From assembly GCA_964187785.1 (NCBI GenBank), contig OZ076412.1, positions 25,048,001 through 25,112,000 on the forward strand: DNA of 64,000 bases. Direction: 5' to 3'. This stretch comes from Amphiscolops sp. MND2022 (taxonomy: Eukaryota). This document shows, piece by piece, positions 1 through 64,000 of this stretch; positions within the stretch are counted from its first letter, which is position 1, and each line of letters begins with the position of its first letter. The position numbers were made by a program, and so were the translations under genes. The notes under the pieces were generated by a model that searched no databases, was not told the DNA's origin, and saw nothing but the letters and a program-made list of their open reading frames with translations.

Positions 1-600
1 AAGGAGACAGAGGTTCAAACATTCTGGGCTATATCGGAATTTTCCTTGTTACATCCGAACTTAATTGGGTTCTACTAAGGAGAACGCGGAAGTTCAAAAA
101 TATTGCGCTAGATCTGATTTTTTTGACGTTAGATTCAAAGTAAATTGCGTTTTACTGATCAGAAGGAGGAGATATTAAAAAACGTTACAATTAGATCCAG
201 CACATTTTTATATCCGAAGTAAATTGCGGAGGTTAAAAATACTGGGCTCATATGAACATTTGACGTTGTAGTCGAAGTAAATCGGTAAATCGCTTTTTAC
301 TGAGAAGGAGGCGGAGGTGCGAAAAAGCGTTTCCATTTGGCCCAGCACGTTAAATTCCAACTTTTATCGCATTATCCGATGTAAAATGCCTTTTACAAAA
401 GAGGAGGCGGAAGTTGGAACTAATTGAGCTACATCTGATTTTTTGACGTTATATTCGAAATAAAATGTGTTTTACTGCGGACGAGGCGGAGGTTCGAATG
501 TTATTTGTTTTGATGTTTTGTTACCTTCAAAAGTCGCAGAAAAGCACGGTATCTGAAGTTTTGACACAATATCCGAAGTAATTGAGAAAAATTACTGGTG
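1..600. repeat. Degenerate minisatellite-like repeat (GGAGGCGGAGGTTC...TTGACGTTATATCCGAAGTAAA units)
   Basis: About 5 diverged copies of the motif pair; related pieces at ~56470-56640 and reverse-complemented at ~60960-61050. Confidence 0.6.
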
Positions 601-639
601 AGAATAAAAGCAAAATTTACTTTTAAGGCCCAAGAGTTC

Positions 640-1900
640 GCCCTTTGTACTTTTTTTGGTTCTGTGCAATTGCAAAATTATTCAAAAGACAACCCTGGAC
701 GCTTTCGTTCTTTTTGAGTTTTAAGTCGGGGCCGACTGATGCCGTTCCTGGCCTGTTGTGTATTTTACCTTTTAGCGCAATTACGTTGAACGGCATAAAT
801 GAAAAGTTATATGAAACGAAATTTGAAGCAGATCCGGGAATTCGATCCCGTACGAAAGCCAATGTAACACCTTACAAATGCGCCACCACGAGTCATCCTT
901 TTTCTCATATGAAAAGACCATTTCGCTCAAAGTTGGGTTTCAGAAAGATTCCATATTGGCTTCATTATACAATAGTTTTGTTTCCTTCCTAGGAAAAATA
1001 TCTTGCCTGGTGAATATTGTTCGATGTTTCACACTGCTAATGTCAGTACTGTTGGTGTAAACTCATCGATTTTCCTAAATTTAGAGTTGTTTACAGAACT
1101 GAACAATTAATGAGAAAGACTAAATTCGTTGATTGTACCATTTATTTTAAAACTTAATCTTCTTCATGTTTCATGCTTATCGAGCGTTTTTAGTCGGGCT
1201 TTTTGTGTAAACAAAAATGGCCGACTCTCACAGGGACTCTTTTTTTCTCGTTTTTTGTCGTTACTCGACAACTCAAAACTTTTGGTTCTAGTGGTTTTTT
1301 GCGGCATTGTAAGACTTTTTTCCTCTTGGGTTATTTTGGTAGTCAGCAACAAACTGGATGATAAAGAAGCCAATTGGGTCCCCTCTTTTGCGTTTTTCGA
1401 CATCATGAGAAATTCTTCGAGGTTTTTGTTTATGCTTGCAAGGGTAGAAGGAGGACCAAAGGATCCTCCCCTCTTTGGGGTTTTTCGGTACTATGCGATT
1501 TTTCTAAAAAAAAATTAAACAACAGAGTTGCCCTCCTTCAATACAGAAACAAAGCATTTTGCGAGCACAGACGGCTGCTTAGATTTCTCGGCACTGTAAC
1601 TTATCGAAAGCGTTATTTGAAAAAAATTGAAACTAAAATAAATTGAAAAGAAAGTCCCACCCAATTTTCGGGTTTTAGAGGTTTTAAGGAAATTCATTTT
1701 CCAAGCCTTAAGAGTGTCATCTTCTATTATTTTGTGGTATTGTAGCACTGATGAGAGTTTTCTCAAGGCCTGTGGAAAAGACCTACGATTTTTCCACCGA
1801 GTTGCCCTACTTCAATACAGAAACAAAGCGTTTAGCGAGCACAGAGGGCTCCTCGGATTTCTCGGCACTATGCGACTTATCTTTTTTGCTCTCTTTTTTT
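640..1900 (+). mobile_element. Degenerate pieces of the dominant Helentron-like modular repeat (family HINE-A)
   Basis: Repeated GGGTCCCCTCTTT / TTTTTCGGCACT modules; diverged terminal module GCCGACTGATGCCGTTCCTGGCCTGTT at 731-757. Confidence 0.55.
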
Positions 1901-2020
1901 GTCACTGACCATACCACTGAGCTAGGGAACAAGGATTCGCTCGAGGCCGACTAGCATTGAGTTAGCAAAGCTGCGAACCGTCCAATACAGGTCGAAAGTT
2001 CTACCCGCTATACGCTCTCC
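1901..2020 (-). mobile_element. tRNA-derived SINE-like repeat, diverged copy
   Basis: Aligns colinearly by eye with 34133-34262 (GTCACTGACCAT(A/G)CCACT(G/A)AGCTAGG ... CGAACC ... CAGG ... TCTA(A/C)CC). Confidence 0.55.
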
Positions 2021-5000
2021 TTCAAAAATACCCAGTCCCTTTTACAAACTAAAACAGCGGATTGTGTAGCAGAAACCCAACCAGAACCACGGGGCTCATC
2101 ACACGCTGGTTCAACTTAATCAAAATTGCGAAAGTTTGTTTGTGTATTGAAACTAAAGGGGATGGCCTGTGTATGAAAAAAGTTGATCGGACGTTGATGA
2201 AATCATTTTCAGGGCTCTATCAACGAGTCATGTAAGAGTGACAATTCTGTGATCGCTAATTTGGTCTTTCAAGGTTTTCGCTAGACATACAAACATCATT
2301 TAAAAAGAATCCCAAAGTGAACTTCAACGCAAAAAAAAATTGAAAAGTTGTTTTGTCTGCAATGTTTGATGAGTTACGTGGTCTTGGTCTGGAAACATGC
2401 TGATTTCTGAATCTTTCTCTTTTGTAGAGATTGGTTGGAACATGTGGAACTTTTAGCGTTTCAGAGAAAAGTCCTTTTCGTTTTGGGCCAATCACAGACG
2501 ACAGACATAACTATGTTAATCGGGTGTTTAGACTCGTCGGATTAGTAAAAGCAGCTAAAAAAGTTGATTGTAGCGCGTTTTGTTATTTCTTATTAGTCAA
2601 ACATTGTGTTTACAAAGTAGACGATACTTTTCAACACATAAATACAAATTAGAAATGACGCCAGCGATGGAATTGATCGAATCGACTAAGTGAGAGTTGT
2701 CCCCTTAGAGCGAATTTTGCGTCCCTCGTTTGGATCCACTCATGAAAAACCAACCATCACAAATCTTCAAACCCCCAAACGGTGTTTCTCAAAGACTATT
2801 GAGACTATTGATCCTGGAGAACTGAAATTTGGCACACGTAACCTGCGCTGTTATGCTACTTGTTTATGAAAACGGAACCGAGCAAGGAACCCCCAGTCCC
2901 GGGCTATTATACACAGAAGTGAGGTACGTCGGCCCGTGCGAAAACGTCAGCGACGCAAGGAATAAGTCATATTTTATATGGAATTGATAGCCCATAGGAT
3001 ATTGAGACAATGGGGTATAATTTCCAGACCCTACGACGCGTGAAGCAGGATCACGGACCCCATGTTAACAAACCCCGAAAGATATGTTAATCGCCACCAG
3101 TCGACCTCAGGATCAAGAAACTTACCTAAGATGTTCACATTTCAATCCTAAGTATAAGACCTGAATATACATTCCTCGGCCCATGGCGTCCGGAGCAAAC
3201 TTTGTTAAAGACACGCGGGACCGGACGCGCGTGCCCGACCGATTAAGGACATTTGACCCTGGCTTGTAATACCTCTAACGAACCGCAATAACGGGAAAAT
3301 TCGACTTTCTAGTGTGAATCAAACCGTGTTGGTGGCCCATGCGGTGGTACCTGCCTTAAGTAAACAAAACGATACGCATATATTGTAACCTGGCAACTGT
3401 TAGCCCTAGGACGATATAACTTGCCATGTAGCGACATTAGATGTTAGATGACTACAAATGGCTTCAAGGTCACAGAAGGATCTCAAGGTCATTTTAGATA
3501 CAACACTTGAATATGCAGAAAACCTTACTTAAAAGCTGCAAGTCAGCGTCGTCGATAATTTTAGCATTTCAGTCAGGTGAAAAGATTCTAGATGCATCGC
3601 AGTTAGAATGATGAAAAGTATCCCTTACAAGCAGTGATTAGTTAAACATGTAACTGAAGGTCATTGAGCAATTCTCCCAATTTTAGAAATTTTTTCGGTT
3701 ACTTGAAGTATCTTAGATTGTGGACTTCAAACAAGACGAGGAATTATTTGTCGTTGGCGGCAGGGAACGTTTGGCGAAATAGAACTTGTGGCATTCGCTA
3801 TGCCATAAAACAAATATGAAAATCAGAAGGTAAAAGAATGTAAACTTAAGACGCCGACGCCTAATTACGAAAATTCCAAGTATAATGAAATGTGAAGATG
3901 AGATCACCAGAATCATGTGCGATTGATAAACACAATTCAGACGGAATTGGGTTATACTGGAAGACACAACCGAGTTAGAGAGCTACAGCAAGTTGAGCCT
4001 CGAGACAGGGGCAAGAAACTTGGCTTAGCGAAAAAAAACTGGTTCGTCGCTAACATTGTGAGCTAGTGATAGAAATTCTAAACTTCGAGGACTTGTGTTT
4101 TGCATTACCGCACAGCTGGCTGATTTGCAATTCGGTGTTGTTTAGTGATTATTGTTAAAGGACCAGATTTTAATTTTTCCTAATAAAAAGTACGTAGATT
4201 ATTACTCCAACTTCATTAGTCAATTCAAGAAAGCTGAATAACTTGAGCTACGGGAGAGATTTCGCACACACGCTAGAAAGAGCCGAACTTACCCACCAAA
4301 ACCTTTTTTTCTGATAGAGTTAGATTCTTGGGAATTTCTCTCCGCCATTGCAATCTTAGTTTTCTACAGAACAGTTTTTGTCCTCGTAGCTGTTTCGTCT
4401 ACGACATTATGAGGCAATTATGACATCTTTACCCATAATTTGTATCACCCCTCAAAAATATTCGATCAACGTGAGTAGTTTGAAATTATTTAGGCAATCT
4501 AATTAGTTTGGTTGGTGTAACGATCTCATCTCAACTTAGCGGTCAACTGATCTCGGAGTTTAAAACCACTCTACTTCATGCATTTCAGTATTCTCTCTGT
4601 TAGTTGTCTTCGCTGTGCAAGAGGGTGATTATTTTGAGGCGCCTATTGTGGGAGTGCGGGAATTGAGGAGAAGATCCCGATTATGTTTGAAGAAAATATT
4701 TTTTCACTTGAAATGTACTACAAGTGAGTGTAACTTTCTGTTCGATAAATTTAGCGCTTTGTGAAATAAAACGCAATCTTTATGGTGATCTTCCATCTTG
4801 TTTCATTTTAATCCGGTCTAAATGAGAAGTGATCAAAAAAGTTATACAAAACTTTCTACAAACCTAAGATCAAAAGAATCTAGAAGTGACGAGAGTTTCC
4901 AGCGTTCATTTTGTTCAAATGGTCATTTAAATACTACGTTCGGTGATGTTTTTTTACGGTGCGACATCTTTCAATTTCTGATTCCTCATAAAGATTCTCG

Positions 5001-7749
5001 CACTGGTTTTTTCAGATGTTTTCAAATAGGAAAGGACTTTTTCAGCCCAAAGGGTCCTTACATCTAAGTTTTTCTAAAACAGAGAAATTTTGAGAGTTTT
5101 CTAAGAACTGTTTCCACAACAATTTGAATTACTTTGCGGTTTTGAGCGTTAAACGGGGCGCCAACGTATGCGGTTCCCGGCTTGTTCATACCAAAGTTCT
5201 TAATATGATATTTTCTTTTCTCAAAGTGGTCTGGTCTGCAGGCAAATACAGTAGTGATATTTCTAGAAGCAACGCAAGGCAAATCTCAAAATCGAATATC
5301 TTTAAAACAGCAGCGATTTTTGAAAAATGATAAAAGTGAAAGTTTCTAAGATTTTTATCTAGTTTGCAATTATGTTTTTTTTGAAGGTTATGCGATGAAA
5401 ATTGTAGAAGTTACGATAGGCCATTTTTAACCAAATTTAGTTCAAAATTGAGGTTTTTCTCACTTTTAGTCAACTTTTGCTTGAAATTTTAGAGAAATTT
5501 TATGTGCAATAGACTCCCCTGATTTAACTGAAGCTCTTGATATGTTTTGATTTAGAAATCATCCAAAAATGGTAGAAAAAATACGCTGTACATTAAGACT
5601 TTTTCGAAAATACATGTATTAAGATACGATTTCGAAGTTTAACAACTTAAAACAAGCTCATACTGATGCAATTTAGAATATTCGTGTGAAAAAATTATAT
5701 GGTCAGACTCGAAATGTTTGGGAGAATTTTTCTGTCAAAATTATTTTGAAATCAAAAAATTGTAAGTGGGTCAAAAATTCAAAAATCTAAAAAATGATGT
5801 TTTGGAAATCGCTCTTGACCTTGATTGAAAGCGCGTGAGACCTTGATTAGCCAATGATATTTGTTTATTTGCTTTCTTTTCGCGTGCTATGTTGCTTCTT
5901 CTAGAATCACTACTGTACATGCAGAGAAAAATACCAGAATCAAAAACTTTTTTTCTTGAAACTTATTTCAAGAGTTTTACATTCATCGTCATAAGTTTTC
6001 GTTTTAATTTCGATTGTTTTAACACTTCGACAATACATTTCCGTGGTTAATTTTAGTTTGTTTAAAGGTATAGAAGTTATTGTTCGAAATACTTCATATT
6101 AACATCATTCCAAAATAATATATCTCTCATATACCCGCAGAAAGGTTTTCAAAATTTTTCAGAAAGTTCTGATTCTTCACAGCGATGCACCTTCTTAATT
6201 TCTAGGTTCCTAAAATTATCTGTTTGCTAGACCTTCATAATTTTCAATATAGATCTCTTCCTGTCAATGGAATCGTGGTTAATTCCTTCCTGTTATCTAA
6301 GCTGATAGTTGAAGGTCTTCACAACAAAAGGAACAAAAGGGAGTTGACGAGCTACCCCTTGAAGTATTGTGAGGATCTCAACTTTTCAGGAGATTAATGA
6401 AAACCCTCTGGCATCGTATCGAAGAAATGAGTTTGTTCAAGGTCCATAATCTTCAAATGACGTCATTGGTCACTTATAATCATGGAAAAACGCCTCTGAA
6501 ATTTAACCTAAATAAACAGCTCGTTTTTGCCCGAAGGTTACGCAAAAAATAAAAACTATTAGAGAATATTTATACCTTATAATATATAGTTTCATCACTG
6601 AGTTAGTTCTCAGGTCTGTTAAACGTTTTGCACAAACAACAATACAATGTAAAATAAAAAAGATATCTGATATCTGTATCGATCATGTTATGTTGTTCAT
6701 TTTTCAACATCTAACTAATTTATAACCTTTTCTGATATTAGAGAAAAAATAGAAAACATTGAATTGCATCTGAGGCCAAACAGCAAATCATGTGCAACTG
6801 TTAATAATGCTCTGAAAATGAATTTCCAACAGAGCATTGTAGTGTCATGGAGCAAAACACGATTTGAAACTGGCATTGACTGCTAAAACATGAATGAAAA
6901 ACACCGGCGAGAAAAACATTCAGTATTCGAAGAACCAGAGCGATATTAGGGCGCTGGTGTAACAGTTGTACATATCATATAACATTAGATCCCAGTGGCC
7001 TAGTTATACAATCAGCTTTAGTTTCTGAATCATAGTTAGCCTGTGAAATTCGATCGTAAATGATTGCAATCTCCGGTTCAATTATTTTGGCTATACTTTA
7101 TTTAATTCTAAAACTGATTTGATAGCATACTCTGCGCAAAAAAACTTTGTAAAACTTTGGGAAAATTGCCAGGATCGAAGTTTCTTTAGCTATAATTAAC
7201 TGCGCCAATATAGTTCGGCTGATGCGTTCAAGCAACTCCTTTGCTTCTACAAAACCTAACTTGAAAAATTTAGCATGAGTTTACTGCACGACATAATAAA
7301 AAGGAAAAAATCATCTAAAAAGTGAAAAAATGTAACCAAAAAAAATCAAAATTTGCAATATATATCATTAATCAGTGTCAGAACGCATTGACGTCTCAAC
7401 ATTTCGGACGTTTTCACCGTTCTCTTCTCTACTGTTAGAAAGGAATTCTCAGAAAGGGCTTTCACCATGCTTGCCAATTCCCCAATTTGGCGATTCATAT
7501 CCACGAATCTCTATTCTATCCTGATTCTCTCATGATCTCTTTCATGAGTTCGGATAGCTTCTTCGTTGTGTTACCCAATACCCAGGTAACAACCAGTCCC
7601 GATATCTTCACTTCTTATACCATTTATCTACCTTTCATACCGTAAATAAATTCAATTAAATATCAATTAAATTTCTCTTGCTCTGAGATAAAACCCCAAC
7701 CTTCAATAGCTTGAACTCTATTATTGAGTTCGCTCAAAAAATTCAAGTT

Positions 7750-7753
<4 letters not shown>

Positions 7754-7795
<42 letters not shown>
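7754..7795. repeat. (CT)21 microsatellite
   Basis: Direct reading. Confidence 0.97.
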
Positions 7796-7797
<2 letters not shown>

Positions 7798-8249
7798 AGT
7801 TTCCGCGTTGTAGCTTTTTGACAGCTACTCTGAAATATTGAACTTGTTTGTCTGGTGAAATCTTTTTGATACCTCGTTCCATAACCCAGTTCCAAATGTT
7901 TTTAAAAATATGAAAACTCTTATACTGGAACCCCTGACTACTGTTTCTCCAACTGAGACTGTCCACTCTACTTGAATGGGAAAATTGAACGAAATCCTCA
8001 ACGACTAAATTTGTCAGGCACCCGCAAAAACAGCGAATAGATTGGGTAGCAACACTTTCGGCGTTCTAAAAGCCTGCCTTTGTATAATCTTATTGATCAT
8101 GTTATCTCTATTTTAAATAATTTTCCGAAAATAAAGGTATGAAATAACTGCATTATAGAAATACTCATGCGTTTCATATCGTTACTGATGGAAACGCCAA
8201 CCTTTCGTGAAGGCAAATAAACAAACTATGTGGTGACAACTTAGTTGGA

Positions 8250-9116
8250 CAAATTTCTCGCGAGCATCAAGTCTTTTTGTTTTATTAAAATTTTTAAGCT
8301 TTCAAAAGTAGATGGTAGACCAGAGGGTCCCCCTTTCGGGTTTTTTGGCACTATACAGTTTTTATCGATATTTTGTAAACAGAAGTGCCCCTTTGTTTTT
8401 TGCGTTTTGCGAGCAAAGAGTGACACCTTGGGTTTTTTCGGGACCATGCGATTTAACGAACATTTTTTTTATTTTGTTTCAAAAAAAGATTTCGAAACAA
8501 ATTTTCAACGGACTTTTTGATTCCAAAGGTTTACTGTGAAGACAACCTCACTTGAGGGTTCTACGTGTGACCTCTTTGAATTTTTTGTGGTCCTGTGAAA
8601 CTCATGAAAGGTTTTGCAATTATGTGACAAAAGAGTACAAGTTTTTCGGCTTTATTCGACTCTTCAGAGAAAAACGTAAGTTGGTCAAAGAGTACCCCTT
8701 TCACTTTTGAATGAATTTTCAACATGGAAAAATTGTTTTGCAAATTTAAATGGCCTCGGTTTTAGATTTTTCGGCACTGTAAGATTTTCCAAAAAAAATT
8801 GATTTTTTCGAAGTTTCAAGTTAGTGTAAAAGTCGAGTCCCATGGGTATCTTTTTGGGTATTTTTCGTCACTGTAAATTTATTTGATGGCAATTTCATAA
8901 TAATGTCACTTCGCATATTGAAAACATTTCGTTTTTTGAACCTAAACCTGAACGCCGACTCGGATTGTTCTGTTCCTCCATGTTGACTTCCAAACCCAAG
9001 TTTGAAAGCACAGAAGACATTATTTTGGGTTTTTGAAAAAAAAACCAAAGAAAGACCTTGATTTTCGGATGAATTACAGAAATTGATATGATTGTGACAA
9101 ATTTTTTTGATATTTC
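8250..9116 (+). mobile_element. Internal modules of HINE-A repeat, interrupted at 9116 by the Gypsy insertion
   Basis: GGGTCCCCCTTTC / TTTTTGGCACTAT modules; similar sequence (GGGACCCTTT) resumes after 16490. Confidence 0.55.
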
Positions 9117-9170
9117 TGTTATCAGTCCATCCGTCAATTACCAGAGTCAACATTTAACCGCTTCCGAGTT
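9117..9170 (+). repeat. LTR1 (3'-truncated)
   Basis: TGTTAT..CATCCGTCAATTACCAGAGTCAACATTTAACC matches the 5' ends of the LTRs at 9777 and 16282. Confidence 0.8.
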
Positions 9171-9776
9171 ACGGGACCTCTGTTTCAGAGCGAGAAAAGG
9201 CAACGACGAGAAACGCTACCGGCAGCCTCAGCCGAAATCCCCAGAAAGAACCAACATTCTCTGAGAGGACTAGACGTCAAATACGGAAAATGGGGCGAAC
9301 TTCTGCGAGACATTCTGAACGCGAAACTACGGATTGTCCAAAAAAAGCGCACCGACACAGATTTGGAAGACGATGAAGACGACGACGAAGAAGAAGAAGA
9401 AATGCCGGAAGAAGCAGGAGTAGTATATGACACGTCAGAGAGAGGCGAAAGGTAGGGACCATTCCGGACCGATCCCGAGAATGATGCCATACAAATCCAT
9501 ACTGACGTAGAAATACATCAGAGTGCGAACTCGAATTTTAATATTAAACGGTCTAACCGAAGTGTCAATATAACGAAGAGGTAATGTCCCATATCGAGGG
9601 AACCTTTGCATGTGACTAACATGGTGTTGTTACAGGACTAATTTGGAGCTGCACAAGAGGTACTCCCCAATCACTGTATGAAATGGTGCAGAAGCCACAG
9701 AAAATTTCTCCCGGGCAACATGACACTGCCCAGTCCTTCGTAACGATTCTAGAGAAGCCCGAGAGAGAAACGGAAC

Positions 9777-9963
9777 TGTTATACGGTTCATCCGTCAATT
9801 ACCAGAGTAAACATTTAACCTCTACCGAGTTTGTTTACAAACAAAGTCAATTGATATAAAACTTTGCTATATCACTTTATGTTTTTTGTACGCTAGAGTT
9901 CATTTGATATATTAAGAAACTACTTTTGAGAACTGTTTTGTGTTACAAGTCTAGGATACAACA
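9777..9963 (+). repeat. LTR2 (shared middle LTR, 187 bp)
   Basis: Preceded by a purine tract (GAGAGAGAAACGGAAC) and followed by the PBS; roughly 90% identical to LTR3 apart from a ~21-bp indel. Confidence 0.85.
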
Positions 9964-9976
9964 TGGCGCAATCAGC
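9964..9976 (+). promoter_or_regulatory. Primer-binding site (probably tRNA-Ser)
   Basis: TGGCGCAATCAGC directly after the LTR end; nearly identical to the PBS at 46093. Confidence 0.75.
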
Positions 9977-9995
9977 AAGTTTTTAAATAAATTGA

Positions 9996-12900
9996 AACTT
10001 CCTAAACCAAAACCATGACAGAAAAAAATTCGTACTGAACCTAGAAGCGAAAGCGTCAGGCGGAAAGCCAATATTCACACGGAGACAGTGGTTGAAAAGA
10101 TTCCGGCAATTTACGAAACGGGAACATACAATCGACATCACACTGCTATTGAAAGGAGGAGATAACACAAACACCGAATGCACCGGGAAAAAGCTGCAAT
10201 TCAAAAATATTTTATTTGGGGAGTGGGACCGGAAGCCCTATCCCAAATAACCAGAGCCGAATACAAAACGGAGCCGGATAAAATAAAAATAAGAGAACTA
10301 AACCGTTTTTTTAACCGAACTTTACTTACGGAAACCGAACACAAACTACAACCGAGGCGATTTCTTTTGGGCTGAACAAGAGGAAAACGAAAAACCGGAA
10401 GCATTTTGGACAAACGTATATGACGGCGATCACCAAAACAATTACTGGGCAAAATGATGAAGGAAAAAGCTCTGGAAATGAAGAAAACGATTGAAGTGAT
10501 AAAAAAACACATACGAAAAGAAAGAAAAATGAAACAAACACAAAACCCGAAGCCCTTATTACAACAAAAAATCATTAAAAAAGAACCAAAGCAAAGAATG
10601 GAAAAGTTTGGTGCTAGACTGAAAACAATATTTACCGAAATCCGACCATGTAGATTTGCAATACACCGAACTGGAGCCCAATACACAAGTGCCCCAACAA
10701 TTGCGGGAAGAAGGGACATAATGCAAGGGCATGTCGGCAGAGAACAAACATTAACCGAACAAAGAGAAAACTTACTAAAAAGAAATAAAGGAACCGAACG
10801 AAACCCTCAGCGAATCCGATGAAAGTGTACACCACATAAAAGAAATAAAGAACATCGAAGAAAAAAAGGAACACTACACTGCGAAAATAAAAAGAAGGAA
10901 TGCAAAAAGAATCTGTGATCGACACCGGATCATCTGTAACGATAATGCCGTTTGACGAACGGATAGTGAATCAAACGGAAATACAGAAAATTACAAATCG
11001 TTACAAAGGTGGCAATAAAAACGAAGTGGAATTCCGGGGAAAACACAGGTGAACAGTGAATACGAAAACAACAAACAGAAACTGGAAAGTTTGGTTCCGA
11101 GAGAACCGATATAACACCAATATTGGGAATGGACTTGATGAAAAGATTCAGACTAACAATCAGAAGATTCCAATTGGCCGAAATTAAGCAGTCAAGAAAG
11201 GAGAGAATCTTTCACATACTCATCCCGTTACACCTACAAGGAGACGTAGGGAAAGAATTGGAGAAACTGATAAAAGCCGGACACCTCGGAAAAGTAAACT
11301 AACGTGAATGAGGATTGCTTTGAATCACGGTGGTAATAACGGTAAAGAGCGACAAATTGGGTAAAACAGCACTCGATTCCCGGAAACCAAATGACAGTTG
11401 CTTAAGGAAAAGACCACACAAGCCGAACAAGGAAGAAATATTGAATCAAATATCGGTAGAAAATACCCGAGACCGAATAGCATTTTTTATTTCAAAAATC
11501 GACTTTGAATTCGCTTACGGGCAAAAGAATCTATCAAAAGAATTAAGTGGCAAGTGCGTATTTGCAATTAACTGGGCTGCGGATATCATCAATCGATAAA
11601 GGGATTTTACGGGTTCGCCGAAATACCCACAATATTCCAAGAGAACACTAGTTTACTGTACATCGGCGTGCCTGGACGACATAAGAGTAGTAACACAACA
11701 CGAGGATACAAGCTAGAATACGAGAAGAAACTCTTCGACGTTTTAAACAAATTCGAAATTGCCGGTTACAGAGCGAGTAAAAGAAAATCAGAGTTCTTTT
11801 TGGAACAAACAAAATAGTTGGGACCTCAGATAGATGAAAACGGAAAAAGCGAATGGGGAAAAAGTTTTGAAATTGAAATCACCGCACAACACAAAGGAAT
11901 TAATATCATTCCTCAGTGCAATACAGGGTTTGGCGAAATTCTTACCGACAATTTTGGAATAAAAACAATTAGACTCGGAAACTTTATGAAGAAACATAAA
12001 CCATGGAAAAAAGGAAATGACCAAAAAAGGTTTCTTGCAAGTAAAACGAGTTTTAACTAACAAAGCATGCTTGGGCAATTGCGGAAACGATAAAGAAAAC
12101 CTAGTCACAATGGACCCAAGAAGACCGGACTTGGATTTACTCTTTGGCAGAAACAAAACAACGAAGACACTCAACTGATTGCATTCGGTAGTAGACATTT
12201 GAACGAATCCGAAAAGATAGTATTCCTTTAGTGAACTCGATCTACTGGCAGTAGTCGGTAGACTAGAAAAATCCGTATTTATTTTACGGAAAGGAAGTTA
12301 ATTTATGAACGGATCACCAAGCATTAAAACCGCTAATTAAACGTAACCGAAACAGTCAATAATATAGCTCAAGATTAACTGGGTGGTTGGGCAGATTGGC
12401 GCATTTCGATACCACAATTCAACACATCGCCAGCAGTAATCTGAAAATTACCTCAGCAGTAATCCGGTAGAGAGAGCCCGACCAAATACGACGAAAATTA
12501 CGTAATAAACATTCTACGCACAACTGAACACGCAGAATTTGACGCAAAATTTTTAGTTCGCAATTCGATAGCAAGTCGAATTCAAGAAAAGAAAAGACCG
12601 AAAAGGGACGGAAGCGGAACCGGAACAAAAATGAGCAAAAAAGAACCAATGACATACGGATAGAACATTCCAGAACAAAAACCACGTGAACAAATTCAAC
12701 GCAAACACAAATACTACATTGGGGTAGTCCGATATTAGCGCCGTGAAGAGCAGTTTAAATTCAAAAGTTACCATTACTAACATTAAAATGAGTCGCGAAA
12801 TCATGGAAGTTATCCGCAGAAAAAGTAAGAGTTTGGAGAGGAGGGTATTAGTCGAGAGGCGAGAAACACTAGCCAGGTCCGTAACAATGCGGAAAAATTA

Positions 12901-15900
12901 CGACCCGCTGTCACAGAGGACTACATTTGCACCGTCAAGGCCAGATAAACGAAGTCGGAAAGAGATCGCGGAAATTGACGTGGAACTAAGGTACAGAGGA
13001 AACCGGCTAGGTGGGGACTACCAACCGATAGATATCATCAAAGAGGAAGAAGAAATGGAAGCTCCGGAAGAAGGAGGAGTACAAGTGGACCGAAATACGG
13101 TGGATACCGAAGAAGGTTGTGTCATCGGGGTAAAAACCTACCGATTGTTGACCTTAGCAAATTTCACACTGAGGGAAGGAAACCCACTATATACAAATAA
13201 ACCATATAGTTGGTAAGCTGAAGGAAAACAAAAAGCTGACCGCAGGCAACATAAAGAAAACTGAATTCATTCTCATGCTGGATTTTAATACCTTCACCTC
13301 AAAGACGGCAATTGAATCGGATGACAAGAGTCGGGGAAAGCATGCGGAGAGAGGAAAGAGACACGGGACCGAAAGGATTAAGAACGGATTTTGACAAATT
13401 GTCTCTTCGGTGGGGTTTAGTCTTCGTGGACGACTAGATTACCGTACCAATTGACTTCAGAAGAAGACTAATTTACATCCTTCGCTTCGGTCATTCGGAA
13501 ACTACAAACATGTCATTCGAAGCAAAAATGTCCTGGTGCTAGGAGATGCGGAAGGACATAGGGCAAAAAGTAAAAATCTGCACTGCATGCCAAGCCACAG
13601 GTAAGAATTTCAAACATCATTTTCCAAAAAAACAGCACGGAAAAGTAAAAATATTACCCGGACCCGGACAAGAGTTACAAATAGATTTCAGCGAGAAATT
13701 ACATAACAAATACTTAACCGCAGTACCTCAAATATTGATCGCGATAGACCGGTTTTGTGAATGGCCGACGGCGGAATATTGCGAAACAGCAGAAACAAAA
13801 GAAGTTGTGATCTTCTTAACAAATCGTTTTAATTTATACGGGACTCTAGAGACAACAAAGTTTAATGTGCCGGTGGTCGGAGAGAGAACGAAGTCGGACT
13901 GGGGCAGTCCGATATTAGCGCCGTGAAGAGCAGTTTAAATTCAAAAGTTACCATTACCAACATTAAAATGAGTCGCGAGACTTTATATCTCTGGGGAGCT
14001 ACTCGTGAAATCATGGAAGTTATCCGCGGAAAAAGTAAGAGTTGGGAGAGGAGGGTATTAGTCGAGAGACGAGAAACACTAGCCAGGTCCGTAACAAGGC
14101 AGAAAAATTACGACCTGCTGTCACAGAGGACTACATTTGCACCGTCAAGGCCAGATAAACGAAGTCAGAAAGAGATCGCGGAAATTGACGTGGAACTAAC
14201 GCACAGAGCAAACCGGCTAGGTGGGGACTACCAACCGATAGAAATCATCAAAGAGGAAGAAGAAATGGAAGCTCCGGAAGAAGGAGGAGTACAAGTGGAC
14301 CGAAATACGGTGGATACCGAAGAAGATTGTGTCATCGAGGTAAAAACCTACCGATTGTTGACCTTACAAATGTCACACTGAGGGAAAGAAACCCACTATA
14401 TACAAATAAACCATATAGTGGGTGAGCTGAAGGAAAACATAAAGCTGACCGCAGACAACATAAAGAAGGCTGAATTCATTCTCATGCTGGATTTTAATAC
14501 CTTCACCTCAAAGACGGCAATTGAATCGGATGACAAGAGTCCGGGAAAGCATGCGGAGAGAGGAAAGAGACACGGCACCGAAAAGATTAAGAACGGATTT
14601 TGACAAATTGTCTTTTCGGTGGGGTTTAGTCTTCGTGGACGACCAGATTACCGTACCAACTGACTTCAGAAGAAGACTAATTTACATCCTTCGCTTCGGT
14701 CATTCGAAAACTACAAATATGTCATTCGAAGCAAAAATGTCCTGGTGCTCGGAGATGCGGAAGGACATAGGACAAAAAGTAAAAATCTGCACTGCATGCC
14801 AAGCCACAGGTAAGAATTTCAAATATCATTCTCCAAAAAATCAGCACGGAAAACTAAAAATAATACCCGGACCCGGACAAGAGTTACAAATAGATTTCAG
14901 CGAGAAATTACATAACAAATACTTAACCGCAGTACCTCAAATATTGATCGCGATAGACCGGTTTTGTGAATGGCCGACGGCGGAATATTGCGAAACAGCA
15001 GAAACAAAAGAAGTTGTGATCTTCTTAACAAATCGTTTTAATTTATACGGGACTCTAGAGACAACAAAGTCTAAAAAAGGGGCATTCATCTCGTCCGAAT
15101 TCAAAGAATTCTGTAAATCTCGGAATTTATAAGCTCAATACTGCGCATCTGAAGTCATACCGGAAACGGTACAGTAGAAAAAGCAATAGAAACCATGAAA
15201 AATACGCTAATGGCAAACATGGATCACGGTAATAGTTTAACCAAAAGTATAAACCGAGCAGTAAAAGTAATGAGATTTACTATACATACGGGATTGAAAG
15301 AAACGCTGTTTTAAGCACACCACGGAAGAAACCCTAGAACTGAGCTAACATATATAATAGGACAGAAAATCGTTTTTATCACACTGATCAGAATAGTCCA
15401 TTTTAGCACTTAACAAGCCGATAATACCGATATATGTCGGAAGAGACGCGGAAGTGGAAATCACCAATCACATGGTGATGGCCTGCACGAAGACCGAAGA
15501 ACAGCAACTGGCTTCGGAAACAAAATCACTGAAGACGAAAATACCAGTTTGATGGAAAGAGACACAACCGAAAGTCTTTAGAAGGAAGGTTGCAATCAAA
15601 AATACAAACCGCAATAAGCGGGACCGAAAACACCATAGAAACAGATACAGGAAAAATTATTCACCGAAAAATTACTTCGGGACCTCTGTTTCACAGCGAG
15701 AAAAGACATTGAAGAGAGACGGTACCGGCAGGCTCAGCCGAAATCAAAGAACCGATATTGCTCGAGAGGACTACACGGCAGGTACGGGAAATGGTACGAA
15801 ATTCTGCGAGACATTCTGAACGGGCAACTTCGGATTGTACAAAACAAAAAGCGCAGCGAGAGAAATTCGGAAGACAATGAAGACGATGGCGACGAAGAAA

Positions 15901-16121
15901 AATTACCGGTGGCAGCCGGAGTAGTACATGACACGTCGGAGAGAAGCGGAAGGTTTGAACCAATACGGACCGATCCCGAGAATGATGCCATACAAATCGA
16001 TACTGACGGAGAAATACCTCAGGTTGAGAACTCAGAATTTAATATTAGACGGTGTAACCGAAATGTCAATAAACCGAATAGGTACGGTACTGTCCCATAT
16101 CAAGGAAACGTTTGTATGTGA
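9996..16121 (+). pseudogene. Heavily frameshifted gag-pol of the Gypsy element
   Basis: Fragments: protease VIDTGSSVTIMP (~10915), RT FYGFAEIPTIFQE (~11605) and CLDD (11669-11680), RNase H TDHQALKPL (~12308), integrase HHCC and ELQIDFS..IAIDRF (ORFs 13546 and 14521). Confidence 0.85.
12720..15070 (+). repeat. Internal direct duplication in pol (12720-13861 and 13900-15070)
   Basis: ORF pairs 12743/13923 and 13546/14521 are near-identical; 38-bp spacer; copy 1 lacks 30 bp. Confidence 0.92.
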
Positions 16122-16265
16122 CTAACACGTTGTTGTTACAGGACCAATTTGGAGCCGCACAAAAAGTACTCCCCAACTACTGTCGGGAATTGTGCAGATG
16201 CCACAGTACTTTCTCCCGGGCGGCATGACACCAACCGGTCCCTCGTCATATTTCTAGAGAAGCAC

Positions 16266-16281
16266 GAGAGAGAAGCGGAAA
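16266..16281 (+). promoter_or_regulatory. Polypurine tract
   Basis: GAGAGAGAAGCGGAAA directly before the TGT of LTR3. Confidence 0.7.
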
Positions 16282-16490
16282 TGTTATACGGTACATCCGT
16301 CAATTACCAGAGTCAACATTTAACCTCTACCGAGTTTCGGTCATAGACATACTTTTTGTATTTACAAACAAAAACAATTGATATAAAACTTTGCTATATC
16401 ACTTTATGTTTTTTGTCCGCTAGAGTTCATATGGTGTATAAAAAAACTATTTTAGAGAACTGTTTTATCCTACAAGTCTAGAAAACAACA
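16282..16490 (+). repeat. LTR3 (209 bp)
   Basis: TGTTAT...ACAACA; homologous to LTR2. Confidence 0.85.
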
Positions 16491-18186
16491 CTTTCGATTT
16501 CGGTTTTTCAAGCCTTGGGCCCCAATTGGGACCCTTTCTGGCTCCTTTTTAACAGCGGGAAAAACGCAGAACAGAAGAATTTTTTCTTCATTTCTTCAGC
16601 CGGTATTATGGTGACCATTTAAAAGTTGTAAAATTTTTGCTGAAAAGCTGAGATTTATTTTTTCAACGAAAAGAACTATGCGACGTTCATTTGTTTCGGT
16701 GGTTATAGTTACTTCAAATGCTTACTTCAACCTAACCTCTTCGATGCGTCCTAAAAGCGAGCTCAGTATTTTAGTTTTCATGCAAAACTTTGAGGGACAA
16801 AAATACCTATCTAACTGCTTTCGACCTTGAGATTATTTCCCGAATTTTATCCAACTCGAGAAAAATCACGGCAAACCTAGATGCGTCATAATGTAATGTT
16901 TGCTTTCTTTTCGAATTATCAAAACAATGTCAAAAATTTTTGCTTTATATTCTCTATAAACATGAAAAAAATCAGGTTTGGGCGGTTAGAAACTTTTACC
17001 TCATGCTTGGGGTGGCTAAAAACTACGGACGAGATACCACTTTGTCCAAACAATTGATGTCAGATCCGAGTTTTATTACGTCATAATTATGTAACATAAA
17101 ATGCTACTAGTTCTGGTCATTTAAAACCACAGAATAATGGTCGCAAAATAGCGAGACCTGAGCCTACATCCTTTGTTCAACCACTGGACCATGTAAACAG
17201 TATTTGTCGACTTTTACACTCAACTTTCATCTGAGAAACTAATTTCAGGCCGATTTTCGATGTCAAAAAAATCTACCCCCATTGAATTTTAAGTTATCAT
17301 TTATTTTGAAAACGGAAAACACTTTATAGGAAATTTTTGGTCGCTTTATAACTGACACCAAAACCAATAGCATATTATGATATAGAATAATAAGGTGATA
17401 AATCTCGAATACAACGTCCTAACCTTTTTATTATGTATGTTGGTTTTCAATTTGTGCAATAATCCATTCACTGCCGCTTTTTCAAATGAAAAATTTTGTC
17501 AAATCAAATTCGGAATTGATTTTTTTTCAATTATTTACGAAAATGCAAGAAAACCTTAATCGTGGAATTCAAGTTCCACGCGTTTCTCCAGGTTGAATAT
17601 TATGTACTGAATATGAAGACTTTTTGTGATGAATAATTCTAGCAACTAAACAAGTTTTAGGCTATTTTGTTCATTTTACTTCGGTGTAAGAAAAAACCAT
17701 CTGAAGCACATATGAATTTTTTCACTCGTTCTAACTCAGTAACCATGCCATTGTTTCTGTATAAATTGAATTTGAATTTTGATTGGCTCAATCTGTTATT
17801 TCAAAATCAATTTACAAACTGATGAACATAGATTAGATTTGATGTTATTTTTGTTAGAAGGGCAGTTCGTTTTTTGGGTTAAACCCTAAGCCGGTTAATT
17901 GAGACGAATTCATATCTCTTTTTCCTTCTTCAATTGATGAAAATTATGGAAATTCATTAAAAACCAAAATTTGAGATCAAATGAGCAATGAATGACAAGA
18001 AACTGCTGTAATGACAGCTTTTGAAAACATTGTTTACCTTTTGTCGTTTTTGTGACAGATTTCGATGAAAGGTTATTTTAAATAGCATTACAGGAAAAAG
18101 AGAATAATCAGGTAGAACCGGTTGCGTTTCGTGATGAGTTCCCCGAAAGTGCGCAACAAGTGGATACATTGCGCAATTAATCATAC

Positions 18187-18257
18187 CCTACGCCTGCTGG
18201 TTTCTCCTCTTTACGGTTCTCTTCTCTCCACTTTGTAAGAAAGTATGGCTCCGGCAT
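18187..18257 (-). CDS. Putative exon of host gene A (MPEPYFLTKWREENRKEEKPAGV)
   Basis: Acceptor attgattgtttcAG, donor GTATGA; phase 0 start matches the end of exon 20545-20804. Confidence 0.5.
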
Positions 18258-20544
18258 CTGAAACAATCAATGTAACTATACAAATTTCGAAGAAAAAGGA
18301 GAATCCTGCTTCAACTCAGTGCTAAAAATCTTCAAAGACAATAAAAAGCGTAGTGGACACCGCAGCATTTTGCTTCGATCTTCATAATTGAATAAACGAT
18401 CATGGGACTAATGCATGAATGTACAAGTATTATGTTTAAAAAATGACAAGATTGTGAATGAGAATGAAAAATAGAGTTCAAGAATGTTCATCTTAATTTT
18501 GATAGCATTGCAAAAACATTCTGATAAATTTATGAGGTCTGGCAAATTTGCTTGTCGAATTTCTTGAAAAACTGTTGAAAGACTGTTTCTCACGCGAAAC
18601 TTTGAATAGGTGGTAACTTTTCTGTTTTGTTTGATTCATTTCTAATTCAGCCAGACACGTGAAATTATCAAACATATGAATCCAACCTGAGACGGTTTAG
18701 CTTCTATGCCTAAATTGAAAAGCAGAGCCCAGACAGGGCATCATTTGCGGACTGCAATTATGATATTAATGGGGGGGATATGAATGGGCTTAAGCCAATA
18801 TTTTCTATCATAAAAGCTGAATTTGTAGATCATTTGGATTAAAGTTTAGCGTAAGAACAAATGTCTCATCTCTCGACAATTTTCATACGAAATAAACGAT
18901 ATGTTCTATCGAAGGATTCACAAAATCAATCGTCATCAAACATCGTAGGTTTTTTTCCAATTCTGCGAAAATTGGTAGGCGAACAGCTTGATGACTGTGA
19001 GTATTCTCAGATACAAAACAATTTTATCTGTTGGGAAGGACATGCCATAATATTATTTGACACCTGTTTAACAGACACATCGGTCTAAACTGTACGATGT
19101 CTAACAGCTCTGACTTTTTGGGCAATGAATTCGACTATAGCTAGCCTGGGAGATTATGGAAAGCTTCCACTGTCAACCAAACTGTTGAAAGTAATAACAA
19201 GAACCGGTGCAAAAAGTCAAAGTTCTCTTTATATAGGCAAGAAGTCACACCATCAGGACCAAGAGCACTGTTTTGCTCATGTTTTCAATTGATTTTCGTA
19301 CTTCATGTTTTGTAACTTCTTGATCTTTTTGCAATGACTGTGGAAATGGCAAGTATGTTTGCGGAAACACATTTCTATCTTCGACCAAAAGGTTTCTGTC
19401 TGTTTCAGACAGATGAGGAGCTTTGAATTTTTTGATACCACTTGTAAAATATGTTGAGTTTTTCAGTCTTTGTTCAGTTATTTCAATTCCTTATTCAGTT
19501 TACAATCTGTTTATTTCATCCTTCCACCTACCAATCCAGTTAAAATTTCAACTGACTTGCGAGTACCCTCATGTACGTTTAGGTTTAAGCCTTTGACTTT
19601 CGTTTGTTTCATGAGTACACAAATGACGTAGAGAAGCTCGTAGTTTCGGTGTAATACTTCCACAACTCTTTTCTGGTTCTTCAAAGATGGGGTTTTCAGA
19701 CTGGAACTTGAAAAAATTTTACGAAAAGTTGAGTTGTTAAACGTACAAAAGTTTTGACCATATTTCGACGTATAACAGCTCATAAGTGTATAACAATTGC
19801 TGTTCTGAAAAAGATTTGTTTTGCTACTTAATTTTTTTGAGTCTTCCGGATCACATTAAATATAATCCAATCTGGACATTGTTTTGTTTTCTTATTCAAA
19901 TGCGTAGGTCGACTCGGCGACATTTTTTGCGATATCAGGTAAAGACAATCTTTCAAATGTTTCGCCAGCTTTTTGACCCGTTGTATTCTGTGGTCCTGAA
20001 TTTCAACTTTTTAGCCAAAAAGAGTACTCAGATTTATTACATTTTTCGCGTTGTGATCTTCGACCAAATATATTTTTGGTATGCGTCGCTGTCCTCTTAT
20101 CGAAAAAACTCCGCCATTTGATGGTCTTTGGGGTTGATGTGAGATTTTATTGTTAAACCATTCTCCAGTTTGTAGAGAATAGCTTGACAATCTTTGCAGT
20201 CATTTATTTCGACTATTTCCAATTTTTATGAAATTATACATATGAGCCCGCCGGATGACTTATTAGAAGGTGTTATTACGAGTTCGAGTTTCTCATGATT
20301 TATTTTTTTTTGTGTTCGAGTTTCAGTTGGGAGAGTTTAGTTTCTTGGAGAGCAGCTACTAAATTTGTAAAGTTTTTAGTTTTTCATTAGGAAGTATACC
20401 TCAGTAGGGAGAAAGCTAGAGCCTAAGTGTCGACATTACGTAGAAATAAAAATGTTGTCGTTCGAGATGAACTTTTTATTATTTGCGTTGGAAAAGGGAA
20501 AATAAGGATTTTGAATTAAAAAAAGGGTCATAAGTGAGTATTAC

Positions 20545-20804
20545 CTCGCATCGTATCTCCCACAGTGGTTGGCAACTCTCGGCGGGGAGGATGAGGGTTT
20601 CGCAGATGCCGTTCCACTTGTCTCGGGTGTCATTGCAACTGGGGGTGGCGCAGCAGAGAGACAGGAGAGCGTATGCAGTCTGAGTCCTGTACTCCACCGA
20701 GTACTCGCTGATTGGCTTTTTGAGCCACCTTGACTGAGTTTCAACAACAGGGGGCGCTGTAGTAGTGGGTGGCTTCACTTTCTCAGGGTAGGGTGGCAGG
20801 TAAA
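20545..20804 (-). CDS. Putative exon of host gene A (YLPPYPEKVKPPTTTAPP...CQPLWEIRCE)
   Basis: GC-rich island, open frame, acceptor ttttgtctgttcacAG, donor GTAATA; 260 nt, phase 1 to 0. Confidence 0.7.
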
Positions 20805-20892
20805 CTGTGAACAGACAAAAAACAGGCAATAGCAAAAATAACGCTTCTCAACACACAAGAAAAAAATTAGAAACGTTTTTTCAATCCATTCT

Positions 20893-21617
20893 GCAAAACC
20901 AATAATAATGCAAAACCAATAATAACAGCAAAACCAATAATAACATATGCTCTGATGGTTTATGGCGGTACAGCAAAGACTAATCTTGAAATGATTGAAA
21001 AAGCTCAGAGAAGAATACTAAGGGCAATTTTTTATAAAAAGCGATGTGATTCTCTACAGAATATATATGAAAGACACAATATCCTAACTGTTCATGAACT
21101 TTATGTTGTTGAGCTTGTGCGAGAATTGTTCAGGCAGCTTAGAGGCAAGTCGCCGTTCGATTTTGTATCCGGTAATTACATTCCGGCCGATGTGAACACT
21201 CGGAGAAAGGCAAAAGGTCTTTTAGCAATAACTTACTCCCGAACTATCCTCCAACGGCGTTCCTTGAAGAACACAATCGTTAGAACATACAATTGGTTAC
21301 GTACTCTTGACCTAATACCCAATAACTTGAAAACTTTGTCAGAATTGTCAGTTAAAAGTCTCATTACAAACATTGCTATCAATTTTATCTCAAACAATTC
21401 TGAAGTCTTCAGTATCTACTTTTAGACCTCAGATTCTCAGATCGCCAAATCAAGGATTCTAAATAGATTTCTTTGAGATGTAAAGTTGGTTCTCAGGGCG
21501 AAAACTTAAATGTCGAGCTGAAAAGCTCTTTTTTCGTCCTTTTGACGTTTATTTAGTTGACATTTTACTATGTAACTTTATATCGTCAATAAATAAATTA
21601 TTATTATTATTATTATT
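20893..21617 (+). mobile_element. 5'-truncated non-LTR retrotransposon (LINE, CR1/L2-like)
   Basis: RT C-terminal ORF, AATAAATAAA then (TTA)n tail, flanked by ATTCTGCA at 20888-20895 and 21615-21622 (TSD). Confidence 0.8.
20955..21425 (+). pseudogene. LINE ORF2 C-terminal remnant
   Basis: ITYALMVYGGT..LEMIEKAQRRILRAI resembles the conserved post-RT thumb segment of LINE ORF2. Confidence 0.7.
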
Positions 21618-24600
21618 CTGCATGTATAAAGATAAGACATCAACTTTTTTGATGTTAACCCTAAATGGACCATGGTACGATTTCGTACCTGTTAGTTTCT
21701 GCAAACTTCTAAAGGCACTAGCTGAACGTTTGGGAAGGAAAACTCTGGAATAACATTTTAAGACAATATCACATAGCATTGCACGCATTTGCACAAAAAA
21801 TTGACTTGACGTCTCTAAAATCAAAAACCAAAAAATCAAAACAAAATGAGTGCAGGATTTCGGTTTTTGCACTTTCCGTTTGTGGCCTATTTATCCCACT
21901 CGTATCAATCTTGGGTCGCAGCGTTGTTTCCTAGCATGTTTCGAAACATTCTGAAATGCAATCAGAGACGCGAGGCGAAGGACTTCTCGCAGAAAAACTT
22001 GACCACCAATGGCCCTTCAACCCAGCAGCTCAGAAATCAAATTGAAAACCCTCCTTGTCTTCTTTCGAACGCGCTATAAACCGCGCTATAAATCGACCCA
22101 AATACTTTAGAAGATTTTGCGGTTTAAAGTTTAAGCACCAGATTTGTGAATGGCTTCGGGAATTTCCTCGTCCATTTAGGGTTAATAGCTAAGCGTTGGC
22201 TGGAATTAATCTCTTATCAAGACGAGCTATCTAAGATCCTTAGATCCCGTTGTCAAAATGATGGCAATATTTTTCATACCTTTTCATGGACTATCATGGC
22301 AATAGAAAAATCATGCCAAGGCAGCATGATTCTCTATGATCATGACAAGATTTCAATGATACATGAACGGTTCAATATGGTCATCTGTCGTTCGAACCAG
22401 TACACATGTTGTACAGATGTTTCATTTCAAAGTTCAATGAGACTACATAACTTCTGAATGCCACAACTCATTTGTAGCTAATCGGGGTTGAAACCGATGA
22501 ATTTTGTCTCTGTCTCAGCAAGAACCCTACAAAAGTTTGAGAAGATCGTTTCCGTGCTTACACTCAGTGTATGTCTCGATCTACCTCTTTTATTCATTGC
22601 CTCTAAGTCACCACATTCAACTAGTATGCTTGCTGAAGAAAACGGCTCACATCTTATGCCTATGATGGAAAGCATTTTTAACCTACGATCGGAAGCGTAC
22701 CCAGAGAGACTAAAGAGATCCCTTTCACTTTTCACATTTTCACTTGATCTGCCAAGCCATATGAAATCAAAGCGTTCGTACAATTTTATAATCGCTAATT
22801 ATTATCCATTTTGGTTTTTTGAAGTTTTTCAAAGTTTAAAAAGCGTTCTTTGAGCCCTGTGAATATTTTTTGGCCTTGTGATTTTTGAAAAACTGTTTTT
22901 TAAGATATCTAAACAACCTCCGTTTTTTGAGCCTGAAGCTCCGCGTTGACTCTAGACGTTGTCGTCTCATTTCAAAAGAGAGACCTTCGATCTAGAAACC
23001 AACGTTTCAAGATGGCAACACATTTTGTTTCAATTCAATAAAGCTTAAATCCTAAAATGACTTTGTCTGTGTGATTCAATTGAAGTATCAGATGTGCTGA
23101 GAAATACGGTTTACAAGAAAAACAATAATAAACTAACAAGGTTTTGCCATTCACCTAAAATTTTGACAATCAATTTGAAATTTCAATTCGCTCTTTGAAA
23201 TGGGTCGGAAAAAACGGTCGATCATTTTATAGGAAAAATTGTTGTTTTGTAGGCATGCTCTTCGATCCTTTGATGCCCTTGATGAAACTGCTCGAACTTT
23301 TTGCATGTACTGTGATGTTGCCAACAACTTCTATTATGATTTCCTAAAACTCATGAGAAAATATTTCCATGTTGTGTTTGACTTTCATCAAGCTGTTGAA
23401 ACGATTCATCAAACTTTTGGTGACAATTTTAAGCCTTGAAGTTTTGTAAGTTTCATTAAGAAACAGTTCTAGTTTTAAAAGCTAACAAGTTGCTATCAGT
23501 TTTACTGCACGTTTAGTGTGAATTAACTTCAATCGGGTAATAAACTGCAAATTGGTGTCATGTTTAGCGCGCAATTTGAGAAGCGGTGATCACATCCGAT
23601 GAGTAGTTGACAAAACAAAACGTGAATACAACGAGATGGTGTCAGTAACGAATTTGGGTTTATTTTCAAATTTAATTGCAATGGTGGAAAATGCGGTGTA
23701 ATTCTACAAGATTTTACCACCGAAACCTTACTGAATTTTCTAGGTTTTAAAAAGAACACCAGCTAGTAGCCTGCAGCATGTAAAAACTTCCTGTAGTCTC
23801 AACTAGGATGTGAAACAAAAGCCTTTGTGAAATTGCAAAAGTTTCTTTGTCCAAATGCAATCTAAGGGAAAGGTAAATAAATGGTTCCAATAGTCATTTT
23901 TGATAACTTACTGGGTTTTGGCCAGAAAACTCAGCTATGTAAAAAAATTTTTGTGATGTCTATCATACGGGTGATAACACAAAGCAAAATATCTGGAAAC
24001 TCTTGCCAAGATCTTTCATATTCTTAAATATTCCAGTGTGTTCTTGAAAGGCATAAGATCTTGCTATATAAGATCTTCTTTAATCTTGCTCCACGCAAAC
24101 CTCCGAATTTTTTAACTAGAAATCTAGAAAGAGTCTTTTCAAGAGTTTCAAGAAATTATTACACCTGCAAAACCAACGTTATTAATGTCTGCTGTAACGG
24201 CAAACAGTAATCGGTCGCTTTTCTAACTGAAAGCGACATCCAAAATTGTACAATGGCAAAAAATTCACATATAATTTTTCAATCCAAATAGAATTGTCAA
24301 AATGGTATGGAGGACCGTTTGAATCATTGTGGACTTCTTTAGACTTTAGGCGAATTGTAGAACTTTTGTAAAGTTCTTTTTGGTCACTTCGGCTCTGATT
24401 GAAACAAAAACAAGAAAGCTGCGAAAAGTTACTATAATAGAGGCATTATATTTTATGAAGCCCTTACTAAAAGCTAACCCACAGTCACAAAAACGCCCAA
24501 AGGATTGAAGTTTTTTGGATTTCTCGACAATCCAGAAGTTAGTAACTTATCACTTCCAGAATTTCATTGCTAACACGGCAACGTAAAATAAAACTTGGAC

Positions 24601-24722
24601 AAGCATCAAACGCTGGGACATTGACGGTGTAACTGGGACAAAAATGAAAATTAGTGGCAGCAAAATTTTCCGTTTTTTATACTTAAATCGAAAAATCATA
24701 AAAATGAAGAAACTCTACTCAC

Positions 24723-24974
24723 TTGAGCCCCAGAAGTTATGGGCGAATTGATTTCTCTTCGATTGACTGACAGGCATGGGCGCTATCGGAATCGAGGGCT
24801 CTCCCAAGCTGAAGGTCCTCAGTGATTGGTCGATCAGGTCACCCATGATCTTTCCCGCCCTTTTGTCGAATCCACCCCACCCACTTTTGTGGCTTTTCCC
24901 GATAAAGGCCTCCAACCAGGGTGCGAATAGTTCTTTGATTCCATAACGAACGTATTTTTTAATTTTGAAAGTTA
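24723..24974 (-). CDS. Putative exon of host gene A (TFKIKKYVRYGIKELF...AHNFWGS)
   Basis: Open frame in a GC-rich island, donor GTGAGT, acceptor gcttttttcgatAG (start less certain); phase 1 to 1. Confidence 0.6.
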
Positions 24975-27900
24975 CTATCGAAAAAAGCAATAACAGTTTC
25001 TGAAAAATATATCAAATTTAAAACAATTTTTTGCTGTGTAGTATGTGTAGTCCAGGATAGTAGAATTTCAATTATTGAGTTGAAAAAATGTTAAACTTGG
25101 AATGGTTCAATAAAAATTTTTTAAAATAAATTTTTAAAATAAACAAGATTATTTGTTGAGTAACAGAGACAATGTTTCATGTCATGCTTGCTAGCAAGAT
25201 ATTCTATGATAATACAGTGTGTGGACTGTGGATGGTATATAGTACCAGTTTCGTTATCAGAATATCTGTTCAAGTATATTTGTGTGAACTATTTCCCAAG
25301 TCTTCACCTGGGTTATTGCGACAAGTAACAGGACGCATAACACCACTTGGGTCATCTTGGAGCAGCTGCGGGCACAGACAGAAAAGCAATTCATTCTTGA
25401 GCAGCGGTGAATTGTTCAATCCTGAAAATGGCCGTTAAATCTATATAATATCTTCTCTGAAAACTTTTATAGTTTCTGCCCTATTTCCCCATGCGAGAAG
25501 ATATTTTCAAGCTCAGCCGCATTTCCCCCTCATTTTGCCATGTTTCAAAAAATTTTTTACAATTTTGTACTCAAATATTGAGGTTTTTTAGTGAATTCAC
25601 TCACATACCATAAGATTGGGTCCATATAAAAAGTATTTGTGAAGATGCCTTTTGAAAAGCGCCTGGAAAAAATGGGGAAATAAACCAGAACCGCAAAATT
25701 TTTAGTATTTTCGAGCGCTTCCTTGAAAATTTTTGTGGGCATGACTATCCAGAGAGCTCAGCTAAAAGAAGTTAGCTGTTTCGCGTAACTTTAAAAAGCA
25801 ACTTTTTTAAATTCAAAAAAGTCCCAAATTGCTCATTAAAAGCTTTAAAATTTGGCCGTTTTATCCAACTTTGGTAAAATTTTTGAATGTTTTTGTGGAT
25901 ATGATTAAAATGATATAAAAATTTCTATTGGAATGATAAAAAATTTCTAGCGACCTAAGAAACTTTTCTATAGAGAAATTTGAGATTTTTCATTTTAAAA
26001 AGACCAAATTGGCCACAGGAGCAAAAAAGAAAAAAAGTTTTACGCAATCTTCGAAAATTTTAGTCTGTATCCACAGGGCTTAACTACAAAACAGTTGGTT
26101 ATCCAGCATACCTTTCTTCAGAATTTATGCCTAAATCAAACAGAATTGCCTGAAATGAAGAATATGCCTAAAATGCACCCATTAGACACGAAAAAGAATA
26201 TTTTAGGCTTAAATTGATTGGCTTAGTGTTCAGCGGGCGTCTTGTAGAGGTGTCAATCGATTTTTCAGCAAATGGCCATTTTTCAATTTTTTTTAAAAAT
26301 CCACTTTTTGAAACCTTTTTCGTATTAGGATCTTGAATGTCCATGAAAGAAGGTAGCAAATAGTTTCAACGAAAAAACCATTTCTTATTGGAATGTTTTG
26401 CTTTTTTAAAATTTCTATCAACGAAGACAGGATTTAATAAAACTTGAGGGATTGAAAATACATCGACAAAATTGGAAACTTGATAAATCCTTATTTTCAA
26501 ATTTTCAACTCAAATCGGTATTAGAAGCTTACTACCAGTCATAAAAGATTTCTCGAATGCTTCATTATAAATAACAAAAGAATGTATGAAAAGAGCTAAA
26601 ATCATTATCTTAGTACATACAACAGTTCGAACAAAGATTGAAGTAGTAAACTTTTTCAGCAGTTTTTCCTTTCTGGTTAATAATTAATGGTGGAAATATA
26701 TGTCGGAGCAAAACTGACAATGATTTTTGAATTCAATGAAAAAAACTTTGGCGATGATTGCTTCAGTCAAAGCTTGTGTTTCTTAGCTTTGATATTTTAT
26801 CTCTAGTATCTTGTTTTTGAATGTTCGAATAAAAATGATAACTTACTATGTTTCCGTTTTTGTAGATTTTTTTTGTGATTGTTGTGTTTCGTTCGAAGCG
26901 TCTGCCTGGAAATCAGCAGAGAGACTGCGATTTGCGAATTTCGCAGGATAGAGAGAAGAATCAAGAAGAAACGACTGTTGGTTGGCTGTGGGAAATAATA
27001 AATGGTATTTTATGGCAAGTTTTTAAAGACCCTTTATTAACATAAAAAGCGACACACTGAAATTACAGAAGAAAAGCTTCACGTTGCTAGATAATTTTAT
27101 TCCCGATTTGAAAGTGCTAATATTTCCATAAATCATTCCACGGAGTCATTTTACACGGAATGTATTCACTTAATATGAATCAATATATACTTCCACGGTT
27201 CAATATACTCAATGTATATACTTTAGTGTATATAACCCCTTCGTTTCTGATAGGTCCGGTCGGTGTAATAACCCCGACTATTAGTATTTAACAGAAGTTT
27301 TAACTAACCCGGTTTATATTATTAGCAAATCAGATGGCGTTGCTTGCCAATTGTGGAAACAGAGGGAAAATAAAACAAAAGTGAATAATTTAGAAGTGAA
27401 GCGAAAAAAATGAAATGAACAATTTTATTCTCAGCGTAGAATCTACCTAGATTAGATTATAACCGAGGTAATAACAAAAAGGTTTTATCAGCTTGGAATT
27501 GAGTCTGAAAAAGTTTAAGGTATTGAAACGGTGTTTGAAAAAGAGGCTAACAATAGCAATAATGATACGACAAATAACAATTATTATTTCCCCCAAATAC
27601 GGTCCTTTTCAATAGAAGTTGGGCGGATACCCCGGAATGATTTTTCCCTCTAATATAATTTGCCGCAGTTGTTCACACAGCTTCCCAGCGGTTTTTGTAG
27701 CCTCGAAATGGGAAAAACTAAGAAAACAATCTTTTTCACTTTCACCCTCGCACAAAGGAAACACCCCCTAGGAAAATAATCTGGAAATAATGACGCAACG
27801 CCGCCAGCAGTTCCTTAAAAAGTTCATTTTTCAGAGAACGAAGTGCGCAATGGTGCTTGAAGCTTGTACGTTACACAAATTGTGACAAATTATCGCGACA

Positions 27901-29360
27901 CAGAATTGCGACACTTGAAGAAAAAGCACTTGACTTATTTAGTAGAAGCTCCCCGGTTGACTATTCACTCCGGAAAGGTGACTAAAATGGAATAAAAATA
28001 CAGAATTCAAAATTTCAGGAGGTTAAATGTACCTTAATTAGAGAGAGGTTATTTTTCCCTAAATGGAAATCCACAAATTTACCTACACACGAATGGGACT
28101 GATCCATGAATTTTTTTCCGATTTTGTCAGAAAAAAAATGAATCAATGGTGATTTTCTGACAAAACAAAAATCCCAAAATTGTCTTACCAATCTGTAGAA
28201 GAGTGAGGCTATAACAGACGATGAAAATGGAAAGATGAAAGTGAGAGACTAGAAAGATACTTCCATATAAAACTATATATCACTTGTATAAATTGTTTCT
28301 TCTATTTTAGCTCCTTTTAGATCAGCATGCCAACCCACAAGCACTTTGGAGGGATTTAAAATGGATTTGAGGCCTTTTAGAGGAGATAAATTTTGTGAAA
28401 AAATCGCTCCCGCCGATTCGGTTCAAAGGAAGGTATTATTTTCAGAGAAAAATTCCATAGGGATGACAATTTTTAGGGAAAATTGATGGATTACTTGTAG
28501 TTGATAAAAGTTCTTTTTTGAGAATCTTCTCACCCTATAAATGCTGAACAGAGTTCGCAAGGTTCCTGAAATAGTAGATACGAATTGCATTTCCAGAGAA
28601 TCCAAATTGCACTTCCAGAAAGTCAAAACTGGAATTTTAATGTCACGATTTCAGCAATTAATATAGAATTGTGGGACATTGTGGAACAGTTAGATCGGTT
28701 TTTAGTAAACTCGGTGTTTTTATCACTCGATAATGATATTGAGCTGCTTTCATTTGTCATTCATGTGTGGACTCTATGATAGCAACCCTACGATGACGAC
28801 TTATACTCTACAGAGGAACACGGCGCCGTTCATTCAACGACAGTGATGACTGGTGCTCCATTTTAACAGCCCAACTGCCCACTTGACAGGGACGTCAAGC
28901 ATAGACCCCGGAGAGTGTGTAACGACCACTCAGCATTTGAAAATTTCGTTCAAGGGGCAGGTTTTGACAATTTTGGTCATATTCTGCTGATCGCTTCCGT
29001 TTCTTCAAAAAAGACCTGCCAGCTGAATCAAAGAGGCCCAGAGCGACAGAGTGCGAGACCCAGACCAGCTGTACGAAGACGAAAAAAAACGAATCGAGAA
29101 AGTGCGAAACAGGCCAGAAAACAGACTCAATTTTGCTAATTAGGCCAATACGGACTTCTGTTTCAACCAGCGCTATCTTTGGCAAGTTGCTTCTAATTGT
29201 TGCAATTACTTGAAATGAGTCTGTTCGCTTAAACAAGCATCCGTGCATCTCTTCCCCTCTAATTGTTGCCTTGCCATATTCATTGTGCCGTAAAATACCA
29301 ATTATCTTGATGATTTAGCTCGTGAGCTACTTTTTCACAATCTGTGACGAAGAAATTCAC

Positions 29361-29489
29361 CTTTGCCATCATCGTCGTTTTGAAAGGCTATCTGAGTGGT
29401 GATTTTGAAAGAAAAGCGTAATTCACGGTACCAATAGCAATTAAAGTCTGCACCAGGTCGACGAACACTCCACGCGAGGCGGAATCCTA
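29361..29489 (-). CDS. Putative exon of host gene A (GFRLAWSVRRPGAD...QNDDDGK)
   Basis: cacAG acceptor, GTGAAT donor, 129 nt, phase 1 to 1. Confidence 0.45.
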
Positions 29490-29569
29490 CTGTGACGGGG
29501 CAGTTTTTACTCGAAGGAGGCAAAATGGACTAATGGCTGTGGGCGCCTGTCCCGGGCAAATACCCATAC

Positions 29570-29638
29570 CATCTGCTCCTCCATCTTTATAGCTGAGCTG
29601 CGGCAATGGTGAGAGCTTGCCGTTACAATTCATAGACA
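29570..29638 (-). CDS. Putative exon of host gene A (SMNCNGKLSPLPQLSYKDGGAD)
   Basis: tgttgttcAG acceptor, GTATGG donor, 69 nt, phase 1 to 1. Confidence 0.4.
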
Positions 29639-29655
29639 CTGAACAACAGTGAACG

Positions 29656-30310
29656 AACAAGCCGGGAACTGCCAAAGTCGACGGTATACCTAAGGCTCAA
29701 AAAGCGCACTTTTTCTATTGTTTATTCGAAGCGTTTTTCAAGAAAAACTCAAAACAAAGTTTCGAAACACTTTCGAAAATCCCAAACGACCAATCTGGCG
29801 CGCTGGGCGCCCGCTAGTCATGGCCCCTGGGACGCTAAAAAGTGGGTCCATTTGGGATTTTGTAACATACTTCCAGTTGCTAAATATCAAAAAAATTGGA
29901 ACGGGACCCTCTGGAGGCTTTGAAAATTTTTCGAAAAAAAGCAAAAAATGAAAACTTAACTTCGAACAGTCTCACAGTGCCAAAAAACGTAAAGGGGGAC
30001 CCTTTGGGATTTTCTAACATCCATTTAGTTGCAAGATATTTAAAAAATGAAGGGGCCCTTTGGTGCAATAAAAAAATTTCCCAAAAAAAGTCTCATAGAA
30101 AAACTCAAAATTAATAACACAGAAGGGGCCCTTTGGTATCTTTTCGAAAGTAACGACGTTGGTTTTGTTTTGGACGAGTTTCTGACGTTTCAAGTATGTT
30201 TTGGACATTCGTAGTTCAAGTTGAACAAATGAACAGAATCGTGGACCTTACGCGTATTAAAAAACTACCAACTGTAAGAGTCGGTCCCTTTTCTGCAAAA
30301 GCGCCGACTA
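29656..30310 (-). mobile_element. HINE-A copy with both termini
   Basis: AACAAGCCGGGAAC..AAGTCGAC at left; hairpin AGTCGG..CTTTT..AAAAGCGCCGACTA at 30279-30310. Confidence 0.65.
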
Positions 30311-31450
30311 GAAATAGCCTGATTACGCTTGAAAAACCACAGCTTGTATAAACCACAATTAACCTGAGGTTTCTCAGGCAAAAACCTCGGTTTCTTCGAG
30401 CATCGGAACATTCAACGACAAACTAGACATGCTGAGAATTAGCATAACTTAGTCAGCAATTACAGACAATTGATGAACTTACTGTGTATCCTTGAACTCA
30501 AGTGTCAAATTCTACCTTAAATTTAAAAACTTTATCACAATTTGTTTTTGACAATTAGGCTTGATTTTACTGCAATTGATTAGATTGAATGTCCGTTGTG
30601 CAAAAAAATAGGGAATAAAAAGGAAACTCTCCATTACTTTTCAAAATTACCTAGGTTTATTTCCTTTTGACCCTAGTATAAAAATGCTCTTTTGCAGAAC
30701 AAACTTGCTTCTTTTTGACTAGTTTTATCCCTATACTGACAATATCATTACCTGGTAATCTAGTAAGTGTTTGCCTCAATTAGTGATGTGACTGCAAACG
30801 AAACTGGACCAATTGCTTTTGTATTTAACCAAACGAAAAAGCTACATGAATTTGTGCATTTTTGCATGGTAGCCTCGTCTATTTTTTATGTGACATCCCT
30901 CGTCTATGGAGACTTTCTGACTCATTTTGATTTTGAAAAGTAGTTGGAAGGAATGGTTAAACTTTACACATACTATACAAGAACTTATATCGACTTGACC
31001 AGAAAGAAGCCACCTGATGTTGATGATAGTGGTCGTCACACGATTAGGGAAATGTATGATTCACACGTGAAACAAGTGTTTGCATAAAAAAGTTAATCTC
31101 AAGAAAGTTTTTCTATTGAAATTTTCCATGTTTGTAATTACATGAAACTTTCAAAGACATAAATCTATTTCCACCTAAAAGCTTTCTTGCTGTTGAAAAA
31201 GAAGCTCGACGTTTCTATCATGACATTATCTAACTCGCAGAAAAAAGCTCATTTGTGTATTATTAGCGAAACTTGTTCTAAGGTCTCACAACTTAATCGA
31301 AACACTCTTTTGACTAATTTTATGAGGGGACTGGGTTTTACAAAACTCCTCGCTTCTTTTCCACACAGTAAATTGCCACATTGAGTACTCAAAAAGGAAC
31401 GCCACTTTTATTTTCCACTTTATTAACTCAAAGCTTAGACTCAAAACATG

Positions 31451-33790
31451 AGACCTTCTAGAACATTAAGGATCCAATTGTTCTGGTAGTCCTCTGACCA
31501 TTTAACGATCCTCATTTTCGTCCGATAGGTGATATCAAGGTTTCTTAACTCCTTTCATGTTGAAAAATTCTTAATAATTTTGATTCAACTTTTCATCACA
31601 TTACAAGATGATTTCGACTTAACCGTAAGTCCAACTGAGATTTTTCAAGTTTTGTCACAATATTCCTCTTATTTTGACAAAAACTGCTACAATTAAGGGG
31701 GTTAATTGAACTCTTGCATTCTATGCTACAAAAACTCTTGGCTAACTTTTATTTACACTAGTTATTATTTACACTAGCAAAAAGAAGAAAGAAGAAAGTT
31801 AGTTCTCCAATTCCGCGGGGTGGACGCTGAATAAGCATTCTCCTTTTCTAAGTCGGCACCCTCTGGGATGCTATCATACTATCATGTCCACATAGCAACC
31901 CGGGTTGACCCTTCATGGATATCTCAGTAAGACCTTGGCAAGATATTGCCAAGAGTTGTAAGATGCCATTGTAAGATCTTATCAAGACAGTCATGCTTCC
32001 AAGAAAAATCTTACCAAGAAGCCCAATATGGAAGGAAAAATCCTTCTGAGAAGTCCAATATGGCAAGAAAAATTTATCACCAACTGCTTGATTTCGAGAA
32101 AAAGCAGAATCAGAGAAGCAATAAATTTAAGTTTTGGAAAAATAACCTAGAAATCACTCAAAACAAAGTAAAACACTGGATGATTTTTACAACCACTACA
32201 AAAACATGAAAACTCACTGATTTAATTCTAACACCACCGGAATAACATCTGAAAAATACTAAAATTACCTGAAAATTACTGGAAGAAGATCTAAAAGCAC
32301 TGGCATAAGAACTACAACCTCTGGAATATCTATAAATCACAAGAAGAGAATCTAAAAATCACTGGATTTCTTCAATCTTCAAAAGAATTCTGGACGGGAA
32401 TAATATCTAAAGGGAATAAGATCTGAAATCACCAAATTTTAGATCTTCACTCCTTTCTTAAAAATAAGATTCGAAGGGAATAAGATCTAAAATTCTAGAA
32501 CTTATTCCCTTTGAAAGCTAGTGATTTTGCAAAAAAACTCAATATTTATACCATATTCCCTTCTGAAATCAAGGTCAAGGCTGAAAAATTGCGTAAAGAC
32601 ATGGCAGAAAAATTAACATCAGACCTTCTAGAACATTAAGGATCCAATTGTTCTGGTAGTCCTCTGACCATTTAACGATCCTCATTTTCGTCTGATAGGT
32701 GATATCAAGGTTTCTTAACTCCTTTCATGTTGAAAAATTCTTAATAATTTTGATTCAACCTTTCATCACATTACAAGATGATTTCGACTTAACCGTAAGT
32801 CCAACTGAGATTTTTCAAGTTTTGTCACAATATTCCTCTTATTTTGACAAAAACTGCTACAATTAAGGGGGTTAATTGAACTCTTGCATTCTATGCTACA
32901 AAAACTCTTGGCTAACTTTTATTTACACTAGTTATTATTTACACTAGCAAAAAGAAGAAAGAAGAAAGTTAGTTCCCCAATTCCGCGGGGTGGACGCTTA
33001 ATAAGCATTCTCCTTTTCTAAGTCGGCACCCTCTGGGATGCTATCATACTATCATGTCCACATAGCAACCCGGGTTGACCCTTCATGGATATCTCAGTAA
33101 GACCTTGGCAAGATATTGCCAAGAGTTGTAAGATGCCATTGTAAGATCTTATCAAGACAGTCATGCTTCCAAGAAAAATCTTACCAAGAAGCCCAATATG
33201 GAAGGAAAAATCCTTCTGAGAAGTCCAATATGGCAAGAAAAATTTATCACCAACTGCTTGATTTCGAGAAAAAGCAGAATCAGAGAAGCAATAAATTTAA
33301 GTTTTGGAAAAATAACCTAGAAATCACTCAAAACAAAGTAAAACACTGGATGATTTTTACAACCACTACAAAAACATGAAAACTCACTGATTTAATTCTA
33401 ACACCACCGGAATAACATCTGAAAAATACTAAAATTACCTGAAAATTACTGGAAGAAGATCTAAAAGCACTGGCATAAGAACTACAACCTCTGGAATATC
33501 TATAAATCACAAGAAGAGAATCTAAAAATCACTGGATTTCTTCAATCTTCAAAAGAATTCTGGACGGGAATAATATCTAAAGGGAATAAGATCTGAAATC
33601 ACCAAATTTTAGATCTTATTCCCCTTTCTTAAAAATAAGATTCGAAGGGAATAAGATCTAAAATTCTGGAACTTATTCCCTTTGAAAGCTAGTGATTTTG
33701 CAAAAAAAACTCATTATTTATACCATATTCCCTTCTGAAATCAAGGTCAAGGCTGAAAAATTGCGTAAAGACATGGCAGAAAAATTAGCA
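31451..33790. repeat. 1170-bp tandem duplication (31451-32620 / 32621-33790)
   Basis: Identical ORF triplets offset by exactly 1170 (31848/33018, 31946/33116, 32158/33328); about 10 differences. Confidence 0.97.
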
Positions 33791-33988
33791 TACGAATGTG
33801 AACATTTTTGAAACTCTTCATCGAAATTTTGAAATCTTAGATTTTTTTCTATCTTCGTAAAATTCGATCTTGGGATAATGATACATTTGGTAAGATCTTA
33901 GTAAGAATCTTGCCATGGGATCCATGGTTGCCAAGATGTAATAAGAATTTGGCAAGATGCTGGTAAGAGGGTCAAGCCGTGAATCTAT

Positions 33989-34263
33989 GGTACCATATTT
34001 GCAGCCAAGTGGTCAAGTAATGGTGGACTTAATGCTCTGGTATCAAAGTGACTTGCTCGATGTCACAAAGGTCTGACTGCTCACCGTTGCCCTTTTTATT
34101 TTTTCATTTCTCCTCCAAATGCGTTATTTTCGGTCACTGACCATGCCACTAAGCTAGGCATGAAGGACTTGCTTAAAGCTCAACAATGGTGAGTTGAGAG
34201 AGATTCGAACCTGTTATCGCCCCAGTTCAGGACAAATGCTCTAACCACTACACCATGCTCCCC
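33989..34263 (-). mobile_element. tRNA-derived SINE-like element
   Basis: Minus strand reads GCATGGTGTAGTGGTTAGAGC (A-box) ... GGTTCGAATCTC (B-box); body shared with 1901-2020 and 55657-55826; acceptor stem does not close. Confidence 0.65.
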
Positions 34264-35848
34264 TACTATACCATGCAAAATCGCATTTTGCAAACAAAAT
34301 CCCTCTCACCTAGCTGGTAAGAGAGTTGGGTAGGTAACTAAAGGACTGTCGCTTTGCTGCTGAGAATATTGGAGTGGCTATCAAAAAACTGCAGTATCAT
34401 GATTATAAAAATTTATATGGTCAAACAAGTGGCCTTACAATATAATTTCAGCTGACGTAAATTTAATAAAAATTTGTTTTTAATTTCGTTTTTTTTTTGA
34501 AAAATTATTATCAAGCCGGCAATGCCACTATTTCAATTTTAAGACGGTGATGCTTTGCGTAAGCAAGAAATGTATTGTAACGATGAATGACGTTGAAACC
34601 TCGAATTTTTGTCAAAACAAGGTACGTAAACAAAAAATACAGCTATCTCAGCAACGATAGCAAATTGATCTTTCTATGACATCTACAGAACTTGTTTTGC
34701 GTTCGGGGGCTTGGGAAGATCTCTGGTGTCGACCTTCACAATTTTATCATGTGTTGGAAAATTAAAAACGTAGTTCAACCACCTTTCAATGTTTCGTTCA
34801 CTGACGTTAATTTCACTAAATTGTTTATATAACACAAATGAATGCTTTAATCATCGTCGAATTTAATTTGACCAACTTAAGAGACTAAATAATCATCGAC
34901 TCAAGACTGTAAACTTCAAGAAAAACTGCTCTAAAGATGTATTTGATTTTCATTCAAGTTTTTGCATTTTCGCATTTTCTTACTTTTTAGTCACGAATTA
35001 AATTTGAATATTCACATTTGAATTCTACGAAATTAGCGCCGGACTTGATTGAATTGAAGGCTTGCAAGCCTTGAGCGCTTGGTTGAATCCATTTGAAAAG
35101 GTAAATGCCGAGATAACAAAATTTCTATTCAAAAGAGGCGGTCAATCTGTTCGCTTTTCATTTTAATTGACCGAGTTCATCTGACAGCTATTCATAAATT
35201 ACCTTCTTTGGAAATTCACTCTGAAGTTATTTTCATCAGCAATGCAAAATAATTAAGAGCTTCCGATGTTACAAAAAGTGAATTTGAAAAACGTATCGTT
35301 TCAAATCGACTTTTCGTAACATCGGAAGTTCGTAATTATCTTGCATTACTGATGAAAATATGCATATTTGCATTCATTGCCCGAATAAACCCAGTATTCT
35401 GCGTTTTAAAAAGAGACTGAACTTTTTTTTTCAAATGATCTTCATGCCAACACTTTTTATTTCTAAGGATAAATAAATCTTACTGAAGAGACAAATGTTT
35501 GCAAATTCCTGAGACGGACAAAAAATGATCTGGTCACATTAAAACCAATCTTGGGACGAATTTTTTGGCCAAGTTTCAAGGGTAAAATTATGATGGAAAA
35601 CAGTAAATTTCCATGCAAACAAAAATTTAAAAAGAATGTCTTGCAATTGGCCGTTTTGTCACTTCAGGTTTTTTTGTGTCTCCCAAAACTGTAAGTATAG
35701 CCTTCATACAACTAATAGTAAGTAAACTTGGTAAATTGGGTGTGACAGCGGATAGAGGAGATAAGGTTCAAGACTATATATAGAAATTGAAGTCCAAGAA
35801 AAATTGAATTATTCTGAATAGTGAAATCCTTTGAAGAATTTGTTTTAC

Positions 35849-35952
35849 GTCTCGGCCTTTCTTCTTTTGGGGCTTTTCGCGCTCCTTTAAGTCTGTCTTC
35901 GTCAAAACCAGCCACTAGACCGGTTGTATCAAATTGCTCCTGCATTAATGCA
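35849..35952 (-). CDS. Putative exon of host gene A (ALMQEQFDTTGLVAGFDEDRLKGARKAPKEERPR)
   Basis: Strong acceptor aattccttcAG, donor GTAAAA, 104 nt, phase 2 to 1. Confidence 0.5.
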
Positions 35953-36383
35953 CTGAAGGAATTAGGTATAAGACAGTGACAGATCGCAATAGCCTACTTT
36001 GGATTAATTTTCAGTCAAAACTTTGGAATGTTCTTTACCTTCATGTTAAACATTATCATCAAATCATTAAGTGTTGAAGGTCCAAAAAAACATGTGGTAT
36101 ATACAGAGTTTGGTGAACTTTCTGCTATTCCAATGTCTAGACTATTGACCGGTTTCTACTTGATATTAATTAAACTGATGTCTCACAAGCTTGGTCATTT
36201 GAGGTTGATTAGATTTATGGACCGTTTTATAAAGTTTGCGAGACTAGGTACCAGTCACAATATGGGGCTGCAAGTCGTATTGGGGTTTTGGTCGCGAACT
36301 TTTTAAAACGGTCTACACATACTGTTTTGCAAAGATACATGCTGTCATTGCAAACTTTACTGGCAATGGCGAACGAAACATCT

Positions 36384-36883
36384 AACAAGACGGGAACGTC
36401 TAAAGTCGGCGCCATATCTAAGGCTCAAAAAGCGCAAAAGATTTTTTTTGGAAAAAAACTGAAATTTTTGAAAATTTTTTTTTCTTTCAAAAAAAGTCGC
36501 ATAGTGCCGAAAAATGTAAAAGGGGGACCCTTCTGGATTTATTAACATACATTCCGTTGCAAAATATCAAAAAACTCGAAGGGGGGACCCTTTGGGGACA
36601 AAAAAAATTTTCGAAAAAAAGTCGCACAGTGCCGAAAAAAACTCAAAGGGGGGACCCTATAGTCTCATCCTGTTTTGTATCTTACGATAAAAATGGACTT
36701 ACTGAAAGGGGGGACCCTTTGCACTATCTCAAATGCGCTGCCAGTATTTTAGTAGTACTGTAATTAGTAGTTTAACGTTAATTTAAACGTTCGTCGCTTC
36801 GAGTCTGTCTTAAATAAAAAAAAAAGAAAAAAAAACGAGTGACTGTAATAGTCGGGCTCTTTTCTTAAGAAAAGCGCCGACTA
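36384..36883 (-). mobile_element. Complete ~500-bp HINE-A (non-autonomous Helentron-like) copy
   Basis: Stem-loop AGACG-GGAA-CGTCT plus subTIR AGTCGGCGC at one end; hairpin TAGTCGGGCTCTTTTCTTAAGAAAAGCGCCGACTA at the other; absent without TSD from units B-D. Confidence 0.8.
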
Positions 36884-39800
36884 AAAACAAACAGGGAAAG
36901 GCCCAAGTCGGCGCCCTGCTCAAGGTTCAAAAAGAGCAAGGGGTTTTGAATATGCGAAGGGACACTTTTGTGAAAATTGTTAAATCAAATTGGCAGAGCC
37001 AAAAAATACTTAGAAAGATACCCATGAGACTTAACAACCGATTTTACCCTAACTCGAAACATCAAAAACCCTATTTTTGAAAACAAAAATGTCGAAAATT
37101 ACAATTTTAAAGGGAAAAATCAAACAATCTCGAAGAATCCAGAAGGAGACCCACTTAGGTCGCAAAACACTTTTTCCAAGCCAAAAGTTTTTTTAGAAAG
37201 GATAAAGGCACCATTTGACCGAATGAATTTTTTTCAAGAAACATCGCACAGTGCTGAAGAAAAACCTAGTTCTATTACGCAGGTATTAAGTGAAACTTTA
37301 TCAGCCCCACATAAAATATATCAAGATAACACCCTTAAGACTCCAAACTTAGTTTTCCTTAACAGAAAACCTCAAAAAATGTGTCACAAAAAGTTTTTGT
37401 AAAGTACTTCTAAAATGTCTGCGACAAATCGAACAGTGTTGAGAAATTCTAAGGGAATAAAAACACAATTGCTATCTATGCTCAAAAAACTGAAAGGCGA
37501 CTCCGTTTAAAAAACTCAGAGAAAAGGTCACATAGTGCCAAAAAAACCTCCGGAAGGGGGACCTTTTGCTCATTCCTCTCCCCCGTTTTCCTGCTTTTCA
37601 GGCCCTGTCTTCAGGACTGGGATGCTTTGTTAAAAACAGGGCTAAATGGTTCATGAAATAAAGTTACTGCATGAAGCAAGCTTGTTGAAGTTTATGAAAA
37701 CTTATACAAGTGGACGTTTCACTTTGACTGACGAAAAACTTGACTTGCCAATGAAAGAACCTCGCAATTTTTACTTGTTACAACGCCCACCAAAAACATT
37801 CCACAATTTTTTTCAGTATTTTCTATCAGCATTTTACATTTATTGTACCGATTTTTAAAATAGAACAACACTAATAAAAGTTTTCGTCCGGCGCTTTGGG
37901 GCTTCAAGTGAAATGACGTCTCTTCACGATAAATTTGAAACACAAATCAGTCAAAATTGCCGTGAATGGGCTGAAAATGATTCAAAAATCAACCTTTCTT
38001 ATTCTTGATAGGGAATCAGCTACGCTTGCTATGAACGGAGATCATCGTGTTCTGTGGTATCCACAGTCTAGACCCTGTTTTGGAACCGTAGCGCGTCGAA
38101 ATGTGAGTCATTGGACGCAGATGATAGAATAGAAACAATTTTAAAAAATCAAACAATCAATTCGTTTCAGTCGAATCTTTTTTACTAGTGCGAATGTCAT
38201 AGATGAGTTTTTCTTATGAGACTTCGGATGAGCTGTTTCTTAAATCTCTGATACGTTTTTTATCTTCTTGACATATTCCAAATGGGAACCAAAAATCTTT
38301 CACCTACTGCTATTTTGCTCCGTTTCGCCCAGTTCTAACTTCTCAAAAATTACTGAGAGTTCTTCAACAGAAAACAGAGATTAAAAAGTTAAAACTGAAA
38401 CGTTACCGGTACATTATTTTGAAAGTGGCTTCACACTCGCAAAGAACAGGGTAAAAAGTTGATTTCCGGAACATATTTTTGCACAGGGGTATTTTCATTT
38501 CAAATATTTGTTTCTTGAGCTCAATATAGCGTGACCTGAACTTTGGCTGTTTATAGATAGGTAGTAATGTATGAAAAACTGTGGGTTTTTAAGTATACGT
38601 TCAGAAGACAAACAATAGTCAGTAAAAACATGTGGTATATACCGTTTTTGCTGCCTTTTTTGCTATTCAAATGCCTAGACTATTGATCGGTTTCTAGCTG
38701 ATATTAAAAATTCCGATGTCTCACTAGCTTAGGCAATTGACGCGGATTAGCTTTATAGACCGTTTCAAAAAGTTCGCGAGACTAGGTACCAGTCACAAAA
38801 TGGGGCTGCATGTCGTATTGGGGTTTCGGTCGCCAACTTTTTGGAACGGTCTATTCATACTGTTTTGCAAAGATACATGCTGTCATTGCAAATTTTACTG
38901 GCAGTGGAGAACGAAACATCTAAAAACAAACCGGGAAACGCCCAAGTCGGCGCCCCGCTCAAGGTTCAAAAAGGGCAAAGTGTTTTGAATATGCGAAGGG
39001 ACACTTTTGTGAAAACTGTCAAATCAAATTCGCAGAGCCAAAAAATCCTGAAAAGAAACCCATGAGACTCAAAACTCGTTTTTACTCTAACTCAATCATC
39101 AAAAACCCAATTTTTTGAAAAAATTGTCGAAAATTACATTTTCTAAAGGGAAAGGTCTAACAGTCCCGAAGAATCCAGAAGGAGACCCACTTAGGTCGCA
39201 AAACACTTTTTCCAAGCCAAAAGTTTTTTTAGAAAGGATAAAGGCACCATTTGACCGAATGAATTTTTTTCAAGAAACATCGCACAGTGCTGAACAAAAC
39301 CCAGTTCTTTTCCGCAGGTATTAAGTAAAATCTTATCAGTCCCACCTAAAAATTATCAAGACACCACCCTTAAGACTCCAAACTTAGTTTTTTGGAACAG
39401 AAAACCTCAAAAATTGTGTGACAAAAAGTTTTTGTAAAGTATTTCTAAAATGTATGCGACAAATTGAACAGTGTCGAGATATTCTAAGGGGATAAAAACA
39501 CAATTGTTATCTATGCTCAAAAAACTCAATGGCGACTCCGTTTGAAAAATCAAAGAAAAGGTCACATAGTGCCAAAATACCTCCAGAAGGGGGACACTTT
39601 GCTCATTCCTCTCCCCCGCTTTCCTGCTTTTCAGGCCCTGTCTTTAGGACTGGGATGCCTTGTTGAAAACAGGGCTAAATGGTTCATGAATTAAATTTAC
39701 GGCATGAAGCAAGCTTGTTGAAGTTTATGAAAACTTATACAAGTGGACGTTTCACTATGACTGACGAAAAAACTTGACTTGCTAATGTAAGAACCTCGCA

Positions 39801-40307
39801 ATTTTTAATTGTTACAACGCCCACTAAAAACAGTCCACAATTTTTTTCAGTATTCTCCATCAGCATTTTACATTTATTTTACAGATTTTTAAAATAGAAC
39901 AACACTAATAAAAGTTTTCGTCCGGCGCTTTGGGGCTTCAAGTGAAATGACGTCTCTTCACGATAAATTTGAAACACAAATCAGTCAAAATTGCCGTGAA
40001 TGGGCTGAAAATGATTCAAAAATCAACCTTTCTTATTCTTGATAGGGAATCAGCCACGCTTGCTATGAACGGAGACCATCGTGTTTTGTGGTATCCACAG
40101 CTTAGACAGCTCAAACAATCAGTTCGTTCCAGTCGAATATTTTTTCCAGTGCGAATGTCATAGATGAGTTTTTCTTATGAGACTTCGGATGAGCTGTTTC
40201 TTAAATCTCTGATACGTTTTTTATCTTCTTGACATATTCCAAATGGGAACCAAAAATCTTTCACCTTCTGTTATTTTGCTCCGTTTCGCCCAGTTCTAAC
40301 TTCTCAA

Positions 40308-40590
40308 AAATTACTGAGAGTTCTTCAACAGAAAACAGAGATTAAAAAGTTAAAACTGAAACGTTACCGGTACATTATTTTGAAAGTGGCTTCACACTGG
40401 CAAATTACTGAGAGTTCTTCAACAGAAAACAGAGATTAAAAAGTTAAAACTGAAACGTTACCGGTACATTATTTTGAAAGTGGCTTCACACTGGCAAATT
40501 ACTGAGAGTTCTTCAACAGAAAACAGAGATTAAAAAGTTAAAACTGAAACGTTACCGGTACATTATTTTGAAAGTGGCTTCACACTGGCA
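40308..40590. repeat. 94-bp subrepeat x3 in the array (x1 at 38350, x3 at 42460, x2 at 44610)
   Basis: TTACTGAGAG starts at 40311/40405/40499, 42460/42554/42648 and 44610/44704. Confidence 0.95.
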
Positions 40591-43500
40591 AAGAACAGGG
40601 TAAAAAGTTGATTTCCGGAACATATTTTTGCACAGGGGTATTTTCATTTCAAATATTTATATCTTGAGCTCAATATAGCGTGACATGAACTTTGGCTGTT
40701 TATAGATAGGTAGTAATGTATGAAAAACTGTGGGTTTTCAAGTATACGTTCAGAAGACAAACAATAGTCAGTAAAAACATGTGGTATATACCGTTTTTGC
40801 TGCCTTTTTTGCTATTCAAATGCCTAGACTATTGATCGGTTTCTAGCTGATATTAAAAATTCCGATGTCTCACTAGCTTAGGCAATTGACGCGGATTAGC
40901 TTTATAGACCGTTTCAAAAAGTTCGCGAGACTAGGTACCAGTCACAAAATGGGGCTGCATGTCGTATTGGGGTTTCGGTCGCCAACTTTTTGGAACGGTC
41001 TATTCATACTGTTTTGCAAAGATACATGCTGTCATTGCAAATTTTACTGGCAGTGGAGAACGAAACATCTAAAAACAAACCGGGAAACGCCCAAGTCGGC
41101 GCCCCGCTCAAGGTTCAAAAAGGGCAAAGTGTTTTGAATATGCGAAGGGACACTTTTGTGAAAACTGTCAAATCAAATTCGCAGAGCCAAAAAATCCTGA
41201 AAAGAAACCCATGAGACTCAAAACTCGTTTTTACTCTAACTCAATCATCAAAAACCCAATTTTTTGAAAAAATTGTCAAAAATTACATTTTCTAAAGGGA
41301 AAGGTCTAACAGTCCCGAAGAATCCAGAAGGAGACCCACTTAGGTCGCAAAACACTTTTTCCAAGCCAAAAGTTTTTTTAGAAAGGATAAAGGCACCATT
41401 TGACCGAATGAATTTTTTTCAAGAAACATCGCACAGTGCTGAACAAAACCCAGTTCTTTTCCGCAGGTATTAGGTAAAATCTTATCAGTCCCACCTAAAA
41501 ATTATCAAGACACCACCCTTAAGACTCCAAACTTAGTTTTTTGGAACAGAAAACCTCAAAAATTGTGTGACAAAAAGTTTTTGTAAAGTATTTCTAAAAT
41601 GTATGCGACAAATTGAACAGTGTCGAGATATTCTAAGGGGATAAAAACACAATTGTTATCTATGCTCAAAAAACTCAATGGCGACTCCGTTTGAAAAATC
41701 AAAGAAAAGGTCACATAGTGCCAAAATACCTCCAGAAGGGGGACACTTTGCTCATTCCTCTCCCCCGCTTTCCTGCTTTTCAGGCCCTGTCTTTAGGACT
41801 GGGATGCCTTGTTGAAAACAGGGCTAAATGGTTCATGAATTAAATTTACGGCATGAAGCAAGCTTGTTGAAGTTTATGAAAACTTATACAAGTGGACGTT
41901 TCACTATGACTGACGAAAAAACTTGACTTGCTAATGTAAGAACCTCGCAATTTTTAATTGTTACAACGCCCACTAAAAACAGTCCACAATTTTTTTCAGT
42001 ATTCTCCATCAGCATTTTACATTTATTTTACAGATTTTTAAAATAGAACAACACTAATAAAAGTTTTCGTCCGGCGCTTTGGGGCTTCAAGTGAAATGAC
42101 GTCTCTTCACGATAAATTTGAAACACAAATCAGTCAAAATTGCCGTGAATGGGCTGAAAATGATTCAAAAATCAACCTTTCTTATTCTTGATAGGGAATC
42201 AGCCACGCTTGCTATGAACGGAGACCATCGTGTTTTGTGGTATCCACAGCTTAGACAGCTCAAACAATCAGTTCGTTCCAGTCGAATATTTTTTCCAGTG
42301 CGAATGTCATAGATGAGTTTTTCTTATGAGACTTCGGATGAGCTGTTTCTTAAATCTCTGATACGTTTTTTATCTTCTTGACATATTCCAAATGGGAACC
42401 AAAAATCTTTCACCTTCTGTTATTTTGCTCCGTTTCGCCCAGTTCTAACTTCTCAAAAATTACTGAGAGTTCTTCAACAGAAAACAGAGATTAAAAAGTT
42501 AAAACTGAAACGTTACCGGTACATTATTTTGAAAGTGGCTTCACACTGGCAAATTACTGAGAGTTCTTCAACAGAAAACAGAGATTAAAAAGTTAAAACT
42601 GAAACGTTACCGGTACATTATTTTGAAAGTGGCTTCACACTGGCAAATTACTGAGAGTTCTTCAACAGAAAACAGAGATTAAAAAGTTAAAACTGAAACG
42701 TTACCGGTACATTATTTTGAAAGTGGCTTCACACTGGCAAAGAACAGGGTAAAAAGTTGATTTCCGGAACATATTTTTGCACAGGGGTATTTTCATTTCA
42801 AATATTTATATCTTGAGCTCAATATAGCGTGACATGAACTTTGGCTGTTTATAGATAGGTAGTAATGTATGAAAAACTGTGGGTTTTCAAGTATACGTTC
42901 AGAAGACAAACAATAGTCAGTAAAAACATGTGGTATATACCGTTTTTGCTGCCTTTTTTGCTATTCAAATGCCTAGACTATTGATCGGTTTCTAGCTGAT
43001 ATTAAAAATTCCGATGTCTCACTAGCTTAGGCAATTGACGCGGATTAGCTTTATAGACCGTTTCAAAAAGTTCGCGAGACTAGGTACCAGTCACAAAATG
43101 GGGCTGCATGTCGTATTGGGGTTTCGGTCGCCAACTTTTTGGAACGGTCTATTCATACTGTTTTGCAAAGATACATGCTGTCATTGCAAATTTTACTGGC
43201 AGTGGAGAACGAAACATCTAAAAACAAACCGGGAAACGCCCAAGTCGGCGCCCCGCTCAAGGTTCAAAAAGGGCAAAGTGTTTTGAATATGCGAAGGGAC
43301 ACTTTTGTGAAAACTGTCAAATCAAATTCGCAGAGCCAAAAAATCCTGAAAAGAAACCCATGAGACTCAAAACTCGTTTTTACTCTAACTCAATCATCAA
43401 AAACCCAATTTTTTGAAAAAATTGTCAAAAATTACATTTTCTAAAGGGAAAGGTCTAACAGTCCCGAAGAATCCAGAAGGAGACCCACTTAGGTCGCAAA

Positions 43501-45894
43501 ACACTTTTTCCAAGCCAAAAGTTTTTTTAGAAAGGATAAAGGCACCATTTGACCGAATGAATTTTTTTCAAGAAACATCGCACAGTGCTGAACAAAACCT
43601 AGTTCTTTTCCGCAGGTATTAAGTAAAATCTTATCAGTCCCACCTAAAAATTATCAAGACACCACCCTTAAGACTCCAAACTTAGTTTTTTGGAACAGAA
43701 AACCTCAAAAATTGTGTGACAAAAAGTTTTTGTAAAGTATTTCTAAAATGTATGCGACAAATTGAACAGTGTCGAGATATTCTAAGGGGATAAAAACACA
43801 ATTGCTATCTATGCTCAAAAAACTCAATGGCGACTCCGTTTGAAAAATCAAAGAAAAGGTCACATAGTGCCAAAATACCTCCAGAAGGGGGACACTTTGC
43901 TCATTCCTCTCCCCCGCTTTCCTGCTTTTCAGGCCCTGTCTTTAGGACTGGGATGCCTTGTTGAAAACAGGGCTAAATGGTTCATGAATTAAATTTACGG
44001 CATGAAGCAAGCTTCTTGAAGTTTATGAAAACTTATACAAGTGGACGTTTCACTATGACTGACGAAAAAACTTGACTTGCTAATGTAAGAACCTCGCAAT
44101 TTTTAATTGTTACAACGCCCACTAAAAACAGTCCACAATTTTTTTCAGTATTTTCCATCAGCATTTTACATTTATTTTACAGATTTTTAAAATAGAACAA
44201 CACTAATAAAAGTTTTCGTCCGGCGCTTTGGGGCTTCAAGTGAAATGACGTCTCTTCACGATAAATTTGAAACACAAATCAGTCAAAATTGCCGTGAATG
44301 GGCTGAAAATGATTCAAAAATCAACCTTTCTTATTCTTGATAGGGAATCAGCCACGCTTGCTATGAACGGAGACCATCGTGTTTTGTGGTATCCACAGCT
44401 TAGACAGCTCAAACAATCAGTTCGTTCCAGTCGAATATTTTTTACTAGTGCGAATGTCATAGATGAGTTTTTCTTATGAGACTTCGGATGAGCTGTTTCT
44501 TAAATCTCTGATACGTTTTTTATCTTCTTGACATATTCCAAATGGGAACCAAAAATCTTTCACCTTCTGTTATTTTGCTCCGTTTCGCCCAGTTCTAACT
44601 TCTCAAAAATTACTGAGAGTTCTTCAACAGAAAACAGAGATTAAAAAGTTAAAACTGAAACGTTACCGGTACATTATTTTGAAAGTGGCTTCACACTGGC
44701 AAATTACTGAGAGTTCTTCAACAGAAAACAGAGATTAAAAAGTTAAAACTGAAACGTTACCGGTACATTATTTTGAAAGTGGCTTCACACTGGCAAAGAA
44801 CAGGGTAAAAAGTTGATTTCCGAAACATATTTTTGCACAGGGGTATTTTCATTTCAAATATTTATATCTTGAGCTCAATATAGCGTGACATGAACTTTGG
44901 CTGTTTATAGATAGGTAGTAATGTATGAAAAACTGTGGGTTTTCAAGTATACGTTCAGACAATATAATAGTCAGAAAGAGAAGTCTTCACACTAGAAAGG
45001 AGTTTTTGTTTTAGCATTCAAGAAACAGGCCTTTGTTTTTGTTTCAGCCTTTTCTGAAAAAAACAGAAACTTTCTTATAGGCTTACAAAAAGGAAATCTA
45101 GTAAACGCAAATTCTTGCCTTGAATTTTCCGGACATTTCCCCCAAATTGTTGCATACGGTGAAAACGGTAAGTTGGCTATATTTTGCCCGTTCAATTGAC
45201 TTCATTATAAGTTTTTTCGTACAACTGATTTCAGTCATTCAAGAAACTCGATCAGCAGCCTTTGTTTTCAAATTCATAGTCTCTGAACGAATTAAATTTG
45301 CGGCCATTCGAAAAATTAATTTTGTGATGAACAGCCAAATTATGAGAAGGGCTGGGGCTCAGGCGCTGTCTTCAGGACTGGGATACCTTGTTGAAAACAG
45401 GGCCAAATGGCATATGAATTGAAGTTACGGCATGAAGCAAGCTTGTTGAAGTTTAAGAAAACTTATAAAAGTGGACGTTTCACTTTGACTGACGAAAAAA
45501 CTTGACTTGCCAATGTAAGAACATCGCAATTTTTACTTGTTAAAACGCCCACCAAAAACAGTCCACAATTTGTTTCAGGAATTGTCATCAAGATGCGGCT
45601 GGGGTATCCAGAGTGGAAGTAGTTGACGCCCTGAAAGTTGTTGAAAATGTGATCATCAAAAACCCTACCAAGCTCTCCACTTATTTTCAGTATCTTTGCA
45701 ACAAAGAATTGTTTCGGCCGTGCCAAAGAATTCAGAAAACCGATTGTTAACGGTTTAAAAAATGCTCCAGGAAAGTTACGAGAAAACATATGTCCTTCAA
45801 TTGTCTAAATTAATATTTTGATTTTTTGACAAGATGGTTCGTCATTACTTACACAATTGAAGGAAGGTTAATTTTCATCAACAGTTTTATAGTC

Positions 45895-46092
45895 TGTAGA
45901 GGACAGACAAACTCTAACACAAACTAATTAGGCTGCCTTTTTGTTATATTGATGCTATTTATAGTTTTGTACCTGCCTGCCACTTAAGAGCAGATGAAGT
46001 CTATCACTTGATAATTAAAAAAAGAGAGATAGCTAGAGAACAGTTGAATCTTATACAACGATTCTTTTACAAGTTTCAAACAGAATACAACA
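45895..46092 (+). repeat. 5' LTR (198 bp)
   Basis: TGTAGA...ACAACA; 6 substitutions and 1 indel versus the 3' LTR. Confidence 0.95.
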
Positions 46093-46105
46093 TGGCGCAG
46101 TCAGC
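46093..46105 (+). promoter_or_regulatory. Primer-binding site (probably tRNA-Ser)
   Basis: TGGCGCAGTCAGC, complementary to a tRNA ending ...GACTGCG-CCA as in metazoan tRNA-Ser. Confidence 0.75.
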
Positions 46106-46148
46106 GTAACCGTAGAGTTACCAAAGAACAAGCACATCAACTCCAAAG

Positions 46149-47438
46149 ATGGACGACAACACAAACACTACTCCACGGAACGGAGTCACCAACAGGACGT
46201 CGGCGGGAAATCAATCGAGTGACCAACCGCTACCAAATGACACACTCAATAGAACCAATGAACGGACGTGTACACAGAAATTAACCATCCCAACATTGGA
46301 AAAACAAGATCACACCAATGCCAACATGTGGTGGCGAAAGTTCGTACAGTATATAAAAATGACCAAGGACTTGGATTTATCAAAGATGACAAACAACAAA
46401 GAGATACTGCCACAATACCGTGACCAATTGGAAACGGAAATAAAGGACATATTCCTATGGGCAATTGGACAAAACGCAATCACGGAAATGACCAAGACGG
46501 TTAGAGAAAGAGAACCAAGCTCACTCCCGTTACACAAGTTATATACATTATTCCGGTTACACTTCACACCGGAAAGAAATGTTCAACACAGCAGAGCCGA
46601 CTTCTTCGACCTCAAACGGGAAGACGGAGAGTCCGCGGCGGATGTATGGAAACGAATACTAGAAGTCGAGAAAAATTGCGAATTTGAAACAATAACCGCG
46701 GCAGAACTTCTAGCATCAAAATTCCTATTCGTCATCGGAAAATCAACAGGTGACTATGACCTCAAAAAGAAAATTAGAAAAAGTGACATGTCAATAGAGG
46801 CAATCACCGAGGCATTACATGAATACATGTACGAGAAATTGAACGACTCACCTGAAACAGAGGAAGAGAAGAAAATCAGATACCTAAATAAAAGAAAAAC
46901 AAGGAATACAATAGACTTGTCGGAAAAACCGACAAAAGTCAAAAAAGTAGACTGCAACAGATGCGGAGCACCCAATTGGTCCAGACAACATGAATGCCCG
47001 GCCAAAAGAAAGAAGTGCATGAAATGTGAAAAAATCGGACACTACGCAAAATATTGTAGAACAAACAAAAGAGTAAACCACGTACAGGACGATGAGTCAA
47101 GCAGCGCGGAAGAAGACGACTGGTCTCCAAACACAATCCATTCAGTAAATCAAATGGTACATTCAACACGCCAAACAAAGAAGAACGGTCCAGAATTCTT
47201 CACCCTCACCGCATTGGTTAACAATCGGCCAATCAAATTTATAATAGATAGTGGCTCACCGGTAACCTTAATACCGAAGTCACAGTTCAACAGCACAACA
47301 CCATTGAGACCGATTGGAACCGAATACAGAGATGTGAATGACAACCGAATGAAATTCGAGGGAAAACACAATTGCACTAGTCGAAATAAACGGGAAACGG
47401 AACAACTTAGAAGTCCTAATAACAACAAAGAAAACTAA
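46149..47438 (+). CDS. gag: Gag with CCHC knuckle plus aspartic protease (frameshifted at ~47367)
   Basis: CMKCEKIGHYAKYC zinc knuckle; FIIDSGSPVTLI protease motif. Confidence 0.9.
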   Translation: MDDNTNTTPRNGVTNRTSAGNQSSDQPLPNDTLNRTNERTCTQKLTIPTLEKQDHTNANMWWRKFVQYIKMTKDLDLSKMTNNKEILPQYRDQLETEIKDIFLWAIGQNAITEMTKTVREREPSSLPLHKLYTLFRLHFTPERNVQHSRADFFDLKREDGESAADVWKRILEVEKNCEFETITAAELLASKFLFVIGKSTGDYDLKKKIRKSDMSIEAITEALHEYMYEKLNDSPETEEEKKIRYLNKRKTRNTIDLSEKPTKVKKVDCNRCGAPNWSRQHECPAKRKKCMKCEKIGHYAKYCRTNKRVNHVQDDESSSAEEDDWSPNTIHSVNQMVHSTRQTKKNGPEFFTLTALVNNRPIKFIIDSGSPVTLIPKSQFNSTTPLRPIGTEYRDVNDNRMKFEGKHNCTSRNKRETEQLRSPNNNKEN

Positions 47439-47586
47439 CCCCTTATTAGGCTTGGATTGGATGGAGAAACTGTGAATAACACTCGATACCAATAAAATTG
47501 ATCCTCAGGTAAACCATGTAATCGAGGACTCGGACGTAACCGTCCTGAAGAAAAGATTTAAAACACTCTTCAACGAAAACCACACC

Positions 47587-48804
47587 GTGAATGGAATTGA
47601 GGTAAAAATACAACTGAAAGAAGACGCAAGACTGATACAGCAAAAAGGGAGACCAATACCGATCCACTTACAACAATCGGTCGGGAAAGAAATAAATAAA
47701 CTCATAAAACAAGGCCACGTCGAAAAAGCGAACAACATAGACGAAAATTGCTTTGTCAGCCCGGCCGTAATCACGGTAAAGAAAGATAAGTCGGTAAAAA
47801 TTGCACTGGACTCACGGAAACTCAACGAAATTACCATCAAAAGAAAGGCACAAATGCCCAACATGGAGGAATTAATTTCCAGAATTTCAAGAAAAATTGC
47901 AGATGGCCCAGCAGACGAAATCTGGACATCAAAACTCGATCTGGATTATGCATATGGCCAGCTAATCCTATCCAAAGAAGCCCAAAACCTATGCATTTTC
48001 GCCGTAACCGGCGGGGACTTCACCGGATACTACCGGTTCCTAAAGGGATTCTACGGGTTGGCGGACATACCGACCATCTTTCAAGAGAAAATCGACCAAA
48101 CACTGGAAAACAAACACCCAGCATGGCTAGACGACATCATCATCGTAACAAAAGGATCAAAAGAACAACATAAAAAAGAACTAATAGAAGTTCTAACCCG
48201 GCTGGAAAATGCCGAGTACAGACTCAGCGGAAACAAATCCGAATTTTTCAAATCCGAGATAGAATGGATCGGTCAAAAAATAGACCAAAACGGTATTAGA
48301 CCGTTACAAGACAAACTGATGGCGATAATAAATCTGAAACAACCCAATAACGAAAAAGAATTAAAATCATTTCTGGGAGCCATCCAATATCTATCCAAGT
48401 ACATAGACAATCTCTCCGCCCAAACAGACAGTTTGAGACAGTTATTGAAGAAAGACAACGAATGGATTTGGACGGAAGAACATACGGCGGCATTCGAAAA
48501 TCTCAAGCAAAAAATCACGGAAATACCGTGTCTGGCTCATTACAATTCGGATTATCATAACATAATAACAACCGACGCCAGTACAAAAGGCCTCGGCGCA
48601 ACACTCTGGCAAGAACAACCAGACGGAAGTTTAAAACCAATAGTTTTCGCAAGTCGATTCCTCTCAGACACCGAAAAGAAATACGCAATCAATGAACTCG
48701 AACTATTAGCCGCAGTCTGGGGATTAGAACACTTCCGATTATACGTTTACGGTAAGCCGATTAAATTACTCACGGACCACCAAGCACTCGAACCATCGAT
48801 TTAA
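47587..48804 (+). pseudogene. pol: Pol: reverse transcriptase plus RNase H, bounded by premature stops (TGA 47473, TAA 48802)
   Basis: ALDSRKLN, FYGLADIPTIFQ, WLDDIII, TDAS..GLGATLWQ, ELELLA, TDHQAL. Confidence 0.93.
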
Positions 48805-48858
48805 CGAAACCGATCCAATAAAACGTACAGCGCGCGACTGACAAGGTGGCTGGACCGG

Positions 48859-49194
48859 TTGGCACATTTCACCATTACTGTAAGCCATATCGCAGGCAAA
48901 CATTTAGCACTTACGGATTACTTGAGCAGAAATCCGTCAGCGCCGCCGCAAACAGACGAAGCGTACGACGAAGAATACGTCATCAATAACGTCATCCCGC
49001 ACTACAAATTTATCTCCAAGCACGGTTGCCTTAGCAACCACGTTAACCAATCAGAAAGCGAGACGGTCGAAAACGGATGCAAAGCAAATAACAAACCGCG
49101 GTCACAGGACGCGCGCAAACAAATTGCCATTGATTGCCTTAACAGCTCAGCATTAACACGCAACGCTTTAGAAAGTTTCAAAATGGACATCTAA
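48859..49194 (+). pseudogene. pol: Pol continuation (end of RNase H; same frame; stop 49192)
   Basis: HIAGKHLALTDYLSR, the typical RNase H C-terminal motif. Confidence 0.85.
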
Positions 49195-49206
49195 ACAATT
49201 GATAAT

Positions 49207-51795
49207 TTGGCAGCAGTAGACTCCTCAGCAGAAACCACTGAATTAATCCAACGGTTGAAAAAAATAGTAAAACCCGGCATTTATCGTATGACCGGAGGAA
49301 AATGGAAAAAGTACCATGAGCCCAAATTCCTACGGAACGAAAGACGGGTAATAGAAGAGAGACTCCAACAAATCATACAAGGCAGAGAACAGGGCGACTT
49401 GAGACAACGAATTGGCCCACAACACAGCGGTGGATTCCAGCCACAAACAAGAAGATCCGAACAGTGGACCGTAGATCCATTCTGGGAAATGGATAGACCA
49501 ACGCCGGCCCAATACGAAGATCTACCCGAACCACCGACAGCCACACCGGGACATGAACTGTTCGCTCCCATGCCAATGGAAGAGGGCGAAATCGAGTCGG
49601 AGACGGACCAAGACCCGTCAATTCTAGAAGTACCCGCAATGAACTGGGCACGCTACGTTGGAGTTAAAAGCGTGCAATATGTCAAAATGGGGCACGCTCC
49701 AAAAGTCTTGGCACAAGAAACAAACAATTGGGACCTGGAACAGGCGGTGAGAGAAACCGAAAGGAATTTTTCCACAGACCTGCAACTGCTAATGAGCGAG
49801 ACAACCAACGATCCGGTCCTGCTAAAAACACTGGTTTGCCTCGAACGCCAGCAACACGACCAAATCCCAGACGAATACCTACCCCACAAAAAGAAATTAT
49901 CAAGCCGGTTCGGTCTAGTATTCATTGAAGACAAAATAATTGTCCCAAAGAATTTCCGAACAACGATCATTAGCCTACTACACAAAGGCCACCCCGCCAT
50001 CAATAAGATGACATCTGCCGCAAGACATTTCTGGTGGCCGAAGATGACCGAGGCAATTCAAAAGAAATGCGAGTCATGCATCCCCTGCAAAATGTCCGGT
50101 AGGAGTATTAAATCTGATATACCAAGTACGGAAAAGAACCACCTTCCCCGGTTAGAAAATCCAAACGAAGAAATTCAATTGGATTTTATCGGACCAATCA
50201 CGGTAGACAACCGTCGATTTCACATTTTACTATCTATGGACCGGTTCAATAAGTGGCCAGCGGCAAGCTTCTGCACGTCTACCGATGGCGAAACGGCGAT
50301 AAAATTTCTTGAACAGTACATTCAATTAAACGGAGTCCCTAAAACGATAAGGACCGATAAGGCTACCGCCTTTACGGGACGCTCATTTAGAAACTTCTGT
50401 AAAGAACACTATATCAAACTAATATACGGGACACCGTATATCCATACCCCCACCGGTTTAGTGGAACGGGGGGTCAGAAAACTGAAGGAAAATCTGCTTA
50501 CGAACATTAAAACCGGGGAACGCTTCAGCAAAGCACTGGACCTATCATTAGACGTAATGAGAAAAACACCACACTCGCGTTTAAAAAAATCCGCCTTTGA
50601 ATTACACTATGGACGGAAACCTAACACGGAAATAAGTAACCTACTGAAACTTGATAACGTAGAAAAATTAACAAAAAATTCCGTTTCAGCAAAACCAGAT
50701 ACCTTGCAGGTATACTCGTTCAATGGAGCCGGCGGTGTGTCCGACCAGCTACCAATGAAGACGAAGAAAAACGCAAAAGGAGTTAGTAACTATCCATTCT
50801 TCTTTTTAGAAAAAAAACACCAACGTAATAAATTCGAAAGTGCATACTCCGATAAACCGCAATTAGCAGTATCGGGCACTAAACATACCATAACCACACC
50901 AAATGGAAGAATCCTACATAGGAAAGTGATTAGTAAACCCATTTCTAACTTTAACCAGGAACAAAACAACAGAGGGATCGGGCCACGTGGACCAGACGGC
51001 CGATTTATCACATCACCGTCCAAACACAGACGAACGACGGTAATCGAATCGGACAGCGAGTCAGAGACGCCATTAATGGATACAACAAGTCCAAAGACCC
51101 CGGAACCACAACCCAATACAACAATCAAAACGGGCACAATCGGGAGTGGCAGACCAAAGTTGGTTCGAGACCGTACAACCCCAAACTCTCCACAAGCAAC
51201 AACTACATTGGGCCCACTAACCATAGTCACAGCAAATATGACGGACACGGAAATAGACCGCGCCATAACCGACACCAAAAACGCGGACCAAGAACTTTTT
51301 CTCAGAGATGAAAACGGTAAGGTACTTATTAATAACTCCAGCCAGAACACTTTAGAAGATAACTTTGAAAATTCTGATCTAGACTTAGCGAGCAATTTGA
51401 GCTCAAGCACTGAAATTGACAAGGAAGAAAAGGAACCCATTCGCAGATCAAAGAGACTGACAAAAACCAACCCAATCATTAGATATAATAATCCCATTTG
51501 TCATGATTACAGGAAACACCGTAAACAGACTGAATTCGGAAACACAGGATCAACCAACAGCACAACCGGAGGGGAAAGAAGACGATCTCTAGACAGGTCA
51601 GACACACACATCCAGACGTTACGGCCAATCGCGAACCGGAACAAACAAAGTTGCCAGGAACGGTCAACCGTCCACCAGAAACTGGACCAGTGGAGGAATA
51701 CCCGCCACAACAAACATTCCAGCAATCCCATTGGCCGATCATCAGCCAATAGTAAGGGGGAATGTAGAGGACAGACAAACTCTAACACAAACTAA
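49207..51795 (+). pseudogene. pol: Pol: long linker, integrase and long C-terminal extension
   Basis: H(KG)H..C(ES)C zinc finger, IQLDF, IRTDK, LVERG DDE triad; same frame as RT. Confidence 0.92.
51754..51762 (+). promoter_or_regulatory. Polypurine tract
   Basis: AAGGGGGAA directly before the 3' LTR. Confidence 0.85.
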
Positions 51796-51961
51796 TTAGT
51801 CTGCCTTATTGTTATATTGATGCTATTCATAGTTTTGTACCTGCCTGCCACTTAAGAGCAGATGAAGTCTATCACTTGATGATAAAAAAAAAGAGAGATA
51901 GCCAGAGAACAGTTGAATCTTATACAACGATTCTTTTACAAGTTTCAAACAGAATACAACA
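51763..51961 (+). repeat. 3' LTR (199 bp)
   Basis: Matches the 5' LTR. Confidence 0.95.
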
Positions 51962-52672
51962 TAGTCAATCATGAAATATTCGACTTCTAAAACAAGATTT
52001 AGATTAGAATATTATCAATAATAATAGCTTTTTTTTGGCTCAACTCATTATCTCTAAATGAATTTTTTAATTTATAACAAAAGGAAACTATGCTTTATAC
52101 TTTGGGTTGTCTTCAATTAGCGAGCGTTCGGATGTTTGCAATTGTGGCGAGCGTAATGACAGGGAAAAAATAGGTCATTTACTTTTGTTTCCAATATAAT
52201 CTTTAGTGAATGAAGACTTGATCGTTATTAAGTTCAATTGACCATATCAAAAACTTTCCTCAAAATGATACTTCAAAGTAGGTCACTTACTTTCAAATGA
52301 CCATTTATGGAGCTCTGCTTCAAAAAACTAACTTTCAAAGTCATCGAAAATTTATTGGCAGATCGACTAGATCGGAAAAACTAACAAACATGTATTTTCA
52401 ACATGATGTCGAATTCGAGTTGTTAATGGTTCAGTGAAAAAGAGCTTTTTAAAATATCAGGTAGAGAGATAAAAGTGGCGTCTTTGGGGGATAAATCGGA
52501 AATGTATCAGCTGAAGAACGCTCGTGTTGTTTCCCAAGGAGCTGAAAGCCCATAAAAGTAATGATTCATTAAGAACAAATGAGTGATCATTTCATTTAAA
52601 ACAGTTGGGCTCAAAAGCAGAAAATTTAGACTTCGAAATTATAAAAATTAAACAAGAAGCTTCCAATCTAAC

Positions 52673-52744
52673 ATCACCTAATGTAGTCTGACATTCTTAA
52701 CCTAGGTTAACCTAGGTTAAGAATGTCAGACTACATTAGGTGAT
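52673..52744. repeat. Perfect 72-bp spacerless palindrome
   Basis: The 36-bp left arm ATCACC...CCTAGGTT is the exact reverse complement of the right arm. Confidence 0.97.
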
Positions 52745-53012
52745 TTTAGATGGGAAGCTTCTTGTTGAAAATTTTAACCTTCATAGAGCTCTATGGACCT
52801 ATTTTGAAAAAAAAGCTAACATTTTTTTACCAATTCAGAGAGGGGGCACCGCATAACCCCTTTCTGCTTTTGAGTTGGAACCCTTGTGAATCCTATCTTC
52901 TCGGTACAAACTGTGGTGCTAGATTTGCAATCAAGTAGTCAATTGATAGTTGACTCGAAGTTGTTGTTGCCAACTGACTAGCTCAAGGCTGACTGGCCTG
53001 TTCGTGTACCTA

Positions 53013-53186
53013 CAGTACACTTCGGATAATAGAATATCGGCTAATCCAATATTTCTGGTAAACGAATAAATATTTCAATACCCGGCTGTGAAGAATATAC
53101 TAGCATGTTTTCGTTTAATCGAATATTTCGCTGAATCGGATATTTTTCGCCGGTCCCGCCAGTATTCGATTAGCCGAAGTCGACTG
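53013..53186. mobile_element. 174-bp MITE, Tc1/mariner type
   Basis: TA at both flanks; imperfect 24-bp TIRs (CAGTACACTTCGGATAATAGAATA vs CAGTCGACTTCGGCTAATCGAATA). Confidence 0.8.
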
Positions 53187-53663
53187 TAAGTATTTGAAAT
53201 TAATACTCGAAGAAAGCTGCCTGTGGATCGTGTTTCTTTTATTAGATGACATTCTCCGGGTGTTAGACACCCTTTGGTTCTCACCGCTTGCCCTAGTATA
53301 ATACATCCTTGGACTACAAGGCGTTTTTTCAACAATCAAAACGGTTGTGCATCGTGAAAGAATAAACTAAGTCAATCGTCCAAAGTCGTTAATAACACGA
53401 TTTTTTATCAAGCAACACTGATTTCCAAAATTTTTTCACAAAAGTTGAAGTTGAAGAGAAAATTGAGAGAAACAGGACCCTCGCTAAGCACCGGGATAAC
53501 TTACGACCCGTACTATTGTTGCAACGATATACTCTTGCCGTTCGAGGTGTAGCCAATAAACTACTTACTCGCAAAAAAAGTTAGAGAAATTTGACTTTCA
53601 TATTTCGATCAGAAAAGCTTTCATTCATATTGCTCAATGGAAGAGTTAAAGAGTAAAGTATTT

Positions 53664-54400
53664 TAGTCGGCACTTTTCCGTTAAGGAGAAAAGCCCGACC
53701 ATTAAAGTGGCTAGTTTTTCAGTCGGCATTTTTTGTGAAAAAAATACCCGACTCTTACAATGACCCTTTTTTCTCCAGACCACAGACCTCACACTGAAAG
53801 GTCCTCTTTTTACAGAAACTACTAAAACTACTCAGGCCAAGTCCGGCCGAGGCAATCTTAGTCCAAAGGGTCCCCCTTTCATTTTTTACTTTGTTATCGT
53901 AAACTACAAAACCGGACAAGACTAAAGGGTCTCCCTTTCGATATTTTTTGGCACTGTGCGACTTTTTTCGAAAATTCGTTAATCTCTCAAAAGGGTCCCC
54001 CTTCGAGTTGATATTTTGCAACAGAATATATGTTAATAAATCCTAAAGGGCCCTCCCTTTGCAGTTTTCAGCACTATGCGACATTTTCCGAAATAAAAAA
54101 TTCAAAAGTTTCAAAAATTTGATTATTTTGATTTTTTTGCAGCCAACTGGAAGATAAGAAGCCCAAAGGGTCCTCTTTTGCGTTTTTCGGCACAGTGAGA
54201 CTCTTTTTGAAAATTTGTTTTGATCCTGTGGAACTTGAGTTTTCTCAGTGATTGCAGAAAAGATCGACTGTTTTTTTCGACACTATGCGACTTTTCTTCA
54301 ATACAATTTTCACTTGGTCAAAGGGTACACCCTTCTATTTGATAAATGTTTTCGGCCTGAAAAAAGGTTTTGACGAGCTTAGAGCTTCATTTTCGACACT
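53664..54400 (+). mobile_element. HINE-A copy with 5' hairpin terminus
   Basis: TAGTCGGCACTTTTCC..GAAAAGCCCGAC then GGGTCCCCTTT modules; the other end is not seen. Confidence 0.6.
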
Positions 54401-54698
54401 ATGAGATTTCGGCAAAAAATCGCTGCTATAAAATCTCAAAAGATTTGTCTGATATTAGGTTCCCTCAATATATATCTACAAACAATTTTTTAGAAGTCGA
54501 AAAAAAATTTCAACTACTTATGCAATCGTGACGTTTTTTTTCTTCCGATCTTTTAGTGAAAATTTCGAATTTCTCGAAAACTACCCATATGACTTTTATA
54601 AAATTTGACATTCATTCTACACCCAAAATTGCTCTTGCGTGTATATTGGCAGCAAAATCGAAAGACTGCGATCTGAGAAAGATAGCCAAAATTAGTCC

Positions 54699-55196
54699 AA
54701 CAAGACGAGAACGTCTAAAATGGACGCTATATCTAAGGCTCAAGAAGCGAAAAACATTTTTTTTCGAAAAAAACTTGAAATTTTAGAAAAAAAACTTGAA
54801 ATTTTCGAAAAAATTTTTTAAGGAAAATGTCGCACAGTGCAGAAAAAAAATCAAAAGGGAGGACCCTTTAGCCTCGGACGGTTTTGTAGATTACGTTAAA
54901 AAAGAACAAAATGAAAGGGGGGACCCTTTCTTTGGAGACAAAAAAATTTCCGAAAAAAAGTCGCACAGTGCCGAAAAAAAATCGAAAAAATCGAAAGGGG
55001 GGACTCTGTAGTACCGTCCGGTTTTGTAGGTTACCTTGAAAAAGGTTTGCACTAAATTTGCCTTGGCCTCTTTGCCGGACTGGGCGCCTTGGGTGGTTTC
55101 AGGATTGTTTCTAAAAAGTGGACCGATCAGTGTGAGGCTGAAGAAAAAAAGGTCACTGCTATAGTCGGGCATTTTTCCCTTAAAAAGCGCCGACTA
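54699..55196 (-). mobile_element. Complete ~500-bp HINE-A copy
   Basis: AACAAGACGAGAACGTCT at left; hairpin TAGTCGGGC..GCGCCGACTA at 55162-55196. Confidence 0.75.
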
Positions 55197-55656
55197 AAAA
55201 TGACAAAAAACGGTCACTTTTAGACTTTTTACGGTTTTCTCAAAAACTGATCATACGATTCGAACGAAATTTTTTACAGTCACTCTACGTCTTATTAGGG
55301 CCCTATGTGTGCAGGTCAAAAACAATCGCTTCCAATTGTCCCAGCACAATATATCCGAACTTTTAAAGCGTTTTCCGAGCACGAAAAGTATCTTTTGTTT
55401 CGAAACCTTTGTGAGTTTTTCATGACAAAACGTCCTGAGCACATTTTGAAAACTTTGCGCTTTTTGAGTATTAGGTATAGCACCGTCTCGAGACGTTCCC
55501 GTCTTGTTTTTTGTTCTGCTCTATTGACATTCATAACCAGAACATTCAAAAACTGTACAAAAACTGCAAAAAGGTTCGAAAAGACGCCGAATAGGCAGTT
55601 TTGCGTTCCTGATCCAGCCCGTTTTTCGGATACAATTCTTCGTAACAAGACATTGT

Positions 55657-55826
55657 ACCATATTTGAAGCTACGTTGCCAAGCAATGGTCGGCTTGAAGC
55701 AGTGGTATCACAGTAAGGCCTAAAGTGACAAAGTTCTGACTGCTCGACGTTGCTCTTTTAATTTTTGTTTTTTCAGTCAATTGCGTCATTTGTTGTCATA
55801 ACTATACCAGTGAGCGAGAGATGAGC
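55657..55826 (-). mobile_element. SINE-like body fragment
   Basis: GTACCATATTTG...TGGTATCA...TCTGACTGCTC..GTTGC shared with 33989-34150. Confidence 0.5.
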
Positions 55827-55898
55827 AAGTTGTCAAAAAATACATAGGGAAAGCTGGAATTTTTGCACTTTGTTGGGCAATCAGGGACTTTCTGTATT

Positions 55899-56746
55899 TA
55901 GTCGGCGCTTTTATAAATATATTTTCTTTTTTTTCAAGACAGACTTGAAGCGATGAACGTTAATTAACTATCGAACGTTAATTTACTACTAAACTACTGG
56001 ACTGGCAAACGAACGGGGAGCGCATTTAAGATAGTGCAAAGGGTCCCCCTTTCAGTTAGTCCATTTTAATCGTAAGATACAAAACCGGACGAGACTATAG
56101 GGTCCCCCTTTTGAGTTTTTTTGGCACTGTGCGACTTTTTTTCGATTGTTTTTTCTCCAAAGGGTCCCCCTTCAAGTTTTTTGATATTTTACAGCAAACT
56201 GAAGTGTGGAAAAGCCCAAAGGGTCTCCCTTTCCAAGTTTTTCGGCACTCTGAGACTCGCTCAAAATTCTTATTTTTCGATTTTTCGTTTTTTTTTCGAA
56301 AATTTTATACTGTCTTCAATTTTTATAATATTTTGCAATATAATAGATATTTCACAATCCCAAAGGGTCCCCCTTTTAGATTTTTCGGCACTATGAGACT
56401 GTTCAAAATTCTTATTTTTTGTCTGAAATTAGGTTTTCTCAGTATATATCTACCAATATTTTTTTCCATAACTATCTGAAACTTGGACGTAATATCCTGA
56501 GTAAAGCGCTATATCCGAATTTTTGACGTTATATCCGAATCATATTCCATTTTACCAAGGAGGAGGCTGAGGTTCGAAAAGCGCTCCCATTTGGGCCAGC
56601 ACGCTATATCCGAAGTTTGAGACGTTACAACCCGCAACAAATTGGATTTTCAAAAAACCCAAAGGGTTCCCCCTTTTACAATTTCAAAAAGTTTGAGCTT
56701 TTTGAGCCTTAGATATGGCGCCGACTTTAGACGTTCCCGTCTTGTT
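55899..56746 (+). mobile_element. HINE-A copy with both termini and a nested minisatellite piece
   Basis: Starts TAGTCGGCGC; ends GGCGCCGACTTTAGACGTTCCCGTCTTGTT. Confidence 0.7.
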
Positions 56747-57239
56747 TTCCTTTACAGGTAATTTTTAGTTTCAGTAATGAAATTTAGAAACGAAAAATGA
56801 AAACTTTCGGACGATTCTCCCTAGTTTTGGCATCGTCAATTTTAGAATACAATGCGTCAACTTGGCTTTTCTGGAGATTTTAACCGGACTTTTTACTTTC
56901 TTGAGTAAGACTTTCAACTTATTGAGGAAATAAAAAATCAGTCGTTTGAATTAAATTTTATTAGGAGCTGAACCATCATTTTCTAACAATAAGAGGTAAG
57001 ATAGACATGTAAAGGAGTTCGTCCGATAACCATTGACAACAACTACGATAGAAGCTTTGCTGTCTTCTTTTTTTACTGTTGTGTAAAATGGTGCTACAAC
57101 GCGAAATGAATGTCCTTATTTCCTTAGTTTAGACGATGGTGTGAAAGTGTTTAGAAAATAACGCTGCAATGCCATCAGACGAAAACCGTTGAATTGAATA
57201 ATTTGTTAATGTACAACTGTGATATGTGACGACGTCAAC

Positions 57240-57245
57240 TTTATT
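57240..57245 (-). terminator. Candidate polyadenylation signal of gene B
   Basis: AATAAA on the minus strand ~55 nt after the TGA. Confidence 0.5.
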
Positions 57246-57297
57246 ATCATTCTTTTCAGTTTTTTTCAATTCTTTGACTCACTCTCTGGGCCATCAT

Positions 57298-57534
57298 TCA
57301 TCCCTTCTTGCCCTTGGCCGAGCCTTTCTTACTACCCTTAGCTGACCCCTTGGGTGACTTTTTGCCGCCCTTTTTGCTGGCCGAGGCAGGTTTGTCGCCT
57401 CCCGGGGGATTAGTGGCACCCCCACTCTCCATCAAAGCTATGGCATCCAATTTGTCTTGTTCAGCTTGCAAGATCCTCTGTCTCAAGGCTTCTTTCCTGC
57501 CTGTTATGTCGGCTCTCGCACTGTCTACTAGTTC
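57298..57534 (-). CDS. Terminal coding exon of host gene B (coiled coil then Lys/Gly/Ser-rich tail)
   Basis: Acceptor tttttgcgtttcAG, phase 0, 79 codons ending KGKKG-TGA; GC-rich island. Confidence 0.8.
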   Translation of the reverse strand, partial: ELVDSARADITGRKEALRQRILQAEQDKLDAIALMESGGATNPPGGDKPASASKKGGKKSPKGSAKGSKKGSAKGKKG

Positions 57535-57913
57535 CTGAAACGCAAAAAAAACTGATGAAATGGTTGAAAATCAAAGAAGTGGTAACAATAATCATTTGCA
57601 AGATATTTCCTTGACTTTTTCAATGTTCCTTTCAAGATATTTTCTTGAAGTCCCGAAGCTAGTTTTAACACGACAAAAACTTAAAAAACTGATGACTTTG
57701 CAAAATTTTAAATGTTTGACCCGGGTTAATGGAGCTTCAAAACTACACCATCACGTGAAAATTCGAATTTTTGCGGCGTTTCAAATAACTGGCACTCAGA
57801 GATCCCATTTTTCATGTAGTTCACGCACTTTGCCAAGATCCGATCATGATATTGTTGTTTAGATAATCGCAGATCTTCATGTAGTGAACATTAGAAAGGA
57901 GTTTAATCTAGAC

Positions 57914-58100
57914 CTGGAGTGCCTCGTAGTCCTGTATCTGTTTGATCTTCTCCTGATTCCTAGCCGCGAGTTCGTCCTCCCTTCTCTTCTTCATCTCGGC
58001 TCTGATTCGGTTCCATCTCGCGAACTCGGCCACCTTCGCTTCTTTCTCCCGGCTCAACTCGTCTTCGTCCACGAGAATTTTCACGCCATCTTTTGCTTTG
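57914..58100 (-). CDS. Penultimate exon of host gene B (charged coiled coil)
   Basis: Acceptor ctgcttctttcAG, donor CAG|GTCTAG, ends in phase 0 and joins the terminal exon in frame. Confidence 0.75.
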
Positions 58101-61100
58101 CTGAAAGAAGCAGAACTGTTACTGAAATTCCAAGAAAAACAGGAAAACAGGAACAAAATAGGAAAATGAAAGAGAAAAGTTGAACGCTTCACATTTCTTC
58201 TTAAATTCGGTACAATAAAAATCATTTCACGGAATACAACAATTGTAAAAACGTCAACATGATAGCCGTTTCTGCAGTCAGCCATGTTAATACATACCAT
58301 TACGAGACTTGAATGGTATTTTTCAATTTTGCATGGATCCAACACAATTATTATGAAGGAACCGGTCAAATGACGTGTCTAGAATCCTTCTACTTATGCT
58401 ATTTGATGACTTTAACGTCTAAAGTCTAGAACGAAGAAAATGAACCAAAGAGTGGTAGGTAATATTTGTCATTTTTTCTCGAATAAATTTAACAAAACTT
58501 TATGATTTGTCGCCATACTTCATCACTTCATTTAAAGAAGGAAAATCACGCGACAAGTCACAGAATATTTTACAGCGAGACTGCGAAATCGGACTTCAGA
58601 TAATTCTGACGTCCGAGATCAAACTTCTTTTTAGGGACGTTTTTGCACTAATTAAGATCTGCAAACTTCTGAGGCACCAGCTGACCGTATGGTAAAGAAA
58701 ACTCTTGAATAAGATTTTTAGACAATAATACATAGTATTGCACGCATTTTCGAGGATTGTTGACTTGATGGCTCCAAAAACAAGAAAACGGGACCAAAAA
58801 AAATTTAAAAAATGAGCGCAAAATTTCCTTTTTTCCAGTTTTCTCATGTGGCCCACAAGTTCGCAAAAAAAACCCAACCCAGCAGTTCAAAAATCAATTT
58901 GAAGGCCCTGATTTTCTGAATAATTAGCTGAATAAATGTCTAAATATCAGTGAGGGAAGTATCTGAATTCATTTGAACCCTTATAAAGTATACTTACTGC
59001 ATTCGAAATATCAAAATAACGAGTCGAAAGCGGTACAATTCTTACAGAAAAATTTATATGCCATGGCTTTTTGGACAAAACTCTCACTAGTTCAAAATCC
59101 AAACAGAGATGATAAAAATCACAACTAACTTTTTTATCGCGAAAAAAATCTAGAAGAGGTCTAGAAGTGATATCCAAAGAACGTTTTCCAAACTTTCAGT
59201 GATGTCCAGATAAATATTTTTAATCTGGTTTTCCTCATAAATACATTTCAACACTTCGAGTCTCATTTCATTTTTTGTCTCTCAGCTGAAGTGATAAATT
59301 CTTTCAACCTTGCATCTATTAGTCTATTAGAAAGTATATATTCATAACTATTATACAAACACTAGAACGTATACCCTTTTTAAGATGATTAGTAATTCTT
59401 GAGTATAGGCATATTTCAATTTTCACAGAGGCGCTTCCCATTCAAATAATTTTGACGCCTTTAATGCTGCCGTGCCTTTTATATGTGTCACCCGGAGGTT
59501 ACATTTGAACAATTTCAAGTACCATTTAAGGATTAAGCCATTTGCACAACTAATTGAATACTTGAATCGAGTATAAATATTCAACAAATAGTAAAAAGAA
59601 ACAGGAAATACCCAGGAAGATGCAGCTTTTCATGGACTAAAAGCAAAATCAACAGTTGAGGCGGTAAGGAAGCGATGATGAAACAGATACTACTTTAAGG
59701 TATCAGTTAAGAGGAAAAAACTCAGTTGGAGCTTTTTGGAGCCCCCAAAAATTATATTAATGATCCTCTAAAGCAGAATTCACTAGATAAAAAGTGAAAA
59801 TTGATATAATTGAACAAATTCTCAAACTAGTTGCACTATTGAAGAAAAAATTTTATAGAAATTTGACAGCGCTTTGGTGGAAAGAGTCCCCTCGAGTTAT
59901 TCTATCATAAACTATCATAAATTTGGATACCATCTGGGAAATTTCAATTCTTATTCTTTATTCCACTTTCGTTGGCTGTTCCATTTTTTGATGCACCAGG
60001 TCGAAAAAAATCAAAGCTAACATTTTTTACAAAACAGGCCTCTGCGGGGTACCGTATTATTTCTGTTTTTAGGCTTTCATGTTCAATATAAAAGCATATC
60101 TGGAATAACTAAACACTCATGTTTAATCATTATATAGCGCACAATTAATTACTGTACTAGTTTACACCGCCTTTAATTCTTCTCAGACTAAAGAAAATGA
60201 ACTACTAAGCGCACATGAAGTTTCGTATTCGCATTTGAATGCAGGCGAAGCTCTCGGCGAACGAATAATTAACACTTGTTCGCTTCATGTCAATGAATTC
60301 GGCATACGAATGCATAATTGACACTCGCTCGTTCCATCGCACAAGAAACGAATTGTTGTCGGCAGTTTAAGAAATTTAAATCTAACGCTTATACTCACTG
60401 CCGAACAAAATATCTGAAATTTTCAGTAGGTACTCGGATCGCTGACAAAAGTCGACTTGAAAAAAGTGCTTATTTTAGATTTCTAAATTATTCCTGCTAT
60501 CGCAGAAATAATAAACAAGACGAGAACGTCTAACGTCGGCGCTATATTTAAGGCTGAAAAAGTGCAAAACATTTTTTTTGGAAAAAAACTTGAAATTTTA
60601 GAATTTCTTTTAAAAAATGTCGCACAGTGCCGAAAAAATCCAAAGGGGACCCTTTATGCACGTATTGTAGGTTTCCTTGAAAAAGTAAAAAATGAAAAGG
60701 GAGACCCTTTGGACTAAGTTTGCCTTGGCCGGACTTGGCCTTAGGTGGTTTCAGAATTGTTTCTAAAAAGTGGACCGATCAGTGTGAGGATTGTAGTCTG
60801 AAGAAAACAAGATGGGAACGTCTCAAGTCGACGCTATACATAAGGCTTACAAAGCACTAAGTTTTTAGAATATACTCAGGATGTTTTCTATGAAAAACTC
60901 ACAAATAAGGTTAGAAACACCCAGAGGTTCCGTGCTGGGACTAAAGGGTTAGTCTGTTTTCGCAACTCCACCTCCTCTTTCTCCTCTTGAAACGCAATAG
61001 AGTTTGGATATAACGTCATAAATTTGGATAGTATTGAAAAAATATATCGGATATATTGATTGGACAAAACCTAATGTCAAACGAATTAGTTCCGAAAAAT

Positions 61101-61451
61101 TTGAAAGGGCGATCTTTGGAATTTTTTAACATCCATTCTGTTGCAAAATATCAAAAATATGAAGGAGGGACACTTTGGAGAAATTGAAAAAAATCTTTCG
61201 AAAAGTCACACAGTTTTCAGACGAAACCTGAGAATTTGGAACAGTCTCATAGTCCCGCAAAATGTTAAATGGTTAAAGGGGATCCTTTGAGATTTTTTAA
61301 CATCGATTTTGATGCAACACAAGACGAGAACGTCTAAAGTCGGCGCCATATCTAAGGCTCAAAAAGCGTAAAACACTTGTTTTGGAAAAAAATTGAAATT
61401 TTTGAAAAAAATTTTTCTTTTAAAAGAAGTCGCATAGTGCCGAAAAATGTA

Positions 61452-61736
61452 CACAGAGGCGAAGCGGTGCTTCGCAACACATGACGAAGACGATTATTTT
61501 AATATGCGTATATATATTATTTTAATCGCATGCGTATATATTCTACAGTTCAACTTTGTTCAATAACGTCCCTATGGCACAGTGGTCAACACATATGCCG
61601 TGCAATCGGGAGGCTGCAGGTTCGAATCTCTCTGGGGTTTTGGCTTTATTCTAAAAAGCGCTCATTATGAAGTTGACTATTGTGGAAAAAAAACTTTCTT
61701 AGCTGGACTGCAATGCACATTGACTTCGTCATGTGC
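61452..61736 (-). mobile_element. 285-bp second Helentron-like element (HINE-B) nested in HINE-A
   Basis: 12-bp inverted repeats CACATGACGAAG (61478) / CTTCGTCATGTG (61724); stem-loop GCGAAGC-GGT-GCTTCGC; interrupts AAAAATGTA|AAAAGGGGGACCC without TSD. Confidence 0.7.
61570..61640 (+). ncRNA. tRNA-like Pol III promoter segment (degenerate, not a functional tRNA)
   Basis: A-box TGGCACAGTGG 61575-61585 and B-box GGTTCGAATCT 61619-61629, 33 nt apart; anticodon stem does not pair. Confidence 0.55.
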
Positions 61737-64000
61737 AAAAAGGGGGGACCCTTCTGGATTTATTAACAAACATTCCGTTGCAAAGTATCAAAAAACTCAA
61801 AGGGGGACCCTTTGGGGACATTAAAAAATTTTCGAAAAAAAGTCGCACAGTGCCGAAAAAAATCCAAAGGGGGGACCCTTGAGGCACGTCCGGTTTTGTA
61901 TGTTTCCTTGAAAAAGTAAAAAATGAAAGGGGGGACCCTTTGGAGTAAAGTTTGCCTTGGGCGGACTTGGCCTCAGGTGCTCTGCTCAGGATTGTAAAAA
62001 GTGGACCGATCAGTGTGAGGATTGTAGTCTGAAAAAAAGGTCACTGCTATAGTCGGGCATTTTTCCCTTAAGGGAAAAGCGACGACTAAAAACACCCTTT
62101 GGTCTCGTTCGGTTTTGTATGTTAAGATTAAAAAGGAAACAAGACGGGAACGTCTAAAGTTGGCACTATATCTAAGCCTCAAGAAGCGCAAAGTTTTCTA
62201 AATATACTCAGGACGTATTCATGAAAAGCTTTGAAAACACTTTCGAGACACCCAAAGTGTGCCTTTCATGCTCGATATGACTGGAAAATCACTGTTTCCC
62301 GACTGGGAACGAAATTTTAAAAATTTTTTGAAAAATTTTTTTTTGAAAAAAAACTTCGAAAATGTCGCATAGTGCCGAAAAATGAAAAGGGGGACCCTTT
62401 GGGATTCATTAACATACATTCTGTTGCAAAATATCAAAAAACTCGAAGCGGGGATTCTTTTGAGACCTTAAAAAATTTTTGAAAAAAATTTTGCACAAAG
62501 CCGAAAAAAATTGAAAGGGGGGACCCTTTGCTCTCTTCCGGTTTTGTAGGTTACGTAAAAAAGGTAAAAAATGAAAGGGGGGCCCTTTGCACTAAGTTTC
62601 CATTGGCCTGACTTGGCCTGAGTAGTCTTATCAGTTTCTGTAAAAAGTGGTACATACGCGATGAGCTCTGTGGTCTGACGAAAAAAAAAAGAAAACAAGA
62701 CGGGAACGTCTAAAGTCGGCGCTATATCTAAGGCTCAAAAAGCGCAGAGTTTTCTAAATATGCCCAGATGTATTCATGAAAAGCTTTGAAAACACTTTCG
62801 AGACACCCAAAGTGTGCCTTTCATGCTCGATATGACTGGAAAATCACTTTTCCCGACTGGAAACAAAAAAAATTTTGAACATTTTTTCAAAAAAACTTTT
62901 TTAATTTTTTTGAAAAAAACTTCGAAAACGTCGCATAGTGCCGAAAAATGAAAAGGGGGACCCTTTGGGATTCATTAACATACATTCTGTTGCAAAATAT
63001 CAAAAAACTCGAAGCGGGGATTCTTTTGAGACCTTAAAAAATTTTCGAAAAAAATTCGCACAGTGCCGAAAAAAAATTGAAAGGGGGGACCCTTTGGAGT
63101 CTTCCGGTTTTGTAGGTTACGTAAAAAAGGTAAAAAACGAAAGGGGAGACCCTTTGCAGTAAGTTTGCATTGGTGGAACTTGGTCTGAGTGAACTTATCA
63201 GTTTCTGTAAAAAGTGGTACATACGCGATGAGCTCTGTGGTCTGACGAAAAAAAAACTAGCCACTGTAATAGTCGGGCTTTTTTCCTTAAAGGAAAATGC
63301 GCCGACTAAAAAACTAGCCACTGTAATAGTCGGGCTTTTTTCCTTAAAGGAAAAGGCGCCGACTAAAACTGAAAGAGGACCCTTTGCACTAAGGTAGATG
63401 CGTTTCCGTTGTCCGGACTTGGCGGTCTAGTAGTTTAGTTATTTTAGTAGTTTCTGTAAAAAGTGGACCTTTCAGTGTGAGGTCTGTAGTCAGGAGAAAA
63501 CAAAAGAAAACGAGAACGTCTAAAGTCGGCGCTATATCTAAGGCTCAAAAAGCGCAAAACAATTTTTTTGCGACAAACTTGAAATTTTCGAAAATTTTTT
63601 TCTTTCGGAAAATGTCGCACAGTGCCAAGGAATGTAAAAGAGGGGACCCTTTTTGATTCATAAACATGCATTCTGTTGCAAAATAACAAAAACCTCAAAT
63701 TTTCGAAAAAAAAGTCGCACAGTGCCGAAAAAAAAGAAAAGGGGGGACCCTTTAGTCTCGGCCGATTTCGTAGGTTACGTTAAAAAAGTAAAAAATGAAA
63801 GGGGGACCCTTTGGAGACAAAAAAAATTTCGAAAAAAAGTCGCACAGTGCCGAAAAAAAAATCGAAAGGGGGGACTCTTTAGTCCCGTCCGGTTTTGTAG
63901 GTAACCTTGAAAAAGTAAACAAGCCGGGAACGCCCCAAGTCGGCGCCATATCTAAGGCTCAAAAAGACTCGAAAACCACTTTTTCTACAACTGGAGACAA

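Follow-up and report, generated by a model that had tools for sequence, protein, structure and literature searches.

The window, a 64,000-nt stretch of contig OZ076412.1 of Amphiscolops sp. MND2022, contains a tandem duplication of four whole units, the first of which carries a 499-bp insert (Table 1). Each unit is made up of a segment 'a', 299 bp of unique DNA that includes a 100-bp MITE-like repeat, followed by a segment 'b' of ~1.74-1.85 kb. With the array taken in phase (i.e., from 36086 to 44977), unit 1 is the one that contains the insertion. Self-comparison showed that units 2-4 are 99.4-100% identical to one another, and that unit 1 differs from unit 2 by 15% (K2P) in 'a' (a0 vs. a1), by 7.7% in proximal 'b' and by 2-3% in distal 'b'. 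This gradient of divergence along unit 1 shows gene conversion or mosaicism, which blurs dating. When the 1.07-Gb genome was searched, no second copy of the junction, of distal 'b' or of the start of 'a' was found anywhere, nor was any further 2.1-kb unit, with or without the insert, detected outside this locus; the only dispersed parts of the unit were the first 200-400 bp of 'b' and the 100-bp MITE-like piece. Since the unit is confined to this locus, it was ruled out as a mobile element or rolling-circle concatemer in its own right, and the array is a locus-specific segmental duplication rather than a concatemer of elements. The original prediction had described filled and empty insertion sites inside one tandem array. 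The sites themselves were confirmed, but the array proved to be a segmental duplication whose three empty sites are effectively one independent site, given the near-identity of units 2-4.

Table 1. Coordinates of the duplicated units, the insert and neighboring features in the window.
Feature	Position	Strand	Remarks
Tandem duplication, four whole units	36086..44977	+	Self-comparison
Unit 1	36086-38623		Carries the insert
Units 2, 3 and 4	38624-40772, 40773-42921, 42922-44977		Empty of the insert
a0, left flank of the filled site	36086..36383	+	Paralogous to 38624-38921, 40773-41070 and 42922-43219
Young 499-bp element, putatively non-autonomous Helitron2/Helentron-type (HINE)	36384..36882	-	Own 5'-to-3' direction is the minus strand of the window
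Element 3' end	36384..36403	-	Predicted fold: 5-bp stem and 4-nt loop (36388-36401), then terminal TGTT
3' subterminal inverted repeat GGCGCCGACT (element strand)	36404..36413	-	Motif scan
Internal imperfect repeats, units ending GGGGGACCC	36485..36720	-	Self-matches 102-148 vs. 226-275, 84%
Element 5' end and 5' hairpin	36850..36882	-	Terminal inverted repeat AGTCGGCGC, the reverse complement of 36874-36882
A5 run (T5 on the element strand)	36883..36887	-	Directly precedes the element 5' end
Old decayed relative, head of 'b'	36886..37600	-	Same orientation as the young element; right limit (~37600) approximate, read by eye from the last HINE-type internal motifs
Empty site 1	38913..38931	+	Junction 38921/38922; four-junction alignment
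Empty site 2	41062..41080	+	Junction 41070/41071; recent copy of site 1
Empty site 3	43211..43229	+	Junction 43219/43220; recent copy of site 1

At the filled site, GAAACATCT is followed by the 499 bp (AACAAG...GCCGACT) and then by AAAAACAAAC, whereas all three empty sites read GAAACATCTAAAAACAAAC. Alignment of the four junctions showed that units 2-4 lack the 499 bp with single-base precision at the corresponding point. The claim that an element of ~500 bp is precisely present in one unit and absent from the others was thus borne out, and base-resolution alignment of the first and second units confirmed the strings and coordinates on which it was built. The letters next to the junction (the last 14 nt of a0 and the first 10 nt of the right flank) are identical in the filled and empty states. 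Over its 298 bp, a0 is 86% identical to its counterparts, and the empty-site flanks as a whole are 8-15% diverged from the filled unit. The gap is hardly a chance one: both ends of the missing segment coincide with the ends of a repeat family that aligned from position 1 to 499 in 30/30 of its best copies.

Because CT precedes both ends of the element and AA follows both, the breakpoint is uncertain by as much as 4 nt (CTAA). At this site, a 2-nt AA/TT duplication is therefore indistinguishable from two element-borne bases, and the absence of a target-site duplication (TSD) rests on the family rather than on the window site alone. Across the family, no flank repeat exceeded the mismatched-flank control, in agreement with the earlier claim that no TSD is made. 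A 4-nt CTAA duplication was ruled out, since the other 29 copies do not have left flanks ending in CT. The predicted target, an A run read as T|T on the other strand, held for the A run; T|T is permitted by the breakpoint ambiguity but is not a proven fact. In a search for an allelic empty site, the public runs (short Logan contigs from one sample) broke in the repeat and none bridged the junction.

The insert has the structure of a transposable element. Its 5' terminal inverted repeat, AGTCGGCGC, located by motif scan, also forms the outer arm of a 33-nt hairpin with a predicted DNA fold of -10.6 kcal/mol (z -3.8). The inverted repeats are asymmetric, as AGTCGGCGC is terminal at the 5' end and GGCGCCGACT is set back 20 nt from the 3' end. 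The predicted 3' stem stops 4 nt short of the terminus, and subfamilies preserve it through a paired change (GACG/CGTC in 55, GCCG/CGGC in 16, mixed forms in only 4). No open reading frame of more than 85 aa was listed within the element. The A5 run adjoining its 5' end was already there in the empty sites.

In this genome, the family to which the element belongs is the dominant one among repeats, with at least 3,555 candidate copies; its ends were found genome-wide as 40,098 'tails' and 27,262 'heads'. All of the 30 best copies aligned over positions 1-499 with 95-97% identity; the A5 right flank (AAAAA, or T5 on the element strand) was present in 27 of them, left flanks were variable, and the first base past the element 3' end was T or C in 23/30. 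The flanking run was exactly five bases long at 65 of ~98 local ends. A Pfam search of the genome for Helitron_like_N returned 152 matches, in open frames of up to 2,600 aa, among them frames of ~2,370 aa at 73-76 Mb on contig C1. Chimeric-flank searching of ~354 kb, which yielded mostly nested-repeat noise, added two more paralogous pairs of filled and empty sites, both at an A run ahead of an older head, and a third pair that was too gappy (79%) to read. In the two legible pairs the filled site was 1-2 A longer than predicted, so the element may bring some of the A5/T5 run with it; T strings are reported to travel with elements of this kind (PMC4067079).

Together, the asymmetric inverted repeats, the 3' stem-loop, the 5' hairpin nested in the 5' repeat, the oligo-T target without TSD, the internal repeats, the non-coding sequence and the high copy number support assignment of the insert, on sequence grounds, as a putative non-autonomous element of Helitron2/Helentron type with the HINE/DINE-1 layout; the assignment is to the joint group, within which a Helentron would be distinguished from a Helitron2 by the endonuclease domain of its partner enzyme. 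The HINE/DINE-1 elements of Drosophila, mites, mosquitoes and oysters (PMC4067079, PMC7492417) have in common with it subterminal inverted repeats, a nested 5' repeat, a 3' stem-loop, central tandem repeats, non-coding sequence, very many copies, an oligo-T or TT target without TSD and border T strings, and their boundaries were likewise confirmed via paralogous empty sites. They differ in that the terminal sequences found here are genome-specific and that the 5' end is preceded by a T run whose length is almost invariably five. An oligo-T target without duplication is typical of Helentrons and HINEs (PMC4067079, PMC7492417); the targets given for Helitron2 and Helentron are 'TTTT | T or C' and 'TT', respectively (PMC5148889). 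With Helitron2 (PMC5148889) the family shares a 5' terminal repeat that pairs with a 3' repeat 20 nt inside, hairpins at both ends, a T-run 5' flank and a 3' flank that is mostly T or C. It departs from Helitron2 in that the 3' flanking base at the window site is A. The Helentron signature previously proposed for the element matches the published hallmarks (PMC4067079, PMC7492417, PMC5148889), at the level of the Helentron/Helitron2 group.

Other classes were considered and rejected. Canonical Helitrons (Helitron1) have 5'-TC...CTRR-3' ends, a hairpin 10-12 nt from the 3' end and an A|T target, whereas this family has AGTCGG...CTTGTT ends and is flanked by T5 on one side and mostly by T or C on the other. 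A SINE or retroposon, with an A tail of variable length and TSDs of several bases, does not fit an A run fixed at five and the lack of duplication. A cut-and-paste TIR-type MITE, with inverted repeats at both extreme ends and a TSD of fixed length, is not consistent with one terminal repeat, a second repeat 20 nt inside and, again, no duplication.

On its right side, the insert abuts an old, decayed relative that forms the head of 'b'. The 3' end of this relative (AACAAAC... on the plus strand) begins at a distance of 3 nt from the point of insertion, with the subterminal repeat at 36906-36915. When the junction was used as a probe, dispersed copies of the old family (78-82% identity) aligned from query positions 199-202 onward, within 3 nt of the junction, which upholds the proposal that the target was the terminus of an older related copy. 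The starts of the young and old elements share ~55 nt at ~70% identity.

The insert differs by only 2.0% from the consensus of 29 other copies, whereas the flanks of the filled and empty sites differ by 15% and 7.7%, which argues for insertion and against loss. Very probably, a young element inserted into unit 1 only, beside its old relative, and units 2-4 keep the pre-insertion state. The opposite polarity, in which the 499 bp are ancestral and were exactly removed from the ancestor of units 2-4 by transposase excision or by deletion between CTAA direct repeats, is improbable. It would account for the empty string, to which CAT-CTAA-CAAG...GA-CTAA-AAAC would collapse, and clean Helitron excision has been discussed for maize (PMC2267711); yet these divergences make the element appear younger than the duplication, it is very unlikely that a random microhomology deletion would match both transposon ends within 2 nt, and Helraiser experiments found no empty donor sites (PMC5876387). 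It is more improbable still that the filled junction, or the number of near-identical units, was mis-assembled. The very high identity of units 2-4 could invite such an error and no contig of the public runs spans a junction, but the insert is bordered on either side by diverged flanks that are unit 1's own, so the filled site does not represent collapsed copies from elsewhere. In addition, sequences specific to unit 1, specific to units 2-4 and shared by all had depths in a ratio of 1 : ~2.5 : ~3.8 (~36, 93 and 140 in one run, where contig depth is not a copy number). Finally, loss by unequal recombination between the AGTCGGCGCC start modules of the insert and the old element, which had been named beforehand as the refuting explanation should most genomic copies be filled, is scarcely credible: the modules do share their ~55 nt, and in BLAST a0 joined to the insert start aligns with a1 joined to the b2 start, but the unit occurs at this locus only, the product would bear insert-type ACGGGAACGTCTAA to the left of the module where the empty units bear old-family CCGGGAAACGCCCA and no HINE-type letters, and the three extra A in front, which would also be lost if the crossover fell within the first five bases in common, are still present.

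The insertion reading suggests the following order of events. A stretch of ~2.04 kb, consisting of the unique 'a' and of 'b' headed by the old Helitron2/Helentron-type element, would have been duplicated in tandem, and unit 1 would have diverged first. The young HINE-type copy would then have entered unit 1 alone, presumably moved in trans, by a rolling-circle mechanism, by the Rep-helicase transposase of an autonomous Helentron/Helitron2 in the same genome. It would have landed in the orientation of the old element, directly after five T on the element strand and without a TSD, these five T being the terminal TT of the old element plus three flanking T. Units 2-4 would later have been copied from one another, with the empty state kept.

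Genome-wide, same-orientation tail-to-head junctions within 0-8 nt numbered 301, as opposed to 3 head-to-head junctions and at most 5 tail-to-tail loci, counts that quantify a bias known in the accessible literature mainly from single cases. Among 30 sampled junctions, 23 were distinct. Most joined different subfamilies, and this supports serial insertion. Junctions of the A-run type were observed ~178 times against ~7 expected at the generic hit rate of A/T runs, an enrichment at resident ends that is weakened as an estimate if part of the A5/T5 run is element-borne. At three junctions (that of the window and those of the two further pairs) a paralogous site holds the older partner only. The suggestion that head-to-tail clusters build up by insertion at the ends of resident copies was supported by the orientation counts and the mixture of subfamilies.

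Rolling-circle concatemers or local tandem duplication are rather unlikely to be the main source of the clusters, with the window as an exception. Near-identical neighbors or repeats (94-99%) were seen at 9/30 sampled junctions, contig C1 bears regular head arrays with periods of ~484 bp and ~1,230 bp, and tandem Helitrons in bat have been attributed to rolling-circle replication (as cited in PMC2267711 and PMC5876387). Concatemers would not, however, explain the prevalence of junctions between different subfamilies among the mostly distinct sampled junctions, or the three paralogous sites without the younger partner. Under serial insertion, both ends of an element of this family may have T runs on one strand, brought along or formed anew, and integration would be strand-specific and beside T runs, so that a resident end would be a good landing site for a newcomer in the same orientation; repeated landings of this kind would produce head-to-tail clusters. 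In the bacterial single-strand HUH transposons IS200/IS605 and IS91, insertion is strand-specific, beside a short, fixed and unduplicated sequence that flanks one end, and the target site stays usable for the next insertion. The likeness is one of mechanism by analogy, and no sequence or protein link is claimed.

Among the closest known arrangements are the head-to-tail Helitrons at maize r1 (PMC2267711), where two different elements in the same orientation also abut and one was shown by presence/absence to be the later arrival. The maize and bat elements belong to the canonical Helitrons, with TC...CTAG ends and an A|T target, and were described as single cases, whereas the present locus involves the Helitron2/Helentron group, is documented by the paralogous units of a single array, and is accompanied by a genome-wide count of the pattern.

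Taken as a whole, the locus is a very clean example, though an ordinary one, of the insertion and head-to-tail stacking of these elements, and the known picture of them is unchanged. Filled and empty sites only a few kb apart serve as an unusually clean internal control, and the locus gives base-level boundaries and a target for the repeat family that dominates this genome, a help to repeat annotation. It shows that head-to-tail Helitron2/Helentron neighbors can arise by consecutive insertion, and it is relevant to the conversion of transposon clusters into tandem repeats. A further idea, put forward tentatively and as less likely than not, is that resident 3' ends themselves, and not merely adjacent T runs, may be preferred orientation-specific landing sites (e.g., the transposase might recognize and nick a resident end like its own), and that serial end-targeted insertion, not concatemer formation, would then be the main seed of the head-to-tail HINE arrays from which satellite DNA later grows.

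The region from 36000 to 39400 was read directly and the junctions of all four units of the tandem array were aligned; the strings and coordinates of the original prediction proved correct. A 499-bp segment is present in unit 1 and absent, at exactly the same position, from units 2-4. Both ends of the segment have CT before and AA after them, so that the breakpoint slides over 4 nt (CTAA) and is not unique. On the element's strand, five T are already present in the empty units, while the filled unit has five T before the element's 5′ end plus a further two at the 3′ end, meaning that the element either brought two T with it or duplicated two, cases that are indistinguishable. Insertion between two T's, as predicted, is therefore a permitted placement of the break, although the sliding leaves it unproven.

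A search of the genome (1.07 Gb in 1,929 contigs) returned 3,555 first-look candidate copies of the 499-bp element. The best 30 of these all aligned over positions 1-499 with 95-97% identity, which shows that the missing segment is bounded on either side by the termini of a mobile family. The 3′ stem occurs in two subfamily versions, GACG/CGTC (n = 55) and GCCG/CGGC (n = 16), with four mixed cases; the double change preserves base pairing. The only ORFs in the element are short, mechanical ones. Its layout matches published descriptions of the Helitron2/Helentron group and of the non-autonomous HINE/DINE-1 members derived from it, namely asymmetric or subterminal inverted repeats, end hairpins and central repeats (PMC4067079, PMC5148889, PMC7492417). 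Judged by this structure, the family belongs to the joint Helitron2/Helentron group and may be either a Helentron or a Helitron2. The genome also contains 152 Helitron_like_N matches with frames of up to 2,600 aa, including a cluster of uninterrupted frames of ~2,370 aa each (G000:C1, a contig of the genome, 73.4-76.5 Mb), as well as frames of 1,320 aa and 2,545-2,603 aa; such long frames point to several apparently intact rolling-circle transposase lineages.

Features of the filled and empty sites, the 499-bp element and the array (window coordinates)
Feature	Position	Strand	Sequence or form
Filled site (unit 1)	insert 36384-36882 (499 bp)	element on minus; sequence as on plus	GAAACATCT + AACAAG...GCCGACT + AAAAACAAAC
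Empty sites (units 2-4)	38913-38931, 41062-41080, 43211-43229		GAAACATCTAAAAACAAAC
5′ terminus	element's 5′ end	minus	AGTCGGCGC, outer arm of 33-nt hairpin
Internal repeats		minus	imperfect (self-comparison)
Complement	20 nt inside element's 3′ end	minus	GGCGCCGACT
3′ terminus	3′ end, after GGCGCCGACT	minus	TT + 5-bp stem with 4-nt loop + TGTT
94-bp tandem repeat	40308-40592, 42457-42741, 44607-44797		perfect, within array units

Five T preceded the element's 5′ end in 27 of the 30 copies (on the plus strand, GCCGACT is followed by AAAAA); the opposite flank was variable, its first base being T or C in 23/30. Among ~98 sampled ends, the run was exactly five long in 65 and six in 13. Flank repeats were no longer than in a control that paired flanks from different copies, bearing out the predicted lack of a target-site duplication. 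According to the literature, Helitron2 targets TTTT followed by T or C, Helentrons target TT (PMC5148889), and oyster HINEs use an oligo-T target without duplication (PMC7492417). Strings of 2-5 T at element borders may belong to the element itself (PMC4067079).

Self-comparison placed the start of the array homology at 36086 and its end at 44977, the equivalent point of the unit, giving four whole units, each consisting of 'a' (299 bp) and 'b' (1.74-1.85 kb). The insert lies within the first, between a0 on its left and b1 on its right. Units 2-4 share 99.4-100% identity. Between units 1 and 2 (36086-38623 and 38624-40772), divergence declines along the unit: 'a' differs by 15% (K2P), the first 1.2 kb of 'b' by 7.7% and the remainder by 2-3%. 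This gradient suggests a mosaic history, shaped by gene conversion or unequal crossing-over, instead of a single duplication date. Further copies of the 2.1-kb unit, which the original prediction proposed to look for genome-wide, were found nowhere else: probes spanning the a/b junction and the passage from distal 'b' into 'a' had full-length matches in this array only. This marks the unit as a segmental duplication confined to the locus, not a mobile element; the three empty sites amount to a single site that was copied recently. Its genome-dispersed parts are limited to the first 200-400 bp of 'b' and a ~100-bp MITE-like piece in 'a' (38754-38854 and in a0, a2 and a3), which is palindromic, matches itself on both strands, has numerous genomic copies at 91-97% identity and accounts for most junction-probe matches. 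Contig depths in one public sequencing run (X1) of ~36 for unit-1-specific, ~93 for unit-2-4-specific and ~140 for shared stretches fit one, three and four copies, although depth itself is not copy number. The 94-bp repeat occurs once in unit 1, three times in units 2 and 3 and twice in unit 4, a copy-number change nested within the larger duplication. Over 35839-36252, all four runs contained a contig with 9-10 substitutions and 3-4 small indels relative to the window in ~400 bp, which stems from a second haplotype or, alternatively, from a close paralogue.

Compared with the consensus of 29 sister copies, from which those copies diverge by 1.8% on average, the insert diverges by 2.0%, whereas the filled and empty flanks differ by 15% and 7.7%, or roughly 4-8% per lineage; the element thus appears to postdate the separation of unit 1 from units 2-4. 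Loss of the insert from the empty units, by deletion between the CTAA repeats or by clean excision, would yield the observed empty string but is disfavored by these ages, and a random deletion would have to coincide with both element ends. Recombination between the two AGTCGGCGCC modules, the loss that the original prediction had set against insertion, is excluded, since the letters found left of the module in the empty units are those of the old family plus three extra A, not those of the insert. Contigs from the four public runs (short, one sample) included none bridging the junction.

The start of 'b' resembles that of the insert, sharing a subterminal module and a decayed stem-loop. Dispersed copies of this older family (78-82% identity; consensus start AACAAGCCGGGAAC...) begin at junction-probe positions 199-202, at most 3 nt from the junction, which supports the proposal that the target was the terminus of an older related copy and places the young element directly after the T run in the same orientation. 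Of the five T in the run at the insertion point, two are the terminal TT of the old element and the other three flank it.

Exact patterns for the family's ends were counted across the whole genome, yielding 40,098 'tails' (GCGCCGACTAA) and 27,262 'heads' (AACAAGNCGGGAAC; on the plus strand, the element's own 3′ end). A tail was followed by a head 0-8 nt away, i.e., in the same orientation, at 301 junctions, vs. three head-to-head loci (0-8 nt) and at most five tail-to-tail loci (0-14 nt), in agreement with the predicted stacking at copy termini. Spacers in the first 100 of the 301, counted by hand, were AAA in 43, absent in 24 and AAAA in 16; AAA makes five A in total, like the window site. 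Heads were preceded by AAA in 3,234 of 27,262 cases (11.9%; ~4% expected from base composition), so on the element's strand many 3′ ends have additional T after them. With ~13.8 A/T runs of at least 5 per kb in the window and a generic occupancy of ~0.2%, ~7 A-run-type junctions were predicted and ~178 observed, a rough estimate given the one-window run density, some secondary-copy junctions and a run that is perhaps partly element-borne. Concatemers or local duplication account for a minority of junctions: 9 of 30 sampled had near-identical neighbors or were repeated copies of one junction (L062-L063, L065, L070-L073, L079-L080), but 23 of the 30 were distinct and partners mostly came from different subfamilies. 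Two sampled junctions, L088 and L087, have paralogous sites with the older partner only (L074, 96%, and L086, 87%, respectively), both at an A run before the older head, the filled site having 1-2 A more than a strict reading predicts.

Regularly spaced heads near the start of the largest contig (G000:C1:7591-10986 and 493786-500059; periods of ~484 bp and ~1,230 bp) form satellite-like arrays of HINE-type units, as read from pattern coordinates alone. In the window, a 57-bp stretch with a HINE hairpin end is tandemly duplicated (63251-63368), giving two consecutive ends, each followed by an A run, and a direct duplication of ~1,170-bp period (31851/33021; 32001-32073/33171-33243) carries AGTCGGCACC modules and internal repeats of 32 bp and 21 bp.

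Adjacent head-to-tail Helitrons of maize were shown to arise by consecutive insertion (PMC2267711); for tandem Helitrons of the bat, rolling-circle replication has been held responsible (PMC2267711; also summarised in PMC5876387). HINEs are routinely described as having an oligo-T target, no duplication and paralogous empty sites (PMC4067079, PMC7492417). Taken together, the junction counts, mixed-subfamily partners and paralogous older-only sites show that serial insertion in the same orientation at element ends is real and common here, the attractant being either the resident end itself or its T run alone. To what is known, the window adds a clean filled/empty control within one array and, for the Helitron2/Helentron group, a count of the bias in orientation taken across the genome.

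Follow-up and report, generated by a model that had tools for sequence, protein, structure and literature searches.

HINEs have been described from mites and mosquitoes as non-coding elements that enter T-rich targets without modifying them (Thomas et al., 2014; PMC4067079). Their subterminal inverted repeats lie 2–5 nt from the 5' end and deeper at the 3' end, a palindrome or stem-loop stands near the 3' end, some copies carry tandem repeats, and thousands of copies occur. The boundaries of mite and Culex HINEs are strings of T of variable number (2–5). DINE-1 (INE-1) of Drosophila has central repeats of variable number, prefers TT and likewise reaches copy numbers in the thousands, and its boundaries can be read either with no duplication or with a duplication of TT (Yang and Barbash, 2008; PMC2374699). 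In the definition of HELIANO (Li et al., 2024; PMC11417382), non-autonomous HLE2 elements bear a short inverted repeat at either end, insert at T|T, carry a stem-loop after the right repeat and are more conserved in the right terminal sequence than in the left; a conserved 3' end with a variable 5' end and interior is the usual pattern among Helitron-like elements. Satellite-like repeats borne by Helentrons in the Pacific oyster (PMC7492417) are a case of non-autonomous Helentron-type elements whose tandem-repeat interiors scatter or seed arrays.

A family of short repeats in the window (the whole stretch of 64,000 nucleotides analysed here, from contig 4) shares all of these features. It very probably consists of non-autonomous elements of the HLE2 group (Helentron/Helitron2 type, HINE/DINE-1-like). 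Judged by sequence, its likeness to DINE-1 and to Helentron/HINE elements is one of layout and not of homology. The 9-nt repeat AGTCGGCGC matches none of the 15 published HINE subterminal inverted repeats (PMC4067079), which are longer (12–15 nt), and the 13-bp repeats of DINE-1 (ATACCC…; PMC2374699) are unrelated to it, so that the family is DINE-1-like by layout alone. The stem-loop also differs in place from that of HINEs, standing only 4 nt from the 3' end (PMC4067079), and the interior modules differ from the oyster repeats (PMC7492417) in being few (one to five) and degenerate. The term TTGTT is absent from the text of the DINE-1 paper (PMC2374699) and from the supplements of the HINE paper (PMC4067079), and a literature search for AGTCGGCGC and GCGCCGACT returned primers and unrelated matches only.

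Anatomy of the copy at 36384–36887 and its relatives in the window

The layout is described from a young copy on the minus strand, whose parts are as follows.

36384..36887, minus: young family copy, 504 bp with the T5 tract at its 5' side counted
36883..36887, minus: T5 tract directly 5' of the left repeat
36874..36882, minus: 5' subterminal inverted repeat AGTCGGCGC, 9 nt
36850..36882, minus: 5' hairpin of 33 nt, made of the left repeat and a partial inverted copy of it
36518..36717, minus: interior modules with four GGGTCCCCCC motifs
36404..36412, minus: 3' subterminal inverted repeat GCGCCGACT, set in by 20 nt from the 3' end
36388..36401, minus: 3' stem-loop AGACG-TTCC-CGTCT, with a 5-bp stem and a 4-nt loop
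36384..36387, minus: terminal TGTT, the last TT of which is inseparable from the T's of the target

The sequence-only reading of this stretch had described a hairpin start, modules, an inverted repeat, a stem-loop and a final TGTT, and each of them was found where it had been placed. Folded as single-stranded DNA, the 5' hairpin has a predicted energy of -10.6 kcal/mol (z -4.1), which none of 200 shuffles equalled. A T-rich spacer separates it from the module interior, where the GGGTCCCCCC motifs are spaced by about 60–67 bp and form a degenerate repeat of about 127 bp. The 3' stem-loop, which coincides with the predicted local structure, begins 2 nt past the right repeat and ends 4 nt from the 3' end, and the conserved 3' block of about 45 nt closes with GCGCCGACT-TT-AGACG-TTCC-CGTCT-TGTT. 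Coding capacity is absent, the longest stop-free stretch in any frame of the 501-bp consensus being 68 codons. The copy diverges by 2.0% from a consensus of 29 copies.

Other members of the family in the window include older copies and hold one to five modules, which together with the 5' hairpin gives the family a layout of the DINE-1 type.

29656..30316, minus: older full-length copy of another subfamily, 661 bp
54699..55202, minus: older full-length copy, 504 bp
55894..56746, plus: long copy with five modules and a perfect 29-nt 3' terminus, 853 bp
62694..63307, minus: copy nested in another copy, the host being 62138–62693 plus 63308–63369
60514..64000, minus: cluster of seven same-strand copies or fragments in the last 3.5 kb of the window
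36888..36935, minus: older related element, represented by its 3' end (…GCGCCGACTTGGGC…TTTGTT) and adjoining the young copy on its upstream side

The 3' ends in the cluster are at 60514, 60806, 61318, 62138, 62694, 63504 and 63918. With up to three mismatches the 29-nt terminus matches nine times in the window and never in 100 shuffles; the 9-mer GCGCCGACT occurs 16 times against 0.07 expected, and the module GGGTCCCCCC 22 times against 0.01 expected. On the plus strand the loop of the terminal hairpin reads GGAA at 36384, 62138, 62694, 56718 and 60806, and AGAA at 54699, 60514, 61318 and 63504; the loop variants noticed from the letters alone were all recovered, and GGAA at 56718 and 60806 and AGAA at 63504 are additional to them. 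Two statements of the same reading need adjustment. Its figure of about 18 termini is roughly right, if the older ends in the tandem array are added to the 12 3' ends counted here with up to five mismatches. Its description of the family as the dominant repeat is generous; the family makes up about 10% of the window (6.3 kb), less than a tandem array with a period of 2149 bp, and Gypsy-like elements probably cover more of the window as well.

Abundance, ends and target sites in the genome

The search covered the 1.07-Gb assembly with its 13 large contigs. A first look gave 3,556 candidates, and all 40 of those scored were full length, at 95–97% identity and on many contigs. Twenty-nine copies taken with their flanks, a sample biased towards the subfamily of the window, are 495–513 bp long and differ from their own consensus by 0.8–3.4% (mean 2.0%). 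Exact searches gave 5,131 matches for the 29-nt 3' terminus and 1,574 for the 26-nt 5' end, and none for either reversed control. A wider 3' pattern (the repeat, any 5-bp stem frame and CTTGTT) finds 25,396 ends, again against none for the reversed control, and the 5' motif TTTAGTCGGCGC occurs 37,462 times against 151 for the reversed control. The family is real, very abundant and young, at about 2% from its consensus. With 25,000–37,000 ends, the family and its subfamilies account for about 1% or more of this animal genome of 1.07 Gb, and repeat annotation could easily class them wrongly as MITEs, satellites or unknown repeats. The 3' terminus pattern had no match in metagenome and viral contigs.

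The two ends are conserved to different degrees. The exact 29-mers of the 3' end outnumber the exact 26-mers of the 5' end, and 45 nt of the 3' end are common to every subfamily aligned, whereas 5' ends and interiors differ between subfamilies. The fold of the 5' end is nevertheless kept in seven of eight diverged subfamilies, folded singly (z -3.0 to -5.9), with inner stems that differ between them: TTTTCTT/AAGAAAA, TTTTCC/GGAAAA, TTTTCCC/GGGAAAA and GGCAC/GTGCC. The RNAalifold consensus of these 5' ends retains only the outer four pairs, owing to indels. Two large clades differ at one pair of the 3' stem, which covaries between A-T and C-G; a second pair passes from A-T to G-T. By eye count, the first 100 of the 25,396 ends comprise about 52 of the C-G type, about 44 of the A-T type and three or four with a mismatch. 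This covariation is one compensatory event inherited by many copies rather than many events, but it shows that both large clades have retained the stem.

In all 29 flanked copies similarity stops sharply right after CTTGTT and the flanks are unrelated; at the other end it begins at the T-run before AGTCGGCGC. This run is exactly five T's long in 25 of the 29, and by eye count in about two thirds of 100 further copies listed, about one fifth of which have T6 and a few T2–T4. The base that follows CTTGTT is unconstrained (T 11, C 9, A 7 and G 2 among the 29 copies). A preference for G before the T-run, present in 16 of the 29 copies, fell to 32 of 90 non-T bases when more copies were counted by eye, and was dropped. 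The longest direct repeat across both ends averages 2.5 nt in the real flanks and 2.7 nt in shuffled flank pairs. Fixed ends throughout the genome, no duplication beyond the T's and a layout unlike that of TIR or LTR families were three of the four points on which the sequence-only reading could have failed, and all three came out in its favour.

Filled and empty sites can be compared directly within the 2149-bp array, in which the young copy sits in unit 1 and units 2–4 are without it.

38917..38926, minus: empty site in array unit 2, with the insertion point between 38921 and 38922

Identical empty sites lie at 41070|41071 and 43219|43220. The empty units read …GTTTG-TTTTT-AGATG…, with the T5 already there before insertion, and the filled unit reads …GTTTG-TTTTT-[AGTCGGCGC…CGTCTTG-TT]-AGATG…, where the gain is the core and two T's placed right after T5. 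The second comparison is provided by the nested copy at 62694–63307, which splits the T-run of its host as T6|TT; host T6 plus TT makes T8, as in the consensus of the young family at the same place, and the nested copy itself has T9 there. In the paralogue pair L023/L022, divergence at the junction prevents a count of the T's, and two further nested cases (L003 and L027) are undecidable. In the two decidable comparisons the mobile unit adds its core and two T's, placed either within a T-run or on its 3' flank, with no other duplication; they suggest that the T5 tract belongs to the target. Since the boundary T's are ambiguous, the insertion can, from the sequences, be written equally well as T|T without duplication or as AGTC…CTTG with a 2-bp duplication of TT. 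The same ambiguity has been reported for DINE-1 (PMC2374699).

Class assignment and alternative explanations

The Helentron/HINE architecture proposed from the window is supported, and every structural criterion that could be tested fits it. The elements are non-coding; their subterminal inverted repeats are asymmetric, a partial inverted repeat makes a hairpin at the 5' end, and at the 3' end a stem-loop closely follows the right repeat. Their boundaries are strings of T, their targets are T-rich with no detectable duplication, and conservation is higher at the 3' end than at the 5' end. Tandem modules of variable number and head-to-tail clusters also agree with this class. The perfect inverted repeat, at 9 bp, is shorter than the published 12–16 nt, which counts against the HLE2 reading.

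A MITE moved by a DDE transposase, extending from AGTCGGCGC to CGTCTTG and making a 2-bp target duplication of TT, would account for the TT found on both sides of AGTC…CTTG in every copy, and both filled/empty comparisons fit such a duplication as well as none; DINE-1 itself was at first read as a MITE (PMC2374699). The outermost sequences of the present elements, however, do not form an inverted repeat; the right repeat is 20 nt internal, and a conserved hairpin and CTTGTT lie outside it without a counterpart at the 5' side. Conservation is far stronger at the 3' end than at the 5' end, and precise head-to-tail junctions recur. No DDE superfamily is known to make a TT duplication, which also counts against a MITE, and altogether this explanation seems quite improbable. 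A non-autonomous canonical Helitron (HLE1) is even less probable. A young canonical Helitron family is present in the same genome, with the Rep motif RGLTH and intact frames of 1,320 aa, and the present element shares with canonical Helitrons a 3' hairpin and the lack of a duplication; it has, however, no TC start and no CTRR end and is not inserted between A and T, and its subterminal inverted repeats and T-run targets are marks of HLE2 (PMC11417382).

The two remaining explanations dispense with a DNA transposon and are both hardly credible. Short non-coding units with stem-loops near both ends, in tens of thousands of copies, could be a SINE or another RNA-mediated retroposon, with the terminal stem-loops as recognition sites for a reverse transcriptase. 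No head resembling tRNA, 7SL or 5S was found by ARAGORN or Rfam in the window, though, and neither an A-rich or simple-repeat tail nor duplications of variable length occur. Both ends are sharp. The 5' ends (37,462) and the 3' ends (25,396) are of the same order in number, so that no sign of 5' truncation is seen. The modular interior and the short tandem arrays at C1:7575-10986 and C13:29401876-29402923 would suit a satellite or segmental repeat spread by recombination. This explanation is as improbable as the retroposon: solitary copies number in the thousands and occur on all 13 large contigs, with identical ends and unrelated flanks, and filled and empty sites exist. The family as an HLE2-type element is a clean new example of the known HINE layout and not a new kind, and leaves knowledge of such elements unchanged. 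It is young, with clean ends, nested insertions and filled/empty pairs, and is good material for defining what an HLE2 transposase needs in cis; the needs in view are the T-run, the 9-nt repeat and the two hairpins.

Candidate drivers, proposed mechanism and arrays

HELIANO assigns non-autonomous copies to an autonomous element by the identity of their terminal sequences, and has proposed DUF6570 as a marker of HLE2 (PMC11417382). Rep genes of the HLE2 type are present in the genome: DUF6570 has 42 matches, including frames of 2,304 (intact), 2,047, 1,908 and 1,709 aa, and one locus (L056) combines it with the Helentron-type Rep motif RGSPH. Intact genes lie at C1:34710325 and C10:45150217 (2,304 aa each), C5:69436273 (2,047 aa) and C4:55494986 (1,709 aa), and copies with frames of about 2,376 aa occur at C1:73.4–76.5 Mb and elsewhere. 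Within the Rep loci L031–L060 the termini of the family occur only in L057, in an unrelated HINE copy on the opposite strand. A search for the exact 26-nt 5' end upstream of the intact copy at C1:34.71 Mb (2,304 aa) found none within about 270 kb. Past the HLE2 locus at C1:7349907-7355850 (+), about 5 kb downstream from its second Rep match, an exact 3' terminus lies on the same strand (7359406-7359434, +). This proximity was judged by position for two HLE2 loci, with a chance of about 1 in 20, and is a weak positional hint to the C1:7.35 Mb locus as a possible driver. The orientation of the elements relative to a transposase gene is assumed, and they may instead have the mirror layout, 'HLE2-reverse', in which the hairpin is at the 5' end.

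By analogy we infer rolling-circle chemistry, a moving strand and an autonomous driver for this family. An autonomous HLE2 element might provide in trans a Rep-helicase that, like HUH Rep-helicases, nicks one strand at T-run^AGTC. The nicked strand would then be peeled off or copied up to the 3' hairpin, which would mark the end, and cut after CTTGTT. It would finally be joined to a target with a nick on the 3' side of a T-run, leaving no target duplication. A bolder proposal is that the family, with its 25,000 copies or more, is driven by an unusual Helitron-like lineage, rather than by an ordinary endonuclease-bearing Helentron, under a strict rule whereby insertion occurs 3' of at least five T's, only two T's are carried and the cuts at both ends fall after TT. 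This appears unlikely. If true, the strict insertion rule would answer the question, left open in the literature, of which T's at the boundaries are part of HLE2 elements.

A 3' end is followed by a 5' end within 10 nt at 49 places in the genome. Most of these head-to-tail junctions read CTTG-T5-AGTC, and 15 read CTTG-TT-AGTC. The latter would be the precise end-to-end joins expected from read-through or from circles, and the former may be insertions beside a resident 3' end that happened to precede TTT. In two copies, which belong to different subfamilies, CTTGTT is followed directly by another repeat, and elsewhere this repeat starts after a plain T5. Resident 3' ends thus seem to serve as T-run targets for further insertions; alternatively, 3' read-through would explain the repeats that start right after CTTGTT. 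The family could show how head-to-tail clusters and tandem arrays on the scale of kilobases are seeded, and examples of both kinds were found.

C1:7575-10986: short array of whole elements, with a period of about 485 bp, at the start of the contig
C13:29401876-29402923: short array of whole elements
C1:46921283-46938945: array containing the element, eight units of about 2.52 kb
C1:5126616-5132406: array containing the element, with a unit of about 1.92 kb

The element is also found inside the 2149-bp tandem array of the window, another array of the kilobase scale, every unit of which contains a 3' end of the older type seen at 36888..36935.

Tandem arrangements of HINE sequences

HINE, the protein-less repeat family related to HLE2 elements, is found in tandem arrangements of several kinds. 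In the window, every unit of the following array includes a 3' terminus from an older HINE-like element, together with an internal 94-bp repeat in two to three perfect copies.

Window 36086-45590: tandem array, about 4.4 units of 2149 bp

There is almost no sequence difference among units 2-4; in an ungapped comparison, unit 1 shows 72-97% identity to them, depending on the segment. Elsewhere in the 1.07-Gb genome assembly, where arrays were called from match positions only, whole HINE copies appear to be arranged head-to-tail with periods of about 485-510 bp, and copies also seem to be repeated within arrays of longer period (2.52 kb and 1.92 kb).

HINE arrays in the genome assembly, placed by match positions
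Contig 1, 7575-10986: head-to-tail array at the very start of the contig
Contig 13, 29401876-29402923: head-to-tail array
Contig 1, 46921283-46938945: HINE-containing array, period 2.52 kb
Contig 1, 5126616-5132406: HINE-containing array, period 1.92 kb

At two genomic HINE loci, L026 and L030, the 5' end of the element is present twice together with an identical 12 nt of upstream flank, about 920-940 bp apart, and the 3' end is found only downstream of the second occurrence. This may reflect a local duplication taking in the flank.

L026, 586 and 1506: HINE 5' ends
L030, 561 and 1504: HINE 5' ends

Sequences adjoining or interrupting HINE copies, and A-skewed stretches of the window

A repeat of 150-225 bp directly abuts the HINE 3' end, CTTGTT, in two copies belonging to different subfamilies, and in a third locus it starts directly behind a plain T5 run.

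Repeat next to a HINE 3' end or a T5 run
L024 (HINE locus), 1347-1505
Window 54484-54700
L011 (HINE locus), 1313-1466

It is either a separate family targeting T-runs or cargo acquired by 3' read-through. The HINE copy at window 61318-62100 is split by about 285 bp unrelated to the HINE consensus (61452-61736). The sequence-only reading had assigned this segment to a separate, second family carrying a Pol III-type promoter; neither ARAGORN nor Rfam gave a match in it. A strong excess of A over T marks window 46149-51795, which contains long open frames of 429, 405 and 862 aa, and the same skew recurs at about 10000-16000; both stretches were initially read from sequence as putative Gypsy-type retroelements.

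Helitron_like_N matches in the genome

More than 25 copies in the assembly have 2,370-2,386-aa open frames whose only match to the profile Helitron_like_N is at its positions 108-190 (about 43 bits). They lie at 73.4-76.5 Mb of contig 1 and in about 15 other places, many being clustered on contig 1, and genome searches found no match between them and either the Helentron Rep of locus L056 or DUF6570. In a young canonical Helitron family, represented by three loci, Helitron_like_N is matched identically and over its full length (205 bits), the open frames are 1,320 aa long and the Rep motif is QKRGLTHAH.

Canonical Helitrons
L031: contig 8, 51.74 Mb
L033: contig 13, 53.14 Mb
L036: contig 7, 32.94 Mb

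Follow-up and report, generated by a model that had tools for sequence, protein, structure and literature searches.

The closest described counterparts of the short repeat analysed here are the non-autonomous Helentrons (HINEs) of the HINE/DINE-1 type (Thomas et al., 2014; PMC4067079). Like them, our element has subTIRs of 12 bp, of which the 5' one contains a nested inverted repeat and the 3' one is followed by a stem-loop, as well as an internal tandem duplication; it also inserts into oligo-T or TT with no duplication and with a few T of its own, and it coexists with a Rep-helicase-endonuclease relative in the same genome. It departs from them in carrying a tRNA-like cassette with A and B boxes, tRNA being unmentioned in that description, and in that no partner with identical subTIRs was found for it. 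Cg_HINE of the Pacific oyster (PMC7492417) has a comparable design, with a subTIR of 11-12 bp, an inverted repeat of 7-12 bp lying 1-12 bp away, a 3' palindrome and T-rich insertion with no duplication. However, the oyster elements contain satellite-like arrays and microsatellites and tRNA goes unmentioned there as well, whereas ours holds only a two-copy 26-bp repeat together with the tRNA-like cassette. Canonical Helitrons belong to the same rolling-circle superfamily and also have a 3' hairpin and no target duplication, but they begin with 5' TC, end in 3' CTRR and insert between A and T, while the present element has subTIRs, a CTCTGTG tail and T|T insertion. Its ends and flanks, read directly, show none of the three canonical features; a Helitron1 was therefore discarded, and ends and target of this kind place the element in the Helentron/Helitron2 type.

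Pieces of small-RNA genes have also been described inside LTR retrotransposons. Cassandra, Helenus and Ajax carry small-RNA-derived Pol III pieces with conserved boxes that plausibly serve to produce the template RNA (PMC10886601), and Helenus/TRIMp3-type elements were reported from several animal phyla, including bivalves (Kojima, 2024; PMC10886601). Like Helenus/TRIMp3 and Cassandra, our repeat is a mobile element other than a SINE that holds a decayed small-RNA-gene piece with Pol III boxes; in contrast to those LTR retrotransposons with their conserved boxes (PMC10886601), it is a DNA rolling-circle element in which the boxes are followed by an immediate stop and show no extra conservation. 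tRNA-derived SINEs also present A and B boxes at tRNA spacing within a short high-copy repeat, but here the cassette is internal and antisense, a LINE-type tail and a target duplication are missing, and the ends are of Helentron type. Our search of the literature, which was incomplete and leaves such an absence unproven, yielded no description of a tRNA-like cassette in Helitrons or Helentrons.

Considering the evidence given below, we regard it as probable that the repeat is a 287-nt, protein-less rolling-circle HINE, moved in trans by a related Helentron that encodes a deubiquitinase or by an unsampled sibling of it, and that its tRNA-like cassette is cargo.

Bounds, copy number and ends of the element

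In the window (the whole stretch of DNA analysed, 64 kb long), the copy lies on the minus strand at 61452-61736 and is nested inside a copy of the HINE family that dominates the window. In 30 fetched copies conservation falls sharply at both ends, being at background directly beyond CACAG... and ...GTGC. A search of the source organism's own 1.07-Gb assembly gave 1,495 candidates, and each of the 40 scored matches is full-length, with an identity of 97-100%. Counted as exact patterns over the whole genome, a 32-mer of the left terminus is present 1,931 times and one across the B box 1,490 times. The repeat is a sharply bounded, young, high-copy element with roughly two thousand copies; it has no coding capacity and its ends are conserved throughout the family, as required of a HINE. 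An earlier note on this DNA, made from the letters alone, had proposed a second Helentron-like family beside the dominant one, and this proposal holds, the family being non-autonomous and of the Helentron rolling-circle type.

The ends and the A/B boxes, which were expected to occur together if the design was real, do so genome-wide and at a fixed distance. Among the matches listed on contig C1, 65 of 100 exact termini have an exact module at the family distance, the spacing between terminus and module being 137-155 nt (mode 149) in 54 and 182-184 nt in 7. On the same contig, again among the matches listed, 23% of the exact modules lack an exact terminus, a figure that gauges loss by point mutation alone; once this loss is allowed for, at least about 85% of the family members carry the module, and some 12-15% of the termini may be without it. 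As a separate observation, termini of the 285-bp family are regularly spaced, at about 1,207 bp, in genome C1:36168224-36171844, and those of the sister family, at about 1,040 bp, in genome C8:60561362-60567619. Taken from the coordinates alone, the regular spacing at both places suggests tandem arrays built of these elements.

Read on its sense strand, the minus strand of the window, the element opens with a hairpin that contains the 5' subTIR. A T8 run comes next, then the tRNA-like cassette and the TA-rich duplicated stretch, and the 3' subTIR is followed by the 7-bp stem-loop and a short tail. The 5' terminal hairpin (61715-61736, minus strand) has a 3-nt loop and consists of the 5' subTIR at 61724-61735 and a nested inverted repeat with one bulged T; the autonomous element described below has an identical 5'-end layout at L049:1035-1055. 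The T8 run, as read on the sense strand, occupies 61686-61693 (minus strand), about 44-51 nt from the 5' end, and a matching T8 run is found in the autonomous lineage about 38-45 nt from its own end. The TA-rich unit of 26 bp is repeated in tandem 2.0 times at 61493-61541 (TRF period 26, 88% matches), and a 3-bp indel located just before it (after 61491) is polymorphic, in 11 of 29 copies. Within this duplication, ~30 nt upstream of the tRNA-like start, the motif TATATAT at 61535-61541 is a possible TATA-like element. The 3' subTIR of 12 nt (61478-61489, minus strand) is a perfect complement, 12/12, of 61724-61735. It is followed on the same strand by the 3' stem-loop at 61459-61475, with a 7-bp stem (arms 61459-61465 and 61469-61475) and a 3-nt loop, and by the terminal tail at 61452-61458, CTCTGTG on the sense strand, which is the same in the autonomous copies (L050:5236-5242 and, in reverse complement, L045).

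When folded as single-stranded DNA, the two terminal hairpins have energies of -7.5 and -7.3 kcal/mol; compared with shuffles, z is about -2.7 and both beat about 99% of them; for the 3' stem-loop at 61459-61475 the values are -7.5 kcal/mol and z -2.8. The 12-bp subTIRs, the bulged end hairpin, the 7-bp stem-loop beside the inner subTIR and the TA-rich duplicated stretch had all been recognized in the earlier note, and each of them was recovered in our analysis. The region to the right of the element is also rich in repeats, with a 57-bp unit present 2.1 times at 98% identity at 63251-63368 of the window.

The autonomous relative and proposed mobilisation in trans

An element that encodes no protein would need a Rep-helicase-endonuclease protein supplied in trans. 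We found at least 150 Helitron-type Rep matches in the genome, belonging to several lineages; in one cluster, located at 73-76 Mb of C1, the open frames are long (about 2,370-2,390 codons), and a high-scoring group has frames of ~1,320 codons. Two autonomous Helentron copies were recovered, of about 12-14 kb and 99% identical to each other (99.25%). One of them extends on the plus strand from L049:1035 to L050:5242, which corresponds to genome C7:53236035-53250242, and the sister copy is located on the minus strand of C4 (L046/L045, reverse-complemented). The autonomous Helentron encodes a ubiquitin hydrolase (UCH deubiquitinase), a Helitron_like_N Rep and a PIF1 helicase, and it has a weak, below-cut-off match to Exo_endo_phos; UCH, Rep and PIF1 together with the weak endonuclease match make up the protein set of a Helentron. 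The longest uninterrupted frames of the two copies have 1,421 and 1,709 codons, so that both look broken in comparison with a full polyprotein.

At its 5' end the autonomous element shows a host T and then a subTIR nested in an 8-bp hairpin, and at its 3' end a subTIR, TT, a 7-bp stem-loop, CTCTGTG and a host T. The 285-bp element has this same grammar when it is read on the minus strand of the window, and for this reason the minus strand is taken as its sense strand. The likeness is closest at the 3' end, where stem-loop and tail match the autonomous lineage in 25 of 26 nt. In three fetched loci another repeat ends with these 26 terminal nt, apart from one difference in the loop, and they were also present in 2 of the ten 20-kb regions around Rep matches from different lineages; one of the ten regions contained only a nested copy of the 285-bp element. 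The subTIRs differ between the 285-bp family and the autonomous lineage, and both arms change in concert. The published rule asks members of one family to have at least 11 identical subTIR bases, and by it we are dealing with two separate families with a common 3' terminus. Almost every copy of the terminal hairpin in the genome is joined to one of two subTIR types, that of this family or that of the autonomous lineage, and a genome-wide pattern detected only 27 copies with another base at the first position after the hairpin.

All the structural features by which HINEs are recognized are present in our element, namely subTIRs (about 11-15 bp by the rule), a 3' palindrome, a 5' inverted repeat and T-rich insertion. 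With exact patterns, and among the ~150 Rep matches listed, no autonomous partner with at least 11 identical subTIR bases was found, and none of the sampled Rep lineages has the ends of the 285-bp family. Patterns that combined exact ends with a foreign neighbour returned 71 variant 3' ends, none of them within 10 kb of the Rep matches listed, and only 2 variant 5' ends, with no autonomous candidate beside a Rep match. We consider it more likely that the related lineage cross-mobilises the element than that a partner was lost or left unassembled.

The tRNA-like cassette

The tRNA-like segment lies on the plus strand at 61568-61640 and is antisense to the element, since the sense of the latter is the minus strand. 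With default settings ARAGORN found no tRNA in the whole window; at 80% thresholds it called the segment, with broken D and T stems and an anticodon loop of 8 nt. Rfam returned no tRNA family and only chance matches, either at E<=10 on the module or at E<=1 on 1.2 kb, and the RNA fold of the segment is no better than that of shuffles (z -0.45). A tRNA gene was ruled out on the basis of ARAGORN at default, Rfam at E<=10 and the fold, and the segment is best regarded as a decayed tRNA. It contains an A box, TGGCACAGTGG (61575-61585, plus strand), at position 8 and a B box, GGTTCGAATCT (61619-61629, plus strand), at position 52, which are the canonical tRNA positions, so that the boxes are correctly spaced as had been noticed from the letters. 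The 64-kb window contains a single such pair, where chance alone would give 0.01. A T4 run read right after the segment (61638-61641, plus strand) may function as a Pol III terminator. By sequence alone, tRNA-spaced boxes plus oligo-T are what a Pol III type-2 promoter unit displays. Boxes at 8 and 52 followed by T4 could let Pol III produce from the cassette a transcript of about 75 nt that runs toward the 5' end of the element, and the predicted transcript would end 95 nt before that end.

The origin of the cassette as a captured tRNA or SINE head, which the earlier note had suggested, could not be traced, and neither the capture nor the use by Pol III or TFIIIC proposed there is supported by the evidence so far. 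The module core never appears in another sequence context of the genome: one genome-wide pattern gave 0 hits in foreign context and another gave 2, both apparently small deletions. A BLAST search for a donor in 362 kb returned only a 17-nt match around the B box, at 34197-34213 of the window, within another tRNA-like piece. This other piece with A and B boxes (34150-34273, minus strand) is probably the head of a SINE. Nor does the cassette look like a private capture by the 285-bp family, as the related autonomous Helentron and its ~1-kb derivative hold a cassette of their own at the same distance from the 5' end. A scan for A/B boxes in 362 kb located in the autonomous element a different tRNA-like piece that is in sense orientation, spans about 92-176 nt as counted from the 5' end and has a T8 run directly behind it; the cassette of the 285-bp element lies 96-169 nt from its 5' end. 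The non-autonomous derivative of ~1.0 kb with the autonomous-type cassette was found in L009 (1962-2976, minus strand), L007 (870-2162) and L015 (711-1996). The copies in L007 and L015 each host a nested 285-bp element at different sites, so that each provides the empty site of the other.

Two further observations were made in these regions. A 100-bp tandem unit (97%) at L049:1151-1351, in the autonomous 5' region, starts inside the cassette and repeats the half with the B box together with the T run. At L045:2186-2275, outside the Helentron copy, a tRNA-like A box is embedded in a perfect palindrome of ~20 bp and a B box follows.

The presence of a cassette at the same distance in the autonomous relative and in its derivative makes it look like an inherited feature of the 5' region. 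However, the two cassettes are unlike apart from the boxes and have opposite orientations, and these differences in sequence and orientation mean that simple inheritance is no explanation. The occurrence of unrelated cassettes, in opposite orientation and at the same 5' distance, in two related families is thus unexplained, and there is a modest chance that the slot matters. A possible explanation may be that a Pol III/TFIIIC unit is a working part of the Helentron clade: a slot located ~95-175 nt from the 5' end would be kept occupied by such a unit and refilled with differing tRNA-like pieces in either orientation, and the unit might hold chromatin open at the 5' terminus or give rise to a small RNA. 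The rolling-circle transposon of this clade would then recruit TFIIIC/Pol III for its own benefit and seed thousands of sites. We hold both the slot and such a benefit to be rather unlikely. Two families with a common 3' terminus do carry unrelated cassettes at equal 5' distance, with intact boxes and then a T run, and all 40 scored copies of the autonomous 5' region, in the full-length and in two shorter forms, keep their cassette. Against this, a DNA transposon requires no RNA intermediate, tRNA-like pieces are common (roughly one per 40 kb in the 362 kb scanned), and the module varies like neutral interior sequence while the termini are conserved.

This last point derives from 29 independent copies, a small sample picked for likeness to the copy in the window. 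Variable columns number 3 of 61 in the termini (p=0.004 versus the rest, Fisher), 14 of 74 in the tRNA-like segment (p=0.86 versus the rest of the interior) and 31 of 150 in the rest of the interior, the termini being 4-5 times less variable than the interior. The boxes themselves are altered in single copies, with 3 of 11 columns variable in the A box and 4 of 11 in the B box, which also speaks against a slot kept in working order. In agreement, the exact 32-mer of the module is rarer in the genome than that of the terminus (1,490 vs 1,931), even though the terminus holds more CpG sites. A module as variable as the other interior sequence argues against a role in the spread of the element, and ends that are conserved in lineages that kept transposing, while the cassette is not, fit with cargo. 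Hence our preferred reading of the cassette, that it most likely travels as cargo of the 5' region of the Helentron lineage and would be dispensable for transposition.

The RNA runs, seawater metatranscriptome contigs with small shares, cover the element, mainly at its ends, with a likeness of about 90-99%; they give no strand, starts or ends and may come from DNA. Contigs of 63 nt over 61568-61630 were considered as transcripts and rejected, being best read as bubbles of the assembly graph. Close relatives (about 90-99%) are present in the seawater runs X1 and X2 and in the X9 contigs of a second organism (B). In the seawater contigs the same ~39-nt ends are also found attached to other sequences, which indicates that the family or its kin exist beyond the source assembly.

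Insertion behaviour and the place of the family among mobile elements

Helentrons insert at TT, leave the target unmodified and own 2-5 T at the boundary, in variable number (PMC4067079; PMC7492417). Among the 29 independent copies of our family, 28 have A at -1, and positions +1 to +5 read AAWAA, with A in 27-29 copies at four of the positions and with A in 22 and T in 7 at +3. As many copies nest in other repeats, a comparison with empty sites was possible. Nine filled sites were compared with paralogous empty sites, and in most of them the joined flanks are longer by exactly two A. The copy in the window is flanked by AAAAA at 61737-61741, the first two A of which are extra with respect to the empty sites (TT on the sense strand), and a paralogous empty site at 36479-36555 (plus strand) has 93% identity over the joined flanks. 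At this site, genomic contigs from the source organism leave out 287-288 nt. The two extra A and these omissions lead to a mobile unit of 287 nt on the minus strand, either 61451-61737 or 61452-61738, the placement being ambiguous inside the A run. The insert of 285 bp given in the earlier note thus stands as the bounds of the conserved sequence and not as the unit that moves. Its insertion at A|A with no target site duplication stands too: apart from the two added A, nothing is duplicated at the target. Insertion is into oligo-T, with no true target duplication, and two T come along with the element.

Inside a homopolymer, two bases brought by the element are indistinguishable from a 2-bp duplication. 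The two extra A are consequently as well suited to a cut-and-paste MITE that duplicates a 2-bp AA target, a reading we find very unlikely for reasons that come from the ends. The inverted repeats are asymmetric, one of them terminal and the other 26 nt inside behind a stem-loop, and the very ends have only about 4 nt in common; the end design and the terminal 26 nt recur on an element with Rep, helicase and endonuclease, and variable numbers of T at Helentron ends are documented (PMC4067079). More improbable still is a tRNA-derived SINE, that is, a Pol III-transcribed retroposon copied by a LINE enzyme, which would account for the A and B boxes at tRNA spacing and for the A run that follows the copy on the plus strand of the window. 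The tRNA-like part is internal, starting 116 nt inside the element and not at its head, and the T4 stop lies 95 nt before the end, so that a Pol III transcript could not span the element. Moreover, every copy has both ends exact and none is truncated at the 5' end, the subTIRs and hairpins are common to a Rep-helicase element, and there is no target duplication of variable length. A SINE was discarded on these grounds. Finally, the reading in which one SINE or tRNA fragment entered the window copy alone has practically no chance of being correct, as the module is present in 40 of 40 scored copies and in ~1,490 exact 32-mers at a fixed distance from the terminus, and neither of the two outcomes that the earlier note had named as contrary to its reading, a single-copy element or other copies without the tRNA-like part, was observed.

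In SINEs and in some LTR retrotransposons, Pol III pieces from small-RNA genes make the RNA that gets copied. Here a piece with Pol III boxes rides on a DNA transposon, for which no RNA copy is necessary, and is scattered over the genome in about two thousand copies. As far as the evidence goes at present, the cassette behaves like neutral cargo, and the practical value of the finding therefore concerns mainly repeat annotation, where the copies belong filed as Helentron-type elements and not as SINEs or tRNA pseudogenes. The unrelated cassettes at a shared position in two related families also raise the question of whether the transposon benefits from them. Furthermore, if even a fraction of the copies bind TFIIIC or are transcribed, the family would supply Pol III sites in large numbers, and effects as insulators or on chromatin would be possible.
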